From the NCBI GenBank assembly GCA_049115575.1, contig JAGDZU010000004.1, forward strand, positions 252,294 to 316,293: a DNA stretch of 64,000 bases, written 5' to 3'. The first letter of the stretch is position 1, and each line of letters begins with the position of its first letter. Of the stretch, positions 1 through 64,000 are shown piece by piece. A model generated the notes under the pieces. It was given only the letters and a program-made list of their open reading frames with translations. It made no database searches and had not been told where the DNA came from. The translations under genes were made by a program, and so were the position numbers. Origin of the DNA: Bacteroidia bacterium (GTDB lineage Bacteria > Bacteroidota > Bacteroidia > NS11-12g > UBA9320).

Positions 1-194
1 CCCAATTGATGAAGGACCTGGAATATGGCAAAGATTATCAATATGCACACCAACATGAGGGCAACTTCGCACCTATGGAGTTTATGCCTGAAGATCTAAT
101 TGGACACACTTTGTTTGAACCTGGTTCTAATCCAGCAGAACAAAAAATGAAAGAAAGATTAAAGCAACTCTGGAAAGAGAAATACGAATATTAA
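1..194 (+). CDS. C-terminal fragment of a replication-associated recombination protein A (RarA/MgsA-like AAA ATPase); the 5' end lies outside the window
   Basis: The C-terminal sequence GKDYQYAHQHEGNF...EQ resembles the conserved RarA tail motif (GxGYxYxHD...). The ORF runs in from the window edge. Confidence 0.5.
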   Translation, partial: QLMKDLEYGKDYQYAHQHEGNFAPMEFMPEDLIGHTLFEPGSNPAEQKMKERLKQLWKEKYEY

Positions 195-1454
195 TTACTC
201 TAGATGTTTCAGTTTAACTCGCTCTATTCTTGTTTCAGAAGCAGCGAGTATTTCAATTTCAAAATTGTCTATGACAAAGATGTCTCCTTGATTGGGAATG
301 TCTTCGAGTTTAGCCACTATAAATCCTCCTAAGGTTTCATACTCTCCCTCATTCATTTTTAAATCAAATCGCTCATTTATAGCATCCACTTCCATTTTAG
401 CAGAAAAAACATATCCATCTTCGAGCTCAATAGCTTCATGATCTTCCTCTCTATCATCGTGTTCATCTTCAATCTCACCAAAAATCTCTTCCATGATGTC
501 TTCAATGGTAATAACGCCTGCTGTGCCACCATACTCATCCACCACTAGCGCAATGCTCTTCTGGGTTTTGGAGAATTCATTGAGCATATCATGAGCCGAT
601 CTACTTTCATTGGTAATCAAAATAGGCATTAAGATAGATTCAATTGAAGCTGGTTTCTTCTGAAGATCTATATGGTGAACATATCCTATGACATGATCAA
701 TATTTTCCTCGTACACCAGAATTTTGGAATGCTGTGAACTTATAATCACATCTATCAACTCATCTATATCTGTGAGTATATCTACAGCGACTATATCCGT
801 TCTTGGCACCAAACAATCCCGCACTTTAACATTGCTAAAATCCAAGGCATTCTTTAGAATGTCTGTATCCACATCGCTCTCCTCGTTCCTATCTGAATGT
901 TGAGCGCTTTGAGAAATAAAATGATCTAAATCTATGCGGGTAAACTCTGGAGTCTTCTCTGTAAAATCCTTATTGAACACTCTTCTCAATACCTTTTTAC
1001 TAAGCCACATCACAAAACGTACAAAGGGCCACAGTAGGTAGTAAAAAAACTGAAATGGATATATGAGTATGGAAAGTATCCCGCTGGGATTTAATCTAAA
1101 TAGCGCTTTAGGCAAGAACTCAGCCGTTGTTAAAACAATAACAGTAGAAATGAGTGTCGCAAGTATCAGAGCTACAAAAGATGGTAGGTTGTAAGGATCC
1201 CCCATGAAAAGAGGTCTGAAAATCTCCTCCATGGTGGCACCATAAATAACAAGTGCAATATTATTACCTACTAAAATGGTACTGATAAATTCAGATGGAC
1301 TTTTAAAGTAGTCAGAACATATTCTTGCCCAGTGTTTCCCTTGGTTGCTCTTTAATTCTATGCGCAAACGGTTAGCTGAAAGAAAGGCTATTTCTAAACC
1401 TGAAAAAAAAGCTGAAAACAGCAACATAAGAACCACTAAACTGAAAGGCGTCAT
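195..1454 (-). CDS. CNNM/hemolysin-family membrane protein (DUF21 + CBS pair + CorC_HlyC), GldE-like
   Basis: N-terminal multi-TM DUF21-like region, central CBS-like region, and an acidic CorC/HlyC-type C-terminus (EDEHDD...). This is the typical GldE/CorC architecture. Confidence 0.75.
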   Translation of the reverse strand: MTPFSLVVLMLLFSAFFSGLEIAFLSANRLRIELKSNQGKHWARICSDYFKSPSEFISTILVGNNIALVIYGATMEEIFRPLFMGDPYNLPSFVALILATLISTVIVLTTAEFLPKALFRLNPSGILSILIYPFQFFYYLLWPFVRFVMWLSKKVLRRVFNKDFTEKTPEFTRIDLDHFISQSAQHSDRNEESDVDTDILKNALDFSNVKVRDCLVPRTDIVAVDILTDIDELIDVIISSQHSKILVYEENIDHVIGYVHHIDLQKKPASIESILMPILITNESRSAHDMLNEFSKTQKSIALVVDEYGGTAGVITIEDIMEEIFGEIEDEHDDREEDHEAIELEDGYVFSAKMEVDAINERFDLKMNEGEYETLGGFIVAKLEDIPNQGDIFVIDNFEIEILAASETRIERVKLKHLE

Positions 1455-1547
1455 ATAATTCTACAACAAAGATAGCAAGACTCACACTTTAATTGCACTA
1501 TCACAATGTACACAGCTCGAACAATTTAAATATCTTCGTCAACTTGA

Positions 1548-3092
1548 GTGAAAAGCATGAGTAATAAAGAGAAATTCACAACGGAAATTGAGAATGGTTA
1601 CACCTTTAAAGGTGACTACATATTAATGGGTGGCGCCATGCTCAACGGAGAATCTATTCCTGGTTTGCATATAAAAGCGCCTCTAAAAACATTTAATAGG
1701 CACGGCCTCATTGCAGGCGCAACAGGAACAGGAAAGACTAAAACGCTACAGAACATAGCCGAAAGACTTTCAGAAAAAGGAATTCCAGTGCTTTTGATGG
1801 ATGTTAAAGGAGACCTAAGCGGACTCACCCAAGCATCCACCGGGCATCCAAAAATTGACCAAAGACATGAGCAGATAGGTTCTCCTTGGAAGGGGCAAGC
1901 CTACCCTTGCGAATTGCTTACTATCTCTGAACAAGAAGGAACTCGCATGCGCGCGACCATTTCTGAATTTGGGCCGGTATTGTTGAGCAAAATCCTAGAA
2001 TTAAATGAAACGCAATCTGGAATTGTTTCCATAGTATTCAAGTATTGTGATGATAAGAAACTACCCTTACTAGACATTAAAGACTTTAGGAAAGTACTGC
2101 AATACATAAGCAAAGAGGGGAAAGAAGAAGTTGAAGATGAATATGGCAGAGTAAGCGCCGCATCTGTGGGGGCCATTATGAGATCCTTGATTACCATAGA
2201 AGAACAAGGTGCAGATTTGTTCTTTGGAGAAAAATCCTTTGATGTAGACGATTTATTACGTGTTGATGATGAGGGAATGGGATACATTAACATTCTTAGA
2301 TTGGATGATATTCAAAGCAAACCCCGTTTGTTCTCAACCTTTATGCTTTGCTTGCTAGCGGAGATCTATGCTTCATTCCCAGAACAAGGGGATAGTGACA
2401 GACCTGAATTGGTTATGTTTATAGATGAGGCACATCTGATTTTTGAAGAAGCCTCAAAAGCACTTCTAAATCAAATAGAGACCATAGTAAAGCTAATAAG
2501 ATCTAAAGGAGTTGGGGTATTCTTTGTAACTCAAAACCCCACCGATGTCCCAGATGATGTATTAGCTCAATTGGGTATGAAAGTTCAACACGCCTTGCGT
2601 GCGTTCACCGCAAAAGACAGAAAAGCTATTAAGTTAACATCTGAAAATTATCCTATCACTGAATTCTATAAGACCGATGAATTACTCACCAACTTAGGAA
2701 TTGGAGAAGCCATTATTTCCGTGCTAAATGAAAAAGGTATTCCAACTCCATTGGCTCATACTTTACTCACGGCTCCTTCTTCACGCATGGATATTATCAC
2801 AACTGAAGAGAAAAAGCAAGTGATGAAGGCCTCTGAAATCATGGAGGTTTACAATGAAGAGATTGATAGAAACAGTGCTTATGAAATTCTCAATAAAAAG
2901 CTGGAAAAAGTAGAAAAAGCTGAAGCTGCTAAACCCAAAAAATCTAAAGGGCGTACTTCTACAAGGAAACAAAAAAGCAGGCTTGAAAAAGTGGCTGGTC
3001 ACAGTATCACAAGAACTGTAGTGAGAGAAGTTACAAGAGGGTTGTTAGGTGTTCTTGGAATTTCAGGGAGAAGAAGAAGAAAACTGTTTTAA
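1548..3092 (+). CDS. DUF853/HerA-like P-loop NTPase (YjgR family)
   Basis: Walker A motif GATGTGKT near the N-terminus, a size of about 500 aa, and a Walker B-like FIDEAH segment fit the DUF853/HerA-like family. It has a basic K/R-rich C-terminal tail. Confidence 0.7.
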   Translation: MKSMSNKEKFTTEIENGYTFKGDYILMGGAMLNGESIPGLHIKAPLKTFNRHGLIAGATGTGKTKTLQNIAERLSEKGIPVLLMDVKGDLSGLTQASTGHPKIDQRHEQIGSPWKGQAYPCELLTISEQEGTRMRATISEFGPVLLSKILELNETQSGIVSIVFKYCDDKKLPLLDIKDFRKVLQYISKEGKEEVEDEYGRVSAASVGAIMRSLITIEEQGADLFFGEKSFDVDDLLRVDDEGMGYINILRLDDIQSKPRLFSTFMLCLLAEIYASFPEQGDSDRPELVMFIDEAHLIFEEASKALLNQIETIVKLIRSKGVGVFFVTQNPTDVPDDVLAQLGMKVQHALRAFTAKDRKAIKLTSENYPITEFYKTDELLTNLGIGEAIISVLNEKGIPTPLAHTLLTAPSSRMDIITTEEKKQVMKASEIMEVYNEEIDRNSAYEILNKKLEKVEKAEAAKPKKSKGRTSTRKQKSRLEKVAGHSITRTVVREVTRGLLGVLGISGRRRRKLF

Positions 3093-3533
3093 TCAGATTT
3101 TCCTATACCAGTCTGGATCCATATAGCGTACGGCATGCTCACCAAATGTTAATGTTCGTTCCTCATCTATTTGATAAGTGCTTTGCTCACCGAATATAGC
3201 TGAGAATATGACCGTGGTTTCAGTTCCAGATTCATCAACTTTAATAACTCTAGCGAGGTTTTTGTTTTCCTTATACTCCAAACTATGTACGCATGCTGGG
3301 CAATGAAAATGAATCTTATCTCCTTTGCTAAAACTTAGGTTCTGACTTACATCTGCATTATAATCTCCGAGTGTATCACTCAAGAGTACAATTCCCTTTT
3401 CGCCTGATTCACTGTGAGCAGACAACACTAGACGACCAGCAACATTTAACTGGGCTTGGCAATATGGACAAACAAAGCGATTCATACTCAGCAAGGTATA
3501 AATAATTCTTAAAATCCCCTCAACAAAATACAA
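3093..3533 (-). CDS. Hypothetical zinc-ribbon protein (CPYC ... HCPAC); the true start is probably the internal Met, giving 3093..3485
   Basis: Two CxxC pairs (CPYCQ and CPACVH) are present. I recognise no family. The ORF-track start is likely over-extended. Confidence 0.4.
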   Translation of the reverse strand: MYFVEGILRIIYTLLSMNRFVCPYCQAQLNVAGRLVLSAHSESGEKGIVLLSDTLGDYNADVSQNLSFSKGDKIHFHCPACVHSLEYKENKNLARVIKVDESGTETTVIFSAIFGEQSTYQIDEERTLTFGEHAVRYMDPDWYRKI

Positions 3534-3668
3534 AATATTGATTTACTGCACTTTAGACGAAAAACCTCGTTTTATTGAAATTGACATATGCCGTAATTTT
3601 TCCGTGATTCGTCCAAGAATCTGCTCTGGTGTTTTAAGCTTCACTATATTTCACCAAACAAATTACCT

Positions 3669-4178
3669 ATGGACGCCCCAATTGAACAAACTACCTCTAA
3701 CAAATTGATTAGACCCACCATGCTTACCGTGGTATGCATTTTAAGCTTTATTGGCAGTGGCTATGGCCTATTTGACAAGCTCACAGATTACCTTGCTGCT
3801 CCAATTGTTGAAACAACTCAAGATAGCTTAGAAGAAGCTAGGGAGGAGCTGGAAGACAGTGATGCTCCTGAAGGCCTAGTAAATTTCATGGAGTCCATGT
3901 TGGGAGGCATACAAAAAAACATGACAACTGAGAACATACGAAAACAAGCTTTATGGGGTGGATTGTCTTGTATCTTTACCCTAACAGGTGCCATTTTCAT
4001 GTTCATGTTAAGACGCAAAGGTTATTACATCTACCTAGCTGGGATCATTATCTATATAGCTACACCTCTAATTGCCTTTAGTGGTGCTTTTGCTATAATG
4101 GGCTTATCTGTTAGCTTGGTCATAGGTGCTATCTTCCTTACACTCTACGGCGTAAACTTAAAGCACATGCAAGCCTGA
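3669..4178 (+). CDS. Hypothetical integral membrane protein
   Basis: It has an N-terminal TM helix, an acidic middle section, and several C-terminal TM helices. No family is recognised. Confidence 0.45.
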   Translation: MDAPIEQTTSNKLIRPTMLTVVCILSFIGSGYGLFDKLTDYLAAPIVETTQDSLEEAREELEDSDAPEGLVNFMESMLGGIQKNMTTENIRKQALWGGLSCIFTLTGAIFMFMLRRKGYYIYLAGIIIYIATPLIAFSGAFAIMGLSVSLVIGAIFLTLYGVNLKHMQA

Positions 4179-4283
4179 TAGCCTTAAGTACCTTTGTTAA
4201 TTTCAACAATAATGAATGACAAAAGCGGGTCAGTAGATTGACCTTACCCTTTTAGATTTTGGAATTTCTAAACCTTGGCGGTT

Positions 4284-4610
4284 CTATACAGCAAAGCTTT
4301 CTCCGCATCCGCAAGTTCTACTTGCGTTGGGGTTATTAAACTGAAAGCCTTTTCCATTCAGACCATCGGTAAAATCTAACTCCGTTCCACACAGGTAAAG
4401 AAAACTCTTCATGTCACAAACAACTTTTTGTCCGTTGTGCTCAAAAACTTGATCTCCTTCTTGCGGCTCATTGTCAAAATCCAATTTATAACTCAGACCT
4501 GAACATCCACCACCTACAACAGAAACACGGATAAAGTAATCCTCACCAAATCCCTCTTCACTCATCAAGTTATTGACTCTCTTACTTGCGTTATCTGATA
4601 CAGTAATCAT
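4284..4610 (-). CDS. iscA: A-type Fe-S cluster carrier/assembly protein (IscA/SufA/ErpA, HesB family)
   Basis: The three conserved cysteines sit in the GCSG...CGCGESF context typical of HesB/IscA. It lies immediately downstream of iscU. Confidence 0.75.
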   Translation of the reverse strand: MITVSDNASKRVNNLMSEEGFGEDYFIRVSVVGGGCSGLSYKLDFDNEPQEGDQVFEHNGQKVVCDMKSFLYLCGTELDFTDGLNGKGFQFNNPNASRTCGCGESFAV

Positions 4611-4611
4611 A

Positions 4612-5028
4612 TTAATAGTGTTTTTTATTATCCTCTATAACCTCAAGGCCATTTTTGACACGATAATCGTTAATGGCAGTTTTAATAGCATCTTCTGCTA
4701 GTACAGAACAGTGAATCTTTACAGGCGGTAACGAAAGCTCTTCCACTATGTCCATATTGTCAATTTCCATAGCTTGATCAACAGTTTTACCTTTAAGCCA
4801 TTCTGTAGCTAAGGATGAGGAAGCAATAGCAGATCCGCAACCAAATGTTTTGAATTTAGCATCTTCTATAACACCCGTAGCATCATTTACCTGGATCTGC
4901 AATCTCATCACATCTCCACACTCTGGCGCTCCAACCAATCCTGTTCCCACATTTTCCGAGCCTTTGTCTAGCGTGCCAATGTTTCTTGGATTGCTATAGT
5001 GATCTAATAATTTTTCTGAATATGCCAT
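4612..5028 (-). CDS. iscU: Fe-S cluster assembly scaffold protein IscU (NifU N-terminal type)
   Basis: The conserved GAPECGD, FGCGSAIASS and KIHCS motifs of IscU are present. Confidence 0.85.
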   Translation of the reverse strand: MAYSEKLLDHYSNPRNIGTLDKGSENVGTGLVGAPECGDVMRLQIQVNDATGVIEDAKFKTFGCGSAIASSSLATEWLKGKTVDQAMEIDNMDIVEELSLPPVKIHCSVLAEDAIKTAINDYRVKNGLEVIEDNKKHY

Positions 5029-5062
5029 CTAGTTCTTTTTTGAATCTTTATTTAACAATTAT

Positions 5063-6277
5063 TTAATGCTCTTGCCACTCTACTGATTTCAAATCAATAC
5101 CGTCCTTAAACATTTCCCAAAGTGGGCTCATCTCTCTTAATTTTTCTACTGCTTCTTTAACATGACCTATAGTATAATCCACTTCCTCATCAGTTGTAAA
5201 TCTACCCAAGCCAAATCTTAATGAAGAATGGGCTAGTTCATCATCTAAGCCCAAAGCTTTTAATACATAGCTAGGTTCTAAACTGGCTGAAGTACAAGCT
5301 GAGCCAGAAGAAACCGCAATATCTTTCACGCCCATCATTAGACCTTCTCCTTCAACAAATTTGAAAGAAATATTAGTCACATTTGGGAGTCTCATTTCTC
5401 TACTACCATTTACATAGCTTTCTTCAATTTCCAAAAGACCTTTTTCCAAACGATCTCTTAAAGCAGAAATTCTTCTGGATTCTTCTTCCATATCCGTAAG
5501 ACAGATTTCACATGCCTTGCCAAATCCTACTATGCCCGGAACATTTAATGTTCCGCTTCTCATTCCTCGTTCATGACCACCCCCATCAATCTGGCTCGTG
5601 ACCTTAACTCTAGGATTCTTTCTTCTAACATATAAAGCTCCTATTCCTTTAGGGCCATACATTTTATGTCCAGTGAAAGACAGCAAATCAATTCCATCCG
5701 CTATAACATCAACTGGAACTTTACCAACCGCTTGAGTTGCATCAGTATGAAATAGAACTCCTCTGCTTTTAGCAATTTCTGAAATACGTTTTATATCTTG
5801 AACTACTCCAACTTCATTATTTGCATACATCACAGATATTAAAATAGTTTTATCTGTGATCGCTTCTTCCAATTCTTTCAGGTCTATTAATCCATTCTCT
5901 GCCGGATTTAGATAAGTAACTTCTGCACCAAGGCGTTCTACATGCTTACACGCATCCAGTATTGCTTTATGTTCAGTGGTTACCGTTATGATGTGATTCC
6001 CTTTGGAAGCATACATCTCATAGACACCTTTTATGGCCAAATTATCTGCCTCGGTAGCACCAGAAGTAAAAATAATCTCCTTAGGTGTAGCATTTATTAA
6101 TTGTGCAACTTGCTCTCTAGACTGGTCTACCGCTTTTTCAGCTTCCCACCCAAAACTGTGATTTCTACTGGCTGCATTACCAAAAGTTTTGGTAAAATAA
6201 GGAAGCATAGCTTCCAGTACTCGCGGGTCCATTGGGGTGGTTGCGTTACTGTCCAGATATATTGGCAAGTCTAACAT
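5063..6277 (-). CDS. iscS: Cysteine desulfurase IscS (class V aminotransferase)
   Basis: It has the PLP-lysine context [11 protein letters not shown] and the SSGSACTS active-site cysteine loop. It is the first gene of the iscSUA operon. Confidence 0.85.
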
Positions 6278-6452
6278 TGTTTTTATTTAGATTAATTCTA
6301 AGCTACAAATATAACTCACGGACTAAAAAAATGTTTTCTAATGCCTATTGATTTTTCCTATTGAGCACCTGCACTTGACTATAGGAGGCCTAACTTTCCT
6401 CAAAATCCCATAATATTCCGTAATTTGGCACTATCCAAAAACTATTTTTCTA

Positions 6453-6854
6453 TTGAAGAAAATTGAACATATAGGCATTGCTGTCAAAGACATAGCAAGC
6501 TCTAATCAACTTTTTGCCAAGCTTTTAGGTACAGCGCATTATAAAATGGAAGAAGTGGAAAGCGAAGGTGTAATTACCTCGTTTTTTCAAATTGGAGAAG
6601 TCAAAATTGAACTCCTCCAAGCCACAACGGAAAACAGCGCTATACACCAACATATTGAAAAAAGAGGTGAGGGAATTCATCACATTGCTTTTGCCGTTGA
6701 AAATGTAAATGAAGAATTGAAAAGATTGAAAAATGAAGGATTTCATGCCATACATGAAGAAGCTAAGGAAGGTGCAGATGGTAAACTAATAGCATTTCTA
6801 CACCCCAAAAGCACCAATAAAGTACTCACCGAAATATGTGCGGACAATGAATAA
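6453..6854 (+). CDS. Methylmalonyl-CoA epimerase (VOC/glyoxalase family)
   Basis: The N-terminus IEHIGIAV and the HHIAF motif mark a VOC fold. It is about 130 aa and the track gives a TTG start. Confidence 0.6.
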   Translation: MKKIEHIGIAVKDIASSNQLFAKLLGTAHYKMEEVESEGVITSFFQIGEVKIELLQATTENSAIHQHIEKRGEGIHHIAFAVENVNEELKRLKNEGFHAIHEEAKEGADGKLIAFLHPKSTNKVLTEICADNE

Positions 6855-7935
6855 AAACTTAAGAATTTTACTAGGAGTAATCGGTTTTCTTTTAATGGTC
6901 TATGTTCTATGGAACGTAAGAACCATCATATATTACTTCTTTACTGCAGCAATAATTGCCTTTATAGGAAGACCATTAGTTGGACTATTGGGTAGAATTA
7001 AGATTAAAGGGAAAACGCTGCCTAACTGGTTGAAATCCTTAGCTGTATTAGTCACTTTTGGCCTTCTTCTTTTTGGATTCTTTCAAATGATTATACCAAC
7101 AGTCATTTCTCAAGCAAATATTATTTCCACTATCGAACCCGAGCAAATGGTGGAGAGATTTCAACCACAAATTAAGACTGTTACCGGTTGGCTAGACAAA
7201 TTCGACATCACTCAGGAAGAGATGGAAACATTACTTATAGAGCAGTTTGGAAGAATATTCGAAGTAGGAGAGATCAGTGTTTATTTAAGTAACATTATTA
7301 GTGGATTAACAGACACCTTAATTGCAGTGTTTTCAATCCTATTTATCTCGTTCTTCTTGCTAAAAGATGGCACCATAGTAGACAATGTTGTTTCCAGTCT
7401 CACTCCAGATAACTATATGGAAAGCATTAATAAGATCTTTCATAAAACTAAGAATCTACTTTCCAGATATTTCATCGGAATCGTTCTTCAGATACTGATC
7501 ATAATGACCATAATAACGGTTGGTCTAACCATTATAGGGGTTAAGAATGCAATCATAATAGGATTGCTAGCAGGAATATTCAATATTATACCATACTTAG
7601 GACCTTTGCTGGGCGGGCTATTGGGAATTAGTCTTGCTTTAACCACCCAAATTCAAATATATCCGGATTTAGACATAACCACCTTTGGAATTCAGGCCTT
7701 AATTGTATTCTGGGTGGCGCAGCTGGTAGATAATTTTGTGCTTCAACCGCTCATATTTTCAAAAAGCGTAAATGCGCATCCTTTAGAAATATTTTTAGTG
7801 ATACTCTCTGCAGGAAGTTTAGGTGGTGTGGCCGGTATGATCCTTGCTGTTCCGCTATATACATTTTTACGTATAGTAGCCAAAGAGTTCTTTAATGGAT
7901 ACAAGGTTGTTCAGGGCCTTACTAAAAATTTGTGA
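6838..7935 (+). CDS. AI-2E family transporter (PerM/UPF0118)
   Basis: It has 8 predicted TM segments with the family-typical organisation and the GLLGGLLGISLAL motif. It overlaps both the upstream epimerase and the downstream cyclase. Confidence 0.8.
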   Translation: MRTMNKNLRILLGVIGFLLMVYVLWNVRTIIYYFFTAAIIAFIGRPLVGLLGRIKIKGKTLPNWLKSLAVLVTFGLLLFGFFQMIIPTVISQANIISTIEPEQMVERFQPQIKTVTGWLDKFDITQEEMETLLIEQFGRIFEVGEISVYLSNIISGLTDTLIAVFSILFISFFLLKDGTIVDNVVSSLTPDNYMESINKIFHKTKNLLSRYFIGIVLQILIIMTIITVGLTIIGVKNAIIIGLLAGIFNIIPYLGPLLGGLLGISLALTTQIQIYPDLDITTFGIQALIVFWVAQLVDNFVLQPLIFSKSVNAHPLEIFLVILSAGSLGGVAGMILAVPLYTFLRIVAKEFFNGYKVVQGLTKNL

Positions 7936-9839
7936 CAACCAATCCAACATTCATAACATCGAGGAAGCTGATTCTTTGTTTTACAGCATTACTTACGCTA
8001 TTTGTATTTGATGCTTTTGGTCAGGAAATCAATCTTAAAAAAGAGTATCAATCATGGACCAGTTTAGATCAGGCAGACAGCAATCGTTTAAAAAGTTTTA
8101 AGGAGCTCAGAGACCATAAACATTCTTTTGGGCAAGACGATAGCGCTCTATATTTTGAATTTTTAAGTCGAGAATCTTTTGCCTTAGGTGAGGAACTGGA
8201 TGCTTTAAATTATAGTGCATTAGCTCTGGAGTTTAGCCAGCTTGCAATCAGCCTTTTAGAGGGTAATGCCACTGGCATTTTTGAAAGCGGCGAAAATGAA
8301 TCAAAAGTGATTGAGAGTGCTTCTTCAACAGAAGTGACTGCTCCTCTTCTTATAATCAACCGCAAATTGGAGTATGCCAAATTGCTAGAGTATCAAGCTG
8401 AGCTTTTTAGTCATTTGAATCAATATTCGGATGCCGTATACAATTACAAAGAAGCTATAGAAGTGAGATATTCTTTAGAAGACACATTGGGAGTTGCACG
8501 TGCTCATCTCAAAATTGGGATAGCCCAAATGAATGACGAGAATCTCGAAGATGGTGAAAAGCATTTAGACTCTAGCCTAAGGCTCACTCATCTCATTAGT
8601 GAACTCAAACTTGAAGCCGATATTTACGCACAATATGCCATCTTAAGCCAGACCAATAGAAAACTTGTAGAATCAGGTAAGTATCTCGATGATGAGATTG
8701 AAATTAGAAGAGCCATAAATGATAGTTCTGGTTTGGCACTAGCTTTAGTGAACAAAGCCTGGGGGCAATACTATATGAATGAATTCAGTTTGGCAGATCA
8801 AAGTGCGTCTGAAGGAATGAATATAGCTAAGCTGTTTTCATTGATAGATATACATAAGAACGCTCTTAATTGCTTATTTAAGGCAAATCAAAGTCGTGGT
8901 AAGTTCACTAAATCCATTGAATATGCAGAAGAACTATTGGCATTAACAGACAGCGCCAACCTCAATGAGTTTAATACCCAACTAACTAGATTAAAGTTTA
9001 CAACTCAATTGCTGAAAGATAGCATTAATAATGTAACAAATGAGAGTCTCAGACAAAGTGAAAAAAGAGAAGCAAACAAAAAACTCACTATAGTTTTAGC
9101 AATTTCTGTATTTGTGCTTTTAATCTCAATAGCTCTTCTCAGCCGATTGAGTTATGTGAACAAAACAAAGAAGATAATTCAAAAAGAGCGAGATCGTTCA
9201 GAAGACCTATTGTTGAACATATTGCCGTCTGAAATTGCAGAAGAACTCAAAAATAAAGGCGAAGCTGAAGCAAGAGATCACAGTCCAGTAGCTGTTATTT
9301 TCACAGATTTTAAAGGCTTTACCAGCCTTTCTGAAAAATTGTCGGCCAAAGATCTAGTTGCAGAAATAAATCACTGCTTTAAGGCATTTGATATTATTAT
9401 GGCCAAATACAATATTGAAAAAATCAAAACTATTGGAGATGCTTATATGGCCGTGAGTGGTATTCCAACATCCTTTGAAGATTCTACCAAGTCAGCAGCT
9501 TTAGCAGCTTTGGAAATGCAAGAATTCATTTCGCAGCGTAAAAAGGAAAAAGATGCTATAGGTGAATTGGGTTTTGAAATGAGAGCAGGCATTCACACAG
9601 GACATGTGGTTGCAGGTATTGTTGGGGTAAGAAAATTCCAATACGATGTTTGGGGAGATACAGTTAATACAGCCTCTAGAATGGAAACAAATTGCGAAGC
9701 TGGCAGGGTGAATATTTCCCAAAGCTCCTACGAACAAATCAAAAATGATCCCGAGTTTAAATTTGAATCAAGAGGGAAAATAGAGGCTAAAGGGAAAGGA
9801 GAAATAGCCATGTATTTTGTGGACTACAGTTCTAATTAA
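7932..9839 (+). CDS. Class III adenylate/guanylate cyclase with N-terminal signal, TPR-like repeats and a TM segment
   Basis: The C-terminal CYTH-independent class III cyclase domain shows FTDFKGFT...GDAYMAVSG...GIHTGHVVAGIVG...WGDTVNTASRME. TPR-like helical repeats are followed by a single TM helix (KKLTIVLAISVFVLLISIALL). Confidence 0.8.
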   Translation: MTTNPTFITSRKLILCFTALLTLFVFDAFGQEINLKKEYQSWTSLDQADSNRLKSFKELRDHKHSFGQDDSALYFEFLSRESFALGEELDALNYSALALEFSQLAISLLEGNATGIFESGENESKVIESASSTEVTAPLLIINRKLEYAKLLEYQAELFSHLNQYSDAVYNYKEAIEVRYSLEDTLGVARAHLKIGIAQMNDENLEDGEKHLDSSLRLTHLISELKLEADIYAQYAILSQTNRKLVESGKYLDDEIEIRRAINDSSGLALALVNKAWGQYYMNEFSLADQSASEGMNIAKLFSLIDIHKNALNCLFKANQSRGKFTKSIEYAEELLALTDSANLNEFNTQLTRLKFTTQLLKDSINNVTNESLRQSEKREANKKLTIVLAISVFVLLISIALLSRLSYVNKTKKIIQKERDRSEDLLLNILPSEIAEELKNKGEAEARDHSPVAVIFTDFKGFTSLSEKLSAKDLVAEINHCFKAFDIIMAKYNIEKIKTIGDAYMAVSGIPTSFEDSTKSAALAALEMQEFISQRKKEKDAIGELGFEMRAGIHTGHVVAGIVGVRKFQYDVWGDTVNTASRMETNCEAGRVNISQSSYEQIKNDPEFKFESRGKIEAKGKGEIAMYFVDYSSN

Positions 9840-10419
9840 AATGATTCATGGCCCGTTCAGCACCTTGAACAATAAAGGCTTCTGTTAGTTTAACTGCTTT
9901 TTCAATCCCAAGTTTTACATCAATTGTTTCATCGGGTTCCCATTTTCCGAGTACATACTCAACCTGTCTGCCCTTTGGAAAATCGCTGCCTACTCCAAAT
10001 CGTATTCTTGGGAACTGATCAGTCCCTAACTGTGCTATAGTGTCTTTTAATCCGTTGTGCCCACCGTGACTACCTTTGGTTTTAAGTCTAATTTTAGCTA
10101 GCGGAAGTGCTATATCGTCAGTGATTATCAATATGCGTTCCAATGGAATTTTTTCGCTTTTCATCCAATGCCTAATGGCCTTTCCGCTTAAGTTCATATA
10201 AGTAGTTGGTTTGATCATAATAATCTGCTTACCTCTAAATTTTGCTTTAGCCACAAAAGCGAGTCGGCCAGTGTCAAAGCTTGCTTCTAAATCAGCAGCC
10301 CACTGATCAACAACATCAAAACCAATATTATGTCTAGTTCCTTTATAATCAAGTCCGATATTTCCCAATCCTACAATTAAGTATTTCACAGAATTCTCTT
10401 TCTTTTTAAACCACCACAT
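9832..10419 (-). CDS. pth: Peptidyl-tRNA hydrolase
   Basis: The YLIVGLGNIG...HNIGF N-terminus and the HGGHNG motif are present. Confidence 0.9.
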   Translation of the reverse strand: MWWFKKKENSVKYLIVGLGNIGLDYKGTRHNIGFDVVDQWAADLEASFDTGRLAFVAKAKFRGKQIIMIKPTTYMNLSGKAIRHWMKSEKIPLERILIITDDIALPLAKIRLKTKGSHGGHNGLKDTIAQLGTDQFPRIRFGVGSDFPKGRQVEYVLGKWEPDETIDVKLGIEKAVKLTEAFIVQGAERAMNHFN

Positions 10420-11633
10420 TAATTCAATGCTACATTTTCGTATCTAGAAGCTTTGTTCGCTGGAAATATGGAAATTACATATCCTAATAAAACTATAGTA
10501 AGCAAGGTGATAAACACGTCGGTAAAATGCAACTCTACAGGATAATTTTCTACTATGCTGTTTTCTAACTTCAGCAAGCCAAATTGCTTCTGGGCCAAAA
10601 CTGTAAGTAAGCCCAACAACAAACCAACTCCCCCACCAATAATGGCTATATAGCTCCCTTGCCAAACAAATAAACTCCTAATTAGAGATTTAGTGGCACC
10701 CATACTTTTAAGTATTGATATGTCTTTCCTTTTATCTAAGACCAGCATAATCAATGAACCAAAAATATTGAATGCTGAAATCAGCAATACCAAAGAGAGT
10801 ATGGCATAGGTAAACCACTTCTCACTTTGAAATATTTTATAAATCACTTCATTCTGTTCACGTCTTGTAACTACCTGCCACTTCTCACCCAAAGCCTGCT
10901 GCAATAAATCTTTAACTTCTTGCTCATCTACATTTTTGTCTAAATCTATTTCTAATGAACTGATTTCATTTGGATAATCTAATAACTCTGAAGCAAAATC
11001 CAGACTGGTAATGAATACTTCATTGTCAATTTCTTCATGAACAACAAAAATCCCGCTTGGTCTTAAGTATTGAACACTCAAAGCCGACATCGGATTCAAG
11101 CTATTATACTCCACATCCCTTCTGGGAATGAATACAGATACCGTCTCGTGGCTTCCAGGAAAAACACCCAATCGACCAGATAAACCACCACCAAATACGC
11201 CAAAATGCGACGATGTATCTCCAAAGTCAAGCTCGCCCAAAACCAATAAAGAATCAAAACGAGCAATATTAAAATGCTCATCAACACCTTTGATTCGAGC
11301 AATTTCTTGTCTCTCATTGAATTTGACAACCACTTTTTCCTCTAAACACTTTGAAATTCTATCAACACCTTCTATAGCGGTTATCTTGGCGAGCAACTCT
11401 TCATGAGGAATAAATACTTTCTTGCCTGAACTGCTTATCTCTATGTCTGGATCATAGTTGTTAATGAGATCTCCTACTAAACGTTCAAAGCCATTAAATG
11501 CAGAAAGTATGACTATCATAGCGAAAGCACCCACGCCAAACCCAAGCATAGCAATACCATTGATTACGTTAATGGCATTAATCTTCTTTTTAGAAAATAG
11601 ATACCGATATGCGATGAAGATCGGTAATTTCAA
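10419..11633 (-). CDS. FtsX/LolC/LolE-family ABC transporter permease
   Basis: It has an N-terminal TM helix, a large periplasmic domain, and a C-terminal FtsX-like 3-TM bundle. The architecture matches lipoprotein-release/MacB-type permeases. Confidence 0.7.
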   Translation of the reverse strand: MKLPIFIAYRYLFSKKKINAINVINGIAMLGFGVGAFAMIVILSAFNGFERLVGDLINNYDPDIEISSSGKKVFIPHEELLAKITAIEGVDRISKCLEEKVVVKFNERQEIARIKGVDEHFNIARFDSLLVLGELDFGDTSSHFGVFGGGLSGRLGVFPGSHETVSVFIPRRDVEYNSLNPMSALSVQYLRPSGIFVVHEEIDNEVFITSLDFASELLDYPNEISSLEIDLDKNVDEQEVKDLLQQALGEKWQVVTRREQNEVIYKIFQSEKWFTYAILSLVLLISAFNIFGSLIMLVLDKRKDISILKSMGATKSLIRSLFVWQGSYIAIIGGGVGLLLGLLTVLAQKQFGLLKLENSIVENYPVELHFTDVFITLLTIVLLGYVISIFPANKASRYENVALN

Positions 11634-11637
11634 TGGC

Positions 11638-11979
11638 TTACTTTAGGTTCTTTAACAAATTGGAGATCCGTTCAGCATGATCCATAGATGTGTCTAAGTA
11701 AAATCTAAACTCTGGAACTTTGCGCATCCCTTTTCCCGCTCCTTGTGCAAAGGATCTCCTAATTTCTTTATTGTGAAACTCCACTGTTTCCAAGCTTTTC
11801 TGCTTGTCTTCAGAGTTCATAAAGCCCAAATAGATTTTGGCAACACCTAAATCAGGACTCATTTCTACATCAACCAAAGTAATAAGTTGACCCGCTAGAA
11901 TTCGAGGCGCAATTTGATTGAGTACCACTGCCAAGTCCCGTTGCACTTCTTTTGCAACTTTCTCTTGCCTTATACTCAT
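11638..11979 (-). CDS. rbfA: Ribosome-binding factor A
   Basis: It is about 113 aa with an RbfA-like N-terminus (R..KV.KE.QR.L...L). Confidence 0.8.
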   Translation of the reverse strand: MSIRQEKVAKEVQRDLAVVLNQIAPRILAGQLITLVDVEMSPDLGVAKIYLGFMNSEDKQKSLETVEFHNKEIRRSFAQGAGKGMRKVPEFRFYLDTSMDHAERISNLLKNLK

Positions 11980-11982
11980 AAA

Positions 11983-12912
11983 CTATCTCAAAATAAACTT
12001 AGTGCTGGCCATCTCATGAGTGTCGCTAAACACCTTTAAAGTGTACTCACCAGCAGTCATAGATTCATTAGCAGGTATGATTACAAGAGCAGATTCATTT
12101 TTGTTTTGGAAATTAACTACTTTCTTTAGAGTGTACATACTCTCACCACCTTGATAGCTGAAAGTTCCAGCTCCAAGCGATTCATCTACCAATGTTGATT
12201 TATTAGGTGTTTGTAGCTTAAAGTAAAGGGTCTTTTCACCTTTTTCAGCTAAATCATTGCTTCCTAAAACTAAGTTTATATCTACTTGAACTACTCTTTT
12301 AAGTTTATCTGTTGGCTTTAACTTTCCTCCTAATGCCTTTTTCATAGGAGTAACTTCGAGCGATTTTAAGAATATGCGTTTACCTATAGCTACTTGGCTC
12401 GAGAGGTCTGTGTTTTCGGCTTCAACCTCTTGAATTCGTTGTTGCCCTGCCTCTACTTGCTTCTGCATGATATAGTTTTCGTCTTTGAGGTACTGGTTCT
12501 CTTGAGATAATGAATCAACTTCAAAAGTCAATCTTTCCATATCCGCTCTAAGTCTGGTTATTTCAGAGCGGGCGCGTTGAAGTTCAGCCGCTGTAACTCC
12601 TTCTTTACTCAATAAAGTTTTGATCTTCGCTACTTGCTTTTGAATCTCTGCTTCTCTTAAGGTAATCACACTATCTAAGCTGGCATTCTCGCCTTTATAG
12701 AAATCTAAATCCTCTTCCAATTGCTCTTTAAGATCTTCTATCGTAGCTAGTTCAGTTTGGGTATTAACCAACTCATTCTTGGTTAAACTTAACTTCTTGT
12801 TATTGGTTACCAAGTTGTAGATTAGCAATAGATTAATCAGGAATAAAACAAGGATTATTATAAAGAGATATATCTTACTCTTCTTATTCTTACTATCATC
12901 TTTCACAGTCAT
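11983..12912 (-). CDS. Hypothetical membrane-anchored coiled-coil protein
   Basis: It has an N-terminal TM helix, about 150 aa of heptad-rich E/Q/L/K sequence, and a C-terminal beta-rich domain. I recognise no family. Confidence 0.45.
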   Translation of the reverse strand: MTVKDDSKNKKSKIYLFIIILVLFLINLLLIYNLVTNNKKLSLTKNELVNTQTELATIEDLKEQLEEDLDFYKGENASLDSVITLREAEIQKQVAKIKTLLSKEGVTAAELQRARSEITRLRADMERLTFEVDSLSQENQYLKDENYIMQKQVEAGQQRIQEVEAENTDLSSQVAIGKRIFLKSLEVTPMKKALGGKLKPTDKLKRVVQVDINLVLGSNDLAEKGEKTLYFKLQTPNKSTLVDESLGAGTFSYQGGESMYTLKKVVNFQNKNESALVIIPANESMTAGEYTLKVFSDTHEMASTKFILR

Positions 12913-12975
12913 ACAGCTCTAACGTTTTTAGGTTTGATTAATTACAAATTTAACAAATTCGATGGATGCTTGTTT

Positions 12976-15279
12976 CTACTGATTTTGAGCTTTAATCAAG
13001 TTCAAAGCACTTCCAGCACTGAACCAATCGATCTGAGCTTGATTGTAAGTGTGATTCACCACTATATCATCTGAGCTTCCATCAGCATGATTTACTCTAA
13101 TCGTCAATGGCCTTGACGGACTAAATTCATTAAGCCCAATAATGTCGAATGTATCTGTCTCCTGGATTTTGTCATAATCCGAGGGATCATTGAAAGTTAA
13201 TCCAAGCATACCTTGTTTCTTTAAGTTGGTCTCATGGATTCTAGCAAAAGATTTTACAACAACTGCTCTAACTCCTAAATGTCTCGGCTCCATTGCCGCA
13301 TGCTCTCTAGATGAGCCTTCACCGTAGTTTTCCTCACCAAAAACAATAGAAAAATCTCCAGAGGCCTGTATAGCACGGGCAACTTTAGGAACACTATCAT
13401 ATTGCTTAGTGTATGGATTCAAAACATGATCTGTTTTTTCATTATATGCATTAACCGCACCTATTAAGAGGTTGTTAGAGATATTGTCTAAATGCCCTCT
13501 ATAAGTTAACCAAGGTCCAGCCATTGAAATATGGTCGGTTGTACATTTTCCTTTAGCTTTTATCAAAAGTTTAAGACCTTTTAGATCTTGTCCATCCCAT
13601 GCTGAAAATGGAGTTAGTCGTTGTAGTCTTTTAGAGTCCTCATTTATCACTACATCAACAGAAGAACCATCCACTAAAGGTTCCACATAGCCATTGTCTT
13701 CTACATCAAATCCTCTAGATGGCAATTCCATACCGGTTGGTGGATCTAACATCACATCCTCTCCAGCTTCGTTTTTTAAGGTATCTGTCATTGGGTTGAA
13801 ATCCAATCTTCCAGAAATGGCAATCGCTGCCACTATCTCGGGAGAGGCAACAAAAGCATGCGTATTTGGATTCCCATCTGCTCTTTTCGCAAAATTTCTA
13901 TTGAAAGAGTGCACTATGGTGTTTTTTTCTTTTCTGTCAGCCCCTTCTCTTGCCCATTGACCAATACAAGGCCCGCAAGCATTCGTGAAAATTGTGGCAT
14001 CCAGATCTTCGAAAGTTTTTAATAAACCATCCCTATCAGCCGTATATCTCACTTGCTCTGAACCAGGATTGATACCAAACTGTGCTTTGGTTCTTAAATT
14101 CTTATCTATCGCCTGTTTTGCAACAGATGCAGCTCGGGATAAATCTTCATATGAGGAATTTGTACAAGATCCTATGAGTCCCCATTCTACTTTAAGTGGC
14201 CATCCATTGGCTTCTGCTTTTTCAGTCATTTCGCCAACCACAGTATCTAAATCTGGCGTAAAAGGTCCGTTAATATGAGGTTTCAGCTCAGATAGATTAA
14301 TCTCTATAACTTGATCAAAATAATTTTCTGGATTAGCGTAAACCTCTTCATCTCCAGTGAGATGTTCTTTAACATTATTGGCTAAATCTGCTACTTCATT
14401 TCTTCCCGTAGCTCTTAGATACCTCTCCATGCTATCGTCATATCCAAAAGTGGATGTTGTAGCACCTATCTCTGCACCCATATTACAAATAGTGCCTTTC
14501 CCAGTACAGCTAATGCTTTTAGCTCCAGGTCCAAAATATTCAACTATAGCGCCCGTTCCACCCTTTACTGTAAGTATACCTGCTACTTTTAGTATTACGT
14601 CTTTAGGTGAACTCCAACCATTTAGTTCTCCAGTTAGCTTCACTCCAATGAGTTTTGGAAATTTAAGTTCCCAAGGCATTCCCGCCATCACATCTACTGC
14701 ATCAGCTCCTCCAACTCCAATTGCAACCATTCCCAATCCACCAGCATTCACTGTATGCGAATCTGTACCTATCATCATTCCACCGGGGAATGCGTAATTC
14801 TCAAGCACTACTTGGTGAATAATACCAGCTCCTGGTTTCCAAAAGCCGATCCCGTATTTATTGGATACTGAAGCTAAAAAATTGAAAACTTCATTGCTTT
14901 GGTTTATGGCATTTTGAAGATCCTCATCCGCGCCCATTTTTGCCTGAATTAGGTGATCACAGTGCACAGTTGTTGGTACCGCTACTTTGGGTTTCCCCGC
15001 CTGCATAAATTGCAAAAGGGCCATTTGTGCAGTTGCATCTTGACAAGCAATTCTATCAGGAGCGAAGTCTACATAGTCCTTTGCTCTATGAAATGCTCTG
15101 TCTGCATGGCCATCCCAAAGGTGGCTATAAAGTATTTTCTCTGCTAATGTCAGTGGCTTTCCTACCACCTGTCTTGCCTTAACTACCTTATCTTCAAGGT
15201 TTTGGTAAACCTTCTTAATTAAATCTAAATCAAATACTTGCTGAGTGCTCATGAGGTGTGCAAAAGTAGCAGAATTCAA
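12976..15279 (-). CDS. acn: Aconitate hydratase (mitochondrial-type aconitase, about 767 aa)
   Basis: The aconitase family signatures and Fe-S ligand contexts ([18 protein letters not shown]) are present. The swivel domain is at the C-terminus. Confidence 0.9.
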
Positions 15280-15292
15280 AAAAATCTCACAT

Positions 15293-15317
15293 AAAAAAAG
15301 GGGGCATTTAAGCCCCC
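15293..15317 (-). terminator. Rho-independent terminator for the minus-strand gene ending at 15476
   Basis: GC stem GGGGGC/GCCCCC with a 6-nt loop. It is followed on the minus strand by a T7 run (A-run 15293..15299 on plus). Confidence 0.6.
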
Positions 15318-15475
15318 TGTAATAGTTTAGATAATGTTAGTAGCTAGCTCAGTTTATCTGAATCTTAATGCTTTATTCTAAGGTTGTGGTACAAACTAAG
15401 GATACTTCTCTCAGCAGTTATTCACATAAAAAGTGCGAGAATAATGTTGTCTTGTTTTTAGAACGCAGCACGATT

Positions 15476-16228
15476 TCAGTTTTCGGCGCTCTCCACAACA
15501 ATGTGTTTAAAGGACTTGGCCTTGTCTATAGATTGATAGAATGTATCATCCTTGGTTCTATCAAAGTGGATTTCTATTGCTCCATCTATGAAGTATTTAT
15601 AATGTAGATGGCTTAATTCATGTCTGTTCAGCTGCCCAAGTTTTACTTTTCTTTCCCTATATGTTGCCCATCCATCTAGAGTTTCGAGAATAAGGATTTC
15701 CAATTTCTCCTTCTTGTTCATTTGCGCCTGCATTAATACTCCGTGATCCTTATTGAACAAAATCAAGCTATTCTGTGCCATTCTATAATTCATGTTACTG
15801 ATGCGTGCGCTGTCAGTTGTAAAGATGATGGGCTCCCAGCTTTCACCTCCATTTATAGTCCTTAGTGCAAAAGGGAATGATCCATAACCCATTTCTGCGC
15901 CATAGATATAAACCGAATTGCTGTCAAGTACAAACGCGCTCATAGATTCGGTATAACCGAAATGCAGGAGCTTGCGATGTGGGTCTAAGTTGTCTAATTG
16001 AATTTCTTTTTTTATAACGAAATTCCTATCATAGATCATTAGCTGATATGCTGTAGAATCGTGTGATAAAAATGCGTGTTGGCCAATTATGGAATCACCT
16101 CTCAAGATTTGACCCATTACAGCCGTTTCTCCCTTTTCTAAAGGTTGAACTTGGAAACCTGAAGATGATACTTGGCTGAATCCTGCGAAGGAGTACAGTA
16201 AAAGACAGCTTGTGAGAATTACTTTCAC
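15476..16228 (-). CDS. Hypothetical secreted protein (signal peptide)
   Basis: It has a hydrophobic N-terminal signal (LTSCLLLYSFAGFSQ). No family is recognised. Confidence 0.45.
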   Translation of the reverse strand: MKVILTSCLLLYSFAGFSQVSSSGFQVQPLEKGETAVMGQILRGDSIIGQHAFLSHDSTAYQLMIYDRNFVIKKEIQLDNLDPHRKLLHFGYTESMSAFVLDSNSVYIYGAEMGYGSFPFALRTINGGESWEPIIFTTDSARISNMNYRMAQNSLILFNKDHGVLMQAQMNKKEKLEILILETLDGWATYRERKVKLGQLNRHELSHLHYKYFIDGAIEIHFDRTKDDTFYQSIDKAKSFKHIVVESAEN

Positions 16229-16258
16229 TAAAGAGCTAACGCATTATTAAACTTAAAA

Positions 16259-17038
16259 TTACTCTCCTTTAAATTCAGGCTTGCGCTTTTCATTAAAAGC
16301 AGTTACGCCTTCTTTGTAGTCAGATGAATTTCCGGCAATCTCTTGACAATAGGCCTCATACTGTAGCATGGTGTCTAAATCAGAGGAGGTTGATTTATTC
16401 AGCATGGCTTTCATCATACCTATAGCCTTTGTTGGAGCATTTGAATAGAATGCTGCTACTTCCGCTACTTCTGAGTCTAGATTTTCAACTGCAACAACTC
16501 TATTTACCATTCCCCATTCTAAAGCATGTTGCGCCGTTACCTTTGATCCCATAGTAGCGAGTTCAAAGGCCTTTTGACTACCAACAACTCTTGGAAGAAA
16601 ATAAGAAGAACCCGAATCTAGTACAAGACCTACATTCACAAAAACTTCTATTAAACTAGCTTTCTCTGAGGCAATTATGAAATCAGATGCCAAAGCCAAT
16701 GAACATCCAGCACCAGCTGCAACCCCATTGAGTTTACAAATTATGGGCTTACTCAAAGACCGCATAGCCTTAATAATAGGATTGTATCTTTTATACAAAG
16801 AATCAGACAAAGAGCGTTCCGCTCCAGCAATATCTTTTAAGTCTTGACCTGAGCAAAATGCTTTGCCTTCACCTGTTAATACTACAACCCTGCATTCCTT
16901 ATCTCTTTTTACGGCTTTAAGTGCATCTTGTAGCTCATAACTCATTTCATTGTTAAAAGCATTGAATCGATCTGGTCTATTTAATGTGATGGTAGTTACA
17001 CCATTCTCAGATTTGTATTTTAAGCAATTGAACTCCAT
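16259..17038 (-). CDS. Enoyl-CoA hydratase/isomerase (crotonase family)
   Basis: The crotonase-fold motifs are present (ITLNRPDRFNAF, GEGKAFCSGQDLK, the oxyanion region GAGCSLALASD). Confidence 0.8.
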   Translation of the reverse strand: MEFNCLKYKSENGVTTITLNRPDRFNAFNNEMSYELQDALKAVKRDKECRVVVLTGEGKAFCSGQDLKDIAGAERSLSDSLYKRYNPIIKAMRSLSKPIICKLNGVAAGAGCSLALASDFIIASEKASLIEVFVNVGLVLDSGSSYFLPRVVGSQKAFELATMGSKVTAQHALEWGMVNRVVAVENLDSEVAEVAAFYSNAPTKAIGMMKAMLNKSTSSDLDTMLQYEAYCQEIAGNSSDYKEGVTAFNEKRKPEFKGE

Positions 17039-17619
17039 TGGAATATTATTGGGACAAAAATACTCAGAACTATTCCCAAGCCATAACCCAATAAGAGTTC
17101 CTTTACAGTATGTGCATTTTGCAAGTACCTAATAAGCAATACAGCAAGACCCATGAAGACAGCAAGTGAGATAGCCAATGCTGGCGAACCTAATGGTTTA
17201 ATACCAAAAGCATAAGTAAGTACCCAGAACTCATCTCTTAAAAAGAATAAAGTCATTCCCCAACCCATAGCATGCCAGCTGATATTCATTTTTGTTCTTT
17301 GAACAATAAATCCAAAAATCAATAATCCAATTGACCACATAGCAAATCCAAATGAAGTAGGTAATTCTGAATCTAACCATGACCAGGCAAATAAGAGAGC
17401 ATAGCAAAAAGCCAACACATAATAGATAAGCTGCCTTTCTTTAATACTAGGTGACACCAAATCAATACCCCTTAAGCTGAAAAGCACAACAGGAAGAGCC
17501 AACGCTATTCCAACTGCAACAATTAATCGCATGATTTCCCATCCGGGAAGATTCATTAATAGGGGCAGAAAGATGGGGTGTGAAACAAAAGCTAAAACAA
17601 AAAGTATTTTAGTCTTCAT
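17020..17619 (-). CDS. Hypothetical polytopic membrane protein
   Basis: It has six predicted TM helices. It overlaps the start of the enoyl-CoA hydratase gene and abuts the rpoN stop. Confidence 0.4.
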   Translation of the reverse strand: MKTKILFVLAFVSHPIFLPLLMNLPGWEIMRLIVAVGIALALPVVLFSLRGIDLVSPSIKERQLIYYVLAFCYALLFAWSWLDSELPTSFGFAMWSIGLLIFGFIVQRTKMNISWHAMGWGMTLFFLRDEFWVLTYAFGIKPLGSPALAISLAVFMGLAVLLIRYLQNAHTVKELLLGYGLGIVLSIFVPIIFQWSSIA

Positions 17620-19073
17620 TAGAGTTCTTTTCTTAACCTGGCAACTGGCACATTGAGCTGCTCTCTATATTTAGCTACAGTTCTTCTAGCAATTTTATAA
17701 CCCTTTTCTTGCAGAATTAGCTTAAGTGCCTCATCTGTTAAAGGTTTGCGTTTATCTTCACTTTCAACAGCCTCTTTTAAAATTTTCTTTACTTCTCTGT
17801 TAGATACTTCCTCTCCACTAGATGTGGTAATACCTTCTGTAAAGAAATCTTTGAGCAGGATAATCCCAAAATCAGTTTCTACGTATTTGCTACTCGCAAC
17901 TCGAGATATTGTAGAAATGTCCATTCCTATGGCTTCAGCAATATCCTTTAGTATCATCGGTTTTAAATCTGACTCATCACCACTTAAGAAAAACTCATGC
18001 TGAATTTCTACAATCTTTTTCATAGTGGTTAGCAAGGTGTTTTGCCTCTGTTTCACAGAGTCGATAAACCATTTGGCACTATCGAGTTTCTGCTTAATAA
18101 ACTGTACTGCATCTTTATCACTTTTGGATTTGTCCTTACTTGCCTCAAAGCCTTGCAATGTTTCTTTATATGCCGGACTAATTTTTAGTTCAGGTGCATT
18201 CTTGGAATTCAAGCTCACTTGAAGCACACCATAATCATCTTTTACAATGAAATCGGGAATGATATAATCCTTATTCCCACCCCCTTCGGATCCAGATTGT
18301 GCGGGTTTAGGGTTTAGTTTCGAAACAAAATCCAAAGCCTCTTTAAGGTAGTCTTCAGACACATCAAGCTTCTTGGTCAATTTCTCATAATGCTTCTTAG
18401 AGAAATCATCCATATGTTTTGAAATGATTTCAATAGCTAACTTATATATAGGATTATCACCTGCTTCCTGTTTGCGTTCTATTTGCAATAGCAAACATTC
18501 CTTGAGGTCTCTTGCCCCTATCCCAGGAGGATCCATTTGCTGAATCTGCAGCAGAACTTTCTCAAGATCATCTTCTGTGGTTCTGATATTCTGAGTAAAT
18601 AACAAATCATTTTTGATTGAACCTAGTGGCCTTCTCAAATAACCGTCATCATCTAAAGTACCCACCAATTGCTGAGCCAGCATATCTTGCTCTTCAGATT
18701 CGAGGCCTGAAGTCATTTGCTCCAATAAGCGCTCTCTGAATGAGGTATGATAAACGGCAGGCATATGGTCTTTTTCCTCTTCATTACCCCTGTATTCACC
18801 ACTTAAGCGAATTCCATCTTCTGCCTCATTGAGATAGTCACTTATATCAAACTCATCATCTTTACGATCTATAGAAGCGTCATCAAACTCGTCATCATTA
18901 AAATCTACCTCATCAGACTCTTCTTTTCCACTTTCAAGAGCCGGATTTTCCAACAACTCCTCATCAACACGCTCTTCAAAATTGAGCGTATTAAGTTGTA
19001 ACAGCTTGATAAACTGTATTTGTTGTGGCGATAGCTTTTGTAGGAGCTTCTGACTGAGCTGCTGTTTTATCAT
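17619..19073 (-). CDS. rpoN: RNA polymerase sigma-54 factor
   Basis: The C-terminal RpoN box (ARRTVAKYREQLNVPVARLR) is present. There is a Q-rich N-terminal region I and an acidic region II. Confidence 0.9.
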   Translation of the reverse strand: MIKQQLSQKLLQKLSPQQIQFIKLLQLNTLNFEERVDEELLENPALESGKEESDEVDFNDDEFDDASIDRKDDEFDISDYLNEAEDGIRLSGEYRGNEEEKDHMPAVYHTSFRERLLEQMTSGLESEEQDMLAQQLVGTLDDDGYLRRPLGSIKNDLLFTQNIRTTEDDLEKVLLQIQQMDPPGIGARDLKECLLLQIERKQEAGDNPIYKLAIEIISKHMDDFSKKHYEKLTKKLDVSEDYLKEALDFVSKLNPKPAQSGSEGGGNKDYIIPDFIVKDDYGVLQVSLNSKNAPELKISPAYKETLQGFEASKDKSKSDKDAVQFIKQKLDSAKWFIDSVKQRQNTLLTTMKKIVEIQHEFFLSGDESDLKPMILKDIAEAIGMDISTISRVASSKYVETDFGIILLKDFFTEGITTSSGEEVSNREVKKILKEAVESEDKRKPLTDEALKLILQEKGYKIARRTVAKYREQLNVPVARLRKEL

Positions 19074-19152
19074 AATAGTTTAGCTATGCAATTCATAGTT
19101 TTACAACTACTTTTGCTCCTCAAATTTAAGCAGATTTCCCTTTACAAGCAAA

Positions 19153-20667
19153 ATGTATACCAAAAGTTTACCGGAACATGAAGGCCAGGAGGTTACCTTA
19201 AAAGGTTGGGTAGCCAATAAGCGAGAAAGCAAAACTGTCACTTTTATCATTTTAAGAGATGGCTTTGGATTTAGTCAATGCATCATTGGAGCCGATAATG
19301 TGAATGAAGACGAATTCGAGCAATCTAAGGGTTTAGGCTTAGAAAGTTCAATTGAAATTACGGGTAAGGTTGTTAAAGATGAAAGGCAAGTTGGTGGTTT
19401 TGAAATTCATGCGACTTCTTTCAAAGTACTTCAAAATGCTGTAGATTATCCCATAGCTAAAAAGGAGCATGGGATTGAATTTTTAATTGACAAAAGACAT
19501 TTATGGTTAAGGAGTAAGCGCCAATGGGCTATTATGAAGGTTAGAAACCGAGTGATTTATGCCATTCATAATTTCTTCCAAGAACGTGATTTTGTACAAA
19601 TGGATGCACCAGTATTTACTGGCAATGCGGCTGAAGGAACAACAGATTTATTTGAAACGGATTATTTTGGTAAACCTGCATATTTGACTCAATCAGGGCA
19701 GTTATATGGCGAAGCCATGGCCATGGCCATGGGTAAGATTTACACTTTTGGCCCAACCTTTAGAGCAGAAAAATCTAAAACGCGAAGACATCTTTCTGAA
19801 TTTTGGATGATTGAGCCTGAAATGGCTTTCTATGACATCTTTGATAATATGGACCTCATCGAGGAATTCTTGAGATATGTAGTTTTAGATGTGATTGATC
19901 ATTGTAAATCTGAATTGGAGATTTTAGAACGAGATACAAGCAAGTTGACTACTGTTGCGGGAAAGATGCCCCGTTTGTCTTATGATCAAGCCGTTCGTAT
20001 TCTCAAAGGAGAAGAAGATGTTGAAGGAAAGAACAGTTTAACAACTTTGAGTTCTGATCTTCAAATTGTGATTGAAAGAAAAGCAGAGGCATTAGAAGAT
20101 ATAAAATCCCGAGAAGCTGCAATTGCAGCAGGAGGAATGAAAAAGGGGCAAATCAATTTCAACCAAAATAAAATTGACCAACTTAAACAAGAAGTCAAAC
20201 AGTTGGAAGAAGATGAGAGGAACATTCCTAAATGGATAGAATCGGCCAAAAACTTCAACTATGGAAGTGATTTTGGAGGTTCTGATGAAACGGTTATCAC
20301 TAGATTATTCGACTTGCCAATTATGGTTTATGATTGGCCTCATGAAATTAAAGCCTTCTATATGAAACGCAATCCCGAGGATCCGAGATTTGCTCGTGGT
20401 GTAGATGTACTTGCTCCTGAAGGATACGGTGAAATCGTTGGAGGAGGAGAAAGAGAAACAAGCGAAGAATGGCTTAAAGAAAAGATAGTAGAACATAAAC
20501 TACCCATGGATGTTTTTGAATGGTATTTGGATTTGAGAAGATTTGGATCAGTACCGCATGCGGGTTTTGGACTTGGACTTGAACGCTTGGTTTCGTGGAT
20601 TTGCAAGCTTGATCATGTAAGAGAGACTATTCCATTTCCTAGGTACTACGGTAGGTTAGAACCTTAA
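19153..20667 (+). CDS. asnS: Asparagine--tRNA ligase
   Basis: Class IIb motifs FRAEKSKTRRHLSEFWMIEPEMAF and GFGLGLERLV are present, with an N-terminal OB fold. A charged coiled-coil insertion sits in the catalytic domain. Confidence 0.85.
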   Translation: MYTKSLPEHEGQEVTLKGWVANKRESKTVTFIILRDGFGFSQCIIGADNVNEDEFEQSKGLGLESSIEITGKVVKDERQVGGFEIHATSFKVLQNAVDYPIAKKEHGIEFLIDKRHLWLRSKRQWAIMKVRNRVIYAIHNFFQERDFVQMDAPVFTGNAAEGTTDLFETDYFGKPAYLTQSGQLYGEAMAMAMGKIYTFGPTFRAEKSKTRRHLSEFWMIEPEMAFYDIFDNMDLIEEFLRYVVLDVIDHCKSELEILERDTSKLTTVAGKMPRLSYDQAVRILKGEEDVEGKNSLTTLSSDLQIVIERKAEALEDIKSREAAIAAGGMKKGQINFNQNKIDQLKQEVKQLEEDERNIPKWIESAKNFNYGSDFGGSDETVITRLFDLPIMVYDWPHEIKAFYMKRNPEDPRFARGVDVLAPEGYGEIVGGGERETSEEWLKEKIVEHKLPMDVFEWYLDLRRFGSVPHAGFGLGLERLVSWICKLDHVRETIPFPRYYGRLEP

Positions 20668-21170
20668 TGCGGTTCGTAAATAGCAAACTCAAACGAATAT
20701 TCGTTTCGTTCATTTTGGGGGAATGAACAATAGTTCAACACTTCCCAATCGTCAAAATTAATTTCAGGAAAGTATCTGTCTGCTGCTGGAAACACGGCAT
20801 CAACATGGGAAACATAAATACGATCAACCAAAGGAAGCGCTTGTCTATAGATTTCGGCTCCACCCAATATAAAAACTTCTCCTTTTTGTTCTAGCCTATC
20901 TGCCAACTCAATACCTTCTTTTAAAGAATGCACCACATAACACCCAGGATAACTGTAATCCTCATCCCTTGTAACTATAATATTTGTTCTGTTTTTAAGA
21001 GGTTTGCCAATGGATTCAAAAGATTTTCTACCATGAATAACTGCATGTTGTGAAGTAGCCCTCATAAACAATTTCAGATCATCCTTTATGTGCCAGAGCA
21101 ATTCATTGTCTTTTCCTATAGCAAAATCATTTGCGATAGCAACAATAATAGAAAGCCTGTTTTTCCTCAC
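20664..21170 (-). CDS. folA: Dihydrofolate reductase
   Basis: The DHFR N-terminus (LSIIVAIANDFAIGKDNELLWH) is present and the length is 168 aa. Confidence 0.85.
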   Translation of the reverse strand: MRKNRLSIIVAIANDFAIGKDNELLWHIKDDLKLFMRATSQHAVIHGRKSFESIGKPLKNRTNIIVTRDEDYSYPGCYVVHSLKEGIELADRLEQKGEVFILGGAEIYRQALPLVDRIYVSHVDAVFPAADRYFPEINFDDWEVLNYCSFPQNERNEYSFEFAIYEPH

Positions 21171-21181
21171 TCTTGCAAATT

Positions 21182-21213
21182 AAAAAAGTCCGAACAAAAA
21201 GTTCGGACTTTTT
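21182..21213. terminator. Bidirectional rho-independent terminator
   Basis: A perfect 8-bp stem GTCCGAAC/GTTCGGAC is flanked by an A-run and a T-run. It lies just downstream of the minus-strand gene ending at 21235. Confidence 0.6.
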
Positions 21214-21234
21214 TAAAATCTTATAAGGAAAGAA

Positions 21235-22146
21235 TTAACCTCCTATCACATAAATGAAGTTCACATTGAAACCCCATGCACCAAAAGATGATCTGTTTGC
21301 CCAGTTATCCATTGGTTTACTTGTGTCTACTGATGGATTAAATCCTGGATTATTAGATGAAGCATCCATGGCATCAACAAAATTAGTTTCCCTTTCCATA
21401 ACAGTTGGGAATGCCGTTTCTAAATCAACTCCGTCACTGTCTTCATATGAAGTAATCATTTCACTTGAACTTTGAATATTTAAGGCAATTGCTTGCAATT
21501 CAAATCCTAACTTCATGTTATCTGCAAGAGCTACAGCATAACCTACAGCAGTTTGAGCACCCATGCTAAACTTACCTGCAGTTTCAACTTCAATATTTCT
21601 AGTTACATCACCAGTAGGTCCACTAGCTTTTAAATCGACAGTTTTAATAGTTTTACCTCCGATTGGAATAATTAAACCTGTTCTTGCATATAATCCGTTT
21701 TCAGCGGAAAAAGTTAAACCAGGATTAAAACGAATCTGAGTGGATTGTGCAGTTGCAGTACCTTCAATAGTAAGAGTTCCTAAAGGTCCTAAATCGGCAG
21801 ATACATCTGTTTCACCAACAGTCACTGCAGGACCCATTAGATAGCAGAAATCTGCATTGAACATAACATGTTCAACAATAGGAATTCCGATACCCAAATT
21901 AATTGGGATACCTCCACCGCTGGAAAAATAAATGCTTTCAACATCAGGAGCAGCTGCATCGCCAGTTACTTTCTTACCAACGGCAAATCCTTGATTACCA
22001 ACATCATTAGGGTTGAAATTGTCGGTGGTCGACATAAATGAATTCATGAGATAACCTGTACCCAAGCTAATCTCAATTTGTGCAAATGCTGAAGATGCCA
22101 TAAACATAGCAGCCACAAGCATTATAAAGGGTTTCATGTTTTTCAT
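21235..22146 (-). CDS. Hypothetical secreted protein, possibly an outer-membrane beta-barrel
   Basis: The signal peptide ends ...SSAFAQ. The composition is Gly/Thr/Ala/Asn-rich and beta-strand-like. Confidence 0.45.
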   Translation of the reverse strand: MKNMKPFIMLVAAMFMASSAFAQIEISLGTGYLMNSFMSTTDNFNPNDVGNQGFAVGKKVTGDAAAPDVESIYFSSGGGIPINLGIGIPIVEHVMFNADFCYLMGPAVTVGETDVSADLGPLGTLTIEGTATAQSTQIRFNPGLTFSAENGLYARTGLIIPIGGKTIKTVDLKASGPTGDVTRNIEVETAGKFSMGAQTAVGYAVALADNMKLGFELQAIALNIQSSSEMITSYEDSDGVDLETAFPTVMERETNFVDAMDASSNNPGFNPSVDTSKPMDNWANRSSFGAWGFNVNFIYVIGG

Positions 22147-22245
22147 AATTGTACAATTATTTGATTATGTTGTTAACAAAGAAAAAGCCTAATGCTATAT
22201 ACTTGAATATCAATTATCAACATATGTAATTAAGTGTACACAGTA

Positions 22246-22253
22246 TACATTTG
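22246..22253 (+). promoter_or_regulatory. Candidate Bacteroidota sigma-A -7 element (TAcaTTTG) upstream of the esterase gene
   Basis: It matches the TAnnTTTG consensus 18 bp upstream of the ATG at 22271. Confidence 0.25.
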
Positions 22254-22270
22254 AATATTGATGAAATATC

Positions 22271-22900
22271 ATGAACGAACTTGAAATTCAATTCACATCA
22301 AAAGCCAGATATTATACTCTAGGAAGCCAAGAATCAAAAACCTTAGTATATGTTCTCCATGGCTATGGTCAGCTGGCTAAATTGTTCATTCAAAAGTTCA
22401 AAAGTCTTGAAAATGAGCATTATATAGTTGCTCCTGAGGGTCTTCATCGATTTTATTTGGAAGGACATAGCGGTAGAGTTGGAGCGAGTTGGATGAGTAA
22501 AGAGAATCGCTTAACAGATATTAAGAACTACTTAAGCTACCTCAATAAATTGCACTTCGAGATTAAAGGAAATTCCTATGAACGTATAGTGATATTGGGC
22601 TTTAGTCAAGGAGTGGCTACTGCTTTTCGTTGGATTGCAGATGGGAAAGTGAAACCAAATACATTTTTAATAGCTAGTGGCATGATTCCACCTGATGTTA
22701 GCATAGAAGCAAATCAATCGATTTTTTCAAATATGGACATTGCCTATATCACAGGTGACAATGACCCTTTTAAAGATGAAAAGGAAGTCCGAGATTTCTT
22801 AAAGCAATTTGAAAAATGGGGTATTTCATTGCAACAAAGAGTTTTCAAAGGGGGTCACATCATAGACTTAGAATCTATAAAAAGCTTATTACTAGCATAG
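22271..22900 (+). CDS. Alpha/beta-hydrolase-fold esterase (phospholipase/carboxylesterase-like)
   Basis: It has the HGYGQ oxyanion-type motif and a GFSQG nucleophile elbow, with a conserved His near the C-terminus. Confidence 0.55.
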   Translation: MNELEIQFTSKARYYTLGSQESKTLVYVLHGYGQLAKLFIQKFKSLENEHYIVAPEGLHRFYLEGHSGRVGASWMSKENRLTDIKNYLSYLNKLHFEIKGNSYERIVILGFSQGVATAFRWIADGKVKPNTFLIASGMIPPDVSIEANQSIFSNMDIAYITGDNDPFKDEKEVRDFLKQFEKWGISLQQRVFKGGHIIDLESIKSLLLA

Positions 22901-22981
22901 TATAACTGTTAAAGCCTGATGACAACTGATTGTTAAGTAAATCTTAAACTAAAAACTTACGTTTGCAAAAATTTTTAAGAC

Positions 22982-23203
22982 ATGAATTCTAAAAAGGTTC
23001 TATTGTTTCTTATTCTAAGCATTAGCATTGTTCCAAGCACATTTGCTTATCTAGACCCAGGTTCTGGAAGCTATATAGTGCAAATGATTATTGCCGGAAT
23101 ATTAGGTGGTTTCTATGCCCTTAAACTTTACTGGGTGCGAATAATGAATTTCTTTAAAGGTGCTCCTCAAGCTGATCCAGATGAGGAATTGAACAATGAG
23201 TAG
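22982..23203 (+). CDS. Small two-TM membrane protein (73 aa), translationally coupled to the downstream gene
   Basis: It has two hydrophobic helices and a conserved-looking DPGSGS loop. It overlaps the next start by 8 nt. Confidence 0.4.
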   Translation: MNSKKVLLFLILSISIVPSTFAYLDPGSGSYIVQMIIAGILGGFYALKLYWVRIMNFFKGAPQADPDEELNNE

Positions 23204-24560
23204 ACATCCGTCTTCTTTCCGGGATCCTTCAGGTTTTATATTTACTCAAGGTAGCCGTTTGCTCAGACAGATTAATGCTGTTGCCAAGACAGATTATGAT
23301 CTTATGATGAGCTCTGGCCTTTATGACTATTTAGTTAAAAAGGAATTGTTGGTTGCACATAAAGAAGTAGAAAACATTCATAGTGATGCTTATAAAACCT
23401 TAGAGCCCGATCATATTCCGTTCATTTCATACCCCTATGAATGGTCATTTGACCAGCTTAAAGACGCTGCACTCCTCACACTGAGAATTCAAAAAATTGC
23501 ACTTAAACACGGCATGACTTTGAAAGATTCTTCAGCTTATAATGTGCAGTTCTGTAAAGGCAAGCCAATCTTTATTGACAGCCTATCTTTTGAGAAATAC
23601 AAAGAAGGAAAACCTTGGGATGCATACAAGCAATTCTGTCAGCATTTTCTTGCTCCTCTTGCATTAGCCTCCTATAAAGATATTAGGTTGAACAAATTAA
23701 TGCAGACCTTTATTGATGGAGTCCCTCTGGATTTGGCTAGTACACTTTTGCCTTCAAGAACAAAACTAAAGTTCTCTTTCCTGAGCCATATTCATTGGCA
23801 TGCTAAAACTCAAGTAAAGCATGCGGATAAAGCAAAAGACCAAAAGAAGATTGCCAAAGTGAGCCAAACAGGTCTTTTGGGGATTATCAGCAATTTAAAA
23901 GGAACTATTGAAAAGTTAAGTTGGAATAGCGGCGATACCGAATGGGGAGACTATTACAATAACACCAACTATAGCGAAGGTTCATTTGAACAAAAAATGA
24001 TTATTATTCAAGAGTATTTAAATACACTTGAAGCAAAATCCCTATGGGATCTCGGAGCCAATGATGGCACTTTCAGTATGATTGCTGCCAATCTTGGCAT
24101 AGAGACCTTGGCTTGCGATATTGATCCTATTGCAGTTAACAAAAACTATTTAAAAGTTAAGAACGAAGGCATAACCAACATGCATCCTCTTTTAATGGAT
24201 TTGACCAATCCAAGTCCTGACTTGGGATGGGCGCATACAGAAAGAGACAGCCTTCAATCTCGTGGTCCTGCCGATTGTATTATGGCATTGGCATTAGTTC
24301 ACCACCTTGCCATTTCAAACAATCTCCCTATGGAACTCATAGCAACTTACTTTGGTAAACTAGGCAAACACCTCATCATTGAATTTGTACCTAAAGGAGA
24401 TTCCAAAGTTGATACACTTTTAAGTACCAGAGATGATATATTCCCTAACTACACCTACGAAGGTTTTGAGAAGGCCTTTTCATCCGTTTTTGACTTGATG
24501 GAGAAACGCTCCATTGATGGAAGTGATCGGACTTTATATCTTTACAAAACTCGAAGTTGA
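23196..24560 (+). CDS. Two-domain protein: N-terminal uncharacterised (possibly kinase-like) domain plus C-terminal class I SAM-dependent (PrmA-like) methyltransferase domain
   Basis: The C-terminal LWDLGANDGTFSMIAANLG...ACDIDPIAVN resembles motif I/II of PrmA-type methyltransferases. The N-terminal half has a D-x4-N ... IDS arrangement reminiscent of a kinase-like catalytic loop, which is speculative. Confidence 0.55.
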   Translation: MSRHPSSFRDPSGFIFTQGSRLLRQINAVAKTDYDLMMSSGLYDYLVKKELLVAHKEVENIHSDAYKTLEPDHIPFISYPYEWSFDQLKDAALLTLRIQKIALKHGMTLKDSSAYNVQFCKGKPIFIDSLSFEKYKEGKPWDAYKQFCQHFLAPLALASYKDIRLNKLMQTFIDGVPLDLASTLLPSRTKLKFSFLSHIHWHAKTQVKHADKAKDQKKIAKVSQTGLLGIISNLKGTIEKLSWNSGDTEWGDYYNNTNYSEGSFEQKMIIIQEYLNTLEAKSLWDLGANDGTFSMIAANLGIETLACDIDPIAVNKNYLKVKNEGITNMHPLLMDLTNPSPDLGWAHTERDSLQSRGPADCIMALALVHHLAISNNLPMELIATYFGKLGKHLIIEFVPKGDSKVDTLLSTRDDIFPNYTYEGFEKAFSSVFDLMEKRSIDGSDRTLYLYKTRS

Positions 24561-26104
24561 AACGCTTTTCATGGCATAGTATCTTTATCACGCTTTACTC
24601 GGTGGTCTTCTTATATGCCGAGAATATTAAATATGTAAAACTCGAAGACATTTACTCCCCTTTGTTATATGTATCATTGGGTGCCTTAGTTGTTTTTATA
24701 CTGGCATGGCTGGTGTATAGAAAAATTGTTAAAGCTGGAATAATAACCACCGTTCTTTTACTCCTATTCTTTAGTTATGGGCACTACCACGGTTTACTTT
24801 ACCCTCAACGCATTCCCGTAATCAATGTTCGATTTGACCACAATTTTTATAAATGGAGTAGCCTTATTATTTGTCTGTTTATGTTCTGGAGGTTGTGGCT
24901 CATCAAGTCAGACCAAAGAAAAACTAATAGCATATTAAACTTTGTTAGTCTGCTATTACTGGCGATGCCCGTTTATAAGATAATTGAGCATCAATTTGAT
25001 TTAAAAACAGACGTTCCATTTCAAAAAAAGACTGCGGTAGTAGAACATATAGATATTGAAACCAAGCCAAGTATATATTACTTGATTATGGATGCATATG
25101 GAAGAAATGATGTTTTGAAAGAGTTGTATGACTATGACAACAGCGAATTTACAGACTACCTCAAAGACAAAGGCTTTTTCGTTGCTGATCAAAGCTTTTC
25201 CAACTATAACAAAACCGTTCTTTCTATTCCATCATCAATGAACATGATGTACTTAGATTCAATAGCCGATGAATTGGGGCATCAGAGTGAGAATCAAACC
25301 CCTCTGCTTCAAATGATAGATAGAAACAGAACTGTAAATCAGTTGGATGCATTTGGCTATACTTCATTTGCATTTGATGCACCCATACTTCCTTACTTGT
25401 TTTTCGACTCAGCTGATTTGTTCTACGAAACACCTGGAGCTTACATCAATTTGTTCGAAAATGAACTCATTAACACATCTATCATTCGTGCGTTCAAGAG
25501 AAAAGAAGCTAAATCTTCCGTTGATCAATGGGAACATCACAGAAAAAAAATATTAACGGCTTTCGACAAAATTGAAGCCATAAGTAAGAGGGATGAGCCT
25601 TATTATGTTCACGGACACATACTTGCCCCTCATCAACCTTTTGTTTTTGGCGCGGAAGGAGAACCTCTCAACCCTGAGCACCACTACACATGTTGGATGC
25701 CTATAGAAGATGGACGTGATCCACAGGAATATCGCGAAGAATATATCGCCCAACTCAAGTTTATTAATAAGAAACTAATCCAGACTGTGGATGCCATCCT
25801 GGCCAATTCCAAGACAGATCCAATCATTATTATTCAAGGCGATCACGGGCCATGCGCAGAACTCACCAATACACAAACCATAGAGGGTAATAATTTTTTT
25901 GAGAGAATGCCTATAATAAATGCCTACTATTTCCCAGAAAAGAAATACTCTTCACTATACCCCTCAATTAGTCCCGTGAATACATTCAGAGTGGTATTTA
26001 ACCAATACTTCAATAAGAACTACAAACTTCTTCCAGACAGTTCCTTTTATTCCACTTGGAAGCATCACTATGATTTTGTGAATGTGACCGATAGTCTGAA
26101 TTAG
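24557..26104 (+). CDS. Membrane-anchored sulfatase-like hydrolase/transferase (alkaline-phosphatase superfamily, LTA-synthase/phosphoethanolamine-transferase-like)
   Basis: It has about 5 N-terminal TM helices followed by a sulfatase-fold domain (YYLIMDAYGRND ... HGHILAPHQPF ... IIIQGDHGP). It overlaps the upstream gene by 4 nt. Confidence 0.7.
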   Translation: MKRFSWHSIFITLYSVVFLYAENIKYVKLEDIYSPLLYVSLGALVVFILAWLVYRKIVKAGIITTVLLLLFFSYGHYHGLLYPQRIPVINVRFDHNFYKWSSLIICLFMFWRLWLIKSDQRKTNSILNFVSLLLLAMPVYKIIEHQFDLKTDVPFQKKTAVVEHIDIETKPSIYYLIMDAYGRNDVLKELYDYDNSEFTDYLKDKGFFVADQSFSNYNKTVLSIPSSMNMMYLDSIADELGHQSENQTPLLQMIDRNRTVNQLDAFGYTSFAFDAPILPYLFFDSADLFYETPGAYINLFENELINTSIIRAFKRKEAKSSVDQWEHHRKKILTAFDKIEAISKRDEPYYVHGHILAPHQPFVFGAEGEPLNPEHHYTCWMPIEDGRDPQEYREEYIAQLKFINKKLIQTVDAILANSKTDPIIIIQGDHGPCAELTNTQTIEGNNFFERMPIINAYYFPEKKYSSLYPSISPVNTFRVVFNQYFNKNYKLLPDSSFYSTWKHHYDFVNVTDSLN

Positions 26105-26949
26105 TATTCTTTAAGACTAAGGTCAAGACTTTTTACGCTGTGAGTTAAAGCGCCAACGGAAATATAGTCGACTCCTGTTTCTGCATATGCTCTTATGGTG
26201 TCTTCAGTTATTCCACCAGATGCTTCTGTTTCGCATCTACCGTTCACTATACTCACCGCTTGCACCATCAATTCAGGGCTAAAATTATCAAACATGATCC
26301 TATCCACCTTCCCCGTGTCTAAAGCTTGCTGTACCTCGTCTAAATTTCTAGTCTCCACCTCAATTTCCAGTTTTTTATTGTTGGAGTTCAAGTACTCCAC
26401 GGTTCGTTTTACCGCTTCTTTAATGCCACTGGCGTAATCAATATGATTGTCTTTGAGCATAACCATATCATATAAACCGAATCTATGGTTGGTTCCTCCA
26501 CCAATTTTAACAGCCCATTTTTCGACTGCCCTCATTCCTGGTGTAGTTTTACGAGTATCAAGAAGTTTGGCTGATGTTCCCTCTATTATATCTACCAATC
26601 GTTTGGTATAAGTTGCGATTCCGCTCATCCTTTGCATAAAATTAAGCATCAAACGCTCCGCTTGTAATATGCTTTGCACTTTCCCTTCTATGGTAAATGC
26701 AATTTGCCCATATTCAACAGAGTCCCCGTCTTTTAACAAAGGCTTAAATATTATTTCTGAATCTATTTTATGAAGTATGAGCTTGGCTAATTCCACTCCT
26801 GCCAGAGTCCCTTTATCCTTCACTAACAGCCTAGCTCGTCCTTGAGAATCGCTTGGTATGGAACCCAAACTGCTATGATCTCCATCGCCAATATCTTCAC
26901 GTATGGCAAGATTTATGATTTCATGAATAAATGGATGATCAACATTCAT
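26101..26949 (-). CDS. nadC: Nicotinate-nucleotide pyrophosphorylase [carboxylating] (quinolinate phosphoribosyltransferase)
   Basis: It shows the typical NadC length and motifs (TRKTTPG, MLKDNH, GVDYISVGALTHS). Confidence 0.85.
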   Translation of the reverse strand: MNVDHPFIHEIINLAIREDIGDGDHSSLGSIPSDSQGRARLLVKDKGTLAGVELAKLILHKIDSEIIFKPLLKDGDSVEYGQIAFTIEGKVQSILQAERLMLNFMQRMSGIATYTKRLVDIIEGTSAKLLDTRKTTPGMRAVEKWAVKIGGGTNHRFGLYDMVMLKDNHIDYASGIKEAVKRTVEYLNSNNKKLEIEVETRNLDEVQQALDTGKVDRIMFDNFSPELMVQAVSIVNGRCETEASGGITEDTIRAYAETGVDYISVGALTHSVKSLDLSLKEY

Positions 26950-26963
26950 GCAGCAAAGCTATA

Positions 26964-27371
26964 TTAATCTTCAAAAGAGAGGCCTTGAATTAAATAGTTC
27001 TCGCCTACTTTCTTTAAGAAAATACTCACGCGGAAGGTCTGCCCCTTGCTAGTGTAAGAGCCAATAATAAATTTAGATCCTCCTGCTGAATTCCCGGTAT
27101 GCCCCACAGTGTATGAACTGCATGGATACTGATTGAAAAAGGATTTCAATACTTGACTAGCCTGATTCTGACTGTAAACACCATCTGTATCTGGTGTTAC
27201 CACCTCAATGCTACTATCAAAATATGTGCTGATCTTGCTAACATCGCCTGATAGCAATGCCGCTTCAATTTGTTTTACTACAGCGTCTTGTCCAAAGGCA
27301 AAAAGCTGAATTCCCAGTAAAAACAATGTGCTGAATCTTTTTATTGATTTCATCATATTTAGTATATCCAA
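26964..27371 (-). CDS. Hypothetical secreted protein
   Basis: It has a signal peptide and is 135 aa. No family is recognised. Confidence 0.45.
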   Translation of the reverse strand: MDILNMMKSIKRFSTLFLLGIQLFAFGQDAVVKQIEAALLSGDVSKISTYFDSSIEVVTPDTDGVYSQNQASQVLKSFFNQYPCSSYTVGHTGNSAGGSKFIIGSYTSKGQTFRVSIFLKKVGENYLIQGLSFED

Positions 27372-27467
27372 GCTTATGCCAAAGTTAAAGAAAAGAGCAC
27401 AGAAGGGAAAGAATATGATCTTTCAAGCTTAAAAACTAAAACGCTCTAAGCACGGAACTCGTTGAAA

Positions 27468-28196
27468 ATGATGATAATTGCAGTTCAAATGAATTCTTCT
27501 GATCACCCACATATTTTTTTCGATCTCGATCACACTTTGTGGGATTTTGAAGCCAATGCAGAGGCAACTCTTCGCGAATTGTATGATTATTACGACATAG
27601 TTAACAGAACAGATAGCTCCGTAGATGTATTCATTCAAACCTATAGCAGAGTTAATAATCGCTATTGGGCACTATACAGAAAGCAGCAAGTTAGCAAAGC
27701 TGACCTTCGTGTTCAACGCTTTACAGACACTTTCGCAGAAGTTGGGATAGAACGAGCAGATATTCCAAAAGGGATTTGGGAGCACTACATAGAAATATGC
27801 CCTACCAAGACCCAATTGATGGCCGGAGCAAAGGAAACGCTTGATTATTTGTCCCAAAACCACAAATTACATTTGATTACCAACGGATTTGAAGAGACAC
27901 AACACAGAAAGCTAAAGAATACCAAGCTTGAACAGTATTTTCAAAGTTTAACGATTTCTGAAGTGGTTGGGTCTCAGAAACCATCGCCCTATATATTTAA
28001 GCAAGCGCTGTTAAATGCAGGTTTAACTGCTGAAGAAAGCACCTATGTTGGTGATAATTTTGAAGCCGATGTTCAAGGGGGCATCAATGCTGGCTGGCAA
28101 GTTTTCTGGCTAAATGAGACTAATTCTCATCCCGATTTCACACACCCCAAACTGGTGCGAATTAAAAAACTCTTGGAACTCAAAAAGCACTTCTAG
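27468..28196 (+). CDS. HAD-superfamily hydrolase (YjjG-like noncanonical pyrimidine nucleotidase subfamily IA)
   Basis: HAD motif I is FFDLDHTLWD and motif III/IV is VGDNFEADVQG. The ATG at 27468 is preferred over the upstream TTG of the ORF track. Confidence 0.7.
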   Translation: MMIIAVQMNSSDHPHIFFDLDHTLWDFEANAEATLRELYDYYDIVNRTDSSVDVFIQTYSRVNNRYWALYRKQQVSKADLRVQRFTDTFAEVGIERADIPKGIWEHYIEICPTKTQLMAGAKETLDYLSQNHKLHLITNGFEETQHRKLKNTKLEQYFQSLTISEVVGSQKPSPYIFKQALLNAGLTAEESTYVGDNFEADVQGGINAGWQVFWLNETNSHPDFTHPKLVRIKKLLELKKHF

Positions 28197-28218
28197 CTTT
28201 TATATATCTTCGCCCACA

Positions 28219-28992
28219 GTGAAGAATACCAATCGCGTTGACACCGAGCTTTTTGAACAAGAACACTATCTTGGAAAGCCCGCTGAGTTCAATGATAAAA
28301 TCATTGGTAGAAGATTAAATCTTCTACATCAAGTAGAAAATTTCTGTGGTACAGATTTAAACTGTTTAGAAATTGGCTGTGGCATTGGAGCTACCGCGGT
28401 ACAACTGTCATCTGATTTTAAAGAAGTGGTTGGTATAGAGTATTACGAAGGCCATGGTAAAGAATTCAACGATCTCAAAACCAAAATGCAGGCCGACAAT
28501 GTCTCTTTTCAGGTTCACAATATAGAAGAACAACCAACTGAATTTAAATACGACAGACTGGTGAGTTTCGAGGTTATAGAACATTTGAACTCTGAAGACG
28601 GAGTAATGAACTACGCCAAGAGTTTGAAAGATGAAGGACTTGCAATAATTAGTGTTCCCAACAAATGGTGGGTATTTGAACAACATGGAGCTAGACTACC
28701 TCTATTGCCATGGAATAGAGTGCCCTTCTTTTCATGGTTGCCTAGACCACTTCATGAAAGGTGGGCTTTGGCTCGTATCTATACCAAAAGACGTATACGC
28801 AAATTGCTAGAAAAATCAGGATTTGAAGTCTTAAGCTGCAAATACATAACTGCTCCTATGGATGTTTTACCCGAGGGCTGGCTTAAACAATTACTCACCA
28901 CTACCATATTCAAATCAGACAGTACATCTGTCCCTTTCCTAAGCACATCTATTTTTGTGGTAGCGAGAAAAAAATCAAGAGTTGAGCATTGA
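28219..28992 (+). CDS. Class I SAM-dependent methyltransferase; the start is likely the GTG at 28219, since the ORF-track start overlaps the preceding gene
   Basis: Motif I is [12 protein letters not shown]. The acidic motif II is IEY and motif III is VSFEVIEH. There is no in-frame ATG between the upstream gene's stop and motif I. Confidence 0.6.
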
Positions 28993-29966
28993 CCACAGCT
29001 TATCCTTTAGCTCTGGAATGTTCTTCTGACTCACACTAGATATAAAGATAACCGGAGCATCGAATATGATAGATTCTCTAATTTCATCCTCCAATTCTTG
29101 ATCCAATAAATCTGATTTGCTTATGGCAACCAAACGGTCTTTGTACAACAGCTCTTTATTGAATTTTTCAAGCTCGGAAAGTAAAACGTCATACTCTTTA
29201 TTAATGTCTTCTGCATCTGCAGGAATAAGGAATAGTAGAGCAGCGTTTCTTTCAATATGCTTTAAAAATCTGTGACCCAAACCTTTGCCTTCAGATGCTC
29301 CTTCTATAATTCCAGGTATGTCTGCCATTATAAAAGATTTGTAATCTCTATACTTTACAATTCCCAGGTTTGGTGTTAATGTAGTAAAGGCATAGTCGGC
29401 AATCTGAGGTTTCGCTGCAGTCACTACTGATAGAAGTGTAGATTTACCGGCATTTGGGAAACCAACTAATCCAACATCTGCAAGAACCTTGAGTTCTAAG
29501 ATTTTCCATTCCTCTTTTCCTTCTTCACCGGGTTGGGCATATCTAGGAACCTGATTTACGGAACTCTTAAAATGCCAGTTTCCAAGTCCGCCTCGGCCGC
29601 CTTTTAACAACACCTTCTCTTCTCCATCTTCAGTTATTTCAAACAAAACTTCACCAGTTTCTGCATCCTTTGCTACTGTACCCAATGGCACTTCTAGCAC
29701 TTGATTCTTGCCACTTTTACCAGAGCTTCTACCGCCACCTCCATTGCTCCCAGACTCACAAATAATATGCTTGCGATACTTGAGATGAAGCAAAGTCCAT
29801 AACTGAGCATTTCCTCTTAGAATCACTGAACCACCAGGGCCTCCATCTCCTCCATCTGGCCCTCCTTTAGAATTGAGTTTGTCTCTAAAGAAGTGATGAC
29901 TCCCCGCTCCACCCTTGCCGGTACGGCAATTGATTTTTACATAGTCTATGAAGTTTTCTGTGGCCA
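28975..29966 (-). CDS. obg: GTPase Obg/CgtA; proposed GTG start at 29966 overlapping the adk stop (TAGTG)
   Basis: The Obg fold begins FIDYVKI. The G-domain motifs [13 protein letters not shown] and SKSD are present. The track ORF extends 40 nt into adk, whereas a GTG start gives the canonical [13 protein letters not shown]-terminus. Confidence 0.8.
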
Positions 29967-30554
29967 CTATGCTGTGTCGGAAGTTTTCATCTCTATGGCT
30001 GCACAAAGACGATCGAAAATATCATCAATGCTTCCCATACCGTGAACTCCCATATACTTTTCCTGATTAGAATAGAATTTCGCCAAAGGTGATGTTTCAT
30101 CGGTGTAAACTCTAAATCTATTCCTTATGGTTTCCTCGTTTTGATCATCGGCTCTGCCAGAAGTTTTCCCTCTTTCAAGCAGTCTTCTAACCAATTCATC
30201 CTCATCAACTTCCAAAGCCAACATAAGATCTATCTTCATTGACCTTTTAGCCAACATGGAATCTAAGGCTTCTCCTTGAGCTATTGTTCTAGGAAATCCG
30301 TCGAAAATAAATCCGCCGCTGTTTTCATTTCGGTCTAAGAAATCTCCGACCATATTAACAGTAACTTCATCAGGAACCAGTTCACCTTTTTCAATGTACT
30401 GTTTGGCTAGTATTCCCAGCTCAGTATCGTTCTTCATATTGAATCTGAAAACATCTCCAGTAGACAAATGAGTCAATTCATATTTCTCGATTAATTTTTC
30501 CGACTGAGTGCCTTTTCCAGCACCAGGAGGGCCAAATAAAATGATGTTCAACAT
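29967..30554 (-). CDS. adk: Adenylate kinase
   Basis: The P-loop [10 protein letters not shown] and the LID/NMP-binding motifs are present. It is 195 aa. Confidence 0.9.
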
Positions 30555-30598
30555 ACTAGCGGCAAAAGTAGATTTATTTATGAAAGCTGCGCTTTTAC

Positions 30599-32092
30599 TT
30601 AAGCTTTTTTGAGCCGGAATCTAATCAATTGCTTATCTATAAATTCATTGAACTCTAAAGAGAATTTGAACCAATAGCACAAGACAAAATAGATGAGACC
30701 AAAACTGCTTGAATACAACAATATATTCACTATAGTGTTAGGTGTTCTTGGCAGAACAGCCCAGATAAAGAACAATAGCCCAGCCAGCACAATATTGTAC
30801 AAGTTCTTCATCCTGAATGGCTGCATATTGAAAGCTCGTTTTATATATATGAGTTTTAGAATATTGTAAACCAAAATAGAGGCTATGGTGGCCATACTGC
30901 TTCCTTCTATGCCGTAGCGCGGAATGAGTATGAGGTTTAAGCCAATATTTAATACTACAGCAACAGATAAAAAACCCAACAGATATGGATATTTCTTAGA
31001 CATAGACAATATCTGATTGTTTACCCCTGAAGCCATATCTATTATTTTGGCTACACAGAGCATCCAAACCACGTTAATGCCCAAACGGTATTCATCTCCT
31101 CTAGGCATTAGATCAAATACATCTTTAATAATGAGCCAAAATGCGAGAAATATTCCCAGGGAAACTAACACCGATACAGCTGAAGATTGTTTGTAAATCC
31201 TTTTAATTCCCTCCTGATCGTTGTCTTTCCAATACTGCGAAATGATAGGTACTGAGATAGTGCTTATTAAAGTAAAAGGAACCGCAATGGCATTCGCAAT
31301 AAAAAGACTCCAGGCATACAGCCCGTTTTGATATGTTCCTACCATAGTGGTCACCATCAAGATGTCAATTTGATTTGCCAATGCTCCTCCAATGCCGCTT
31401 AGTACACTAAATCCTGCAAAAGCCACCATGGGTTTAAAATTTGGGTCTGCTTTTAAACTCGACCATGAAAACTTTGGCCTGAACTTATCTTGTGAGTTCA
31501 TGTAGTACAAAAACACAAGCGCAAGTACCAGATGATAAGCAAAGAGCAAAACAATAAGCTGATCAAACTTTATATAATCATAAAAGTAGGCTACGACGAA
31601 AGCGGGCAATGCAAACTTCAATAGCTGAATCAACAGCGAAGGGATTGCAATTCTTCCCTGTATAGCTGCATAGTTTCTTGCCAACCTCACATAGGGCAAA
31701 ATAGCCGCTATTCCAATGAGCACATAAACGGAAATGCGTGAAACACCCGATTTGCTTTCATAATAGTCAGCTATCCTAGCCTTGAAAAGTAAAAATATGG
31801 CAAGAAATACAAGGATATTCAATGTAACTGTGAGGTAAACCAAGCCATAGAATCGCTGTTTTGAAGCTTGATTATCTTTATACTGTGGATAGTATCTGGT
31901 TAGCACATAGCCAAATCCAAATACCAGAAATGGGGTAAAAAAAGTAGCCGTCTGCAGAACAAATTGTACCTCACCATACTGTTCTACGGTAAGCATATAG
32001 GGATAAATGAACAAATTGTTCAACACTCCCATCCCCAATCCTATATAGGTAGCAATTGCCGCTTTAAAGCTTTGCCTAGCCACTAATCCCAT
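30599..32092 (-). CDS. Polysaccharide biosynthesis protein / oligosaccharide flippase (MOP superfamily, Wzx-like)
   Basis: It has about 12-14 TM helices and is 497 aa. It is divergent from the glycoconjugate operon. Confidence 0.7.
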   Translation of the reverse strand: MGLVARQSFKAAIATYIGLGMGVLNNLFIYPYMLTVEQYGEVQFVLQTATFFTPFLVFGFGYVLTRYYPQYKDNQASKQRFYGLVYLTVTLNILVFLAIFLLFKARIADYYESKSGVSRISVYVLIGIAAILPYVRLARNYAAIQGRIAIPSLLIQLLKFALPAFVVAYFYDYIKFDQLIVLLFAYHLVLALVFLYYMNSQDKFRPKFSWSSLKADPNFKPMVAFAGFSVLSGIGGALANQIDILMVTTMVGTYQNGLYAWSLFIANAIAVPFTLISTISVPIISQYWKDNDQEGIKRIYKQSSAVSVLVSLGIFLAFWLIIKDVFDLMPRGDEYRLGINVVWMLCVAKIIDMASGVNNQILSMSKKYPYLLGFLSVAVVLNIGLNLILIPRYGIEGSSMATIASILVYNILKLIYIKRAFNMQPFRMKNLYNIVLAGLLFFIWAVLPRTPNTIVNILLYSSSFGLIYFVLCYWFKFSLEFNEFIDKQLIRFRLKKA

Positions 32093-32185
32093 TCCTACAA
32101 AAAAACGCAGGAAATCAATACCTTATTGGATTAGTTATCCAATAATACAAGCCTTATGTCTAAGCCTCCAATCTGCCAAAATGTT

Positions 32186-32193
32186 TACATTTG
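32186..32193 (+). promoter_or_regulatory. Candidate Bacteroidota sigma-A -7 element (TAcaTTTG) upstream of the sqdB-like operon
   Basis: It matches TAnnTTTG and sits about 20 bp upstream of the preferred ATG at 32214. Confidence 0.25.
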
Positions 32194-32213
32194 TACATCA
32201 TAAAAAGAAATAC

Positions 32214-33404
32214 ATGAAAATACTAATATTAGGAGGTGATGGATTCTGTGGATGGCCTACTGCATTGCATCTTTCTCAAAACGGATATGAGGTGGTAATT
32301 ATCGATAATTTATCGCGTAGAAACATTGATAATGAGCTTGGAATACAGTCTTTAACTCCTATTGCAACTATACAAGACAGGTTAGAAGCTTGGGAAGAAG
32401 TGAGCGGAAAAAAAATCAAGTTTTACAATTTTGATATTGCTTTGGAATATGACCGCTTAGTGGATGTGCTTCTAAAGGAAAAACCAGATAGTTTAGTTCA
32501 TTTCGCTGAGCAAAGAGCGGCTCCATATTCTATGAAGTCTAGCTGGCATAAGCGCTATACTGTGAATAACAATATAAATGCTACCAACAATGTACTCTGT
32601 GCCGTTCTTGACTCTGAATTAGATATTCATATTGTTCATCTTGGGACTATGGGTGTATACGGCTACAGTAGCACTGGAGCAAAAATTCCAGAAGGATACC
32701 TAGATATTTTCTTTAAAGATGATACTGGAAAGACTCACGAAAGCGAGATTCTTTATCCTGCAAATCCTGGGAGTGTTTACCATACCACTAAAACATTAGA
32801 TCAACTCTTATTTTATTACTACAATAAGAATGACAAGATTAGAGTTACAGACCTTCACCAAGGTATAGTTTGGGGAACCAATACGGAAGAAACCAAAATA
32901 GACGAACGTCTTATTAATCGTTTTGACTACGATGGTGACTACGGCACTGTGTTGAATAGGTTCTTAATGCAAGCAGCTATTGGTTATCCGCTAACTGTAT
33001 ATGGAACAGGAGGGCAAACAAGAGCTTTTATTCATATACAAGATACAGTTAAATGTGTTAGAATTGCTATTGAAAATCCACCTGAAAAAGGAGAGAGAGT
33101 TAAGATATTCAATCAAACCACTGAAACACATAAGGTAATTGACTTAGCTAATAAGATTAATGAAATCACCGGTGTTGAAATCAAGACTATTGAAAATCCG
33201 AGAAACGAGGCTATCGAAAACGATTTAATAGTTGAAAATAAGAACTTTCTTGGTTTAGGTCTTAATCCAATCAAGCTTTCAGAAGGTCTATTGGAAGAAG
33301 TCACAGCAATTGCTAAGAAATACGCAGACCGCTGCGATCCAAAATATATTGCACCTCGATCTTTTTGGGTAAAAAAGAACAAGGAGTATGCCTCAAAGGG
33401 ATAA
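32214..33404 (+). CDS. sqdB: UDP-sulfoquinovose synthase-like NAD-dependent epimerase/dehydratase (SQD1/SqdB/Agl3 family)
   Basis: The N-terminal Rossmann segment ILILGGDGFCGWPTALHLSQNGYEVVIIDNLSRR and the downstream ...LGIQSLTPIATIQDRL are close to plant/cyanobacterial SQD1. A YHTTK (Y-H-x2-K) catalytic motif is present, and the His after the Tyr is SQD1-specific. Length and domain order match. Confidence 0.75.
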   Translation: MKILILGGDGFCGWPTALHLSQNGYEVVIIDNLSRRNIDNELGIQSLTPIATIQDRLEAWEEVSGKKIKFYNFDIALEYDRLVDVLLKEKPDSLVHFAEQRAAPYSMKSSWHKRYTVNNNINATNNVLCAVLDSELDIHIVHLGTMGVYGYSSTGAKIPEGYLDIFFKDDTGKTHESEILYPANPGSVYHTTKTLDQLLFYYYNKNDKIRVTDLHQGIVWGTNTEETKIDERLINRFDYDGDYGTVLNRFLMQAAIGYPLTVYGTGGQTRAFIHIQDTVKCVRIAIENPPEKGERVKIFNQTTETHKVIDLANKINEITGVEIKTIENPRNEAIENDLIVENKNFLGLGLNPIKLSEGLLEEVTAIAKKYADRCDPKYIAPRSFWVKKNKEYASKG

Positions 33405-34410
33405 ACCCTTAGTAAGTATAATTGGATCTGTTTACAATGGGGAACAGCATCTAGCTGAAACCCTTGAAAGTCTCAGAGCACAAGACTACTCAAATTTTGA
33501 AGTCATTATTGTAAATGACGCTTCTACAGATGACAGCCTATCTATCATAGAGAGCTATTGCCTAGAAGATGAGCGATTTAGGTTCATAACCAATACCAAC
33601 AACGAAGGTCCAGCAGCCAAAAACAAAGCTATAGAAGCAGCTAAAGGAGAGTTCATTGCCGTTTTCGATGCGGATGATATCTATGCCAAAAGTCGTATAA
33701 GTGAGCAAGTTAAGTTTATGGAAAAGAGACCTGAGCTACTTGCCAGCTCTTGTCAAGCCATCAAATTTGAAGGACAGCAAGGTCTTTTGTGGAATTACCT
33801 TTCACCCTCCTTGCTAAAAGCCTTTGCCTTTATCAATATGCCGCTTGTTCACCCCTCCATTATTTATAGGGCAAGCGTATTCAAAGAATTGAACTTGAGA
33901 TATGATGCACCTATTCGCTTTGTTCAAGATTATGATTTGGTTTTCAGATTATCTCAGCAAGGAGCTATAGCAAATCAGGCTAAGGTACTCATGCTATACA
34001 GAAGACATGACACTCAAGTCACTTCAGGGGAAAAAATGTCTTATGTTCAAAGGGCATATGATCATCTATATCAACTAAAATCAAGGCAATTAGGACAACT
34101 CATAAACGATTTGAACAAAAAACAAATCGATTTGTTTATCGCATTCTGTTTCAATGACTTAGAAAGTGTAGACATAACAGAAATGGAAAATTTTCTGCTT
34201 AAAATAGTAAGGGCTTATCCAGATTCTAACAGTATGGGCAAAGTGGTAGCTCAGCACCGTTTGCATCAACTTAAAAAAAGTGGAATAGCTCATCTGTTTA
34301 AACACAGCATGAATAGTCCAATTTTAAGTTTAAGAGATGTATTTGCCTACCTGAATAAGGAGGTGATGAAAAAGCTATTTATGCACACTAAAGCCAAACG
34401 CTATATTTAA
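33388..34410 (+). CDS. Family 2 glycosyltransferase
   Basis: The GT-A N-terminus is VSIIGSVYNGEQHL...VIIVNDASTDDS, with a DAD motif at FDADD. Confidence 0.75.
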   Translation: MPQRDKPLVSIIGSVYNGEQHLAETLESLRAQDYSNFEVIIVNDASTDDSLSIIESYCLEDERFRFITNTNNEGPAAKNKAIEAAKGEFIAVFDADDIYAKSRISEQVKFMEKRPELLASSCQAIKFEGQQGLLWNYLSPSLLKAFAFINMPLVHPSIIYRASVFKELNLRYDAPIRFVQDYDLVFRLSQQGAIANQAKVLMLYRRHDTQVTSGEKMSYVQRAYDHLYQLKSRQLGQLINDLNKKQIDLFIAFCFNDLESVDITEMENFLLKIVRAYPDSNSMGKVVAQHRLHQLKKSGIAHLFKHSMNSPILSLRDVFAYLNKEVMKKLFMHTKAKRYI

Positions 34411-34452
34411 GCTTGATAATTCTCCTTATTTATTGAGCCTCAGTAGATAAAT

Positions 34453-35349
34453 TTGCATGTGCCTAAAGTTTTAAGCATTGCCATTTGCACCTACAACAGA
34501 CCTGAGCTGCTTCAGCACTGTCTGGATGCTATTTACCCGCAGCTAACAGATGAGGTGGAGCTAATTGTGGTTGACAATGGAACCACTAAAGTTGAAGAAC
34601 TGTGTAATGCATTTGAAAATCTCACTTACGTCACAGAAGACCATACTGGTTTATCATTTGCTAGAAATACTGCAATCCGCCAAAGCTCAGGACAATACTT
34701 ACTATACCTAGATGATGATGCCAAAGCTGATTCAAACTTTGTACAGATTGCACTTGATAGTTGCAAAACGGGCTACAAAGTCTTTGGAGGAGTCTATCTC
34801 CCTTGGTATCACTACGGTCAACCAAAATGGTTTAAAGATGAATATGCTTCCAATAGAATGAAATATACTAGCACAACTGCGCTGAGTAAGGGCGAATACT
34901 TGAGTGGTGGTGTCATGTGCATTAAGAAAGAAATTTTTAAACAAATTGGAGAATTCAAAACAGATATAGGTATGCGCGGTAGCATAGTTGGCTATGGAGA
35001 AGAATCCGAATTGCAAGATAGGATGAGGGCACAGAACATAAAACTAATATATGAGCCTACATTGCTCATTTCACATGTTGTTGCACCTTATAAACTTGAA
35101 GTTAAGTGGTTTCTTGATTCAGCCTTTAATAGAGGTATTGATATGGCCAAATACAGAAAGGGTGATCCTACTTGGGCTATAATTAGAGAATCAATGATTG
35201 CGTTTACTCTTTTATGTAAGGATGCCTTAGTGAATGGCATTAAATACTTACTCAACAAAAGTTACTACAAAGAGAATTGGCACATAGATACATACCGAAA
35301 GTTTTACAAGCGAAAGGGATATATTTACCAGATAATAAATGATCAGTAA
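34453..35349 (+). CDS. Family 2 glycosyltransferase
   Basis: The GT-A N-terminus is LSIAICTYNRPELL...LIVVDNGT, with a DxD at LDDDA. Confidence 0.75.
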   Translation: MHVPKVLSIAICTYNRPELLQHCLDAIYPQLTDEVELIVVDNGTTKVEELCNAFENLTYVTEDHTGLSFARNTAIRQSSGQYLLYLDDDAKADSNFVQIALDSCKTGYKVFGGVYLPWYHYGQPKWFKDEYASNRMKYTSTTALSKGEYLSGGVMCIKKEIFKQIGEFKTDIGMRGSIVGYGEESELQDRMRAQNIKLIYEPTLLISHVVAPYKLEVKWFLDSAFNRGIDMAKYRKGDPTWAIIRESMIAFTLLCKDALVNGIKYLLNKSYYKENWHIDTYRKFYKRKGYIYQIINDQ

Positions 35350-35974
35350 TAAACAGACCATACTCATATTAGCTCCTCATACAGATGATGGAGAATTTGG
35401 TTGCGGAGCGTCAATTCACAAATGGATAACAGAGGGTAAAACCGTCTATTACGCCACATTTTCTGCATGCAAACAATCTGTGCTTCCTCAGTTTCCTGAA
35501 GATATATTAATCACTGAAGTCAAAGCTGCAACTGCGGAACTTGGTTTACCGCAGGAGAATTTAATCCTCTATGATTATGCGGTAAGAACTTTTAATTATC
35601 ACAGGCAAGCAATACTTGATGACTTAATAAAACTCCGAGAACAGATTAAACCAGACCTAGTTTTAATGCCGTCTCCGAATGATATTCACCAAGACCATAA
35701 GACGATTATGGAGGAAGGGCTTCGTGCCTTTAAATTCACCAGTATTCTCTGCTATGAGATGCCTTGGAATAATCTAAATTTCAATACTAGCTGCTTTAGT
35801 ATATTGGATGAGGAACATGTGGAAGTTAAACTAAATGCACTTCGCAAATATGAATCACAGGCACACAGACCTTATGCAGACGAAACATTTATCAAAGGTT
35901 TGGCAAGAGCAAGGGGTGTGCAGATTAATTCACATTATGCAGAAGTCTTTGAGGTCTTGAGATGGATCATCTAA
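35339..35974 (+). CDS. PIG-L/LmbE-family N-acetylglucosaminyl deacetylase
   Basis: The zinc-binding signature is AHTDDGEFGCG ... HQDH. It is about 210 aa and overlaps its neighbours on both sides. Confidence 0.75.
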   Translation: MISNKQTILILAPHTDDGEFGCGASIHKWITEGKTVYYATFSACKQSVLPQFPEDILITEVKAATAELGLPQENLILYDYAVRTFNYHRQAILDDLIKLREQIKPDLVLMPSPNDIHQDHKTIMEEGLRAFKFTSILCYEMPWNNLNFNTSCFSILDEEHVEVKLNALRKYESQAHRPYADETFIKGLARARGVQINSHYAEVFEVLRWII

Positions 35975-37002
35975 AGAACACTCATATCTTAGTTACTGGA
36001 GGTGGAGCACCTGGAGCAGTAGGCATTATTAAAGCCCTTAATCGAGCTGGTTATCACAATATCAGTTGCTCAGATGTAAACAAAAAAGTAGCGGGAAGCA
36101 TACTTGCCAATGATTCTTTTCAATTGCCATATGGTACTGATCCAGATTACACAGACATATTATTAAAAGAATGTAAGACAAGAGACATAGATCTTATTTT
36201 ACCTATCACAACCAAAGAGCTTTTGGCGGTGAGTCGCATAAAAAGTAAACTGGCAGATGTAGGTTGTAATACAGTGGTAAGCCCAATTGAAAGCCTGAAA
36301 ATATCAAACGATAAAGGAGCTCTATACACCCATCTAAAAGATTCAGGAATAACAGTACCCAAACACCGAATAGTTCAAAATATTGAGGAGTTTGAAAATG
36401 CGCTTGAAGCATTTGATCAAGGAGAAGCCTTTACATTCAAACCTTGTGTATCTAATGGAAGCAGAGGATTTAGAATTATTGACCCATCAATAGATGAATT
36501 TGATTTATGGTTGAATCAGAAGCCCAACAATGCATATGTTACTAAGGAAGAAGCTCTATCCATCCTTAAAAAGGGGCCTATGCCTCCACTGCTTTTTAGC
36601 GAATATCTAGAGGGCGAAGAATACTCCGTTGATTGTTTAATTCACAAGGGTGAGATAAAACTGATTATACCTCGAAAACGAATCAATATAAATAATGGAA
36701 TTAGTGTAGAAGGGCTCATTGAAAACAACAAAACAGTAATCGATTACTGCACACAAATTCTAGAAAGCCTTGAGTTAGATGGGCCGATAGGAATTCAAGT
36801 GAAGTACAAAGGAAACCAACCCTTGATTTTGGAGATTAATCCAAGATTACAAGGAAGTTCCACTTCTTGCATAGGAGCGGGAATTAATTTACCACAATTA
36901 GCTATAGAAAATGCTTTAGGAAAACAGCCTAATAAAACTCAAAACGATATAAAATGGGGCACTCATTTTGTTCGTCATTATGAAGAGATCTACTATAAAT
37001 GA
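35962..37002 (+). CDS. ATP-grasp-domain ligase (CPSase-L/PylC-like amide-bond-forming enzyme)
   Basis: It has an N-terminal Rossmann-like pre-ATP-grasp segment (ILVTGGGAPGAVGIIKAL) and a central ATP-grasp fold ending in an ...EINPRLQGS-type motif. Confidence 0.7.
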   Translation: MDHLKNTHILVTGGGAPGAVGIIKALNRAGYHNISCSDVNKKVAGSILANDSFQLPYGTDPDYTDILLKECKTRDIDLILPITTKELLAVSRIKSKLADVGCNTVVSPIESLKISNDKGALYTHLKDSGITVPKHRIVQNIEEFENALEAFDQGEAFTFKPCVSNGSRGFRIIDPSIDEFDLWLNQKPNNAYVTKEEALSILKKGPMPPLLFSEYLEGEEYSVDCLIHKGEIKLIIPRKRININNGISVEGLIENNKTVIDYCTQILESLELDGPIGIQVKYKGNQPLILEINPRLQGSSTSCIGAGINLPQLAIENALGKQPNKTQNDIKWGTHFVRHYEEIYYK

Positions 37003-38279
37003 AGAAATTACTCATCATATGCTATTATTGGCCTCCAAGTGGAGGAGCGGGGGTTCAGCGCTGGCTGAAACTCAGTGATTATATAGCTAAAGCGGGAGTT
37101 GAAGTCTTTATCATTCACCCAAAAAGTAGCAAAGCCAGTTACTTGACTCTTGATGAGAGTTTGGTTCATGAAATCAATCCCAATATTCATACTATGGAAA
37201 CCAATTCCTTTGAACCTTTGAATTGGTATAAAAGAATAGTAGGTAAGAAAAATGTACCAACGGCAGGAATGTCTAATGTAAATCCCAAAAGCAAATTACA
37301 GTCACTTGCTTTGAGGTTAAGAAGCACCTTGTTCATTCCAGATCCAAGGAAGTATTGGTTAAAACATGCCTATAAAGCAGCTGTGGAACTCATCAGCAAG
37401 CATGAGATTTCACATGTTATCACCTCTTCCCCACCTCATTCTGCTCAACTCATTGGCTTGCGCTTAAGACAAAATCTAAACATACATTGGATTGCCGATC
37501 TTCGCGATTTATGGACTGGCATCTACTACTACGACCTGCTTCAGCACACAACAAGATCAAGAGCTAAAGATGCAAAACTGGAATTAGAAGTATTGCAGAG
37601 AGCAGACCATATTACCACAGTGAGCCCTTTGTTTAAAGATGAATTTAAGCAAATCGCTCAATGTGATTCTTCTAAAATTAGTGTGATTCCAAATGGGTTC
37701 GACCCCAAGGATTTCAACTCATTTAATTACCTTAAAGAGGTTGAATTCACTATAACCTATACAGGTAGTATCAGTTCACAATACAATATTTCTCCATTCA
37801 TAGAGGCCTTAAAGAGTTTCAATGAAGCAGGTAAAAATTTCAAATTGAGATTTGTTGGCTCCGTAGACCCTGGCATAAAGGAGCGTTTTGCTAAGGAAGG
37901 GATGTCAACATCTGTTGAGTTTACAGGCTATGTTCAGCACGATGAGTCCATTTCTTACTTAGAAGATTCTTATGCATTACTCCTAATTGGCCCGTTGAAT
38001 GAAGATCAAAACGAAGGCAGTGTTCCTGCCAAGCTTTTTGAATATCTCGCTGCCAAGAGACATATCATTTATATAGGTAAAACAGATGGATTTGTAGCTC
38101 AAATACTTCGCGATTGTGCAGCGGGTAGCACATTTGAAAACGCAAAGGATTTACTGCTTCACTTACAGGAATTGTCTTCTAAACATGAAGCAAATAACAA
38201 TCCTCAGATTGAATCAAAAGGGATAGATACTTATTCCAGAATAAATCAGGCCGAAGAGTTCCTCAAATTATTAGCTTAA
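36999..38279 (+). CDS. Glycosyltransferase (GT-B fold, GT4-like)
   Basis: It has an N-terminal GT-B acceptor domain with the WPPSGGAGVQ motif and a C-terminal donor-binding domain with the E..E motif. It overlaps the ATP-grasp stop. Confidence 0.55.
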   Translation: MKKLLIICYYWPPSGGAGVQRWLKLSDYIAKAGVEVFIIHPKSSKASYLTLDESLVHEINPNIHTMETNSFEPLNWYKRIVGKKNVPTAGMSNVNPKSKLQSLALRLRSTLFIPDPRKYWLKHAYKAAVELISKHEISHVITSSPPHSAQLIGLRLRQNLNIHWIADLRDLWTGIYYYDLLQHTTRSRAKDAKLELEVLQRADHITTVSPLFKDEFKQIAQCDSSKISVIPNGFDPKDFNSFNYLKEVEFTITYTGSISSQYNISPFIEALKSFNEAGKNFKLRFVGSVDPGIKERFAKEGMSTSVEFTGYVQHDESISYLEDSYALLLIGPLNEDQNEGSVPAKLFEYLAAKRHIIYIGKTDGFVAQILRDCAAGSTFENAKDLLLHLQELSSKHEANNNPQIESKGIDTYSRINQAEEFLKLLA

Positions 38280-38349
38280 TCCAAGCTCACTTTATGCCTA
38301 AAACAAGCGGTAATTTCATATTATTGAAAGCCAATAGCGTTTCAAATTC

Positions 38350-40767
38350 ATGAAGGAACTTTTTCAACAATATAAAATACATCTAATCATTCTTTTAGCC
38401 ATCTGTGCTATTTCATTTGCCTATGTACCAGAGGTGCTAGATGGGAAGATCTTAGCACAAGGTGACATCACACAATACAAAGGGGCTGCCAAAGAAATTA
38501 TTGACTATAGAGACAATGGTGAACGTATTCTTTGGACCAATTCTCAATTCTCGGGTATGCCAACCTACCAAATTAGTGGAGTAGCTGGCGAGAGTCCAAT
38601 GAAGTATTTGAGAATTCCTAAGAAGCCTCTCACCTGGGAAAAGTTATTTCTTCTCCTCTTCTGTTCCTATCTCATGTTTCTTTCGTTCAGAATAAAACCC
38701 TGGATAGCCTTGGTTGGTGCTGTGGGCATGGCCTTTGTTACTGGAAACATGACAGTTATAGAAGCTGGGCATAACACCCAAGCATTAGCCATAGCATATG
38801 CACCACTTATTATAGGAGGGGTCCAGTATTTGTTCCGGAGAAAGTGGCTTGTCGGTTTTAATATGGTAGCCATAGGCATGGCACTTCAACTGGTTGTGAA
38901 CCACGTTCAAATAAGTTATTATACAGGAATCATCATAGGTATTTGGATGGTATTCCAGTTAGTATGGCATATACAGAAGAAAGAGATTAAGCATTTCTTA
39001 ATGGTTGCTGGAATTGCGCTTGCGGGGGTAGTAATAGCTGTAGGTGCAAACTCCTTGAATTTAATGCTTACTAAGGAGTATTTAGACCACACAATTAGAG
39101 GGAAATCCGAAATTACTATAGACCAATCAGCTCAAGAAAAAGCGGAAGCTCCAAGTGATGGTTTGGCACGCTGGTACGCTTTCCAATGGAGTAATGGCTG
39201 GGATGATGTAGCCGCTATGTTTATTCCCAATTATGCCGGTGGAGGTGCCAAAACAGGCTTGTACTATGGTGCGCTTCCATTTACATCCGGACCTCAATAC
39301 ATGGGCATGGCCATTATATTTCTTTGCATTCTCGGATTTATTGGTGTAAAAGATCGAAGTAAATGGTGGATCCTAACAGCTGTTTTATTGGCGGTTGCCT
39401 TGTCTATGGGTAAGAACAATTTTGTCTGGCTCAACGACTTCTTCTTTGAAAATGTGCCGTTCTATAATAAGTTTAGAGCCCCTACAATGGCACTGACCAT
39501 AGTTCAATTATGTCTGCCAATAATGGCTGTATTTGCCTTAAATGATTTTATAGAGAATCAGGACAAAGAAGCTCAATGGAAAGCTTTAAAATTTACTGGA
39601 ATTGGAGTAGGAGCCTTTTTAATCATACTTACCTTTTTCAGCGGAAGCTTTAACGATTTTAAAACACCGAGAACTATAGACCCAGTAAGTGGTCAAGTTC
39701 TAGAAGATCGAGATCAACAAACCGCAGATCGCTATAAAGTACCAGTGGATCAATTCTGGGCTCAAGTGGTGCCTCAAAGAATAGAGCTCATGAAGAAAGA
39801 TGGCTATAGAAGCATCTTCTTTGCTGCAGCTATCTTTGTTCTATTGTGGTTGTATTATAAAGGCAATCTTAACAGCAAACTCACCATAGCCTTAGTAGGC
39901 GTCTTTATTCTAATTGACTTCTGGGGGGTAGACAAGCGATACCTTGCCAGCGAAAACTTTAAGACTCCCAGACAAATTGAAGGAGAGGTATCTCCTTCTA
40001 GGGCTGACATGGCTATAATGCAAGACAAGTCTTATTACAGAGTCTTGGATCTTACAGAGAGTACCATGAGAAGTTCTAGAGCATCTCATTTCCATAAGTC
40101 AATAGGTGGCTACAATGCTGCAAAACTCAGAAGGTATCAGGAATTATTTGATTGGTATATCTATGACGAATTGAATAAGGGTAAAATCATGGAGAGTAAT
40201 TTATTAAACATGCTTAACATGAAATATGTAACCTACCCGGTAAAAGACAAAGAGATGCAATATGCTGTGAATCCTAATGCCAACGGGAACGCCTGGTTTG
40301 TGAGTAATATTAAACAGGTTAAAGATGCCAACGAAGCCATAGTTGCTATGGCAGACTTAAACACCAAATCAACAGCATTGATTGAACAGAAATTTTCAAA
40401 TCAAATCAGTGCGACATCATTTGATGTTGACAGCGCAGCAAACATTGTTCTGAAAACCTACCACCCAGAAGAACTGGTTTATGAATCAAATAGTTCAAAA
40501 GACGGATTTATTGTTTTCTCTGAGATATACTACCCAGACGGTTGGAACGCTTATGTAGATAATCAAAAGGTAGATCATGCACAGGTTGACTTTGTTCTAA
40601 GAGGACTATTTGTAAATGCCGGTAAACATGAAATCAAGTTTAAGTTTGAACCTACAACTTACACCAAGGGAAGAACTATATCCCTGGCATCTAGTGGTAT
40701 TATTTATCTTGTACTAGCAGCTTCCTTATTTATTGGAATAAGGAAAGAGCTCAAGAGCAAAGCATGA
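38350..40767 (+). CDS. YfhO-family polytopic membrane protein (putative glycosyl/glycolipid transferase)
   Basis: It is 805 aa with more than 12 TM helices in the N-terminal two-thirds and a C-terminal extracytoplasmic domain, matching YfhO family architecture. It overlaps the holB start. Confidence 0.75.
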   Translation: MKELFQQYKIHLIILLAICAISFAYVPEVLDGKILAQGDITQYKGAAKEIIDYRDNGERILWTNSQFSGMPTYQISGVAGESPMKYLRIPKKPLTWEKLFLLLFCSYLMFLSFRIKPWIALVGAVGMAFVTGNMTVIEAGHNTQALAIAYAPLIIGGVQYLFRRKWLVGFNMVAIGMALQLVVNHVQISYYTGIIIGIWMVFQLVWHIQKKEIKHFLMVAGIALAGVVIAVGANSLNLMLTKEYLDHTIRGKSEITIDQSAQEKAEAPSDGLARWYAFQWSNGWDDVAAMFIPNYAGGGAKTGLYYGALPFTSGPQYMGMAIIFLCILGFIGVKDRSKWWILTAVLLAVALSMGKNNFVWLNDFFFENVPFYNKFRAPTMALTIVQLCLPIMAVFALNDFIENQDKEAQWKALKFTGIGVGAFLIILTFFSGSFNDFKTPRTIDPVSGQVLEDRDQQTADRYKVPVDQFWAQVVPQRIELMKKDGYRSIFFAAAIFVLLWLYYKGNLNSKLTIALVGVFILIDFWGVDKRYLASENFKTPRQIEGEVSPSRADMAIMQDKSYYRVLDLTESTMRSSRASHFHKSIGGYNAAKLRRYQELFDWYIYDELNKGKIMESNLLNMLNMKYVTYPVKDKEMQYAVNPNANGNAWFVSNIKQVKDANEAIVAMADLNTKSTALIEQKFSNQISATSFDVDSAANIVLKTYHPEELVYESNSSKDGFIVFSEIYYPDGWNAYVDNQKVDHAQVDFVLRGLFVNAGKHEIKFKFEPTTYTKGRTISLASSGIIYLVLAASLFIGIRKELKSKA

Positions 40768-41876
40768 GATTCGCAGATATACCAGGGCAAGAGGAGATAA
40801 AAGCTAAATTGGTTAGCAGCATTAAAGAGGAGAGAATTCCTCATGCTCAATTATTTCTCGGCCCCGAAGGAAGTCACAATCTCAGTTTAGCAATTGCATG
40901 CATACAAATGATGTATTGCTCTCAACCTTTAGAAGATGATTCCTGTGGAAGCTGTAGCTCCTGCTCCAAAATCAGCAAGCATATGCATCCAGATGTGCAT
41001 TACAGCTACCCAACAGCAGGTGCAAAGCAAATAAGCACTACCTACATTAATGAGTGGAGGCAAATGTTGTCTGAACATCCTTTAATGAATGCAAGTGACT
41101 GGATGGCAAAAATTGCCAAAGACGAGAACAAAACACCAAATATCACAAGAGAAGAAAGTAGAGATATACTTTCCAAACTCAGTCTTAAACCATTTGAGGG
41201 AGAAGCCAAAGCTCTTATCATTTGGATGCCTGAGTATCTGGATAAGATTGGAAACAGCTTACTCAAGATTATTGAAGAACCACCTCAACGCACTTTTTTC
41301 ATACTAGTAGCTCATCAGTTCGATGCTATTTTACCTACTGTTAGCAGCAGAACTCAACTGGTGAAAATTGGTACTTATCAGAATGAAGAGCTAGTAGGTC
41401 ACTTAAGAGAACGCTATGATTTGGAACAAGCCAAAGCTGAGAACATAGCATTTCTAGCTGATGGTAATATGAGGGAAGCAGTAATGATGGTTGAAGAGGT
41501 AGACGACAATTATTCTGAACTTTTCAGAAAAATGATGTTGGCCTGCTATCAAAATGATTTGAGCACAGTAAGCAAGTTTACAGATGAATTAGCTCGTTTA
41601 GGACGCAATCAAATACAGCTTTATCTCCAAAATGGTTTGAAGATTCTTAGAGAAACTTTGTTGTATAAAAGCATTGATGATTACGAAATAAAATTTGTAG
41701 GTGAATACAAAGATTTCATTCGAAACTTTTCAAGCACTATGAATGCAAAGCTGATAGAAGAAAGCTATCGATCCATCAATGAAGTCATCTATCATATTGG
41801 CAGAAATGCTAATGCTAAAATCTCACTCTTTAATCTATCTTTGGCCCTCAGACATAATTTCATCAGAAAAAGATAA
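40764..41876 (+). CDS. holB: DNA polymerase III subunit delta-prime
   Basis: It is AAA+-like with a degenerate Walker A (LFLGPEGSHN), a zinc module CGSCSSCSKISKHMHPDVHY, and a SRT sensor motif. Confidence 0.8.
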   Translation: MRFADIPGQEEIKAKLVSSIKEERIPHAQLFLGPEGSHNLSLAIACIQMMYCSQPLEDDSCGSCSSCSKISKHMHPDVHYSYPTAGAKQISTTYINEWRQMLSEHPLMNASDWMAKIAKDENKTPNITREESRDILSKLSLKPFEGEAKALIIWMPEYLDKIGNSLLKIIEEPPQRTFFILVAHQFDAILPTVSSRTQLVKIGTYQNEELVGHLRERYDLEQAKAENIAFLADGNMREAVMMVEEVDDNYSELFRKMMLACYQNDLSTVSKFTDELARLGRNQIQLYLQNGLKILRETLLYKSIDDYEIKFVGEYKDFIRNFSSTMNAKLIEESYRSINEVIYHIGRNANAKISLFNLSLALRHNFIRKR

Positions 41877-41890
41877 GTCAAAGAGAACTA

Positions 41891-43201
41891 ATGAGTTGCG
41901 GAAGTTGCGGAAAGAATAATGGGACACATAGTCCAGGTTGTGGTCAGAATGGTGACTGCAGCACTGGTAGTTGCAATAAACTCAATGTATACAATTGGTT
42001 GTCTGACATGATCCTCCCAGAGGATTATGTTCCTTTCAATATAGTTGAAGTAAGGTTTAAAGGGAGTAAGAAACTGTTCTTCAGAAATCACGACAACCTG
42101 GAACTGTTTACAGGAGATAAAGTTGTTGTTGAATCTGATTTTGGATACGATGTAGGAACCATTTCACTCAGCGGTGAATTGGTAAAACTTCAGTTGAAAA
42201 AATACGGAGTAGATGAAAACAGTGCTGAAATGCGTAAAATTCTGCGCATAGCAGGAGAAAAAGAACTAGAGAAATACCAAGAAATCAAAGATCGTGAGCC
42301 TAAAACATTGGAAAGAGCAAGAACCATTGCTATGAAAATGAATCTCAAGATGAAGATTAGCGATATGGAATTTCAAGGGGATGGGAAGAAAGTCACTTTC
42401 TATTATACCTCAGAGGGTCGCGTTGATTTTAGAGAGTTGATTAAGAGATATGCTTCTGAATTCAGATCAAGAATAGAAATGAGGCAAGTGAGTTACCGAG
42501 AAGAAGCTTCTAGATTAGGTGGTATTGGTAGTTGTGGAAGGGAGTTATGTTGCAGCACCTGGCTTACTGATTATAAAGTAGTAAGTATGAGTGCAGCAAA
42601 GACTCAAAACCTATCTATTAACATGCTAAAGCTTTCCGGGCAGTGTGGTAGGTTGAAATGTTGTCTCAATTATGAATTGGAGTTGTATACCGAAGCTTTG
42701 GCAGAATTTCCAAGAGATGATGTGCGACTTAAGACCGAAGCAGGCGAGGCATCTCTCAAGAAAATAGATATTCTAAAAGGAACTCTATGGTATTCATATG
42801 AAAAGAGTTTTGATTGGATTCCAATTAAGCTTGACAGAGTTAATGAGATTATTGCCAAGAACAAGAAAGGCGAAAAACCTGCTACTCTTAGCGACACTGC
42901 TAAAGGTGCCGAGATTCTCAATAAATCACTTGAATACAAAGATGATTTGCTAGAATCTTCTGACCTTACTCGAATGGACCATAAGAAGGACCATGGCCGA
43001 TCTAAGGGTAGAGGTAGAAGAAAAGGTGCACCGTCTAAACGCAGAAGACCGCAACAGACCAAGAAGACAGAAGGCGCTGATGGTAATCCTCAAGCTAATA
43101 GAGGCGGTAACAAATCAAATCGAAGTAATAAAAATCGAAACCAGAACAGGAATCGAAATAGAAATCAAAACAAGGGCAACCAAAACAAGCCCAAGGACTA
43201 A
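41891..43201 (+). CDS. PSP1-domain protein (YaaT/RicT-like) with a Cys-rich N-terminus and a basic N/R/Q-rich low-complexity C-terminal tail
   Basis: The PSP1 C-terminal conserved region is GSCGRELCCSTWL ... GQCGRLKCC. It lies immediately downstream of holB, as in Firmicutes. Confidence 0.75.
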   Translation: MSCGSCGKNNGTHSPGCGQNGDCSTGSCNKLNVYNWLSDMILPEDYVPFNIVEVRFKGSKKLFFRNHDNLELFTGDKVVVESDFGYDVGTISLSGELVKLQLKKYGVDENSAEMRKILRIAGEKELEKYQEIKDREPKTLERARTIAMKMNLKMKISDMEFQGDGKKVTFYYTSEGRVDFRELIKRYASEFRSRIEMRQVSYREEASRLGGIGSCGRELCCSTWLTDYKVVSMSAAKTQNLSINMLKLSGQCGRLKCCLNYELELYTEALAEFPRDDVRLKTEAGEASLKKIDILKGTLWYSYEKSFDWIPIKLDRVNEIIAKNKKGEKPATLSDTAKGAEILNKSLEYKDDLLESSDLTRMDHKKDHGRSKGRGRRKGAPSKRRRPQQTKKTEGADGNPQANRGGNKSNRSNKNRNQNRNRNRNQNKGNQNKPKD

Positions 43202-43812
43202 ATATCCATTTTAACTCTATTCTGCAAAGAGCGCGCTAAAGTCATTTGGTCTGCGTACTCCAATTCCCCACCAACTGAAATTCCCTTGGCCAAGGTGCTT
43301 ACCTTTTTTTCCAAGTCTTGCATTTTTCTAGCAATATAGAATTCCGTTGTATCCCCTTCCATGGTAGCACTTAGTGCTACAATAATCTCATGAATATCAT
43401 GTTCTTGAACTCTGGTAATAAGTTCTGGAATCTTAATGTCCGAAGGCCCTATACCGTCTATTGGTGATATTAAACCACCCAACACATGATAGTGACCAGA
43501 GTATTGCCCTGTATTCTCTAAGGCCAAAACATCTTGAAAATCTTTAACAACACAGATAATGTGCGCATCTCTTGAAGGTGATTGGCAAACATTGCATAAA
43601 TCTCCGTCACTCAAGTTAAAACACTGTTTGCAATACTTAATTTCCGTTCTCATTTTGGTCATGGCTTCTGCCATGCTAAGTGCCTCTTCCTCGGGTCTTT
43701 TAAGAAGATAAAGCGCCATTCTCAATGCGCTTTTTTTACCAATTCCCGGAAATTTCGACAATTGTTCTACAGCTTTATCTATTAATGTGGAAGAGCTACT
43801 CATCTCGAGCAA
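43198..43812 (-). CDS. recR: Recombination protein RecR
   Basis: It has an HhH N-terminus, a C4 zinc finger CKQCFNLS...CNVC, and Toprim acidic residues. Confidence 0.9.
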   Translation of the reverse strand: MLEMSSSSTLIDKAVEQLSKFPGIGKKSALRMALYLLKRPEEEALSMAEAMTKMRTEIKYCKQCFNLSDGDLCNVCQSPSRDAHIICVVKDFQDVLALENTGQYSGHYHVLGGLISPIDGIGPSDIKIPELITRVQEHDIHEIIVALSATMEGDTTEFYIARKMQDLEKKVSTLAKGISVGGELEYADQMTLARSLQNRVKMDI

Positions 43813-43860
43813 ATGTAAAAACTCAAAAGTGCATTTAAGCTATGCATGTGAAATATAAAT

Positions 43861-44667
43861 TTAATTGAAAAGGCTGAACAAGATTCCAGCTGCTCCAACT
43901 ACCCAACAGTAATATGAGAAGTAACGCAATTGGCTTCTCTTCACAATTTGTATCATCCATTTACAAGCCAAATACCCGCTAATTAATGCGGCTACAAATC
44001 CAAAAGCTGTTGGCAGCAAAGCAAGATCCATGGATTGCCTTTGTACCTCTTCCATGGCCATAATATCCAATACTTCTGTTGCCATGGCGCCTAATATCAA
44101 TGGTAACACCATAAGAAAACTAAAGCGTGCTGCTTTGGTTCTATCTATTTTGAGCAAGACCGAAGCTGCTATGGTGGAGCCAGACCTACTAATTCCAGGT
44201 AAGATTGCTATAGCCTGTACAGCCCCAACTATAAATGCGCTGAAGCCATTAAATTCCTTATCCGTTCTCTTAATTCTATCTGAGGCAAAAAGTATGATTC
44301 CAGTTAGAAGGAGCATAATGCTAACAAATAACACATTGCTATCAAAGAACTGATCGATCCAATCTTTCATAAAAAGACCAACCAATGAGGCCGGTATCAT
44401 AGACAAGATTACTAATAGAGAAAATCTCAACTCATCATTCCATTTAAACTTTAAAAGACCGCGAAACAAGTCTCCAATGTCTTTCCAAAAAACAACGATG
44501 GTACTTATAGCTGTAGCAAAGTGTAATACCACGGTGAACAATAAGCCTTCCTTGAGATGTATACCAAAAATGGCTTTACCTAGCTCTATATGGCCACTGC
44601 TACTAACCGGAAGAAATTCTGTAAGCCCTTGGAGTATCCCAAGTATAATAGCCTCAATTAGACTCAT
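43861..44667 (-). CDS. uppP: Undecaprenyl-diphosphate phosphatase
   Basis: The BacA motifs ILGILQGLTEFLPVSSSGH and PGISRSG are present. It has 8 TM helices. Confidence 0.9.
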   Translation of the reverse strand: MSLIEAIILGILQGLTEFLPVSSSGHIELGKAIFGIHLKEGLLFTVVLHFATAISTIVVFWKDIGDLFRGLLKFKWNDELRFSLLVILSMIPASLVGLFMKDWIDQFFDSNVLFVSIMLLLTGIILFASDRIKRTDKEFNGFSAFIVGAVQAIAILPGISRSGSTIAASVLLKIDRTKAARFSFLMVLPLILGAMATEVLDIMAMEEVQRQSMDLALLPTAFGFVAALISGYLACKWMIQIVKRSQLRYFSYYCWVVGAAGILFSLFN

Positions 44668-44911
44668 CCTCTGAATCTGGTCTTTTCAATATGGCAAAAA
44701 CCTCGATTACAAAACCGGCAATAACCACTATGGGTGCCAAGGTGGTTTTCCTGAAATCATAAATGTTTTCAGTTCCAACCATTAAAGCGAATCCTATAAC
44801 GATCACCACTATCCCAATCAGCATTAACTGGTAGTTCTTTTTGCCAAATACAAAGTGGAAATCCGGTTTGTTTTGACCTGCTTTTTTATCTGATGATTTT
44901 GATTTGCTCAT
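44654..44911 (-). CDS. Small two-TM membrane protein (DUF3098-like)
   Basis: It is 85 aa with two hydrophobic helices and overlaps the uppP start. Confidence 0.4.
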   Translation of the reverse strand: MSKSKSSDKKAGQNKPDFHFVFGKKNYQLMLIGIVVIVIGFALMVGTENIYDFRKTTLAPIVVIAGFVIEVFAILKRPDSEDESN

Positions 44912-45054
44912 AGTAATCTATTCTGAGAGTGAACAAAGAAAATAAAAACTTCTTATAGAACGCATAATAGTCTCATTTATTGAGTATGAAATCAGATTCA
45001 CGATAGCCAAGATTTTCTCTGTGTTAATACTTAGCTTTGCCGCTTCTTAGACCC

Positions 45055-47787
45055 ATGGCATACGATTTTAAATCCATAGAGAAAAAATGGCAACAAAACT
45101 GGACCGAATCCAATATATACAAAGTACAAGAAGATTCGTCCAAACCTAAATTCTATGCATTAGACATGTTCCCCTATCCTTCTGGTGCAGGGCTACATGT
45201 GGGGCATCCTTTGGGTTATATAGCTTCAGACATAATATCAAGGCATAAAAGATTAAAGGGATTTAATGTGTTACACCCTATGGGATTTGATGCTTTTGGA
45301 CTTCCAGCCGAACAATACGCCATACAAACCGGGCAGCATCCTGCAGTCACAACCTCTCAAAATATTGAGCGCTATAAACAACAATTGAATCGGCTAGGTT
45401 TCTCTTTTGATTGGTCTAGGGAAGTTCAAACATGTGACCCATCCTATTATAAATGGACTCAATGGATTTTTGCCCAACTCTTCAACTCCTGGTATAATAA
45501 AGGTTCTAATAAGGCCGAATCTATTAATCAGCTGATTAGCATTTTTGAAATTGAAGGAAATGTGAATGTGCAACACCACGGTGAGCAAGTTGAGAAATTC
45601 ACAAGTGAAGAATGGTTGGATTTCGATGCCAAACACAAAGAAATAAAACTTCAGGCTTATAGACTGGCATTTCAAAAATCAACAACGGTAAACTGGTGTC
45701 AAGAGTTAGGAACTGTACTTGCAAATGAAGAAGTTAAAGATGGTCTTTCTGAAAGAGGAGGTTATCCTGTAGTTCAAAAAGAAATGACTCAATGGTACCT
45801 GAGAATCACTGCATATGCAGACAGATTGTTGGAGGGACTTGACAAAATAGACTGGACAGACTCTTTAAAAGAGATGCAGCGCAACTGGATAGGTAAAAGC
45901 AGAGGGGCAGAATTGCGCTTTGGAATCAAAGGAAGCAAAGAACATTTAGAAGTATTTACCACCAGGCCTGATACCATTTTTGGAGCGAGTTTCATGGTTA
46001 TTTCACCAGAACATCCTTTAGTAGAAGAGTTAAGTACTGCCGATCACAAATCAGCCGTACAAGCTTATTCTGAAAAAGCTAGAAATAAAGGAGAGCGAGA
46101 ACGCATGATGAACAAAGAGGTGAATGGAGAATTCACGGGTTCATACGCTTTAAATCCTTTTAATCAGAAGGAAATCCCAATCTATGTAGCGGAATATGTA
46201 CTTATGGGTTATGGCACCGGAGCCATTATGGCTGTACCAGCACATGATAGCAGAGATCATGCTTTCGCAAAGAAATTTGGCCTAGACATTATTCAAGTCA
46301 TAGACAATGGGCAAAATAATGATGTTCATGAAGAGAGCTTTGATAGTAAAGAAGGTAGACTTATACATTCGGATTTTATAGACGGACTTGAAGTAGCCAA
46401 TGCCATTAAAGCAGTTATACAGCTTGCTGAAGAAAAAGGAATTGGACATGGCACCACTAATTATAAATTGAGAGATGCTGGCTTTAGCAGACAGCGCTAT
46501 TGGGGAGAACCATTCCCTATAATATTCCAAGATGGTGTTCCTCATTTAACCAATGATTTACCTGTGAGCTTACCTGAAGTGGAAAGCTATACTCCAACAG
46601 GAACTGGAGAAAGTCCTTTAGCTGCGGTTGATTCTTGGGTAAACACCTCAGAAGGAAAAAGAGAAACCGACACCATGCCTGGATGGGCAGGAAGCAGTTG
46701 GTATTTCCTGAGATATATGGATCCTCAAAATGATGAGGCATTTGCATCGGCTGAGAAGTTGGCTTATTGGAATCAAGTAGATCTCTATATAGGAGGAACT
46801 GAACACGCCACTGGTCATTTGCTGTATAGTCGTTTTTGGACTAAGTTTCTGTACGATATTGGCAAATTAAGTTTTGATGAACCCTTTAAGAAATTGGTGA
46901 ATCAAGGAATGATTCAAGGTGAGAGCATGCTCTTAGACCTGCCAGGCAGAAGTCTACATATACCCGTGCATCTAGCAAACAAAGACGCTACCTTAAACCA
47001 GGATCAATTTGGCTTACTACAAAAGGAAGATACCCGATTTAGTGAGTTAAGCTTTGCAGATTTAGCCCAAGATGGTTTGATTAGATTGAGAACTCAATCT
47101 GAAAAAATGTCTAAATCCAAGCTGAATGTAGTAAACCCAGATGACGTCTGTGAAGATTATGGGGCAGATACACTAAGGCTTTATGAAATGTTCTTAGGTC
47201 CATTGCAAGATTCAAAGCCATGGAGTACCAAAGGCATAGACGGAACTCATAGATTCCTCAAAAAACTTTGGTCTTTATATGTTGATCAAGATGGAAATCT
47301 GAAAGTGACTACAGAAGTCGCGAGCAAAGAGCAACTGAAGACACTCCATAAGACCATTAAAAAGGTGACTGAGGACATTGAGAACTTTTCTTTCAACACT
47401 TCTGTAAGTCAGTTTATGATTTGTGTGAATGAATTGAGTTCAGCCAACTGTACTAGTCGAGATGTGTTGGAACCATTGCTTGTTTTACTCGCTCCATTTG
47501 CACCTCATATTTGCGAAGAGCTCTATGAGTTGATGGGGCATAACCAAAGTATTGTTGAAGCACGATGGCCTGAGTTAGATGAATCGCATATTGCAGAAGA
47601 CAGCAAGTCTTATCCCGTATCTATCAATGGAAAAACCCGAACTCAAATTAATTTAAGTCTCAGCTTATCTAAAGAAGAAATTGAAGCCGAGGTACTTAAA
47701 AATGAGATAGTAATTAAATGGCTTGAAGGTCAAGCACCAAAAAAAGTAATTGTGGTCCCTGGCCGAATAGTGAACATAGTTAAGTAA
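45055..47787 (+). CDS. leuS: Leucine--tRNA ligase
   Basis: The class I motifs HVGH (PYPSGAGLHVGHP) and KMSKS are present and the size is about 910 aa. The ATG at 45055 (MAYDFKSIEKKWQ) is preferred over the TTG of the ORF track. Confidence 0.9.
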   Translation: MAYDFKSIEKKWQQNWTESNIYKVQEDSSKPKFYALDMFPYPSGAGLHVGHPLGYIASDIISRHKRLKGFNVLHPMGFDAFGLPAEQYAIQTGQHPAVTTSQNIERYKQQLNRLGFSFDWSREVQTCDPSYYKWTQWIFAQLFNSWYNKGSNKAESINQLISIFEIEGNVNVQHHGEQVEKFTSEEWLDFDAKHKEIKLQAYRLAFQKSTTVNWCQELGTVLANEEVKDGLSERGGYPVVQKEMTQWYLRITAYADRLLEGLDKIDWTDSLKEMQRNWIGKSRGAELRFGIKGSKEHLEVFTTRPDTIFGASFMVISPEHPLVEELSTADHKSAVQAYSEKARNKGERERMMNKEVNGEFTGSYALNPFNQKEIPIYVAEYVLMGYGTGAIMAVPAHDSRDHAFAKKFGLDIIQVIDNGQNNDVHEESFDSKEGRLIHSDFIDGLEVANAIKAVIQLAEEKGIGHGTTNYKLRDAGFSRQRYWGEPFPIIFQDGVPHLTNDLPVSLPEVESYTPTGTGESPLAAVDSWVNTSEGKRETDTMPGWAGSSWYFLRYMDPQNDEAFASAEKLAYWNQVDLYIGGTEHATGHLLYSRFWTKFLYDIGKLSFDEPFKKLVNQGMIQGESMLLDLPGRSLHIPVHLANKDATLNQDQFGLLQKEDTRFSELSFADLAQDGLIRLRTQSEKMSKSKLNVVNPDDVCEDYGADTLRLYEMFLGPLQDSKPWSTKGIDGTHRFLKKLWSLYVDQDGNLKVTTEVASKEQLKTLHKTIKKVTEDIENFSFNTSVSQFMICVNELSSANCTSRDVLEPLLVLLAPFAPHICEELYELMGHNQSIVEARWPELDESHIAEDSKSYPVSINGKTRTQINLSLSLSKEEIEAEVLKNEIVIKWLEGQAPKKVIVVPGRIVNIVK

Positions 47788-47811
47788 GTTTTAAAGAATA
47801 AATACAATATC

Positions 47812-49044
47812 ATGCATACCTGGATAAACATAGATCAGCAATCAGATTTTAGCATTTACAATCTTCCCTATGGCGTATTTATGCGCGACGGACAGGCAAC
47901 ACCTGGTGTTGCAATTGGTGACTCCATCATAGATCTTAAAGCCTGTGCCATGCTAGGCATATTTGATCATATAGAATTCGACAAAGCCGTTTTTGACAGT
48001 TCAGTACTGAATGATTTTATTTCTACTGGTAAAAAGGTGTGGTCTGAAGTAAGAAAGACTTTACAAGAGCATTTGACCAATGAAAACTCCAAGTTGTTTG
48101 AATTCAAATCAAAACTTTTAGTTGATCGTTTACAGGCTGAAATGCGTCTTCCAATTCAAATTGGTGATTATACAGACTTTTATAGCAGTATAGAGCACGC
48201 TACCAATGTAGGCAAGATGTTTAGACCGGATAATCCATTGCTTCCAAACTGGAAACATATACCTGTGGGATATCACGGAAGAAGCAGTTCCATAGTAATT
48301 AGCGGCACAGACATTAAAAGACCACATGGACAAACAATGGCTCCAGATGCGAACAGTCCTTCTTATGGGCCAAGTAAAAGAATGGATCTTGAGTTGGAAA
48401 TGGGTTATGTGATTGGCAGACCAACTAAACTTGGCGAGCAAATAGATGTTAATACGGCTGAAGATTTCATTTTCGGGAAAGTAATATTCAACGATTGGAG
48501 TGCAAGAGACATTCAAAAGTGGGAATATGTTCCCTTAGGGCCTTTTTTAGGAAAGAATTTTGGATCGAGTATGTCTGCATGGATAGTAACCATGGAAGCA
48601 TTAGAACCTTTCAGATGTGAAAGCATTGCTCAAGAACCAGAGGTTCTGCCATACTTGCAATTCAGTGGGAATAAGAACTACGATATAAATCTTGAAGTAG
48701 ATCTTATAACAGAGGAAGGTAATGCCACAACCATTGCTAAAAGCAACTTCAAGTATATGTATTGGAACATGGCACAACAACTTGCTCACCACACTGTAAA
48801 TGGTTGTAATGTTAACGTTGGTGATTTAATGGCCAGTGGCACTATAAGCGGGCGAGATAAAGGCAGCTACGGAAGCATGCTGGAATTGAGTTGGGGTGGA
48901 AAAGAACAAGTTCAACTCAATGATGGCTCAAGCAGAACATTTATAAATGATGGCGACAGCATAGACATTCGCGCTTGGTGTGAAAAAGATGGAAAAAGAG
49001 TGGGATTTGGTAATTGTTTAGGGAAGATTTTACCTGCTGATTAA
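47812..49044 (+). CDS. Fumarylacetoacetase (FAH)
   Basis: It has the FAH N-terminal domain (NLPYGVF) and the C-terminal catalytic domain with conserved metal-binding acidic residues. The length is typical at 410 aa. Confidence 0.85.
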   Translation: MHTWINIDQQSDFSIYNLPYGVFMRDGQATPGVAIGDSIIDLKACAMLGIFDHIEFDKAVFDSSVLNDFISTGKKVWSEVRKTLQEHLTNENSKLFEFKSKLLVDRLQAEMRLPIQIGDYTDFYSSIEHATNVGKMFRPDNPLLPNWKHIPVGYHGRSSSIVISGTDIKRPHGQTMAPDANSPSYGPSKRMDLELEMGYVIGRPTKLGEQIDVNTAEDFIFGKVIFNDWSARDIQKWEYVPLGPFLGKNFGSSMSAWIVTMEALEPFRCESIAQEPEVLPYLQFSGNKNYDINLEVDLITEEGNATTIAKSNFKYMYWNMAQQLAHHTVNGCNVNVGDLMASGTISGRDKGSYGSMLELSWGGKEQVQLNDGSSRTFINDGDSIDIRAWCEKDGKRVGFGNCLGKILPAD

Positions 49045-49562
49045 TCAAACAAACCTGTTGAGATTAATATCTCAAACAAATACCACTTACCATTGATTTC
49101 TGTTACAGTGACTGGTACATCAATTTCTTCTCCTTTATAATCCATAAAAATGATTAGCGGCTTTGGTGTAGAAGGGCTGCCATCAGATTCGTATTTAAAG
49201 CTTTTATACTTGAGCTTAGATCTATCTATATCATTTTCATTAATTGCATTTTGAATATTGAGCATATTTTCCTCAAAGCGCTTTTTCATAGGAGCAATGA
49301 TTTCATTCTCCATTGTTTCGTTCTCAATCACTTTACCTGGAGTCATCATAATTCCAACAATGCCAGCCGTGAGTGCATATTCATCTAAGAGTGAATTATC
49401 ATTTTCAACAATTGCTCGAACAAAAGTCTTTGCCAACTTTTCTGGATTGTTGGTATTCATATGAGGAGCAACATTGCTTGTAGTTTCAGTTTTAGAAGCA
49501 CCACAACTTGCACTTAGCACAGTCAGTGCTATGAAAAAAATAGATAGAAAATTCTTAATCAT
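49041..49562 (-). CDS. Hypothetical lipoprotein
   Basis: It has a lipobox LSASC. No family is recognised. It overlaps the start of the upstream RRM gene. Confidence 0.45.
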   Translation of the reverse strand: MIKNFLSIFFIALTVLSASCGASKTETTSNVAPHMNTNNPEKLAKTFVRAIVENDNSLLDEYALTAGIVGIMMTPGKVIENETMENEIIAPMKKRFEENMLNIQNAINENDIDRSKLKYKSFKYESDGSPSTPKPLIIFMDYKGEEIDVPVTVTEINGKWYLFEILISTGLFD

Positions 49563-49869
49563 TCCTCGGCTTACGGGGTCTCAATTTTCTCCCAGTCTTG
49601 CTCAATTTAACATCATCTGATTTCTCAGGACGAGGTCTGGCGATTTGAACAGAAATTGGACGACCGTTGATTTTTCGAGTGTTAATGTTTTGAATAGCTG
49701 CTATGGCGCCATCTTGATCGGCCATTAATACAAATCCATAGCCTTTGGATTTTCTGGATTCTAAATCAATTAATATTTTAACTGATTTTACCTCTCCATA
49801 CTCACTAAACATCTGATTTAAATCATCTTCCGTAATAGTATAATCAATGTTAGAAACAAATAGGTTCAT
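49555..49869 (-). CDS. RNA-binding protein with an RRM domain
   Basis: RNP2 is LFVSNI and RNP1 is KGYGFVLM. There is a basic RGG/RK-rich tail. Confidence 0.8.
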   Translation of the reverse strand: MNLFVSNIDYTITEDDLNQMFSEYGEVKSVKILIDLESRKSKGYGFVLMADQDGAIAAIQNINTRKINGRPISVQIARPRPEKSDDVKLSKTGRKLRPRKPRND

Positions 49870-50003
49870 TGGTTACTGTTTTGTGTGATAAGGCAATCAA
49901 AAGCATGGCTAATGTGCTATCACTAACTAATATTACGTCAAATGTAGGGGTAAAAATTAATAATGACTCAAGTAGCGTCTTCGTTTTTCTATTTTTGCCT
50001 TGA

Positions 50004-51452
50004 ATGTTCAAACTCAAGAATTACATTAATGGAAAGCTTATAGAACCCGATAATGGAGCCTATATAGACAATTTTGACCCTTCATGTGGTCAAGTGTATT
50101 CTCAAATACCAAACTCTGGTAAAGAAGATGTAGAGAAGGCTATAGACGCCGCAAGAGCGGCATTTGACAGTTGGAGTAATTTAAAGAATACCGAAAGGGC
50201 TAGTTGGTTACAAAAAATATCAGACGGTATAGATGCCAAAATCTCAATATTAGCTGAAGCTGAAAGTAAAGACAATGGCAAGCCTCTTTGGCTAGCTGCT
50301 AAAGTGGATATTCCTAGAGCACGAGACAATTTCGCATTTTATGCTACTGCCATAAAACATTACGCTTCTGAAAGCCATAGAACTTCGGAGTTTGTGGTGA
50401 ATTATACAAGCAGAAAACCCATAGGAGTTGCCGCATGTATTTCTCCTTGGAATCTTCCATTATACCTCTTCAGTTGGAAAATTGCTCCGGCTTTAGCTGC
50501 GGGCAATACTGTTGTAGCCAAACCTTCTGAAGTAACTCCAATGACCGCTTATTTACTTTCTGAAATCTGTGAAGAAATCGGTTTACCTGCGGGTGTTTTG
50601 AACATCGTTCATGGCTTAGGAGGAGAAACTGGAAATCATATCATTTCTCATGATGATATAGACTTAGTATCATTCACTGGAGGAACCGCAACAGGTGCCC
50701 ATATCGCCTCTGTTGTTGCTCCAAAGTTTAAAAAGATGTCTCTGGAACTGGGTGGTAAAAACCCAAATATCATTTTCGATGACTGCGATTTCGATAAAGC
50801 TCTAAGAACAACGGTAAACTCCTCATTCTCTAACCAAGGTCAGATTTGTCTCTGTGGTTCTAGAATCTATGTGCAAAGAGGAATCTATGAGAAATTTAGA
50901 GATGCATTCGTAGCTAAAACCAAAAAGATGAAAGTGGGAGATCCTTCAGCTGAAGATTCTAGATTAGGAGCGATAGTTTCCAAAGCGCATTATGAGAAAG
51001 TGCTATCCTACATTGAACTCGCCAAAGAAGAAGGCGGAACGGTTTTAGCTGGCGGCAATTCAGTACAACTAGAGGGTGAGCTTGCCAATGGATGGTATAT
51101 AGCTCCTACCATCATTGAAGGTTTAAACGAGCAATGTAGAACCAATCAAGAAGAAATATTTGGGCCAGTGGTCACTATTCAAGTATTCGATACTGAAGAA
51201 GAAGTGATTGAATTAGCCAACAGTACAGATTATGGACTGGCTGCCACTATTTGGACAGAAAACCTTAGAAAGGCACATCGCATGGCTGATAAAGTAAAAA
51301 GTGGAATTATTTGGATTAATTGCTGGTTGCTCAGAGATCTTAGAACTCCGTTTGGAGGTATGAAAGACAGTGGTGTTGGAAGAGAAGGTGGATGGGAAGC
51401 ACTTAACTTCTTTACAGAACCCAAGAACATTTGCATTAAATATGACGAATAA
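50004..51452 (+). CDS. NAD(P)-dependent aldehyde dehydrogenase
   Basis: The ALDH motifs are present: ELGGKNP contains the catalytic Glu, and the catalytic Cys sits in QGQICLCGSR. Confidence 0.85.
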   Translation: MFKLKNYINGKLIEPDNGAYIDNFDPSCGQVYSQIPNSGKEDVEKAIDAARAAFDSWSNLKNTERASWLQKISDGIDAKISILAEAESKDNGKPLWLAAKVDIPRARDNFAFYATAIKHYASESHRTSEFVVNYTSRKPIGVAACISPWNLPLYLFSWKIAPALAAGNTVVAKPSEVTPMTAYLLSEICEEIGLPAGVLNIVHGLGGETGNHIISHDDIDLVSFTGGTATGAHIASVVAPKFKKMSLELGGKNPNIIFDDCDFDKALRTTVNSSFSNQGQICLCGSRIYVQRGIYEKFRDAFVAKTKKMKVGDPSAEDSRLGAIVSKAHYEKVLSYIELAKEEGGTVLAGGNSVQLEGELANGWYIAPTIIEGLNEQCRTNQEEIFGPVVTIQVFDTEEEVIELANSTDYGLAATIWTENLRKAHRMADKVKSGIIWINCWLLRDLRTPFGGMKDSGVGREGGWEALNFFTEPKNICIKYDE

Positions 51453-51480
51453 AAAAAGGGGCTTAACGCCCCTTTTTTAT
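51451..51480. terminator. Bidirectional rho-independent terminator between the aldehyde dehydrogenase (+) and the PUL lipoprotein (-)
   Basis: It reads A7-GGGGC-TTAAC-GCCCC-T6, and it begins at the stop codon. Confidence 0.7.
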
Positions 51481-51498
51481 TTTATCGAATACTGACTA

Positions 51499-51996
51499 TT
51501 AAAAGTCATCTTCTACAAATCCTGTACGTCTGTGTCCTGAGACAACGTACTCTGTTCCTGGAGTATCATCTCCAAATCCAACTACCATATAGATACTATC
51601 AGTAACTACACCAGTTTTAGATTTACCTCCGTCAGTAATTACCTTACCATTTTTGATAACGATATTCACTGGATATGCTTGGTTCTCTAAACTATCAGAT
51701 TGTCCAAAAGACATTCCTTCAGGATTTGCAGCAACCTTTGCTTTAAAATCCCAGAAATGTGCTTCATCAGACACCCAGATTTGAGCACCATCATTAGCTG
51801 CAGTGTTAAATGTTAACATGGTTGAGTAACCATGTCCAACATCTGTACCACCCAAATTATAGGTAACGTACCACTCACCAGCTATCTGATGCCCAGCATA
51901 CATTTCAGGTTCATACTCTTCTTGGCATGAACTGATAAATGCTACTAGAGCAATCAGCATTACTATTCCTTTTATTTTTTTCATGTTTTGTCTCAA
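51499..51996 (-). CDS. Hypothetical lipoprotein, PUL-associated (SusE/F-position)
   Basis: It has a lipobox ISSC and is a small beta-rich protein immediately downstream of susD. Confidence 0.45.
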   Translation of the reverse strand: MRQNMKKIKGIVMLIALVAFISSCQEEYEPEMYAGHQIAGEWYVTYNLGGTDVGHGYSTMLTFNTAANDGAQIWVSDEAHFWDFKAKVAANPEGMSFGQSDSLENQAYPVNIVIKNGKVITDGGKSKTGVVTDSIYMVVGFGDDTPGTEYVVSGHRRTGFVEDDF

Positions 51997-52722
51997 TTAA
52001 AGTGCAACTTGTGTTAACTGTATATCCCAGTTCCATCCAGTAAGAGCCCAATCACAATCAAAGCTAACTGTTTTAGCACCTGCGTCAACAGTCATTGCGT
52101 TAAAGGTGATGTCTCCACCCCATGTTGGGTGACTTGGAGTATTGAAACTGAAATCATTTGTTCCAATGTCATTTGCAGTAATTACTGTACCGCGAGCTGC
52201 ATAAGCAAGACCATAACCTAGATTTAGTTCGTAATAAGAACCAAAAGCACATGACATGCCAAAAGTTCCATCACTGTTCTTCCAAATTAGGACATACTCA
52301 GTTGCAGTTGTTTTAGGATCACCATTTCTAATGATTCTAGCGGTATAAAGACCTTCTATACTAGTAGTTAGGTCTCCAGTTTTAACCACATAAACAACAC
52401 GTCCAGCGGTACCGCTGAAACCATCTTTGTTGCTGGCAGAATAAGTTAATACGTATCTATCAGATACATTACCATCTACGGTGCTACCACCACGGTATTG
52501 TCCTACCGCTGAAGTTGTAACAGGAATACTATTACCACCTTCGCTGGCATCAACACCAGGATCTGTAAATGTTGTACCCAAGGACACAAACATTGGATCG
52601 GCTCCTGAAACTGTAAAAATCGGGTAGTTCGTTTCTCTTGCAAAACCACTAGTGGTATCTTTTTCACAAGAAGCTAGAACACCTACAGTCAATAAAGCCA
52701 AGACTAATTTTAATGTTTTCAT
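51997..52722 (-). CDS. Hypothetical lipoprotein, PUL-associated (SusE/F-position)
   Basis: It has a lipobox LASC and abuts the downstream lipoprotein gene. Confidence 0.45.
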   Translation of the reverse strand: MKTLKLVLALLTVGVLASCEKDTTSGFARETNYPIFTVSGADPMFVSLGTTFTDPGVDASEGGNSIPVTTSAVGQYRGGSTVDGNVSDRYVLTYSASNKDGFSGTAGRVVYVVKTGDLTTSIEGLYTARIIRNGDPKTTATEYVLIWKNSDGTFGMSCAFGSYYELNLGYGLAYAARGTVITANDIGTNDFSFNTPSHPTWGGDITFNAMTVDAGAKTVSFDCDWALTGWNWDIQLTQVAL

Positions 52723-52743
52723 AATTCTTTTTTTAATTATTAA

Positions 52744-54207
52744 TTATTTTTTATCCCACCAAACTTTTACTCCGATGCCTTGGGCGATTTGTGCAGGAGC
52801 GTTGGTATTTCTTTGTACTTCTCTATCAGGAACTAACAGTCTTCTTGGTGATTTACCTTGTGGTAAAACACTTCCGAAAGAATAAGTCAATTCTCCAACA
52901 TCAGCCGCCATTCCTTGATCTGCAGCAGCCTGGAAAGGAGGATACTGGGTTCTATTTCTCTCAAAGAAACCTTCAAGATTCATAAAGTTTGCCAGTGCTA
53001 TCCATTTCTGAACCATAATTGGTCCAATATCTGTCTCTACATCGCCAGTTGGAACAAATTCATATGTACCTCCTGTACCATATAATGCAGAAGCACCAGA
53101 CACTCCATGCATAGCAAATGAAGCCTCAATACCAGCCTCATAAGCCGCTTTAGCTCCAGAACCACTTGCATATCTCACCAATGCCTCAGCTACTAAGAAA
53201 TCTTTCTCAGCTACCATCATGAAGTAAACAGGATCTGTTGCCCCAATGTTTGGTGTAGATAATTCCCCGTTAGGAATGTCCCTATTTGCGAAGTCTCCTT
53301 GAATCTTAGCTTTATGGCCAGCTGAACCGGCAACATAAATTCCGTCAATTCTAGGATCCGCAGATAGTTGTAACATTTGAAGCATAGAAAGACTAGCTCT
53401 GTTATTTACATCTCCTAAACGACTAACTTGGATTTCGTAGTAAGGATTTCTCTTTCCTTGCTCTGCTCCAAAGTCAGCAAATTTGGCATCCTTAGTAATG
53501 AAGTTATCATCTGCAATCAAAGCGTTTACTGCAGCTGCATCTGCAGATGAAGTATAAGCCATACGCATGTACATCTTCAATTTCAAGGTATTTGCAAATC
53601 TGACCCATTCAGCCATATCGCCTCCGTATATAATATCACGAGTTCCAGGATCTAATCCAGCACCTCCAGAATTATAACGGCTAACAGCATCATCAATTCT
53701 ACTCAATAGAGCAGGATAGATATCAGCGCCATTATCAAACTTTGGGTTAAAGTTTAAAGATCCTTTTAAGGCATCATTGAAAGGAACATCATTGTAAAGG
53801 TCAGCCAACATCTGGAAAGAATATGCCTGAATCAATGTAGCAATCAGATAATATGCATTATCTCCACTTTCTGTTGCTTTATCTCTAATAATCTGCAGAT
53901 CATTTAAACCACCAGCATAAGCTTCTTGCCATTGGTTGTCGAATTTATCTGATGGTACATTGTACTCATCATAATCTTCATATTGACCTGCATCAGGTGC
54001 TTGAGTATAATATTGAGCCCAATACCCTCCTAAAGTTCCATAGTCTCCTCCAAAAGTTACCATCATTGATGATTGCGCTCCTGGTAATAATAAATCTATG
54101 GATACGTCTGATGGGTTGTTTGGATCATCATTAATATCAAAGAACTCATTACATGAGGTGGATACGAGGATCAAGCTTAAAAACAATACTTTATATAAAT
54201 TTTTCAT
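52744..54207 (-). CDS. susD: SusD/RagB-family nutrient-binding outer-membrane lipoprotein
   Basis: It has a lipobox STSC and TPR-like helical SusD architecture. It is 487 aa and lies directly downstream of susC. Confidence 0.85.
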   Translation of the reverse strand: MKNLYKVLFLSLILVSTSCNEFFDINDDPNNPSDVSIDLLLPGAQSSMMVTFGGDYGTLGGYWAQYYTQAPDAGQYEDYDEYNVPSDKFDNQWQEAYAGGLNDLQIIRDKATESGDNAYYLIATLIQAYSFQMLADLYNDVPFNDALKGSLNFNPKFDNGADIYPALLSRIDDAVSRYNSGGAGLDPGTRDIIYGGDMAEWVRFANTLKLKMYMRMAYTSSADAAAVNALIADDNFITKDAKFADFGAEQGKRNPYYEIQVSRLGDVNNRASLSMLQMLQLSADPRIDGIYVAGSAGHKAKIQGDFANRDIPNGELSTPNIGATDPVYFMMVAEKDFLVAEALVRYASGSGAKAAYEAGIEASFAMHGVSGASALYGTGGTYEFVPTGDVETDIGPIMVQKWIALANFMNLEGFFERNRTQYPPFQAAADQGMAADVGELTYSFGSVLPQGKSPRRLLVPDREVQRNTNAPAQIAQGIGVKVWWDKK

Positions 54208-54221
54208 TTTTGATTCTCTTT

Positions 54222-57200
54222 TTATAGGTTAAACATTAATGCAAATCCGTAAGATCTTGTTGTAGGGTTCGCACTGAACTCACCAAAACTAGACTCAATT
54301 GTGCTTGTACTCCATGAAGTTACTTCAGGATCAACAAATTGATTGTCAACAGGAGTCCAAAGGAACAAGTTACGTCCAATTAAACTCACTGTAACACCTG
54401 CAAATGGTGTTTTATCAGTGATGTTCTGAGGTAATCTGTAGCTCAATACAACTTCTCTCAGTTTAGTAAATGATTTATCGATCACATTCTGTCTGTCTAG
54501 AGCAGATGCTCTGTGATAATCATCCATATGTGCAGGATCTACTGGAATCGTATTTTCTACATAAGAGAAAGTACCATCACCGTTATCAATTTTCTGAACT
54601 GAATTAGGAACAACAAATGGCTTTCTGTCATTCAAGGTAGTTTTTACACTATTACCAGTAAAGAAGTTAATATCCGCTGTTCTTGAGAACATAAGACCAC
54701 CTTGACGAGTATCAAATGTAAATCCAAGGCTTAAACCTTTCCAAGACAATGAATTAGATATACCTAATATGTAATTGTTTTGTGCATTTCCATAATACTC
54801 CTTATCAGTTGCTGCAACTGGAACTCCATTAGCATCAACCACAATTTGATCTGGATTGTCAGGATTAGTTTCTGGAACTTCTCCTTTAAATATACCAATT
54901 GGCTGTCCTGCCACTGCAACAAATGCTGTAGTAGATAATCCACCAAGTGCTAATTCTTCAATAGAAGGATCTAGTTGATCTACATTGTTTCTGTTTCTAG
55001 TGAAGTTACCAGAAATCATCCAATTTAAACCATCCTCATTTCTAAGAATTCTATAAGAAAGAACAGCTTCAATACCTTGATTAGTAATTTGAGCTGGATT
55101 AGCAAAATAATAAGTCCAACCACTAGAAGGAGCCAATGATACTTGTAGTATTTGGTTTTCTGTAGTTCTATTATAGTAGGTGAAATCTACAATAATTCTG
55201 TTGTCCCAGAATTTCAAATCTGCTCCAATTTCCAACTCTTTAGTAATCTCTGGAGTTAAAGAAGGATTAGCAACTCTATTACCCATTTCAAAGGAGTTAA
55301 TTCCACTAGCCAAAGGATAATTAAATGTTCTCCAAGGCATGTAGTTCCCAGCTTGAGTATAAACTTGGCTAATCACATAAGGAGATGCGTCATTACCAGA
55401 ATGTCCGTATCCAACTCTCAATTTACCATAATTTAATATCTCAGGAATACCAGCAATTGCGTCAGTGAATACATAACTCACATTAGCCGCAGGATAAAAG
55501 AATGCTCTGTTTTCTTCAGGAAGAGTAGAAGACCAATCATTTCTAGCTGACACATTTAAGAATAAATAGTTTTTGTAGCTTACAGAAGCAATACCAAATG
55601 CTCCAACCAATCTTCTCAACGTTTCAGTCTCAGAAATATTAGGAGTTGCACCACTATTAGAAACATTGTAGAATCCTCCAATGTCAATTCCATTTACAGA
55701 CATGAATAGAGAATTAGTTCCTCTTTGGTTCATGTTAAGACCACCAGTCACATCTAAATTGATTAAAGAAGACAAGCTCTTATTCCAAGAAAGTAGGAAG
55801 TCATGGTTGAATTGAGTTCTGTTGTTCATTTGCTCACTTACGAAACCAGGATCATCAACACTACCTGCATTCACACCTTCTGGTAAAAGAATGGCTCTGT
55901 GAACATGTGTATTGTGATTCTCTATGTCATAACCAAATCTGTAAGTCGCACTTAAATTATCCAATATATCAATGGTAGTTTCTAAACCTCCATAGAACTT
56001 GGTTCCTTTATAGTCGTTTTGATTGCTGTTTAATATAAAGTAAGGGTTAGTTACACCATATGCTGTAAAATAGTCCTCTACATTATAATATTTAGCCGTA
56101 TAATCTTGCATATCTAATACAGACATGTCTCTTGGCAATTGCATGAGGTTATTATATATACCCTCTTGACCTTGCCCTGTTGGAACAAATCCCGTTCTAG
56201 TGTCTGCAAAATTCATTGTACCAGAAACTCTCACTTTACCAAAGCGCTGCATAGCTCTTAAAGCAATGGTATTCCTGTTGTAAACATCAATCGGTTTACC
56301 ATCTGTACCATCTGGGTAAATACCATCGTGATTTACATTAGAGAAAGATGCATAGAAGTTTCTATCTGCATTACCTCCATTGATAGCAACGTGGTTCTTT
56401 ACACTCATTCCAGTTTCAAAGAATTCTCTCACATTGTTTTCAAGTGGGCTAAATGGCTTCAATAGTTGAGAATTATCAACCACTCTGCCAAATACACGAT
56501 CTCTGTCATCCATGATTGGTCCCCAAGAACCATTCTCATCTAACCAGTGATTTCCATCCCATCCTTGACCAAATTTGTTTTGGAATTCTGGCATTCTCAG
56601 TACATCAAAGAAAGTTGTGTTACCAGAGTATGCTACTCCAATCCCTTTTGATTTTGTTGCAACACCTTCGTTACCTTTTTTGGTGGTAATCATAATAACA
56701 CCATTTGCCGCTCTTGACCCATATAAGGCAGTTGCATTGGAACCTTTCAAGATGTCCATAGAAGCAATGTCTTCTGGGTTAATAGCATTCAAACCATTTC
56801 CAAAGTCAAAGGCACCACTTAAATTATTGGAACCTAAACTTGAATTTGTAAGAGGAACACCGTCTACAACAATCAGTGGCTGGTTGCCTCCTGTCAGAGA
56901 TTGCAGCCCTCTAATTACCACACGTGTTGAAGCACCAGGATCTGTAGATGCAACGTTGATATCCACACCGGCAACTTTACCTTGAATGGAATTCAACACA
57001 CTACGATCACCACCTTCTGTCAAAGCCACATCACTCACCGAGGTGACTGAATAACCAAGACTTCGCGAAGACTTTTTGATGTTTTGTGCAGTAACTACAA
57101 CTTCACCTATTGTTTCGTCTGAAGGAGCCATCTTAACCGTAATCGTGGTTGATGTCCCTACTACTACTTCTTTCTCTTTTAAACCAAAAGAAGTAATGAC

Positions 57201-57419
57201 TAAAACAGGTTCAGCTGAAGTCAGATTGATGGTGAACGCACCATTGGCACCCGTATAGGCCCCGTTGGTTGTCCCCTTTTCTTTCACCATGGCCCCGATT
57301 ACACCTTGACCATTGTCATCCAGCACGGTACCTGTTACGGTACGAGTTTGAGCTTCTGTGATTAATCCTAAACACAGCAACGCACAAACCCCCAGAATTT
57401 GAATTAATTTCTGTTTCAT
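54222..57419 (-). CDS. susC: SusC/RagA-family TonB-dependent outer-membrane transporter
   Basis: It has a signal peptide and a carboxypeptidase-regulatory-like N-terminal domain, followed by a plug and then a 22-strand barrel. It is 1065 aa and the C-terminus ends in F. Confidence 0.9.
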   Translation of the reverse strand: MKQKLIQILGVCALLCLGLITEAQTRTVTGTVLDDNGQGVIGAMVKEKGTTNGAYTGANGAFTINLTSAEPVLVITSFGLKEKEVVVGTSTTITVKMAPSDETIGEVVVTAQNIKKSSRSLGYSVTSVSDVALTEGGDRSVLNSIQGKVAGVDINVASTDPGASTRVVIRGLQSLTGGNQPLIVVDGVPLTNSSLGSNNLSGAFDFGNGLNAINPEDIASMDILKGSNATALYGSRAANGVIMITTKKGNEGVATKSKGIGVAYSGNTTFFDVLRMPEFQNKFGQGWDGNHWLDENGSWGPIMDDRDRVFGRVVDNSQLLKPFSPLENNVREFFETGMSVKNHVAINGGNADRNFYASFSNVNHDGIYPDGTDGKPIDVYNRNTIALRAMQRFGKVRVSGTMNFADTRTGFVPTGQGQEGIYNNLMQLPRDMSVLDMQDYTAKYYNVEDYFTAYGVTNPYFILNSNQNDYKGTKFYGGLETTIDILDNLSATYRFGYDIENHNTHVHRAILLPEGVNAGSVDDPGFVSEQMNNRTQFNHDFLLSWNKSLSSLINLDVTGGLNMNQRGTNSLFMSVNGIDIGGFYNVSNSGATPNISETETLRRLVGAFGIASVSYKNYLFLNVSARNDWSSTLPEENRAFFYPAANVSYVFTDAIAGIPEILNYGKLRVGYGHSGNDASPYVISQVYTQAGNYMPWRTFNYPLASGINSFEMGNRVANPSLTPEITKELEIGADLKFWDNRIIVDFTYYNRTTENQILQVSLAPSSGWTYYFANPAQITNQGIEAVLSYRILRNEDGLNWMISGNFTRNRNNVDQLDPSIEELALGGLSTTAFVAVAGQPIGIFKGEVPETNPDNPDQIVVDANGVPVAATDKEYYGNAQNNYILGISNSLSWKGLSLGFTFDTRQGGLMFSRTADINFFTGNSVKTTLNDRKPFVVPNSVQKIDNGDGTFSYVENTIPVDPAHMDDYHRASALDRQNVIDKSFTKLREVVLSYRLPQNITDKTPFAGVTVSLIGRNLFLWTPVDNQFVDPEVTSWSTSTIESSFGEFSANPTTRSYGFALMFNL

Positions 57420-57524
57420 AAACTTAGCTTTACGTTTTTATTAATCTCAAAGTAATGCCTTGTCGGATGAAACAACAAATTTTAAGGACTAAAATTTTAC
57501 AGTTTTAATGTAAATACACGGCTG

Positions 57525-57557
57525 TTGAATAAAACTTAAAGGCTAGACCTATCTTTG
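57525..57557 (+). promoter_or_regulatory. Candidate Bacteroidota sigma-A promoter (-33 TTG ... -7 TAtcTTTG) for the DUF4290-murA-redoxin operon
   Basis: The TTG at 57525 and the TAnnTTTG at 57550..57557 have a 22-bp spacing. It is followed about 10 bp later by the ATG at 57567, implying a very short leader. Confidence 0.25.
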
Positions 57558-57566
57558 TCACTTAGA

Positions 57567-58193
57567 ATGGAACTAAACTATAACACCCAACAAGACCAGA
57601 TAATTCTTTCGGAATATGGACGAGGAGTTCAGGAATTGATAGAACATCTAAAAACAATAGATGACAGAGAAAAAAGGAACCGTATGGCAAAAACCATATT
57701 CCAAGTAATGATTAATCTGAATCCATCAGTTAAGGACTTAGATAATTATCAACAAAAGATTTGGGATCACATACATATTATGGGCAACCATGAACTAGAC
57801 ATCGACTCTGAATATCCAAAACCTGCGCTGGAAACACTAAGTTCAAAACCAGACCAAATGCCTTACAAAGGGGCTTTAACAAGATACAGGTTTTACGGTA
57901 GGAATCTAATAGAAATGATAGATGGCGCTAAAGATCTCCCAGAAAGTGAAATTAAAACCTCATATATTAACTACATAGCCTCATTCATGGTGAATTCATC
58001 GAACAATTGGAATGATGAAAATCTGGGTGCTGCACAGGTTTCGCAACATCTTTCTGATTTATCAGGTGGTAAGATCCAAATCAATCCAGAAGAGTTGAAT
58101 ATACATGTAGAGAAACAACGCAAACGCCCTACTAATACCAACAACAAAAACAAGGGTAAAAACAAAGGCAAGAAGAATTACAGAAGAAGATAA
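57567..58193 (+). CDS. DUF4290-domain protein with a basic K/N-rich C-terminal tail
   Basis: The N-terminal MELNYNTQQD...SEYGRGVQ is typical of DUF4290. Its stop overlaps the murA start. The ATG at 57567 is preferred over the TTG of the ORF track. Confidence 0.7.
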   Translation: MELNYNTQQDQIILSEYGRGVQELIEHLKTIDDREKRNRMAKTIFQVMINLNPSVKDLDNYQQKIWDHIHIMGNHELDIDSEYPKPALETLSSKPDQMPYKGALTRYRFYGRNLIEMIDGAKDLPESEIKTSYINYIASFMVNSSNNWNDENLGAAQVSQHLSDLSGGKIQINPEELNIHVEKQRKRPTNTNNKNKGKNKGKKNYRRR

Positions 58194-59500
58194 TGGGTAC
58201 ATTTATCATAGAAGGTGGTCATAAGCTTAAAGGGAGCTTGAAACCGCAAGGCGCAAAAAATGAGGCGCTACAAGTTCTCTGCGCTGTGCTACTTACTTCT
58301 GAAAAGGTTGAAATAAGTAACATCCCTGAGATTAGAGATATCAATAGAATGATAGATCTTCTCAAGGGATTGAAAGTAAAAGTAGAGCGCTTGTCTAAGG
58401 GGCATTATTCCTTTCAAGCAGATGAGATTGATTTAGAATACTTTCACACAGAGGAATTCAAAAAGAAAGGAGCATCAATCAGAGGTTCCATTATGATTAT
58501 TGGGCCCCTGTTGGCTCGTTTTGGAATTGGGTACATACCAAGTCCTGGAGGAGACAAAATAGGAAGAAGGCGATTAGATACCCATTTTATAGGATTTGAA
58601 AAGCTTGGCGCCAAGTTTGAGTATGACGATCACAGTCGATTTTATAAAGTAAGTGCAGATAACCTGCAAGGGGAATACATGCTATTGAGTGAAGCTTCTG
58701 TTACAGGAACAGCCAACATATTAATGGCTGCTGTAATGGCAAAAGGAAAAACCACCATTTACAACGCTGCTTGTGAACCTTATTTGCAACAGTTGTGTCG
58801 CATGCTAAATTCAATGGGCGCAAAGATTACAGGTATTGGCTCAAATCTGCTAGAAATTGAAGGCGTAAGCTCTATGAACGGTTGCGAACACCGCATACTT
58901 CCAGACATGATTGAAATTGGAAGTTTTATTAGTCTCGCTGCGCTCACAAATTCTGACATTACCATAGAAAACGCTCAAGTGGACCAATTGGGTTTAATAC
59001 TTGAAGTATACAGGAAACTAGGTGTTCAGTTTAAAGTTGTAGGAGATGATATTGTTGTTTCCAACAATGAGCATTTTGAAATCGATTCTTTCATAGATGG
59101 CAGTATGATGAGTGTTGCTGATGCACCTTGGCCAGGTCTGTCTCCAGATTTACTAAGTGTAATTCTGGTTATGTGTACCCAAGCCAAAGGAAATGTGCTC
59201 ATACACCAAAAGATGTTTGAGAGTCGTTTGTTCTTTGTGGATCATTTGATTGACATGGGTGCTCAAATCATTTTGTGTGATCCTCACCGAGCAACAGTTA
59301 TGGGCTTAGACAGACGCGTACCATTAAAGGGAATAACCATGACATCTCCAGACATTAGAGCTGGAGTTTCACTTTTGATAGCTGCCATGTCTGCAAAAGG
59401 AAAAAGCACTATACACAACATTGAGCAGATAGATAGAGGATACGAGGAAATTGAGAAAAGGTTGAACCCTTTAGGTGCAAAAATCACTAGAATAGATTGA
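58193..59500 (+). CDS. murA: UDP-N-acetylglucosamine 1-carboxyvinyltransferase
   Basis: The EPSP-synthase-fold motifs are present, with the catalytic Cys in GGDKIGRRRLDTH. It is 435 aa. Confidence 0.9.
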   Translation: MGTFIIEGGHKLKGSLKPQGAKNEALQVLCAVLLTSEKVEISNIPEIRDINRMIDLLKGLKVKVERLSKGHYSFQADEIDLEYFHTEEFKKKGASIRGSIMIIGPLLARFGIGYIPSPGGDKIGRRRLDTHFIGFEKLGAKFEYDDHSRFYKVSADNLQGEYMLLSEASVTGTANILMAAVMAKGKTTIYNAACEPYLQQLCRMLNSMGAKITGIGSNLLEIEGVSSMNGCEHRILPDMIEIGSFISLAALTNSDITIENAQVDQLGLILEVYRKLGVQFKVVGDDIVVSNNEHFEIDSFIDGSMMSVADAPWPGLSPDLLSVILVMCTQAKGNVLIHQKMFESRLFFVDHLIDMGAQIILCDPHRATVMGLDRRVPLKGITMTSPDIRAGVSLLIAAMSAKGKSTIHNIEQIDRGYEEIEKRLNPLGAKITRID

Positions 59501-60015
59501 GAACTCTTCGCAACATAGCATTGACTTTTTTGCTTGCCATTCTGTGTACGGCATCTTCTCATGTGCTTCATCCAGTTGTGGGAGAAAAGGCTCCAGAAAT
59601 ATCAATGCCAAATGCTCAAGGAGATATTTTAAAACTAAGTGATCTCAAAGGCAAATTGGTTCTCATTGATTTCTGGGCTAGCTGGTGTAGGTCTTGCCGT
59701 GTAGACAATCAAGTTCTCAAACGCATGATCACACGTTATGAACAAAGAAGCTTTAAAACCGGAGAAGGATTTGATATATATAGTGTGAGTTTAGATACGG
59801 ACAAACAGGTATGGATGCAAGCTATTGCAAATGACAAGCTTAATTGGGACAATCATGTATGCGACTTTAAAAAATGGGATAGCCTTGTTGTAAAATCATA
59901 CAACTTCAAATATCTCCCACATAATTTACTCATAGATGGGAATGGTGTAGTTCTCGCCAAGAATCTGTATAAAGAAAAGCTCAAGGCTTTTTTAGAATCA
60001 CAACTAACTGACTAA
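59497..60015 (+). CDS. TlpA-like thiol-disulfide oxidoreductase (thioredoxin fold, AhpC/TSA family)
   Basis: It has a signal peptide, and WASWCRSC is the CxxC active site. Confidence 0.75.
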   Translation: MRTLRNIALTFLLAILCTASSHVLHPVVGEKAPEISMPNAQGDILKLSDLKGKLVLIDFWASWCRSCRVDNQVLKRMITRYEQRSFKTGEGFDIYSVSLDTDKQVWMQAIANDKLNWDNHVCDFKKWDSLVVKSYNFKYLPHNLLIDGNGVVLAKNLYKEKLKAFLESQLTD

Positions 60016-60017
60016 GC

Positions 60018-60069
60018 ACATCCCCTCACACCCCGCACCCCACACCTCACACCTCACACCTCACACCCA
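60018..60069. repeat. C/A-rich simple-sequence tract with about four tandem CACACCT heptamers
   Basis: The sequence is tcccctcacaccccgcacccc(acacctc)3acaccc. The opposite strand is G-rich with several GGGG runs. It is intergenic between the redoxin gene and grpE. Confidence 0.6.
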
Positions 60070-60128
60070 ATCTGCCACATTGTCTTTTGGCTTCAATTTT
60101 GCAATAAGACCCATAGATTAAATAAAAT

Positions 60129-60656
60129 ATGACCAAGGAGGAATCAAAACCTGTAGAAGAACAGGAAGAAGTTCAGAATCAAGAAGAGAATGCTCAAGAA
60201 GAAAAAGCAGCGGAACTCAGTCCAGAAGACAAAATTAACGAGCTGAACGACAAGTACTTACGTCTTTATTCTGAATTTGATAATTTCAGAAGAAGAACGG
60301 CAAAAGAACGCTTGGATTTGTTGAGAAATGCTTCAGAAGAATTGATGCAAGAATTGCTGCCTATCATGGATGACTTTGACAGAGCTGCTAAGGCCATGGC
60401 AGACTCAGATGACATTTCGTCTATAAAACAAGGAGTGGAATTGGTACATCATAAATTCAAGAGCACGTTGGAAAACAAAGGTTTAAAGAAATTTAGGGTT
60501 GTTGGGAAAGCCTTTGATCCTGACTTTCACGAAGCAGTAACCAAAATTCCTGCACCTAAAAAGAAGTTGAAAGGAAAAGTAGTAGATGTTATTGAAGAAG
60601 GATATATGATCAACGACAAGGTTCTTAGATATGCTAAAGTGGTTGTAGGAGAATAA
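60129..60656 (+). CDS. grpE: Nucleotide exchange factor GrpE
   Basis: It has an acidic N-terminus, a long helix, and the GrpE beta-domain with the family-typical motifs. Confidence 0.9.
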
Positions 60657-61780
60657 TGGCAAAAAGAGATTATTATGAAGTTCTTGGGGTGAGCAAATCA
60701 GCCACTGCCGATGAGATGAAAAAAGCTTATCGCAAGTTGGCTATTAAATACCATCCAGATAAGAACCCAGACGATAAAGAGGCTGAAGAAAAATTCAAAG
60801 AGGCTGCCGAAGCCTATGAAGTTCTCAGCAATGCAGAGAAGCGTCAGCAATACGACCAATTTGGCCACGCCGGAATGAATGGCGGTGGTGGATTTGGCGG
60901 TGGTGGAATGAATATGGAAGACATATTCAGTCACTTTGGCGATATTTTCGGAGATATGGGTGGAAGCCCATTTGAAAGCTTCTTTGGAGGAGGGGGCGGC
61001 GGTAGACGTAGAGGAAGAACTTCAGTAGGGTCTAACATTCGAATAAAGCTCAAACTCAATCTGGAAGAGATTACTAAAGGAGTTGAGAAAAAAATAAAAT
61101 TCAAAAAGAAAGTTGTAGCAGACGGAGTCACTTTTGATACCTGTTCAACATGTAATGGTCGCGGCCAGGTGACACGTGTTCAAAATACATTCCTAGGTCA
61201 AATGCAAACTTCATCTCCTTGCCCCACTTGTGGCGGACAAGGGAAGAAGATTAAAAACATACCTTCCGGGGCAGATGGCATGGGTCTAAAAACTCAAGAG
61301 GTGACTACAACCATAAATATACCTGCTGGTGTTTCAGATGGGATGCAATTATCGGTTCAAGGAAAAGGAAACGAAATTGCTGGAGGAGTATCTGGAGATT
61401 TGATTGTGCAAATCGAAGAAATTCCACATGAGCATTTACACAGAGATGGAAACAATGTAGTTTACAATTTGCACATTAGCTTTCCTCAAGCCGCATTAGG
61501 AGCTGAAATAGAAGTACCCACTGTAACGGGTAAGGCTCGCATTAAAATTGAATCAGGCACACAGTCTGGCAAAATATTAAGACTAAGAGGGAAAGGTGTT
61601 CCAGATGTAAATGGCTACAGAGCAGGAGATCAGTTAATCTATATTAATGTATTTACGCCAACCAAACTGAACAGTCAAGAAAAGGAATTGATGAAGGAAT
61701 TATTGGAATCTGAGAATTTCACTCCAGACCCAAGCAAGGAAAAAGGCTTCTTTGAAAAAATGAAAGATTTCTTTCATTAA
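60656..61780 (+). CDS. dnaJ: Molecular chaperone DnaJ
   Basis: The J-domain has the HPD motif (YHPDKN). It has a G/F-rich linker, four CxxCxGxG zinc repeats, and a C-terminal domain. Confidence 0.9.
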
Positions 61781-61854
61781 TCCTTAGTTCTTAATTTAAT
61801 GGTTTTGGTCGAAAGACTGAGAACACTTAGATCTCATACCGTTTATTTGCTTGA

Positions 61855-62760
61855 ATGAACATCCTAAAAATACATGAAGTTTCTAAAATCTATGCCAACC
61901 ATACGGCATTAGATAAAGTGAGCTTTGATGTTCCTAAAGGCAAAATATTTGGGCTACTTGGCCCCAATGGTGCAGGTAAAACCTCATTGATTCGTATTAT
62001 CAATCAAATTACAGCACCAGATCACGGCTATATCCATTTCGATGGAGAAGAGCTCAATTCAAATCACATAAAACGTATTGGTTACCTTCCTGAAGAGCGA
62101 GGTTTATATAAAAAGATGCAGGTCTATGATCAGCTGCTCTATTTTGCTCGGCTCAAAGGACTTAATAAAAGCAAGGCTCATCAAACTATAGATTACTGGC
62201 TTGAAAAGTTTGAAGCACTTGACTGGAAAAAGAAAAAGATTGAGGAATTATCTAAGGGCATGCAACAGAAAATACAGTTCATCATCACTGTATTGCATCA
62301 ACCTGATTTTATCATCTTAGATGAACCCTTTACAGGATTTGACCCTAAGAATACGCAATTAATCAAAGATGAAATATTTGGCATGAAGGAAGGGGGTAAA
62401 AGTGTAATGCTATCCACCCATAGAATGGAATCCGTAGAAGAAATCTGCGATGAAGTGGTTCTGATTAACAAAGCAAAAGTGATTAGGCAAGGACAAGTTG
62501 ACTCCATTAGGCATGAATTAAAAGAAGACCTTTTTGAGGTTATTTATGATGGCGAACATGATGCAGGGGTTGTTGAGGGCATTGAATTACTTCATCAAGA
62601 ACACAATCAAGGACATACCACTATTTCCTTCAAATTCAAGGATGGTGTTGCTCCCAATATTCAAAACTTCACGGATAAGAATATTGAGATTAAGCAGTAC
62701 AGAGAGCTAATTCCCAGTATGCAGGAAGTGTTTCTAAAACTAACTGAAGAAGATGCGTAA
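61855..62760 (+). CDS. ABC transporter ATP-binding protein (ABC-2 type)
   Basis: Walker A is GPNGAGKTS, the signature is LSKGMQQK, and Walker B is ILDEP. It carries an extra C-terminal domain. Confidence 0.85.
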   Translation: MNILKIHEVSKIYANHTALDKVSFDVPKGKIFGLLGPNGAGKTSLIRIINQITAPDHGYIHFDGEELNSNHIKRIGYLPEERGLYKKMQVYDQLLYFARLKGLNKSKAHQTIDYWLEKFEALDWKKKKIEELSKGMQQKIQFIITVLHQPDFIILDEPFTGFDPKNTQLIKDEIFGMKEGGKSVMLSTHRMESVEEICDEVVLINKAKVIRQGQVDSIRHELKEDLFEVIYDGEHDAGVVEGIELLHQEHNQGHTTISFKFKDGVAPNIQNFTDKNIEIKQYRELIPSMQEVFLKLTEEDA

Positions 62761-64000
62761 TATTCCATTGGTCATAAGTCGGGAATACCTGACTAGAGTT
62801 AAAAAGAAGAGTTTTATCATAATGACATTACTCGCTCCAGTTCTAATCTCTGCATTCTATGGAGGGATTATCTGGGTGAGCACTAATGATCAGGTAGGTG
62901 CAAAGGATAAATTCATAGTAGTTAATGATGAATCAGGAGTTTTTCGAGGGAAAATTGATAAAGTCAATACGGTAAATTTCAGCTTTCAAGATGAATACAA
63001 CAGAGATTCGCTTTTAGCAGGAACAGCCGATGGGTTTATTCATATAAAAGAAGTAGATCTTCATAAGCCGCTCCAAATTGCATACGAATCACAAGGAAGT
63101 CTATCTGCCAAAGAAACATCGAGCATAGAGAACGCCTTTAAAAATGAAATGGAACGGATTAAGCTCGAGGAGCTTGGAGTGAGCCAAGGAGCTATGGATA
63201 GCCTCAATTCTAAGGTGAACATTAACGAATTGAAAATTGATGAAAACGGAAAGGCTAAGTCCAACAGTATTATTATAAATACCATAGTTGGAATGGGGCT
63301 TTCAATCATGATCTATTTCTTCATATTCCTATATGGTGTGCAAGTGATGAGAGGCGTAATTGAAGAAAAAACAAATCGTATAGTGGAGCTTATGATATCC
63401 TCGCTAAAACCATTTGAATTGATGATGGGAAAGGTGATAGGAATAGCCGCTGTTGGTTTAACTCAATTGGGAATCTGGATTGTTCTATCTACCGTATTAA
63501 CATTGATTATCAGCACAATTTTTGGAATTGATATGTCACAAGGTATGGACGCAAATCCTATGATGGCCTCAGGTCAAGTTCCGGAGATGAATGGAAAACT
63601 GACAAACATTATTGCTGCCTTTATAGATTTACCATTGCTCAAAATCTTTGGACTTTTCATCTTCTATTTCCTAGGTGGATATTTACTATATGGAGCCCTT
63701 TTTGCTGCTATTGGCTCTGCGGTTGACTCTGAGACAGACACTCAACAGTTCATGATGCCAGTTACGCTGCCATTGGTATTCTCATTTATAGTTTCATTCT
63801 CTGTGGTTATAAATGATCCAAATGGAGTTTTGGCCGTATGGTTATCCATGATACCTATAAGCTCCCCAATAGTAATGATGTCTCGCATCCCTTTTGACCC
63901 ACCTACATGGCAAATTGTATTGTCTATGATCAGCCTTGTTTTAACCATTCTTTTGGTAATATGGCTAGCGGGAAGGATCTATCGAACAGGGATCTTAATG
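62750..64000 (+). CDS. ABC-2 family transporter permease; the 3' end lies outside the window
   Basis: The ATG overlaps the ATPase stop by 11 nt. It has an N-terminal TM helix, a periplasmic domain of about 150 aa, and then multiple TM helices. The frame stays open to the window edge. Confidence 0.6.

Follow-up and report, generated by a model that had tools for sequence, protein, structure and literature searches.

In the mycothiol (MshA/B/C), bacillithiol (BshA/B/C), GPI (PIG-A/PIG-L) and 2-deoxystreptamine (BtrM/BtrD) pathways, a GT4 glycosyltransferase adds GlcNAc and a zinc deacetylase of the PIG-L family frees the amine; in mycothiol and bacillithiol synthesis, a ligase then acylates the freed amine with an amino acid. 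Modification of lipid A by ArnC/ArnD/ArnT and by Bordetella LgmA/LgmC/LgmB involves deacylation of a sugar on the cytoplasmic side, followed by transfer in the periplasm by a GT-C enzyme.

In Sulfolobus acidocaldarius, UDP-sulfoquinovose made by Agl3 enters a lipid-linked oligosaccharide that a GT-C enzyme delivers to surface proteins (PMC4245038, PMC4388408). The Bacteroidota O-glycosylation loci of B. fragilis (lfg) and T. forsythia (a 27-kb cluster) carry wzx at one end and conserved GT/Gtf genes at the other, with a middle that varies by strain or species and is devoted to special sugars, methyltransferases and an amidotransferase (PMC6120980).

The DNA analyzed here, a 64,000-nt stretch from an uncultured Bacteroidia bacterium (the window), contains what is, on balance, probably an envelope-glycan locus of modular build and of the Bacteroidota O-glycosylation type, in which a sulfoquinovose-bearing lipid-linked glycan would be made, flipped by Wzx and transferred by YfhO. 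The features are as follows.

30599..32092, minus strand: Wzx-type lipid-linked oligosaccharide flippase (Pfam Polysacc_synt PF01943, E 1.6e-11)
32186..32193, plus strand: TACATTTG, match to the Bacteroidota -7 promoter motif (consensus TAnnTTTG)
32214..33404 (longer ORF from 32181), plus strand: predicted SqdB/SQD1-type UDP-sulfoquinovose synthase, an SDR (PDB 1i24, NCBIfam NF041015)
33388..34410, plus strand: GT2a, soluble inverting GT-A glycosyltransferase (Pfam Glycos_transf_2, E 1e-32)
34453..35349, plus strand: GT2b, soluble GT2 glycosyltransferase (Pfam Glycos_transf_2, E 3.6e-19)
35339..35974, plus strand: PIG-L/LmbE-family zinc N-deacetylase (Pfam PIG-L, E 9e-17)
35962..37002, plus strand: ATP-grasp carboxylate-amine ligase (Pfam ATPgrasp_Ter, ATP-grasp_3, PylC-like_N)
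36999..38279, plus strand: divergent GT4-like GT-B glycosyltransferase (Pfam Glyco_transf_4, Glycos_transf_1, E 1e-12 to 1e-7)
38350..40767, plus strand: YfhO-family GT-C membrane glycosyltransferase (Pfam YfhO PF09586, 43.9 bits)
40764..43201, plus strand: holB (DNA polymerase III delta') and ricT/PSP1, housekeeping genes given for context, not pathway members

The coordinates and strands of the eight ORFs in the preliminary description were confirmed in the sequence, as were the families assigned to them (Pfam/NCBIfam profile searches). An NCBI entry, "MAG: Bacteroidia bacterium" (654,911-bp contig), has proteins 100% identical to the products of sqdB, the ATP-grasp gene and yfhO, and these genes are therefore real. 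Four of the five overlapping junctions described earlier lie inside the seven-gene string, namely sqdB/GT2a (17 nt), GT2b/PIG-L (11 nt), PIG-L/ATP-grasp (13 nt) and ATP-grasp/GT4 (4 nt); the fifth, of 4 nt, joins the yfhO stop to the holB start and lies beyond the interval then considered. GT2a and GT2b are spaced by 42 nt with no overlap, and the 70-nt gap 5' of yfhO is as originally given. The co-oriented string continues past 40767 with holB (40764-41876) and then ricT/PSP1 (41891-43201). By hydrophobic-segment analysis, all of the glycosyltransferases, including GT2a and GT2b, together with PIG-L and ATP-grasp, are soluble and lack TM segments, which would fit cytoplasmic assembly on a lipid carrier. 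No initiating phosphoglycosyltransferase is present in the 64-kb window.

When some 20 related genomes of uncultured Bacteroidia were compared, the idea that the operon is built around SqdB was not supported: PIG-L and ATP-grasp recur there in the absence of sqdB, as does YfhO in every case where the contig reaches that far, while GT4 is present in about half of these genomes and GT2b in five. The locus has three layers, a GT4-like/PIG-L/ATP-grasp module, an anchored YfhO and Wzx (tied to the housekeeping genes holB-ricT and adk-obg, respectively), and a hypervariable slot between. PIG-L lies beside ATP-grasp in 20 distinct related loci, 13 of which also keep YfhO, and the pair frequently sits between the holB and ricT genes; at least four permutations of gene order were found. 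The slot holds sqdB and GT2a only in the window genome and its sister species (L008). L008 has the full gene set in the same order, the other relatives being without sqdB and GT2a. Synonymous divergence between the window and L008 is uniform over 14 of 14 genes, indicating vertical inheritance. Between wzx and the core, L010 and L014 instead have genes for a cytidylyltransferase, an oxidoreductase and methyltransferases, L017 has two GT1 genes, an asparagine synthase and a methyltransferase, and L075 has a GT2 gene with two sulfotransferases. By type, the slot genes of relatives are CMP-sugar, methyltransferase, amidotransferase or sulfotransferase genes.

In the conserved module, PIG-L has the metal-binding and catalytic motifs AHTDD (H14, D16, D17) and HQDH (H117, D119, H120), is 75-89% identical in 16 of the 20 related loci listed (56-64% in three more distant ones), and is more conserved among related loci than recR or ricT. 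It lies directly 5' of ATP-grasp in the relatives except L062, where the GT4-like gene intervenes. ATP-grasp has relatives in 357 species genomes, and its AF2 model (pLDDT 89.9) best matches 2pn1 (uncharacterized); next come RizA and BL00235, both L-amino-acid ligases, followed by PurK and PurT. Among characterized enzymes, the L-amino-acid ligases are the nearest to the predicted fold. Deacetylation followed by re-acylation would be a property of this conserved module, not of the sulfosugar.

Alternatively, the locus could be composite, with sqdB, GT2a, possibly GT2b, Wzx and YfhO serving an exported glycan and the trio of GT4-like, PIG-L and ATP-grasp enzymes making a small cytoplasmic glucosaminide, for example a compatible solute or a thiol resembling mycothiol or bacillithiol, in a separate pathway that shares the operon. 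We consider this unlikely. The trio enzymes are all soluble, the order of GT4, PIG-L and ligase follows MshA/B/C and BshA/B/C logic, and the identity of PIG-L in most relatives is housekeeping-like, far above that of the glycosyltransferases. In the distant locus L062, the trio (its GT4-like member a full-length remote homologue, hhalign probability 99.1%) occurs with a HAD phosphatase and no YfhO or wzx nearby; in L043, PIG-L and ATP-grasp lie beside adk and a HAD gene, again without YfhO nearby; and Chitinophagaceae homologues of ATP-grasp are found among UbiD, MR-MLE and TraB genes, with glycan genes absent. The linkage of the pair to a glycan may be synteny inertia. That said, the trio directly adjoins GT2b and/or YfhO in the window, L008, L010, L014, L017 and L075, its junctions in the window overlap by 4-13 nt, and the proximity of YfhO outlasts at least four rearrangements. 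Moreover, the module proteins match none of the BshA, MshA, BshC and MshC models, and reach 55 bits against the BshB1 model, where 182 are required.

The two membrane proteins bear on export and transfer. Wzx, with about 12 hydrophobic segments, is encoded divergently from the operon, immediately 5' of adk-obg; wzx is also beside adk in L008, L010 and L075. L013, L014 and L017 likewise have a wzx homologue at this end of the locus; in these three, the contig stops there or adk gave no match. Wzx identity among relatives ranges from 26 to 89%, against a steady 71-89% for adk, and tracks cassette replacement, the pattern that would be expected if the flippase co-varies with its glycan cargo. The YfhO score is above the Pfam gathering score of 28.5, and the protein starts with about 10 TM segments, followed by a soluble domain and a C-terminal TM segment, with invariant D39 and E49 just past TM1. 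Full-length homologues of 35-40% identity occur in Flavobacteriales, Bacteroidales, Cytophagales and Saprospiraceae, and the family is phylum-wide. The AF2 model (pLDDT 86.3) has AftD, ArnT, STT3, Pmt4 and PglB as its top PDB folds, and YfhO is predicted to be a periplasmic transferase for a lipid-linked glycan.

The acceptor need not be a protein, and YfhO could attach the sulfoquinovose unit to the LPS/lipid A core, another envelope polysaccharide or a glycolipid. YfhO-family enzymes of Firmicutes glycosylate teichoic acids, ArnT and AftD (with lipid and polysaccharide acceptors) head the structural matches, and the Flavobacteriaceae SqdB homologues lie in Wzy- or ABC-dependent polysaccharide loci. 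We nonetheless judge such an acceptor to be decidedly improbable: Wzy, a chain-length regulator and an ABC exporter are all absent from the window, the architecture mirrors that of protein O-glycosylation clusters, and a phylum-wide YfhO, reported to be essential in Bacteroidales, fits a general glycosylation system. A 2026 preprint (bioRxiv 10.64898/2026.07.27.740950) predicts in silico that YfhO is the O-OTase so far missing in Bacteroidota.

The glycosyltransferases differ in their distribution. GT2a, with the DxD-type motif FDADD, is translationally coupled to sqdB and was found nowhere apart from it: its sole orthologue is that of L008, which among the core-bearing loci is the one other with sqdB, and a search of metagenome contigs found no close relatives. 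This co-occurrence in two genomes makes GT2a a candidate sulfoquinovosyltransferase, and since it is an inverting GT2 enzyme, a beta linkage is probable. GT2b is a semi-conserved part of the locus, with orthologues (51-74% identity) in L008, L010, L014, L015 and L026, four of the five without sqdB. Orthologues of the GT4-like protein (49-78% identity) occur in eight loci.

As the preliminary description observed, no canonical lipid sulfoquinovosyltransferase partner is evident at the locus. The product could instead be a sulfoquinovosyl glycolipid, either SQDG-like or with a new headgroup, the GT4-like protein being an SqdX/SQD2-type transferase. In favor of this are the fact that SqdX and SQD2 are GT4 enzymes, the presence of sqdB and the GT4-like gene in one operon, and the 71-74% identity of the window SqdB to the cyanobacterial enzymes that feed SQDG. 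However, seven of the loci with the GT4-like gene are without sqdB (L010, L011, L014, L015, L017, L026 and L075, 49-59% identity), while sqdB co-varies with GT2a; the GT4-like protein has no match at E<0.01 among PDB sequences, solved GT4 enzymes included, and no BLAST similarity to the Pleurocapsa GT4 adjoining sqdB; and SQDG needs neither Wzx nor a GT-C enzyme. We therefore give this reading very little credence.

SqdB itself is, by strong homology, very probably a genuine SqdB/SQD1-type UDP-sulfoquinovose synthase. The earlier assignment is borne out by scores of 344 bits against SQD1 structures (at most 57 for any other PDB SDR) and 353.8 bits against the NCBIfam UDP-sulfoquinovose synthase model NF041015 (61.6 for GalE). 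The match to Arabidopsis SQD1 (1i24) is full length, with 47% identity and E 1.4e-101. The enzyme retains the catalytic Thr145, Tyr182, His183 and Lys186 together with the His, Arg and Met essential in Agl3, whose essential residues have been defined (PMC4388408); the 120 closest homologues share H96, R101, T145, M146, Y149, Y189, H190 and K193 without exception. That no sulfosugar is involved and the enzyme makes another UDP-sugar (a 6-deoxy product, for example, or the 4-keto-5,6-ene alone) is scarcely credible, for though its score is under the NCBIfam equivalog cut-off of 575, the 64-kb window has no sulfite-generating gene and the Glu of the plant/archaeal TMGEYG motif is Val, that Val is common to 108 of 108 cyanobacterial SqdB proteins among the 120 best matches, the enzyme has every residue that experiments on Agl3 or SQD1 found essential, identity to SQD1 extends over the full length with other SDRs far behind, and in four of the five Bacteroidota-type contexts sampled a PAPS reductase lies near sqdB.

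NCBI names the protein only "epimerase/dehydratase family protein" and starts it at ATG 32214, not 32181. The putative promoter TACATTTG (32186-32193) lies 21 nt 5' of this ATG, within the longer ORF; the -7 motif is rarer than expected across the window (45 found, 76 expected), and many copies sit shortly 5' of gene starts. SqdB is 98.5% identical in amino acids to its L008 orthologue, yet about half of the conserved codons differ; with synonymous divergence the same as in neighboring genes, this indicates purifying selection.

The closest non-cyanobacterial homologues of SqdB are from Yeosuana, Urechidicola and three metagenomic lineages, and all five contexts are Wzx/Wzy or ABC-type polysaccharide clusters, which would independently support the feeding of glycans by SqdB in Bacteroidota. 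In four of five (the exception is L005), a PAPS reductase lies two genes 5' of sqdB, a possible source of sulfite. A literature search found no published report of Flavobacteriaceae SqdB homologues in polysaccharide loci.

In the favored O-glycosylation-type pathway, SqdB would convert UDP-glucose and sulfite, supplied from elsewhere in the genome, to UDP-sulfoquinovose, and GT2a may add the sugar to a growing undecaprenyl-(pyro)phosphate-linked oligosaccharide, the conserved part of which would be assembled by GT2b and the GT4-like enzyme. By mycothiol/bacillithiol logic, the module would add a HexNAc, remove its acetyl group and re-acylate the free amine, with ATP-grasp supplying the new amide, plausibly from an amino acid. 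Wzx would flip the completed glycan and the GT-C enzyme YfhO would move it onto an acceptor in the periplasm, most likely Ser/Thr of envelope proteins, as in general O-glycosylation, and less probably a lipid or polysaccharide. Sulfoquinovose would be a lineage-specific, anionic outer decoration, its slot being filled in L075 by sulfotransferases. We know of no Bacteroidota O-glycan structure with sulfoquinovose or acylated glucosamine. The swapped-in sqdB cassette suggests that non-photosynthetic bacteria place the "plant sulfolipid" sugar in exported glycans.

Compared with the SQDG systems (SQD1/SqdB with SQD2/SqdX in plants and cyanobacteria, SqdB/SqdD in Rhodobacter), the window has an orthologous-grade synthase with the same catalytic residues. 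It differs in having no recognizable lipid sulfoquinovosyltransferase, in that sqdB co-varies with a GT2 gene and not the GT4-like gene, and in that sqdB, here in a heterotroph, sits among genes for Wzx and a GT-C enzyme. The Agl3 N-glycan, the only established non-lipid use of sulfoquinovose, offers the likeness of UDP-sulfoquinovose feeding a lipid-linked glycan, but that system is archaeal, with a dolichol carrier, the N-OTase AglB and a chitobiose core, whereas the window is bacterial, with Wzx and a YfhO-type GT-C enzyme.

The module shares its enzyme logic with the mycothiol, bacillithiol, GPI and 2-deoxystreptamine pathways. Unlike in mycothiol and bacillithiol synthesis, however, the ligase is an ATP-grasp enzyme and not of the BshC/MshC type, the proteins fail the BshA/B/C and MshA/B/C models, and the context is membrane-glycan genes, not redox genes. 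The proposed deacylation before GT-C transfer would be shared with the Arn and Lgm systems, which use a membrane-anchored GT2 on undecaprenyl phosphate, another deacylase family and no ATP-grasp step. As in CsbB/GtcA/YfhO teichoic-acid glycosylation of Firmicutes and the S. mutans Pgf system, a YfhO-family GT-C enzyme adjoins GT2 gene(s), but the window GT2s lack the C-terminal TM helices of CsbB/GtrB polyprenyl-phosphate sugar synthases, a Wzx flippase stands in place of the small GtrA/GtcA one, and the presence of several glycosyltransferases points to an oligosaccharide donor, not a monosaccharide donor.

Though the gene combination was not recognized in the preliminary description, it does resemble the general O-glycosylation loci of Bacteroidota (PMC6120980) in its layout and in having YfhO as the OTase candidate. 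Relative to the lfg and T. forsythia loci, the window has yfhO contiguous with the GT and wzx genes, a cassette predicted to encode sulfoquinovose synthesis, and the GT4-like/PIG-L/ATP-grasp module.

The open reading frame map of the window contains the same genes that the preliminary description had listed, and the Pfam and NCBIfam labels agree with it:

30599-32092, - strand, wzx-like flippase gene (497-aa Wzx)
32181/32214-33404, + strand, sqdB (SDR; Pfam/NCBIfam)
33388-34410, + strand, GT2a (Pfam/NCBIfam)
34453-35349, + strand, GT2b (Pfam/NCBIfam)
35339-35974, + strand, PIG-L (Pfam/NCBIfam)
35962-37002, + strand, ATP-grasp (Pfam/NCBIfam)
36999-38279, + strand, GT4-like (Pfam/NCBIfam)
38350-40767, + strand, yfhO (Pfam/NCBIfam)

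Of the five gene overlaps described earlier, four lie within the seven-gene string (17, 11, 13 and 4 nt), while the fifth (4 nt) is that of yfhO with holB; the same-strand string runs past yfhO into holB and ricT. GT2a and GT2b are separated by 42 nt. An NCBI entry, "MAG: Bacteroidia bacterium", encodes on a 654,911-bp contig proteins that match the SqdB, ATP-grasp and YfhO products with 100% identity.

The start of sqdB is most likely the ATG at 32214, and a promoter-type TAnnTTTG motif, the Bacteroidota -7 consensus, lies 21 nt 5' of it (at 32186). This motif is rarer than expected across the window (45 copies versus 76 +/- 8), and many of the copies stand directly 5' of gene starts, including those of adk (30563, - strand) and sqdB (example positions are 1467, 6306, 19108, 22246, 26954, 27380, 30563, 32186, 49990 and 57550). 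It is absent from the 70-nt gap preceding yfhO. A TAAATTTG motif at 34448-34455 was considered as an internal promoter at the boundary between the cassette (sqdB and GT2a) and the core, and was dropped because it overlaps the GT2b start codon. A scan for sigma-70 promoters and terminators gave no more matches than in shuffled sequence, and Rfam and tRNA scans of the window found nothing.

The background is that of an ordinary Bacteroidota chromosome, with genes for a class II aminoacyl-tRNA synthetase, DHFR, nadC, obg, adk, holB, ricT, recR, uppP and leuS, a SusC/SusD pair and an EPSP-synthase-family gene. The SusC/SusD-type outer-membrane uptake pair (51499-57419, - strand) is followed by genes for a BT_2262-like surface Ig-domain protein and a lipid-binding lipoprotein; together they form a small PUL-like unit unrelated to the sulfoquinovose/glycan locus. 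Four sizeable open reading frames have no Pfam match at E<=1e-5: 21235-22146 (-), 23196-24560 (+), 24557-26104 (+) and 49041-49562 (-), of 303, 454, 515 and 173 aa, respectively.

By homology, the first enzyme of the string is predicted to be a genuine SQD1/SqdB-type UDP-sulfoquinovose synthase. It aligns end to end with the Arabidopsis SQD1 structure 1i24 (343.7 bits, E 1.4e-101, residues 6-398, 47% identity), and the best non-SQD1 structure in the PDB reaches 56.5 bits. With the NCBIfam model UDPsulfquin_syn (NF041015) the score is 353.8 bits, compared with 61.6 for the GalE and 46 for the RmlB model. That score falls under the equivalog cut-off of 575 bits, set in a model that we take to be tuned to archaeal Agl3-type sequences. 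The enzyme shares 71-74% of its residues with numerous cyanobacterial SqdB proteins. The residues T145, Y189, K193, H190, H96, R101 and M146, checked against catalytic Thr145, Tyr182, Lys186 and His183 of SQD1 and essential His95, Arg101 and Met145 of Agl3, are all present and invariant across the 120 best homologues. In Agl3, alanine mutants of the His, Arg and Met residues are inactive (PMC4388408). Where the TMGEYG motif has Glu, the window protein has Val, as does every cyanobacterial SqdB among the same 120. The original identification as SQD1 was thus correct, with homology far above that to other SDRs and the catalytic residues kept, and the possibility that the enzyme is a generic epimerase, raised at the time, proved not to be the case.

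How far the gene set travels together is a separate question. The whole set recurs in identical order on one metagenomic contig, L008, which keeps the seven genes along with wzx, adk-obg, holB-ricT, recR and uppP. Housekeeping proteins of L008 are 85-94% identical to those of the window, with nucleotide identity of about 77%, which suggests a sister species. The SqdB orthologues of the two share 98.5% of their residues and only 53% of conserved codons, the same codon figure as for all 13 neighbouring genes, so sqdB has been inherited vertically under very strong purifying selection. Recent transfer of sqdB between the two, an idea prompted by the 98.5% identity, is excluded by synonymous divergence equal to that of the housekeeping neighbours.

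Beyond the sister species, a profile scan of 185,579 species genomes with the ATP-grasp protein gave 357 relatives, and the window proteins were mapped onto the loci of the best 80. In 20 distinct loci among these 80 (L008 counted), all from uncultured Bacteroidia/"Sphingobacteriales" MAGs, PIG-L adjoins ATP-grasp. YfhO is also encoded in 13 of the 20, usually with holB and ricT and often with recR and uppP (bacA); the GT4-like gene (49-78% identity) is found in about half and GT2b (51-74%) in five. Gene order takes at least four permutations, such as GT4-YfhO-holB-PIGL-ATPgrasp-ricT, GT4-PIGL-ATPgrasp-YfhO-holB and YfhO-PIGL-ATPgrasp-holB. Conservation of the set as a unit, which the preliminary description had put forward as a check, extends to L008: apart from the window itself, L008 is the one mapped locus with sqdB and GT2a, and the association of GT2a with SqdB is drawn from these two genomes. 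When metagenomes were scanned with GT2a, the only matches were generic GT2 N-terminal domains at <=45% identity, none adjoining sqdB. The PIG-L orthologues are mostly 75-89% identical to the window protein (56-64% in three distant loci), and the ATP-grasp proteins 44-68%; PIG-L is thus far more conserved than its translationally coupled partner, and also more conserved than recR, ricT and holB of the same genomes.

Wherever a contig reaches wzx, each lineage has a different stretch of 4-6 kb between it and the conserved genes. Four relatives illustrate the contents of this slot:

L010, methyltransferase, CMP-sugar cytidylyltransferase, Gfo/Idh oxidoreductase, Ldh_2 dehydrogenase, GH57-like protein
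L014, HMGL-like protein, cytidylyltransferase, HAD hydrolase, FkbM methyltransferase
L017, methyltransferase, two GT1 genes, asparagine-synthase-type amidotransferase
L075 (5266-9247, between wzx and PIG-L), GT2 and two sulfotransferases

Wzx identity swings from 26% to 89% among the relatives, against 71-89% for the neighbouring adk. Given this variation, sqdB and GT2a are one interchangeable cassette within a conserved scaffold. What had been described as an operon built around the SQD1-like enzyme is instead a conserved YfhO/Wzx glycan locus, in which sqdB is a lineage-specific insert. The L075 slot holds a different route to sulfur-based anionic decoration at the same cassette position.

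The SqdB protein itself has relatives in other settings. On a neighbour-joining tree of the 120 best matches (no bootstrap), the window protein falls in a non-cyanobacterial group of 12, apart from 108 cyanobacterial sequences; its closest homologues, at 72-74% identity, come from Flavobacteriaceae (Yeosuana, Urechidicola) and metagenomic contigs. All of the non-cyanobacterial contexts sampled, from Yeosuana sp. MJ-SS3, Urechidicola croceus and three metagenomic lineages, are polysaccharide loci with Wzx and Wzy, WecG and Bac_transf, or Wzm and Wzt, some also with sulfotransferases and CysN. The window glycosyltransferases were not found in any of them. Except in L005, an ABC-type (Wzm/Wzt) locus without PAPS reductase, a gene for a PAPS reductase of about 225 aa, followed by one for an SDR of 304-310 aa, stands directly 5' of sqdB, at these positions:

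L001, 8333-11191
L002, 8319-11170
L003, 8231-11170
L006/L007, 8397-11179

This stretch looks like a portable unit for sulfite supply and UDP-sulfoquinovose synthesis serving glycans, and the adjoining reductase would make sense as a local sulfite source. In the window, tblastn searches for PAPS reductase, CysN and sulfotransferase found none. The cyanobacterium Pleurocapsa sp. PCC 7319 (L090, 577-6194) has an SqdB 72% identical to that of the window, its gene preceded by a GT4 (451 aa), a GT2, a methyltransferase and a GT2 with no obvious sqdX, and this context may reflect glycan-type use of sulfoquinovose in a cyanobacterium; the window glycosyltransferases are absent from this locus too. Literature searches returned reports of sulfoquinovose in protein glycans for archaea only; they retrieved none that described it in bacterial polysaccharides or glycoproteins, or that dealt with sqdB in Bacteroidota.

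The conserved side of the locus contains the GT4-like, PIG-L and ATP-grasp genes, and these behave as a unit, since the distant locus L062 carries a full-length remote GT4-like homologue (hhalign probability 99.1%) between its PIG-L and ATP-grasp genes. L062 also encodes another GT1-domain protein and a HAD hydrolase, with YfhO and wzx not nearby. A 403-aa open reading frame in another distant locus, L043, was ruled out as a GT4-like gene (hhalign probability 8%). PIG-L keeps the AHxDD and HxDH metal/catalytic motifs. The solved structure nearest to the ATP-grasp AF2 model (pLDDT 89.9) is 2pn1, which is uncharacterised; RizA and BL00235, both L-amino-acid ligases, come next, ahead of PurK and PurT. 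For the GT4-like protein, single-sequence and profile searches of the PDB gave no match to solved structures, including solved GT4 enzymes. The mycothiol, bacillithiol, GPI and aminoglycoside pathways share a GT4 GlcNAc-transferase step with PIG-L deacetylation after it, and in the first two a ligase then acylates the freed amine. By analogy, we infer that the module here would follow the same logic of GlcNAc transfer, deacetylation and acylation, with ATP-grasp forming the amide. A literature search gave nothing relevant on PIG-L and ATP-grasp clusters. A HAD-family hydrolase recurs near PIG-L/ATP-grasp in distant loci (L043 11700-12440, L062 11025-11618), and a HAD and methyltransferase pair lies just past obg-adk in the window (27462-28992) and in L008; the hydrolase could be a phosphatase step of the module, or a coincidence.

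The main rival explanation is that this three-gene module acts on a separate cytoplasmic glycoside rather than on the exported glycan. The PIG-L/ATP-grasp pair is often wedged between holB and ricT, and in about 55 Chitinophagaceae loci (within L022-L089) ATP-grasp homologues of 43-47% identity are surrounded by a conserved set of genes unrelated to glycans (UbiD-like, MR/MLE enolase-superfamily, TraB/GumN, DUF2141, DUF6089 and FKBP), with PIG-L not nearby, so the ATP-grasp family has a second context. We consider this explanation unlikely.

The gene at the far end of the string provides a candidate for the final transfer. YfhO matches PF09586 at 43.9 bits (gathering score 28.5) and is predicted to have about ten N-terminal transmembrane segments, a soluble domain and a C-terminal transmembrane segment. 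Full-length homologues of 35-40% identity occur in four orders or groups (Flavobacteriales, Bacteroidales, Cytophagales and Saprospiraceae), with an invariant Asp and Glu right after the first transmembrane segment. Single-sequence and profile searches of the PDB yielded nothing useful, and only fold comparison was informative: the AF2 model (pLDDT 86.3) best matches AftD, ArnT, STT3, Pmt4, PglB and AftA. All of these are GT-C enzymes that use polyprenyl-linked donors. A July 2026 preprint proposed in silico that the phylum-wide, often essential YfhO is the O-oligosaccharyltransferase missing from the general protein O-glycosylation system of Bacteroidota (bioRxiv 10.64898/2026.07.27.740950).

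Taken together, these observations suggest a pathway of four steps. SqdB would make UDP-sulfoquinovose, the one step resting on strong homology, and GT2a would attach the sulfosugar to an oligosaccharide on a lipid carrier. The conserved part of this oligosaccharide would be the work of GT2b and the GT4-like enzyme, with PIG-L and ATP-grasp remodelling one hexosamine; Wzx would then flip the glycan and YfhO would transfer it, most likely to envelope proteins. The last three steps are suggested by gene linkage, co-variation and fold, and we give the scheme as a whole slightly better than even chances. A sulfosugar glycoconjugate, as first proposed, is still the best reading of the locus, now with SqdB as a cassette in a locus of known architectural type. 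A more specific version, in which the product is an envelope-protein O-glycan with sulfoquinovose and ATP-grasp-acylated glucosamine, and YfhO is the O-oligosaccharyltransferase, its gene physically joined to those for the species-specific glycan, is tentative and on balance doubtful.

Sulfoquinovose is regarded as a product of phototrophs, in SQDG, and of one archaeal N-glycan. Current reviews of the global sulfoquinovose cycle assume that heterotrophic bacteria are consumers only (PMC13436972). Strongly conserved SqdB in exported-glycan loci of Bacteroidota would add producers (the window organism, its sister species and independent Flavobacteriaceae loci with their own PAPS reductase) as well as new sulfoquinovosidase substrates. 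If the proposal is true, heterotrophic Bacteroidota, the marine Flavobacteriaceae with sqdB loci among them, would be an unrecognised non-photosynthetic source, and GT2a would be the first non-lipid sulfoquinovosyltransferase. The contiguity of yfhO with wzx, glycosyltransferase and variable-cassette genes lends independent guilt-by-association support to the O-oligosaccharyltransferase prediction, on a question that has stood for more than 15 years. As a three-enzyme unit, the conserved GT4-like/PIG-L/ATP-grasp set is uncharacterised, and it makes a clear, testable chemical prediction.

Several known systems share parts of this arrangement. In the SQDG pathway, sqdB is accompanied by a lipid-specific sulfoquinovosyltransferase, either SqdX/SQD2 of GT4 or SqdD of GT8. 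The window has a GT4-like gene, which is also kept in seven loci without sqdB and whose product gave no match to solved GT4 enzymes. With bacillithiol and mycothiol synthesis the locus shares a co-located GT4, a zinc-site-intact PIG-L and a ligase, a likeness of working rather than of membership: the family models fail here (BshB1 55.1 bits versus a cut-off of 182.5), the BshA/MshA models do not match the GT4-like protein, and the ligase is an ATP-grasp enzyme instead of BshC or MshC. The predicted solubility of GT2a, GT2b, GT4-like, PIG-L and ATP-grasp fits cytoplasmic assembly on a lipid carrier. It does not fit the Firmicutes CsbB/GtrB, GtcA and YfhO scheme of monosaccharide transfer, which needs a membrane-anchored GT2 (a polyprenyl-phosphate sugar synthase with C-terminal transmembrane helices) and a small flippase of the GtrA family. 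Hydrophobic segments are lacking in both GT2a and GT2b, and the flippase is a 497-aa Wzx. Wzx/Wzy-dependent O-antigen and capsule loci would be expected to encode Wzy, a chain-length regulator and an initiating phosphoglycosyltransferase. None of these, nor an ABC exporter, appears among the Pfam/NCBIfam annotations of the ten locus genes and twenty flanking open reading frames (19-29 kb and 45-59.5 kb of the window), and tblastn with Wzy, WecG and Bac_transf (phosphoglycosyltransferase) of L001 gave no match in the window, which makes a short oligosaccharide likelier than a polymer. The general protein O-glycosylation loci of Bacteroidota, compared by description, are organised like the loci of the window and its relatives and draw on the same kinds of genes. 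The clusters published for Tannerella forsythia and Bacteroides are bounded by wzx on one side and by conserved Gtf genes on the other; the content between them varies and includes genes for nonulosonic acids, methyltransferases and an amidotransferase resembling asparagine synthase (PMC6120980). A glycan of this system would be expected at D(S/T)(A/I/L/V/M/T) sites of periplasmic and outer-membrane proteins, built on the conserved core glycan. YfhO, the predicted O-oligosaccharyltransferase of such loci, is likewise present here, matching PF09586 at the gathering score.

Follow-up and report, generated by a model that had tools for sequence, protein, structure and literature searches.

Which chemistry joins a sugar N-deacetylase to an ATP-grasp ligase when the two genes share coding sequence? 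The question is raised by a 64,000-nt stretch of DNA (hereafter the window) from an uncultured marine Bacteroidia genome. In it, a zinc N-deacetylase of the PIG-L/LmbE family (35339..35974, + strand, 211 aa; PF02585; hereafter PIG-L) runs into an ATP-grasp carboxylate-amine ligase (35962..37002, + strand, 346 aa; PF15632, PF02655, PF21360). With slightly better than even confidence, we read this pair as an "N-acyl swap" cassette that serves the cytoplasmic part of an envelope-glycan pathway: most likely, an amino sugar of the glycan has its acetyl group exchanged for another acyl group. The logic of such an exchange is known, while the pairing of PIG-L with ATP-grasp is undescribed: literature searches that combined PIG-L or LmbE with ATP-grasp, some of them adding YfhO, O-antigen or Bacteroidetes, found no papers.

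Enzyme families and the junction between the genes

The deacetylase scored 62.2 bits against PF02585 (cutoff 28.2, E 9e-17, residues 9-129). The metal-binding and catalytic motifs of the superfamily, (A/P)H-x-DD and H-x-x-H, occur in it as PHTDDGE (H14, D16, D17) and HQDH (H117, H120). They align with AHADDVE and HPDH of BC1534 (2ixd) and are invariant across 16 homologues; the orthologues in syntenic loci are 76-89% identical. With this Pfam score and intact zinc motifs, the LmbE-type identity given in a preliminary description of the locus holds. Against the NCBIfam models BshB1 (TIGR04001, 55.1 bits vs. a cutoff of 182.5) and BshB2 (TIGR04000, 27.8 vs. 195.25) the protein fell far short, and no MshB or Mca model matched. 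We propose, from its family and motifs, that PIG-L N-deacetylates a HexNAc unit.

The ligase exceeded the gathering thresholds of three Pfam families (PF15632, 107.8 bits; PF02655, 64.3; PF21360, 34.8) and has the three-domain fold of the ATP-grasp superfamily. Its ATP/Mg-binding lysine, K160, and the E-x-N-x-R residues E291, N293 and R295 (EINPR) do not vary across 20 homologues; we take the latter three to be equivalent to E288, N290 and R292 of biotin carboxylase. The description of the enzyme as an ATP-grasp ligase, not of the BshC or MshC type, is thus confirmed by its families and invariant catalytic residues. The AF2 model (pLDDT 90) found its best Foldseek match among PDB entries in 2pn1 (E 6e-23, TM 0.75-0.83), an Exiguobacterium protein entitled "carbamoylphosphate synthase large subunit (split gene)". 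This entry, the nearest among solved structures, is of uncharacterised function and shares 18% identity with the window ligase (phmmer E 1e-10). Behind it ranked the L-amino-acid ligases RizA and BL00235, then PurT, PurK and biotin carboxylases, and the probability was 1.00 against many ATP-grasp structures. These PDB neighbours of the predicted model are generic and give no clue to the substrate. The best NCBIfam neighbour was PRK12767, "CPSase-like protein", at scores under the cutoffs (143 vs. 390 and 135 vs. 218). A carbamoyl-phosphate synthase large subunit was rejected, with a TIGR01369 score of 27 vs. 1027 and one ATP-grasp unit in 346 aa vs. a duplicated architecture of about 1050 aa; JGI labels the homologues with this name. 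An exact look-up of the window ligase in assemblies returned no record, and a scan found relatives of the family in 357 species-level genomes.

Three overlaps on the + strand tie these genes to each other and to their neighbours. According to the open reading frame list and the sequence, the stop of the preceding GT2 gene and the start of PIG-L overlap by 11 nt (35339..35349), and the PIG-L ATG lies within ATGATCAGTAA at 35339, inside the GT2 codons AAT GAT CAG TAA. The C-terminus of PIG-L and the start of the ligase overlap by 13 nt (35962..35974), as seen in the sequence and in the comparison of loci: the ligase ATG at 35962 falls within the codons for Arg and Trp in PIG-L (agATGGatcatcTAA), 13 nt upstream of its stop. 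This start inside the Arg-Trp codons was found in 19 of the 20 loci where PIG-L and ATP-grasp are adjacent, and given that recurrence the junction is more than chance. The translational coupling of both genes reported earlier is therefore borne out, and from such co-translation we infer sequential action. A further 4-nt overlap, ATGA, couples the ligase stop to the start of a GT4 gene (36999-37002, by sequence) and was absent from the preliminary description.

The glycan-assembly genes around the pair

The pair sits within a co-directional run of tightly packed glycan-assembly genes. The run opens with an SQD1-like UDP-sulfoquinovose synthase homologue (32181..33404, + strand, 407 aa), which matched Arabidopsis SQD1 (1i24) over its full length (E 1.4e-101) and scored 353.8 bits against NF041015, under the cutoff of 575. 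Two GT2 glycosyltransferases follow (33388..34410, + strand, 340 aa, PF00535 E 1e-32; and 34453..35349, + strand, 298 aa, PF00535 E 4e-19), the second with orthologues in several related loci. After PIG-L and the ligase come a GT4-family glycosyltransferase (36999..38279, + strand, 426 aa; PF13439, PF13579, PF00534, PF13692) and a YfhO-type GT-C membrane glycosyltransferase (38350..40767, + strand, 805 aa). The GT4 matched neither the BshA nor the MshA model of NCBIfam, and a sequence search found no relatives of it in the PDB. The YfhO-type protein scored 43.9 bits against PF09586 (cutoff 28.5), with its best stretch at the C-terminal residues 697-778. Divergent from the run lies a Wzx/MOP-type polysaccharide flippase (30599..32092, - strand, 497 aa; PF01943, with weak Wzx-like and HfsF matches in NCBIfam). 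Among the genes of the cluster that were scanned (30599-43201), none was identified as encoding an initiating phosphoglycosyltransferase, which counts against the cassette reading.

The GC content is uniform, at 0.355-0.406 across the whole window, and a horizontally acquired island was rejected for this reason. In a motif scan whose consensus is unsuited to Bacteroidota, promoter-like sites numbered 30 vs. 35.3 expected and terminator-like sites 12 vs. 7.4 expected, and no such site marked an operon boundary.

In most clade-1 loci the GT4 adjoins YfhO, and YfhO lies at most a few genes from the pair in all clade-1 loci with enough sequence. YfhO has been predicted to be the O-oligosaccharyltransferase of Bacteroidota (2026 preprint), and its adjacency here offers that idea a compact locus that also holds a sulfoquinovose-synthase homologue. 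We consider the YfhO-type GT-C a candidate for transferring the finished glycan onto its acceptor. Because a flippase, GT2s, a GT4 and a YfhO-type GT-C surround the pair, an envelope glycan is likelier than a low-molecular-weight thiol.

From these genes we infer a substrate, an acyl donor, an order of steps and an acceptor for the cassette. PIG-L would first remove the acetyl group of a HexNAc by hydrolysis; this unit might be part of a nucleotide sugar or of an undecaprenyl-linked intermediate assembled by the GT2 and GT4 enzymes encoded nearby. The ligase would then activate a free carboxylic acid as an acyl-phosphate, the candidates being amino acids and small acids that may be phosphorylated, for example phosphoserine or phosphoglycerate. 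Its joining to the exposed sugar amine by the same enzyme would yield an N-aminoacyl or N-acyl hexosamine. The finished glycan, possibly containing sulfoquinovose, would be flipped by the Wzx-like protein and moved onto an acceptor outside the cytoplasm by the YfhO-type GT-C.

Partners of the deacetylase and contexts of the pair

The genes that follow this PIG-L subfamily elsewhere were scored as the next gene on the same strand in 66 metagenomic loci (52-77% identity). An acyl-installing enzyme or a candidate for one stood directly 3' of PIG-L in 44 of these 66, which are phylogenetically non-independent: an LbH acyltransferase of about 300 aa in 21, ATP-grasp in 11, a WbqC-like protein in seven, a GNAT in three and a FabH-like protein in two. 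Established acyl-transfer or amide-forming families make up 37 of the 44 when the WbqC-like proteins, on whose function a literature search found nothing, are left out. ATP-grasp occurred anywhere within 6 kb of PIG-L in 20 of the 80 metagenomic loci fetched. The deacetylase subfamily is conserved more than the ligase, and the swapping of partners fits a cassette that removes the acetyl and installs another N-acyl group. Since LbH, GNAT and FabH enzymes acylate amines, an ATP-grasp enzyme in the same slot would most simply acylate the same amine; re-acylation of the freed sugar amine is the role we propose for the ligase. The core of the earlier proposal, that an N-acetyl sugar is deacetylated and then receives a new amide, is accordingly backed by comparative genomics, through the conservation of the unit and the other N-acyl installers in its slot.

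The context of the pair, drawn from homologues of the window proteins, varies widely. PIG-L and ATP-grasp stay together in four or more unrelated gene contexts, with the order around them shuffled. In clade 1 the pair precedes the GT4 or follows YfhO or holB. Loci L086-88 carry PIG-L, ATP-grasp and a HAD hydrolase beside UbiD, without glycosyltransferases; L040 and L122 combine the pair with a HAD hydrolase and a GT4 different from that of the window; and L141 and L166 hold it in clusters with DegT, followed by a PHP phosphoesterase, with Bac_transf also in L166. The cassette reading is favoured because both proteins retain the fold and catalytic residues of their families, because the 13-nt overlap is kept in all but one of the adjacent loci, because the pair stays intact while its surroundings vary, and because the window cluster is densely filled with glycan-assembly genes at an even GC content.

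The phosphatases beside the pair bring in another route, which we regard as unlikely. The ligase would activate a uronic acid of the growing glycan at its C6 carboxylate and couple it to an external amine that might be phosphorylated (such as ethanolamine-P, serinol-P or phosphoserine). A phosphatase would trim the product afterwards, and PIG-L would act independently on a neighbouring HexNAc. In the HS:2 capsule of Campylobacter jejuni, the C-terminal ATP-grasp domain of Cj1438 (Cj1438C) links serinol-P or ethanolamine-P to GlcA as an amide, and the phosphate is then taken off by Cj1435 (PMC11800379). That precedent likewise has an ATP-grasp amide on a surface-polysaccharide sugar followed by a phosphatase, and relatives of the pair often precede a HAD or PHP enzyme: a HAD hydrolase follows ATP-grasp, often overlapping it, in the clade-2 and metagenomic loci L040, L086-88, L023, L055 and L120-123, and in L141 and L166 the non-homologous PHP phosphoesterase fills its place. 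The best, though weak, NCBIfam match of the GT2 at 34453 is a glucuronosyltransferase, AglG. However, the cluster genes scanned include no UDP-glucose dehydrogenase or other uronic-acid gene, and the window ligase has no phosphatase gene directly behind it. Cj1438C is TupA-like, activates a sugar carboxylate and works without a deacetylase, whereas the window ligase belongs to PF15632/PF02655 and had no TupA-like family among its Pfam matches at E<=0.01, so that a TupA-like amidoligase of this type was rejected. The route also leaves unexplained why the ligase start is locked into the stop region of the deacetylase, and why acyl-CoA- or ACP-dependent N-acyltransferases occupy the same slot elsewhere. 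Cj1438C illustrates, counter to the cassette reading, that ATP-grasp enzymes of glycan pathways can activate the sugar carboxylate instead.

It is quite unlikely, in our view, that the two genes are coupled without shared chemistry, the overlap being inherited packing in one lineage and the ligase a housekeeping enzyme unrelated to the deacetylase. The lone ligases speak for it: in 57 of 77 informative genomes, all Chitinophagaceae-type, ATP-grasp had no deacetylase within 10 kb, nor any glycosyltransferase or YfhO, and stood amid housekeeping genes in a UbiD-ATP-grasp-TraB/GumN arrangement. Therefore the substrate of the ligase may be independent of PIG-L. Clade-1 synteny beside holB-PSP1-recR-uppP could, moreover, reflect vertical inheritance alone. 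Set against this are the conserved junction, the recurrence of the intact pair in several unrelated contexts, and the position of the linked loci, which are basal to the 57 unlinked ones in an NJ tree without support values. The unlinked loci form one nested clade in that tree, which would suggest that linkage was lost once. The expected co-occurrence of the pair across genomes was thus found in part: the genes are linked in several contexts, but on raw adjacency counts ATP-grasp mostly lacks the deacetylase (57/77), the very pattern that the preliminary description had named as evidence against itself, although the 57 belong to that single nested clade of the unsupported tree.

Comparison with thiol, lipid A and Vim pathways

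In mycothiol and bacillithiol synthesis, a PIG-L/LmbE deacetylase frees the C2 amine of a GT4-made GlcNAc glycoside, and an ATP-dependent ligase adds an amino acid. The deacetylase superfamily is common to those pathways and the window. The ligase there is the class-I aaRS-like MshC or BshC and here ATP-grasp, and the product there is a soluble thiol, whereas the flippase, GT2 and GT-C context here indicates a membrane-linked glycan. The thiol-like scheme suggested at first, with an amino-acyl-GlcN-X metabolite made by GT4, phosphatase, PIG-L and ATP-grasp, is very unlikely. The GT4 would add GlcNAc to a phosphorylated small acceptor and ATP-grasp would replace MshC or BshC, giving a novel thiol or compatible solute. 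L040 and L122 do bring PIG-L, ATP-grasp, HAD and GT4 together, formally the step list MshA, MshA2, MshB and MshC; L086-88 have the PIG-L-ATP-grasp-HAD set with no membrane or flippase genes nearby, and all four enzymes look cytoplasmic by eye. Yet PIG-L is far under both BshB cutoffs, with no MshB or Mca match, and its subfamily also turns up among Wzy, Bac_transf and DegT genes in clusters that resemble those for O-antigen. The GT4 of the window shows no homology to the L040-type GT4, and neither matches BshA or MshA, the best weak matches being lipid-linked-glycan glycosyltransferases (PglJ, PglH, stp3); the GT4s of L040 and L081 gave no match to these models in NCBIfam. The window pair is embedded among GT2s, a GT4, a GT-C and a flippase. 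Membership of the bacillithiol or mycothiol pathways was rejected on the BshB scores, the GT4 and the ligase type, and the thiol or aminoglycoside framing is abandoned on the same scores (55.1 vs. 182.5 for BshB1), the GT4 and the envelope-glycan surroundings. That the L040 and L122 type of cluster makes a mycothiol- or bacillithiol-like soluble aminoacyl-glucosamine conjugate, with ATP-grasp in place of MshC or BshC, as a new redox buffer or solute of Chitinophagales-related Bacteroidota, is highly improbable.

Lipid A synthesis offers the same order of reactions as the N-acyl swap, the sugar N-deacetylase LpxC being followed by the N-acyltransferase LpxD, which adds a different acyl. In sister loci, the LbH acyltransferases that stand in for ATP-grasp are reminiscent of LpxD; the fold of LpxC is unrelated to PIG-L, and the window cluster holds no lipid A genes.

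The Wbp/Vim pathway of Porphyromonas gingivalis and Tannerella forsythia is an envelope pathway of Bacteroidota for which the exchange of a sugar's N-acetyl group for serine or glycine has been proposed, its genes adjoining a GT4 (PMC7468200). In P. gingivalis, VimE and VimA make 2-N-seryl-3-N-acetylglucuronamide; VimE is a CE4 esterase, VimA a GNAT/FemAB-like aminoacyl transferase and VimF a GT4 (PMC7468200). Its order of deacetylase, acylating enzyme and GT4 is matched by the window genes. Homology to VimE and VimA was rejected because the families differ (CE4 and GNAT/FemAB vs. PIG-L and ATP-grasp), and the two systems are analogous, not homologous.

If the N-acyl swap reading is true, bacterial glycan clusters could be read by a modular rule, in which a conserved PIG-L precedes an interchangeable N-acylating enzyme that sets the acyl or aminoacyl decoration of the amino sugar, and the "CPSase-like" ATP-grasp family would gain its first concrete role. 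Oral pathogens attach their type IX secretion cargo to N-aminoacyl sugars, and another, non-homologous way of making such sugars would be of interest in that setting. In favour of the N-acyl swap, PIG-L of L089 and L090 is clustered with a gene bearing faint FemAB and weak Acetyltransf_6 Pfam marks, an arrangement that loosely resembles VimE and VimA of P. gingivalis.

The overlapping deacetylase and ligase genes

We found that the gene overlaps described earlier were real: the ORF map and the raw sequence showed four genes on the forward strand, encoding a GT2 (34453-35349, 298 aa), a PIG-L/LmbE deacetylase (35339-35974, 211 aa), an ATP-grasp ligase (35962-37002, 346 aa) and a GT4 (36999-38279, 426 aa), that overlap end to end by 11, 13 and 4 nt (ATGA). 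At the deacetylase C-terminus, the codons for Arg and Trp contain the ATP-grasp ATG (agATGGatcatcTAA). Both enzyme identities were likewise confirmed. The deacetylase matched PF02585 at 62.2 bits (cutoff 28.2), and its zinc/catalytic motifs PHTDDGE and HQDH, which align to BC1534/2ixd, were intact and were invariant in 16 aligned PIG-L homologues. The ligase matched PF15632, PF02655 and PF21360, all above gathering, and its K160 and E291-x-N293-x-R295 motif was invariant in 20 aligned homologues. Its AlphaFold model (pLDDT 90) matched ATP-grasp structures with a Foldseek probability of 1.00; the top match was the uncharacterised 2pn1, followed by pyruvate/biotin carboxylase domains, the L-amino-acid ligases RizA and BL00235, PurT and PurK.

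Conservation of the coupling

With an ATP-grasp alignment, a genome scan detected relatives in 357 genomes at species level, from which we retrieved 80 loci. In a BLASTP census of neighbours covering these loci and two more from look-ups, PIG-L was immediately upstream of ATP-grasp in 20; 57 had no PIG-L, GT or YfhO within 10 kb (but L055, counted among them, has PIG-L one gene upstream), and five were too short to classify. Of the 20 adjacent loci, 19 had a start codon, mostly ATG, inside the last PIG-L codons, usually at the same R-W position. Between the same genome pairs PIG-L was 76-89% identical, whereas ATP-grasp was only 48-54% identical; of the two partners, the ligase evolves faster.

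The 57 unlinked loci, including that of the cultured Flavisolibacter nicotianae, were Chitinophagaceae-type and commonly had a UbiD-ATP-grasp-TraB/GumN arrangement amid housekeeping genes. In L015, L028 and some 50 further Chitinophagaceae loci, a UbiD-family decarboxylase, ATP-grasp and TraB/PrgY/GumN occur in a conserved arrangement near position 10000, surrounded by NDK, DHH, FKBP and MR_MLE, with no glycan genes nearby. The preliminary description had named an orphan ligase in most genomes as evidence against the pairing, and on raw adjacency 74% of loci were indeed unlinked. However, the ligase tree (neighbour-joining, BLOSUM62 distances, midpoint-rooted, without bootstrap or other branch support) split into two clades. 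Clade 1 comprised the window and all YfhO/holB-linked loci, every one PIG-L-coupled; in clade 2, the PIG-L-linked L036, L055 and L040 were basal and the unlinked group formed one nested clade. If this unsupported topology holds, PIG-L linkage would be ancestral and would have been lost once, not in 57 independent events.

Genes following the deacetylase

PIG-L belongs to a large, conserved subfamily: 7,966 of 8,000 scored candidates passed E <= 0.001, and even the lowest of the 120 matches listed had 67-72% identity. Among those listed is the Cytophagales isolate Tellurirhabdus. From a metagenome scan with a PIG-L alignment as seed we obtained 80 loci, 52-77% identical to the window PIG-L, and 20 of them had an ATP-grasp somewhere within 6 kb. 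We then considered the next same-strand gene in the 66 loci with at least 500 nt downstream, and observed that the partner of PIG-L is replaced. It was an LbH/hexapeptide acyltransferase of about 300 aa in 21 loci, an ATP-grasp of the same family as the window ligase in 11, a WbqC-like protein in seven, a GNAT in three and a FabH-like enzyme in two, together 44 of 66. Because WbqC-like proteins lack an established function, families with known acyl-transfer or amide-forming chemistry account for 37 of the 44. Amines are the acyl acceptors of LbH, GNAT and FabH-type enzymes. Since these enzymes occupy the slot after PIG-L, the simplest reading is that an ATP-grasp there would acylate the same sugar amine exposed by the deacetylase, with ATP and a free acid in place of acyl-CoA or acyl-ACP. 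The WbqC-like proteins (PF08889; L114, L139, L149, L158, L160, L165 and L167) are, by position, candidates for another N-acylating class.

Individual look-ups agreed: in Wzy/Bac_transf/DegT clusters the gene after PIG-L encodes an LbH acyltransferase, and PIG-L was also seen convergent with GT4 and YfhO. In five loci (L131, L133, L136, L145 and L147, ~6600-8800) a NusG/UpxY-like gene precedes PIG-L and a membrane protein of about 700 aa with a weak PMT_2 (GT-C) match follows it; 2.7 kb upstream, past accA and an NMO/FabK-like gene, there is a homologue of ATP-grasp. A cluster in L089 and L090 (8001-16198) begins with a PIG-L of the same subfamily and also contains Wzy, several GT4s, a flippase, a hexapeptide acetyltransferase and one gene in which Pfam detected FemAB faintly and Acetyltransf_6 weakly; its logic is loosely similar to VimE/VimA, with PIG-L where the Vim system has CE4.

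The pair shares its logic with MshB/MshC, BshB/BshC, LpxC/LpxD and VimE/VimA, but membership failed on the defining features of each. VimE is a CE4 enzyme and VimA is GNAT/FemAB-like (PMC7468200), so that resemblance is one of analogy. The literature searched did not mention a PIG-L/LmbE plus ATP-grasp pairing. The two genes form a genuine module, conserved and uncharacterised, in which a known biochemical logic appears in an undescribed enzyme combination.

Glycan context and alternative readings

In the window, the pair belongs to a packed co-directional run (32181-43201) of an SQD1-like SDR, two GT2s, PIG-L, ATP-grasp, GT4, a YfhO-type GT-C, holB and a PSP1-domain gene, beside a divergent Wzx-like flippase (30599-32092). 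GC content is even across the window, which rules out an island origin of the cluster. We favour, with some reserve, the hypothesis that the pair is an N-acyl swap cassette in an envelope-glycan pathway. PIG-L would take the acetyl off a HexNAc unit of a glycan precursor, and ATP-grasp would convert a carboxylic acid to an acyl-phosphate and move the acid onto the new amine; GT2 and GT4 enzymes would complete the glycan, the Wzx-like protein would flip it and the YfhO-type GT-C would deliver it. The enzyme families, the motifs, the conserved coupling and the replacement of the partner were observed directly; we infer the carrier, acyl donor, step order and acceptor. A July 2026 preprint predicted YfhO to be the missing O-oligosaccharyltransferase of a phylum-wide Bacteroidota protein O-glycosylation system; if this prediction, not yet a result, is right, the cluster would build a protein O-glycan. 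The module is testable and fairly widespread, and it adjoins this candidate O-OTase.

The pair moves as a unit through differing gene contexts. In clade 1 it stands before GT4, after YfhO, or between holB and PSP1, never more than a few genes from YfhO. The order is PIG-L-ATP-grasp-HAD-GT4 in L040 and GT4-PIG-L-ATP-grasp-HAD in L122; L086-88 have PIG-L-ATP-grasp-HAD next to UbiD with no glycosyltransferase nearby, and in L141 and L166 the pair sits in DegT-carrying clusters (with Bac_transf also in L166). A HAD, frequently overlapping ATP-grasp, follows the ligase in several unrelated contexts (L040, 2123-2767; L086, 9747-10361; L087 and L088, 9684-10289; L023, 11025-11672; L055, 11025-11618), or a non-homologous PHP phosphoesterase does (L141, 7652-8377; L166, 2454-3104), which hints that one ligase substrate may be phosphorylated in those lineages. 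No phosphatase lies directly downstream of ATP-grasp in the window, which has a different HAD at 27462-28196.

The HAD/PHP association speaks for a uronamide route, with the ligase amidating a uronate of the glycan, as in C. jejuni, where the ATP-grasp domain of Cj1438 joins serinol-P or ethanolamine-P to glucuronate as an amide, after which Cj1435 takes off the phosphate (PMC11800379). This is nevertheless unlikely, since the window ligase is in a different ATP-grasp family from Cj1438, the cluster showed no uronic-acid genes, and slot replacement after PIG-L would be left unexplained. Inherited packing, that is, adjacency without shared chemistry, is still more doubtful because the pair recurs in unrelated contexts. 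Least probable is the soluble thiol-like conjugate of the preliminary description: although the L040 and L122 gene sets formally match the MshA/A2/B/C step list, PIG-L falls far below the BshB cutoffs, no GT4 is recognised as BshA or MshA, the GT4s are of two mutually unrelated types and the window context is membrane glycan assembly, so envelope-glycan N-acyl remodelling should replace the thiol/aminoglycoside framing.

Several neighbours deserve mention. In L081, a class-V aminotransferase and a D-2-hydroxyacid dehydrogenase (7807-9930; SerC/SerA-like, phosphoserine-forming) lie directly upstream of a lone ATP-grasp, which could be a clue to a phosphoserine substrate or coincidental housekeeping synteny. 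In L023, where HAD follows ATP-grasp, a protein whose first domain is a type IX secretion 'plug' (PF17116; 8699-9997) ends 3 nt before the ATP-grasp start; in a single locus, this is only a hint of a T9SS link. The SQD1-like gene heading the window's glycan cluster (32181-33404, +) is homologous over its full length to plant SQD1 UDP-sulfoquinovose synthase (1i24, E 1.4e-101). It may be a sign that a Bacteroidia envelope glycan contains sulfoquinovose. Its counterpart in the syntenic locus L001 shares 98% identity with it, versus 68-93% for neighbouring genes. The YfhO-type GT-C and holB (together 38350-41876, +; holB encodes DNA polymerase III delta') overlap by 4 nt, so the glycan genes run directly into the housekeeping genes holB and PSP1, and in relatives holB occurs even between YfhO and the pair. 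Finally, two adjacent ORFs (23196-24560 and 24557-26104, both +; 454 and 515 aa) share 4 nt, and neither matched a Pfam family significantly; the first gave only a weak methyltransferase signal (E 0.0014), and the second has N-terminal hydrophobic segments, as judged by eye.
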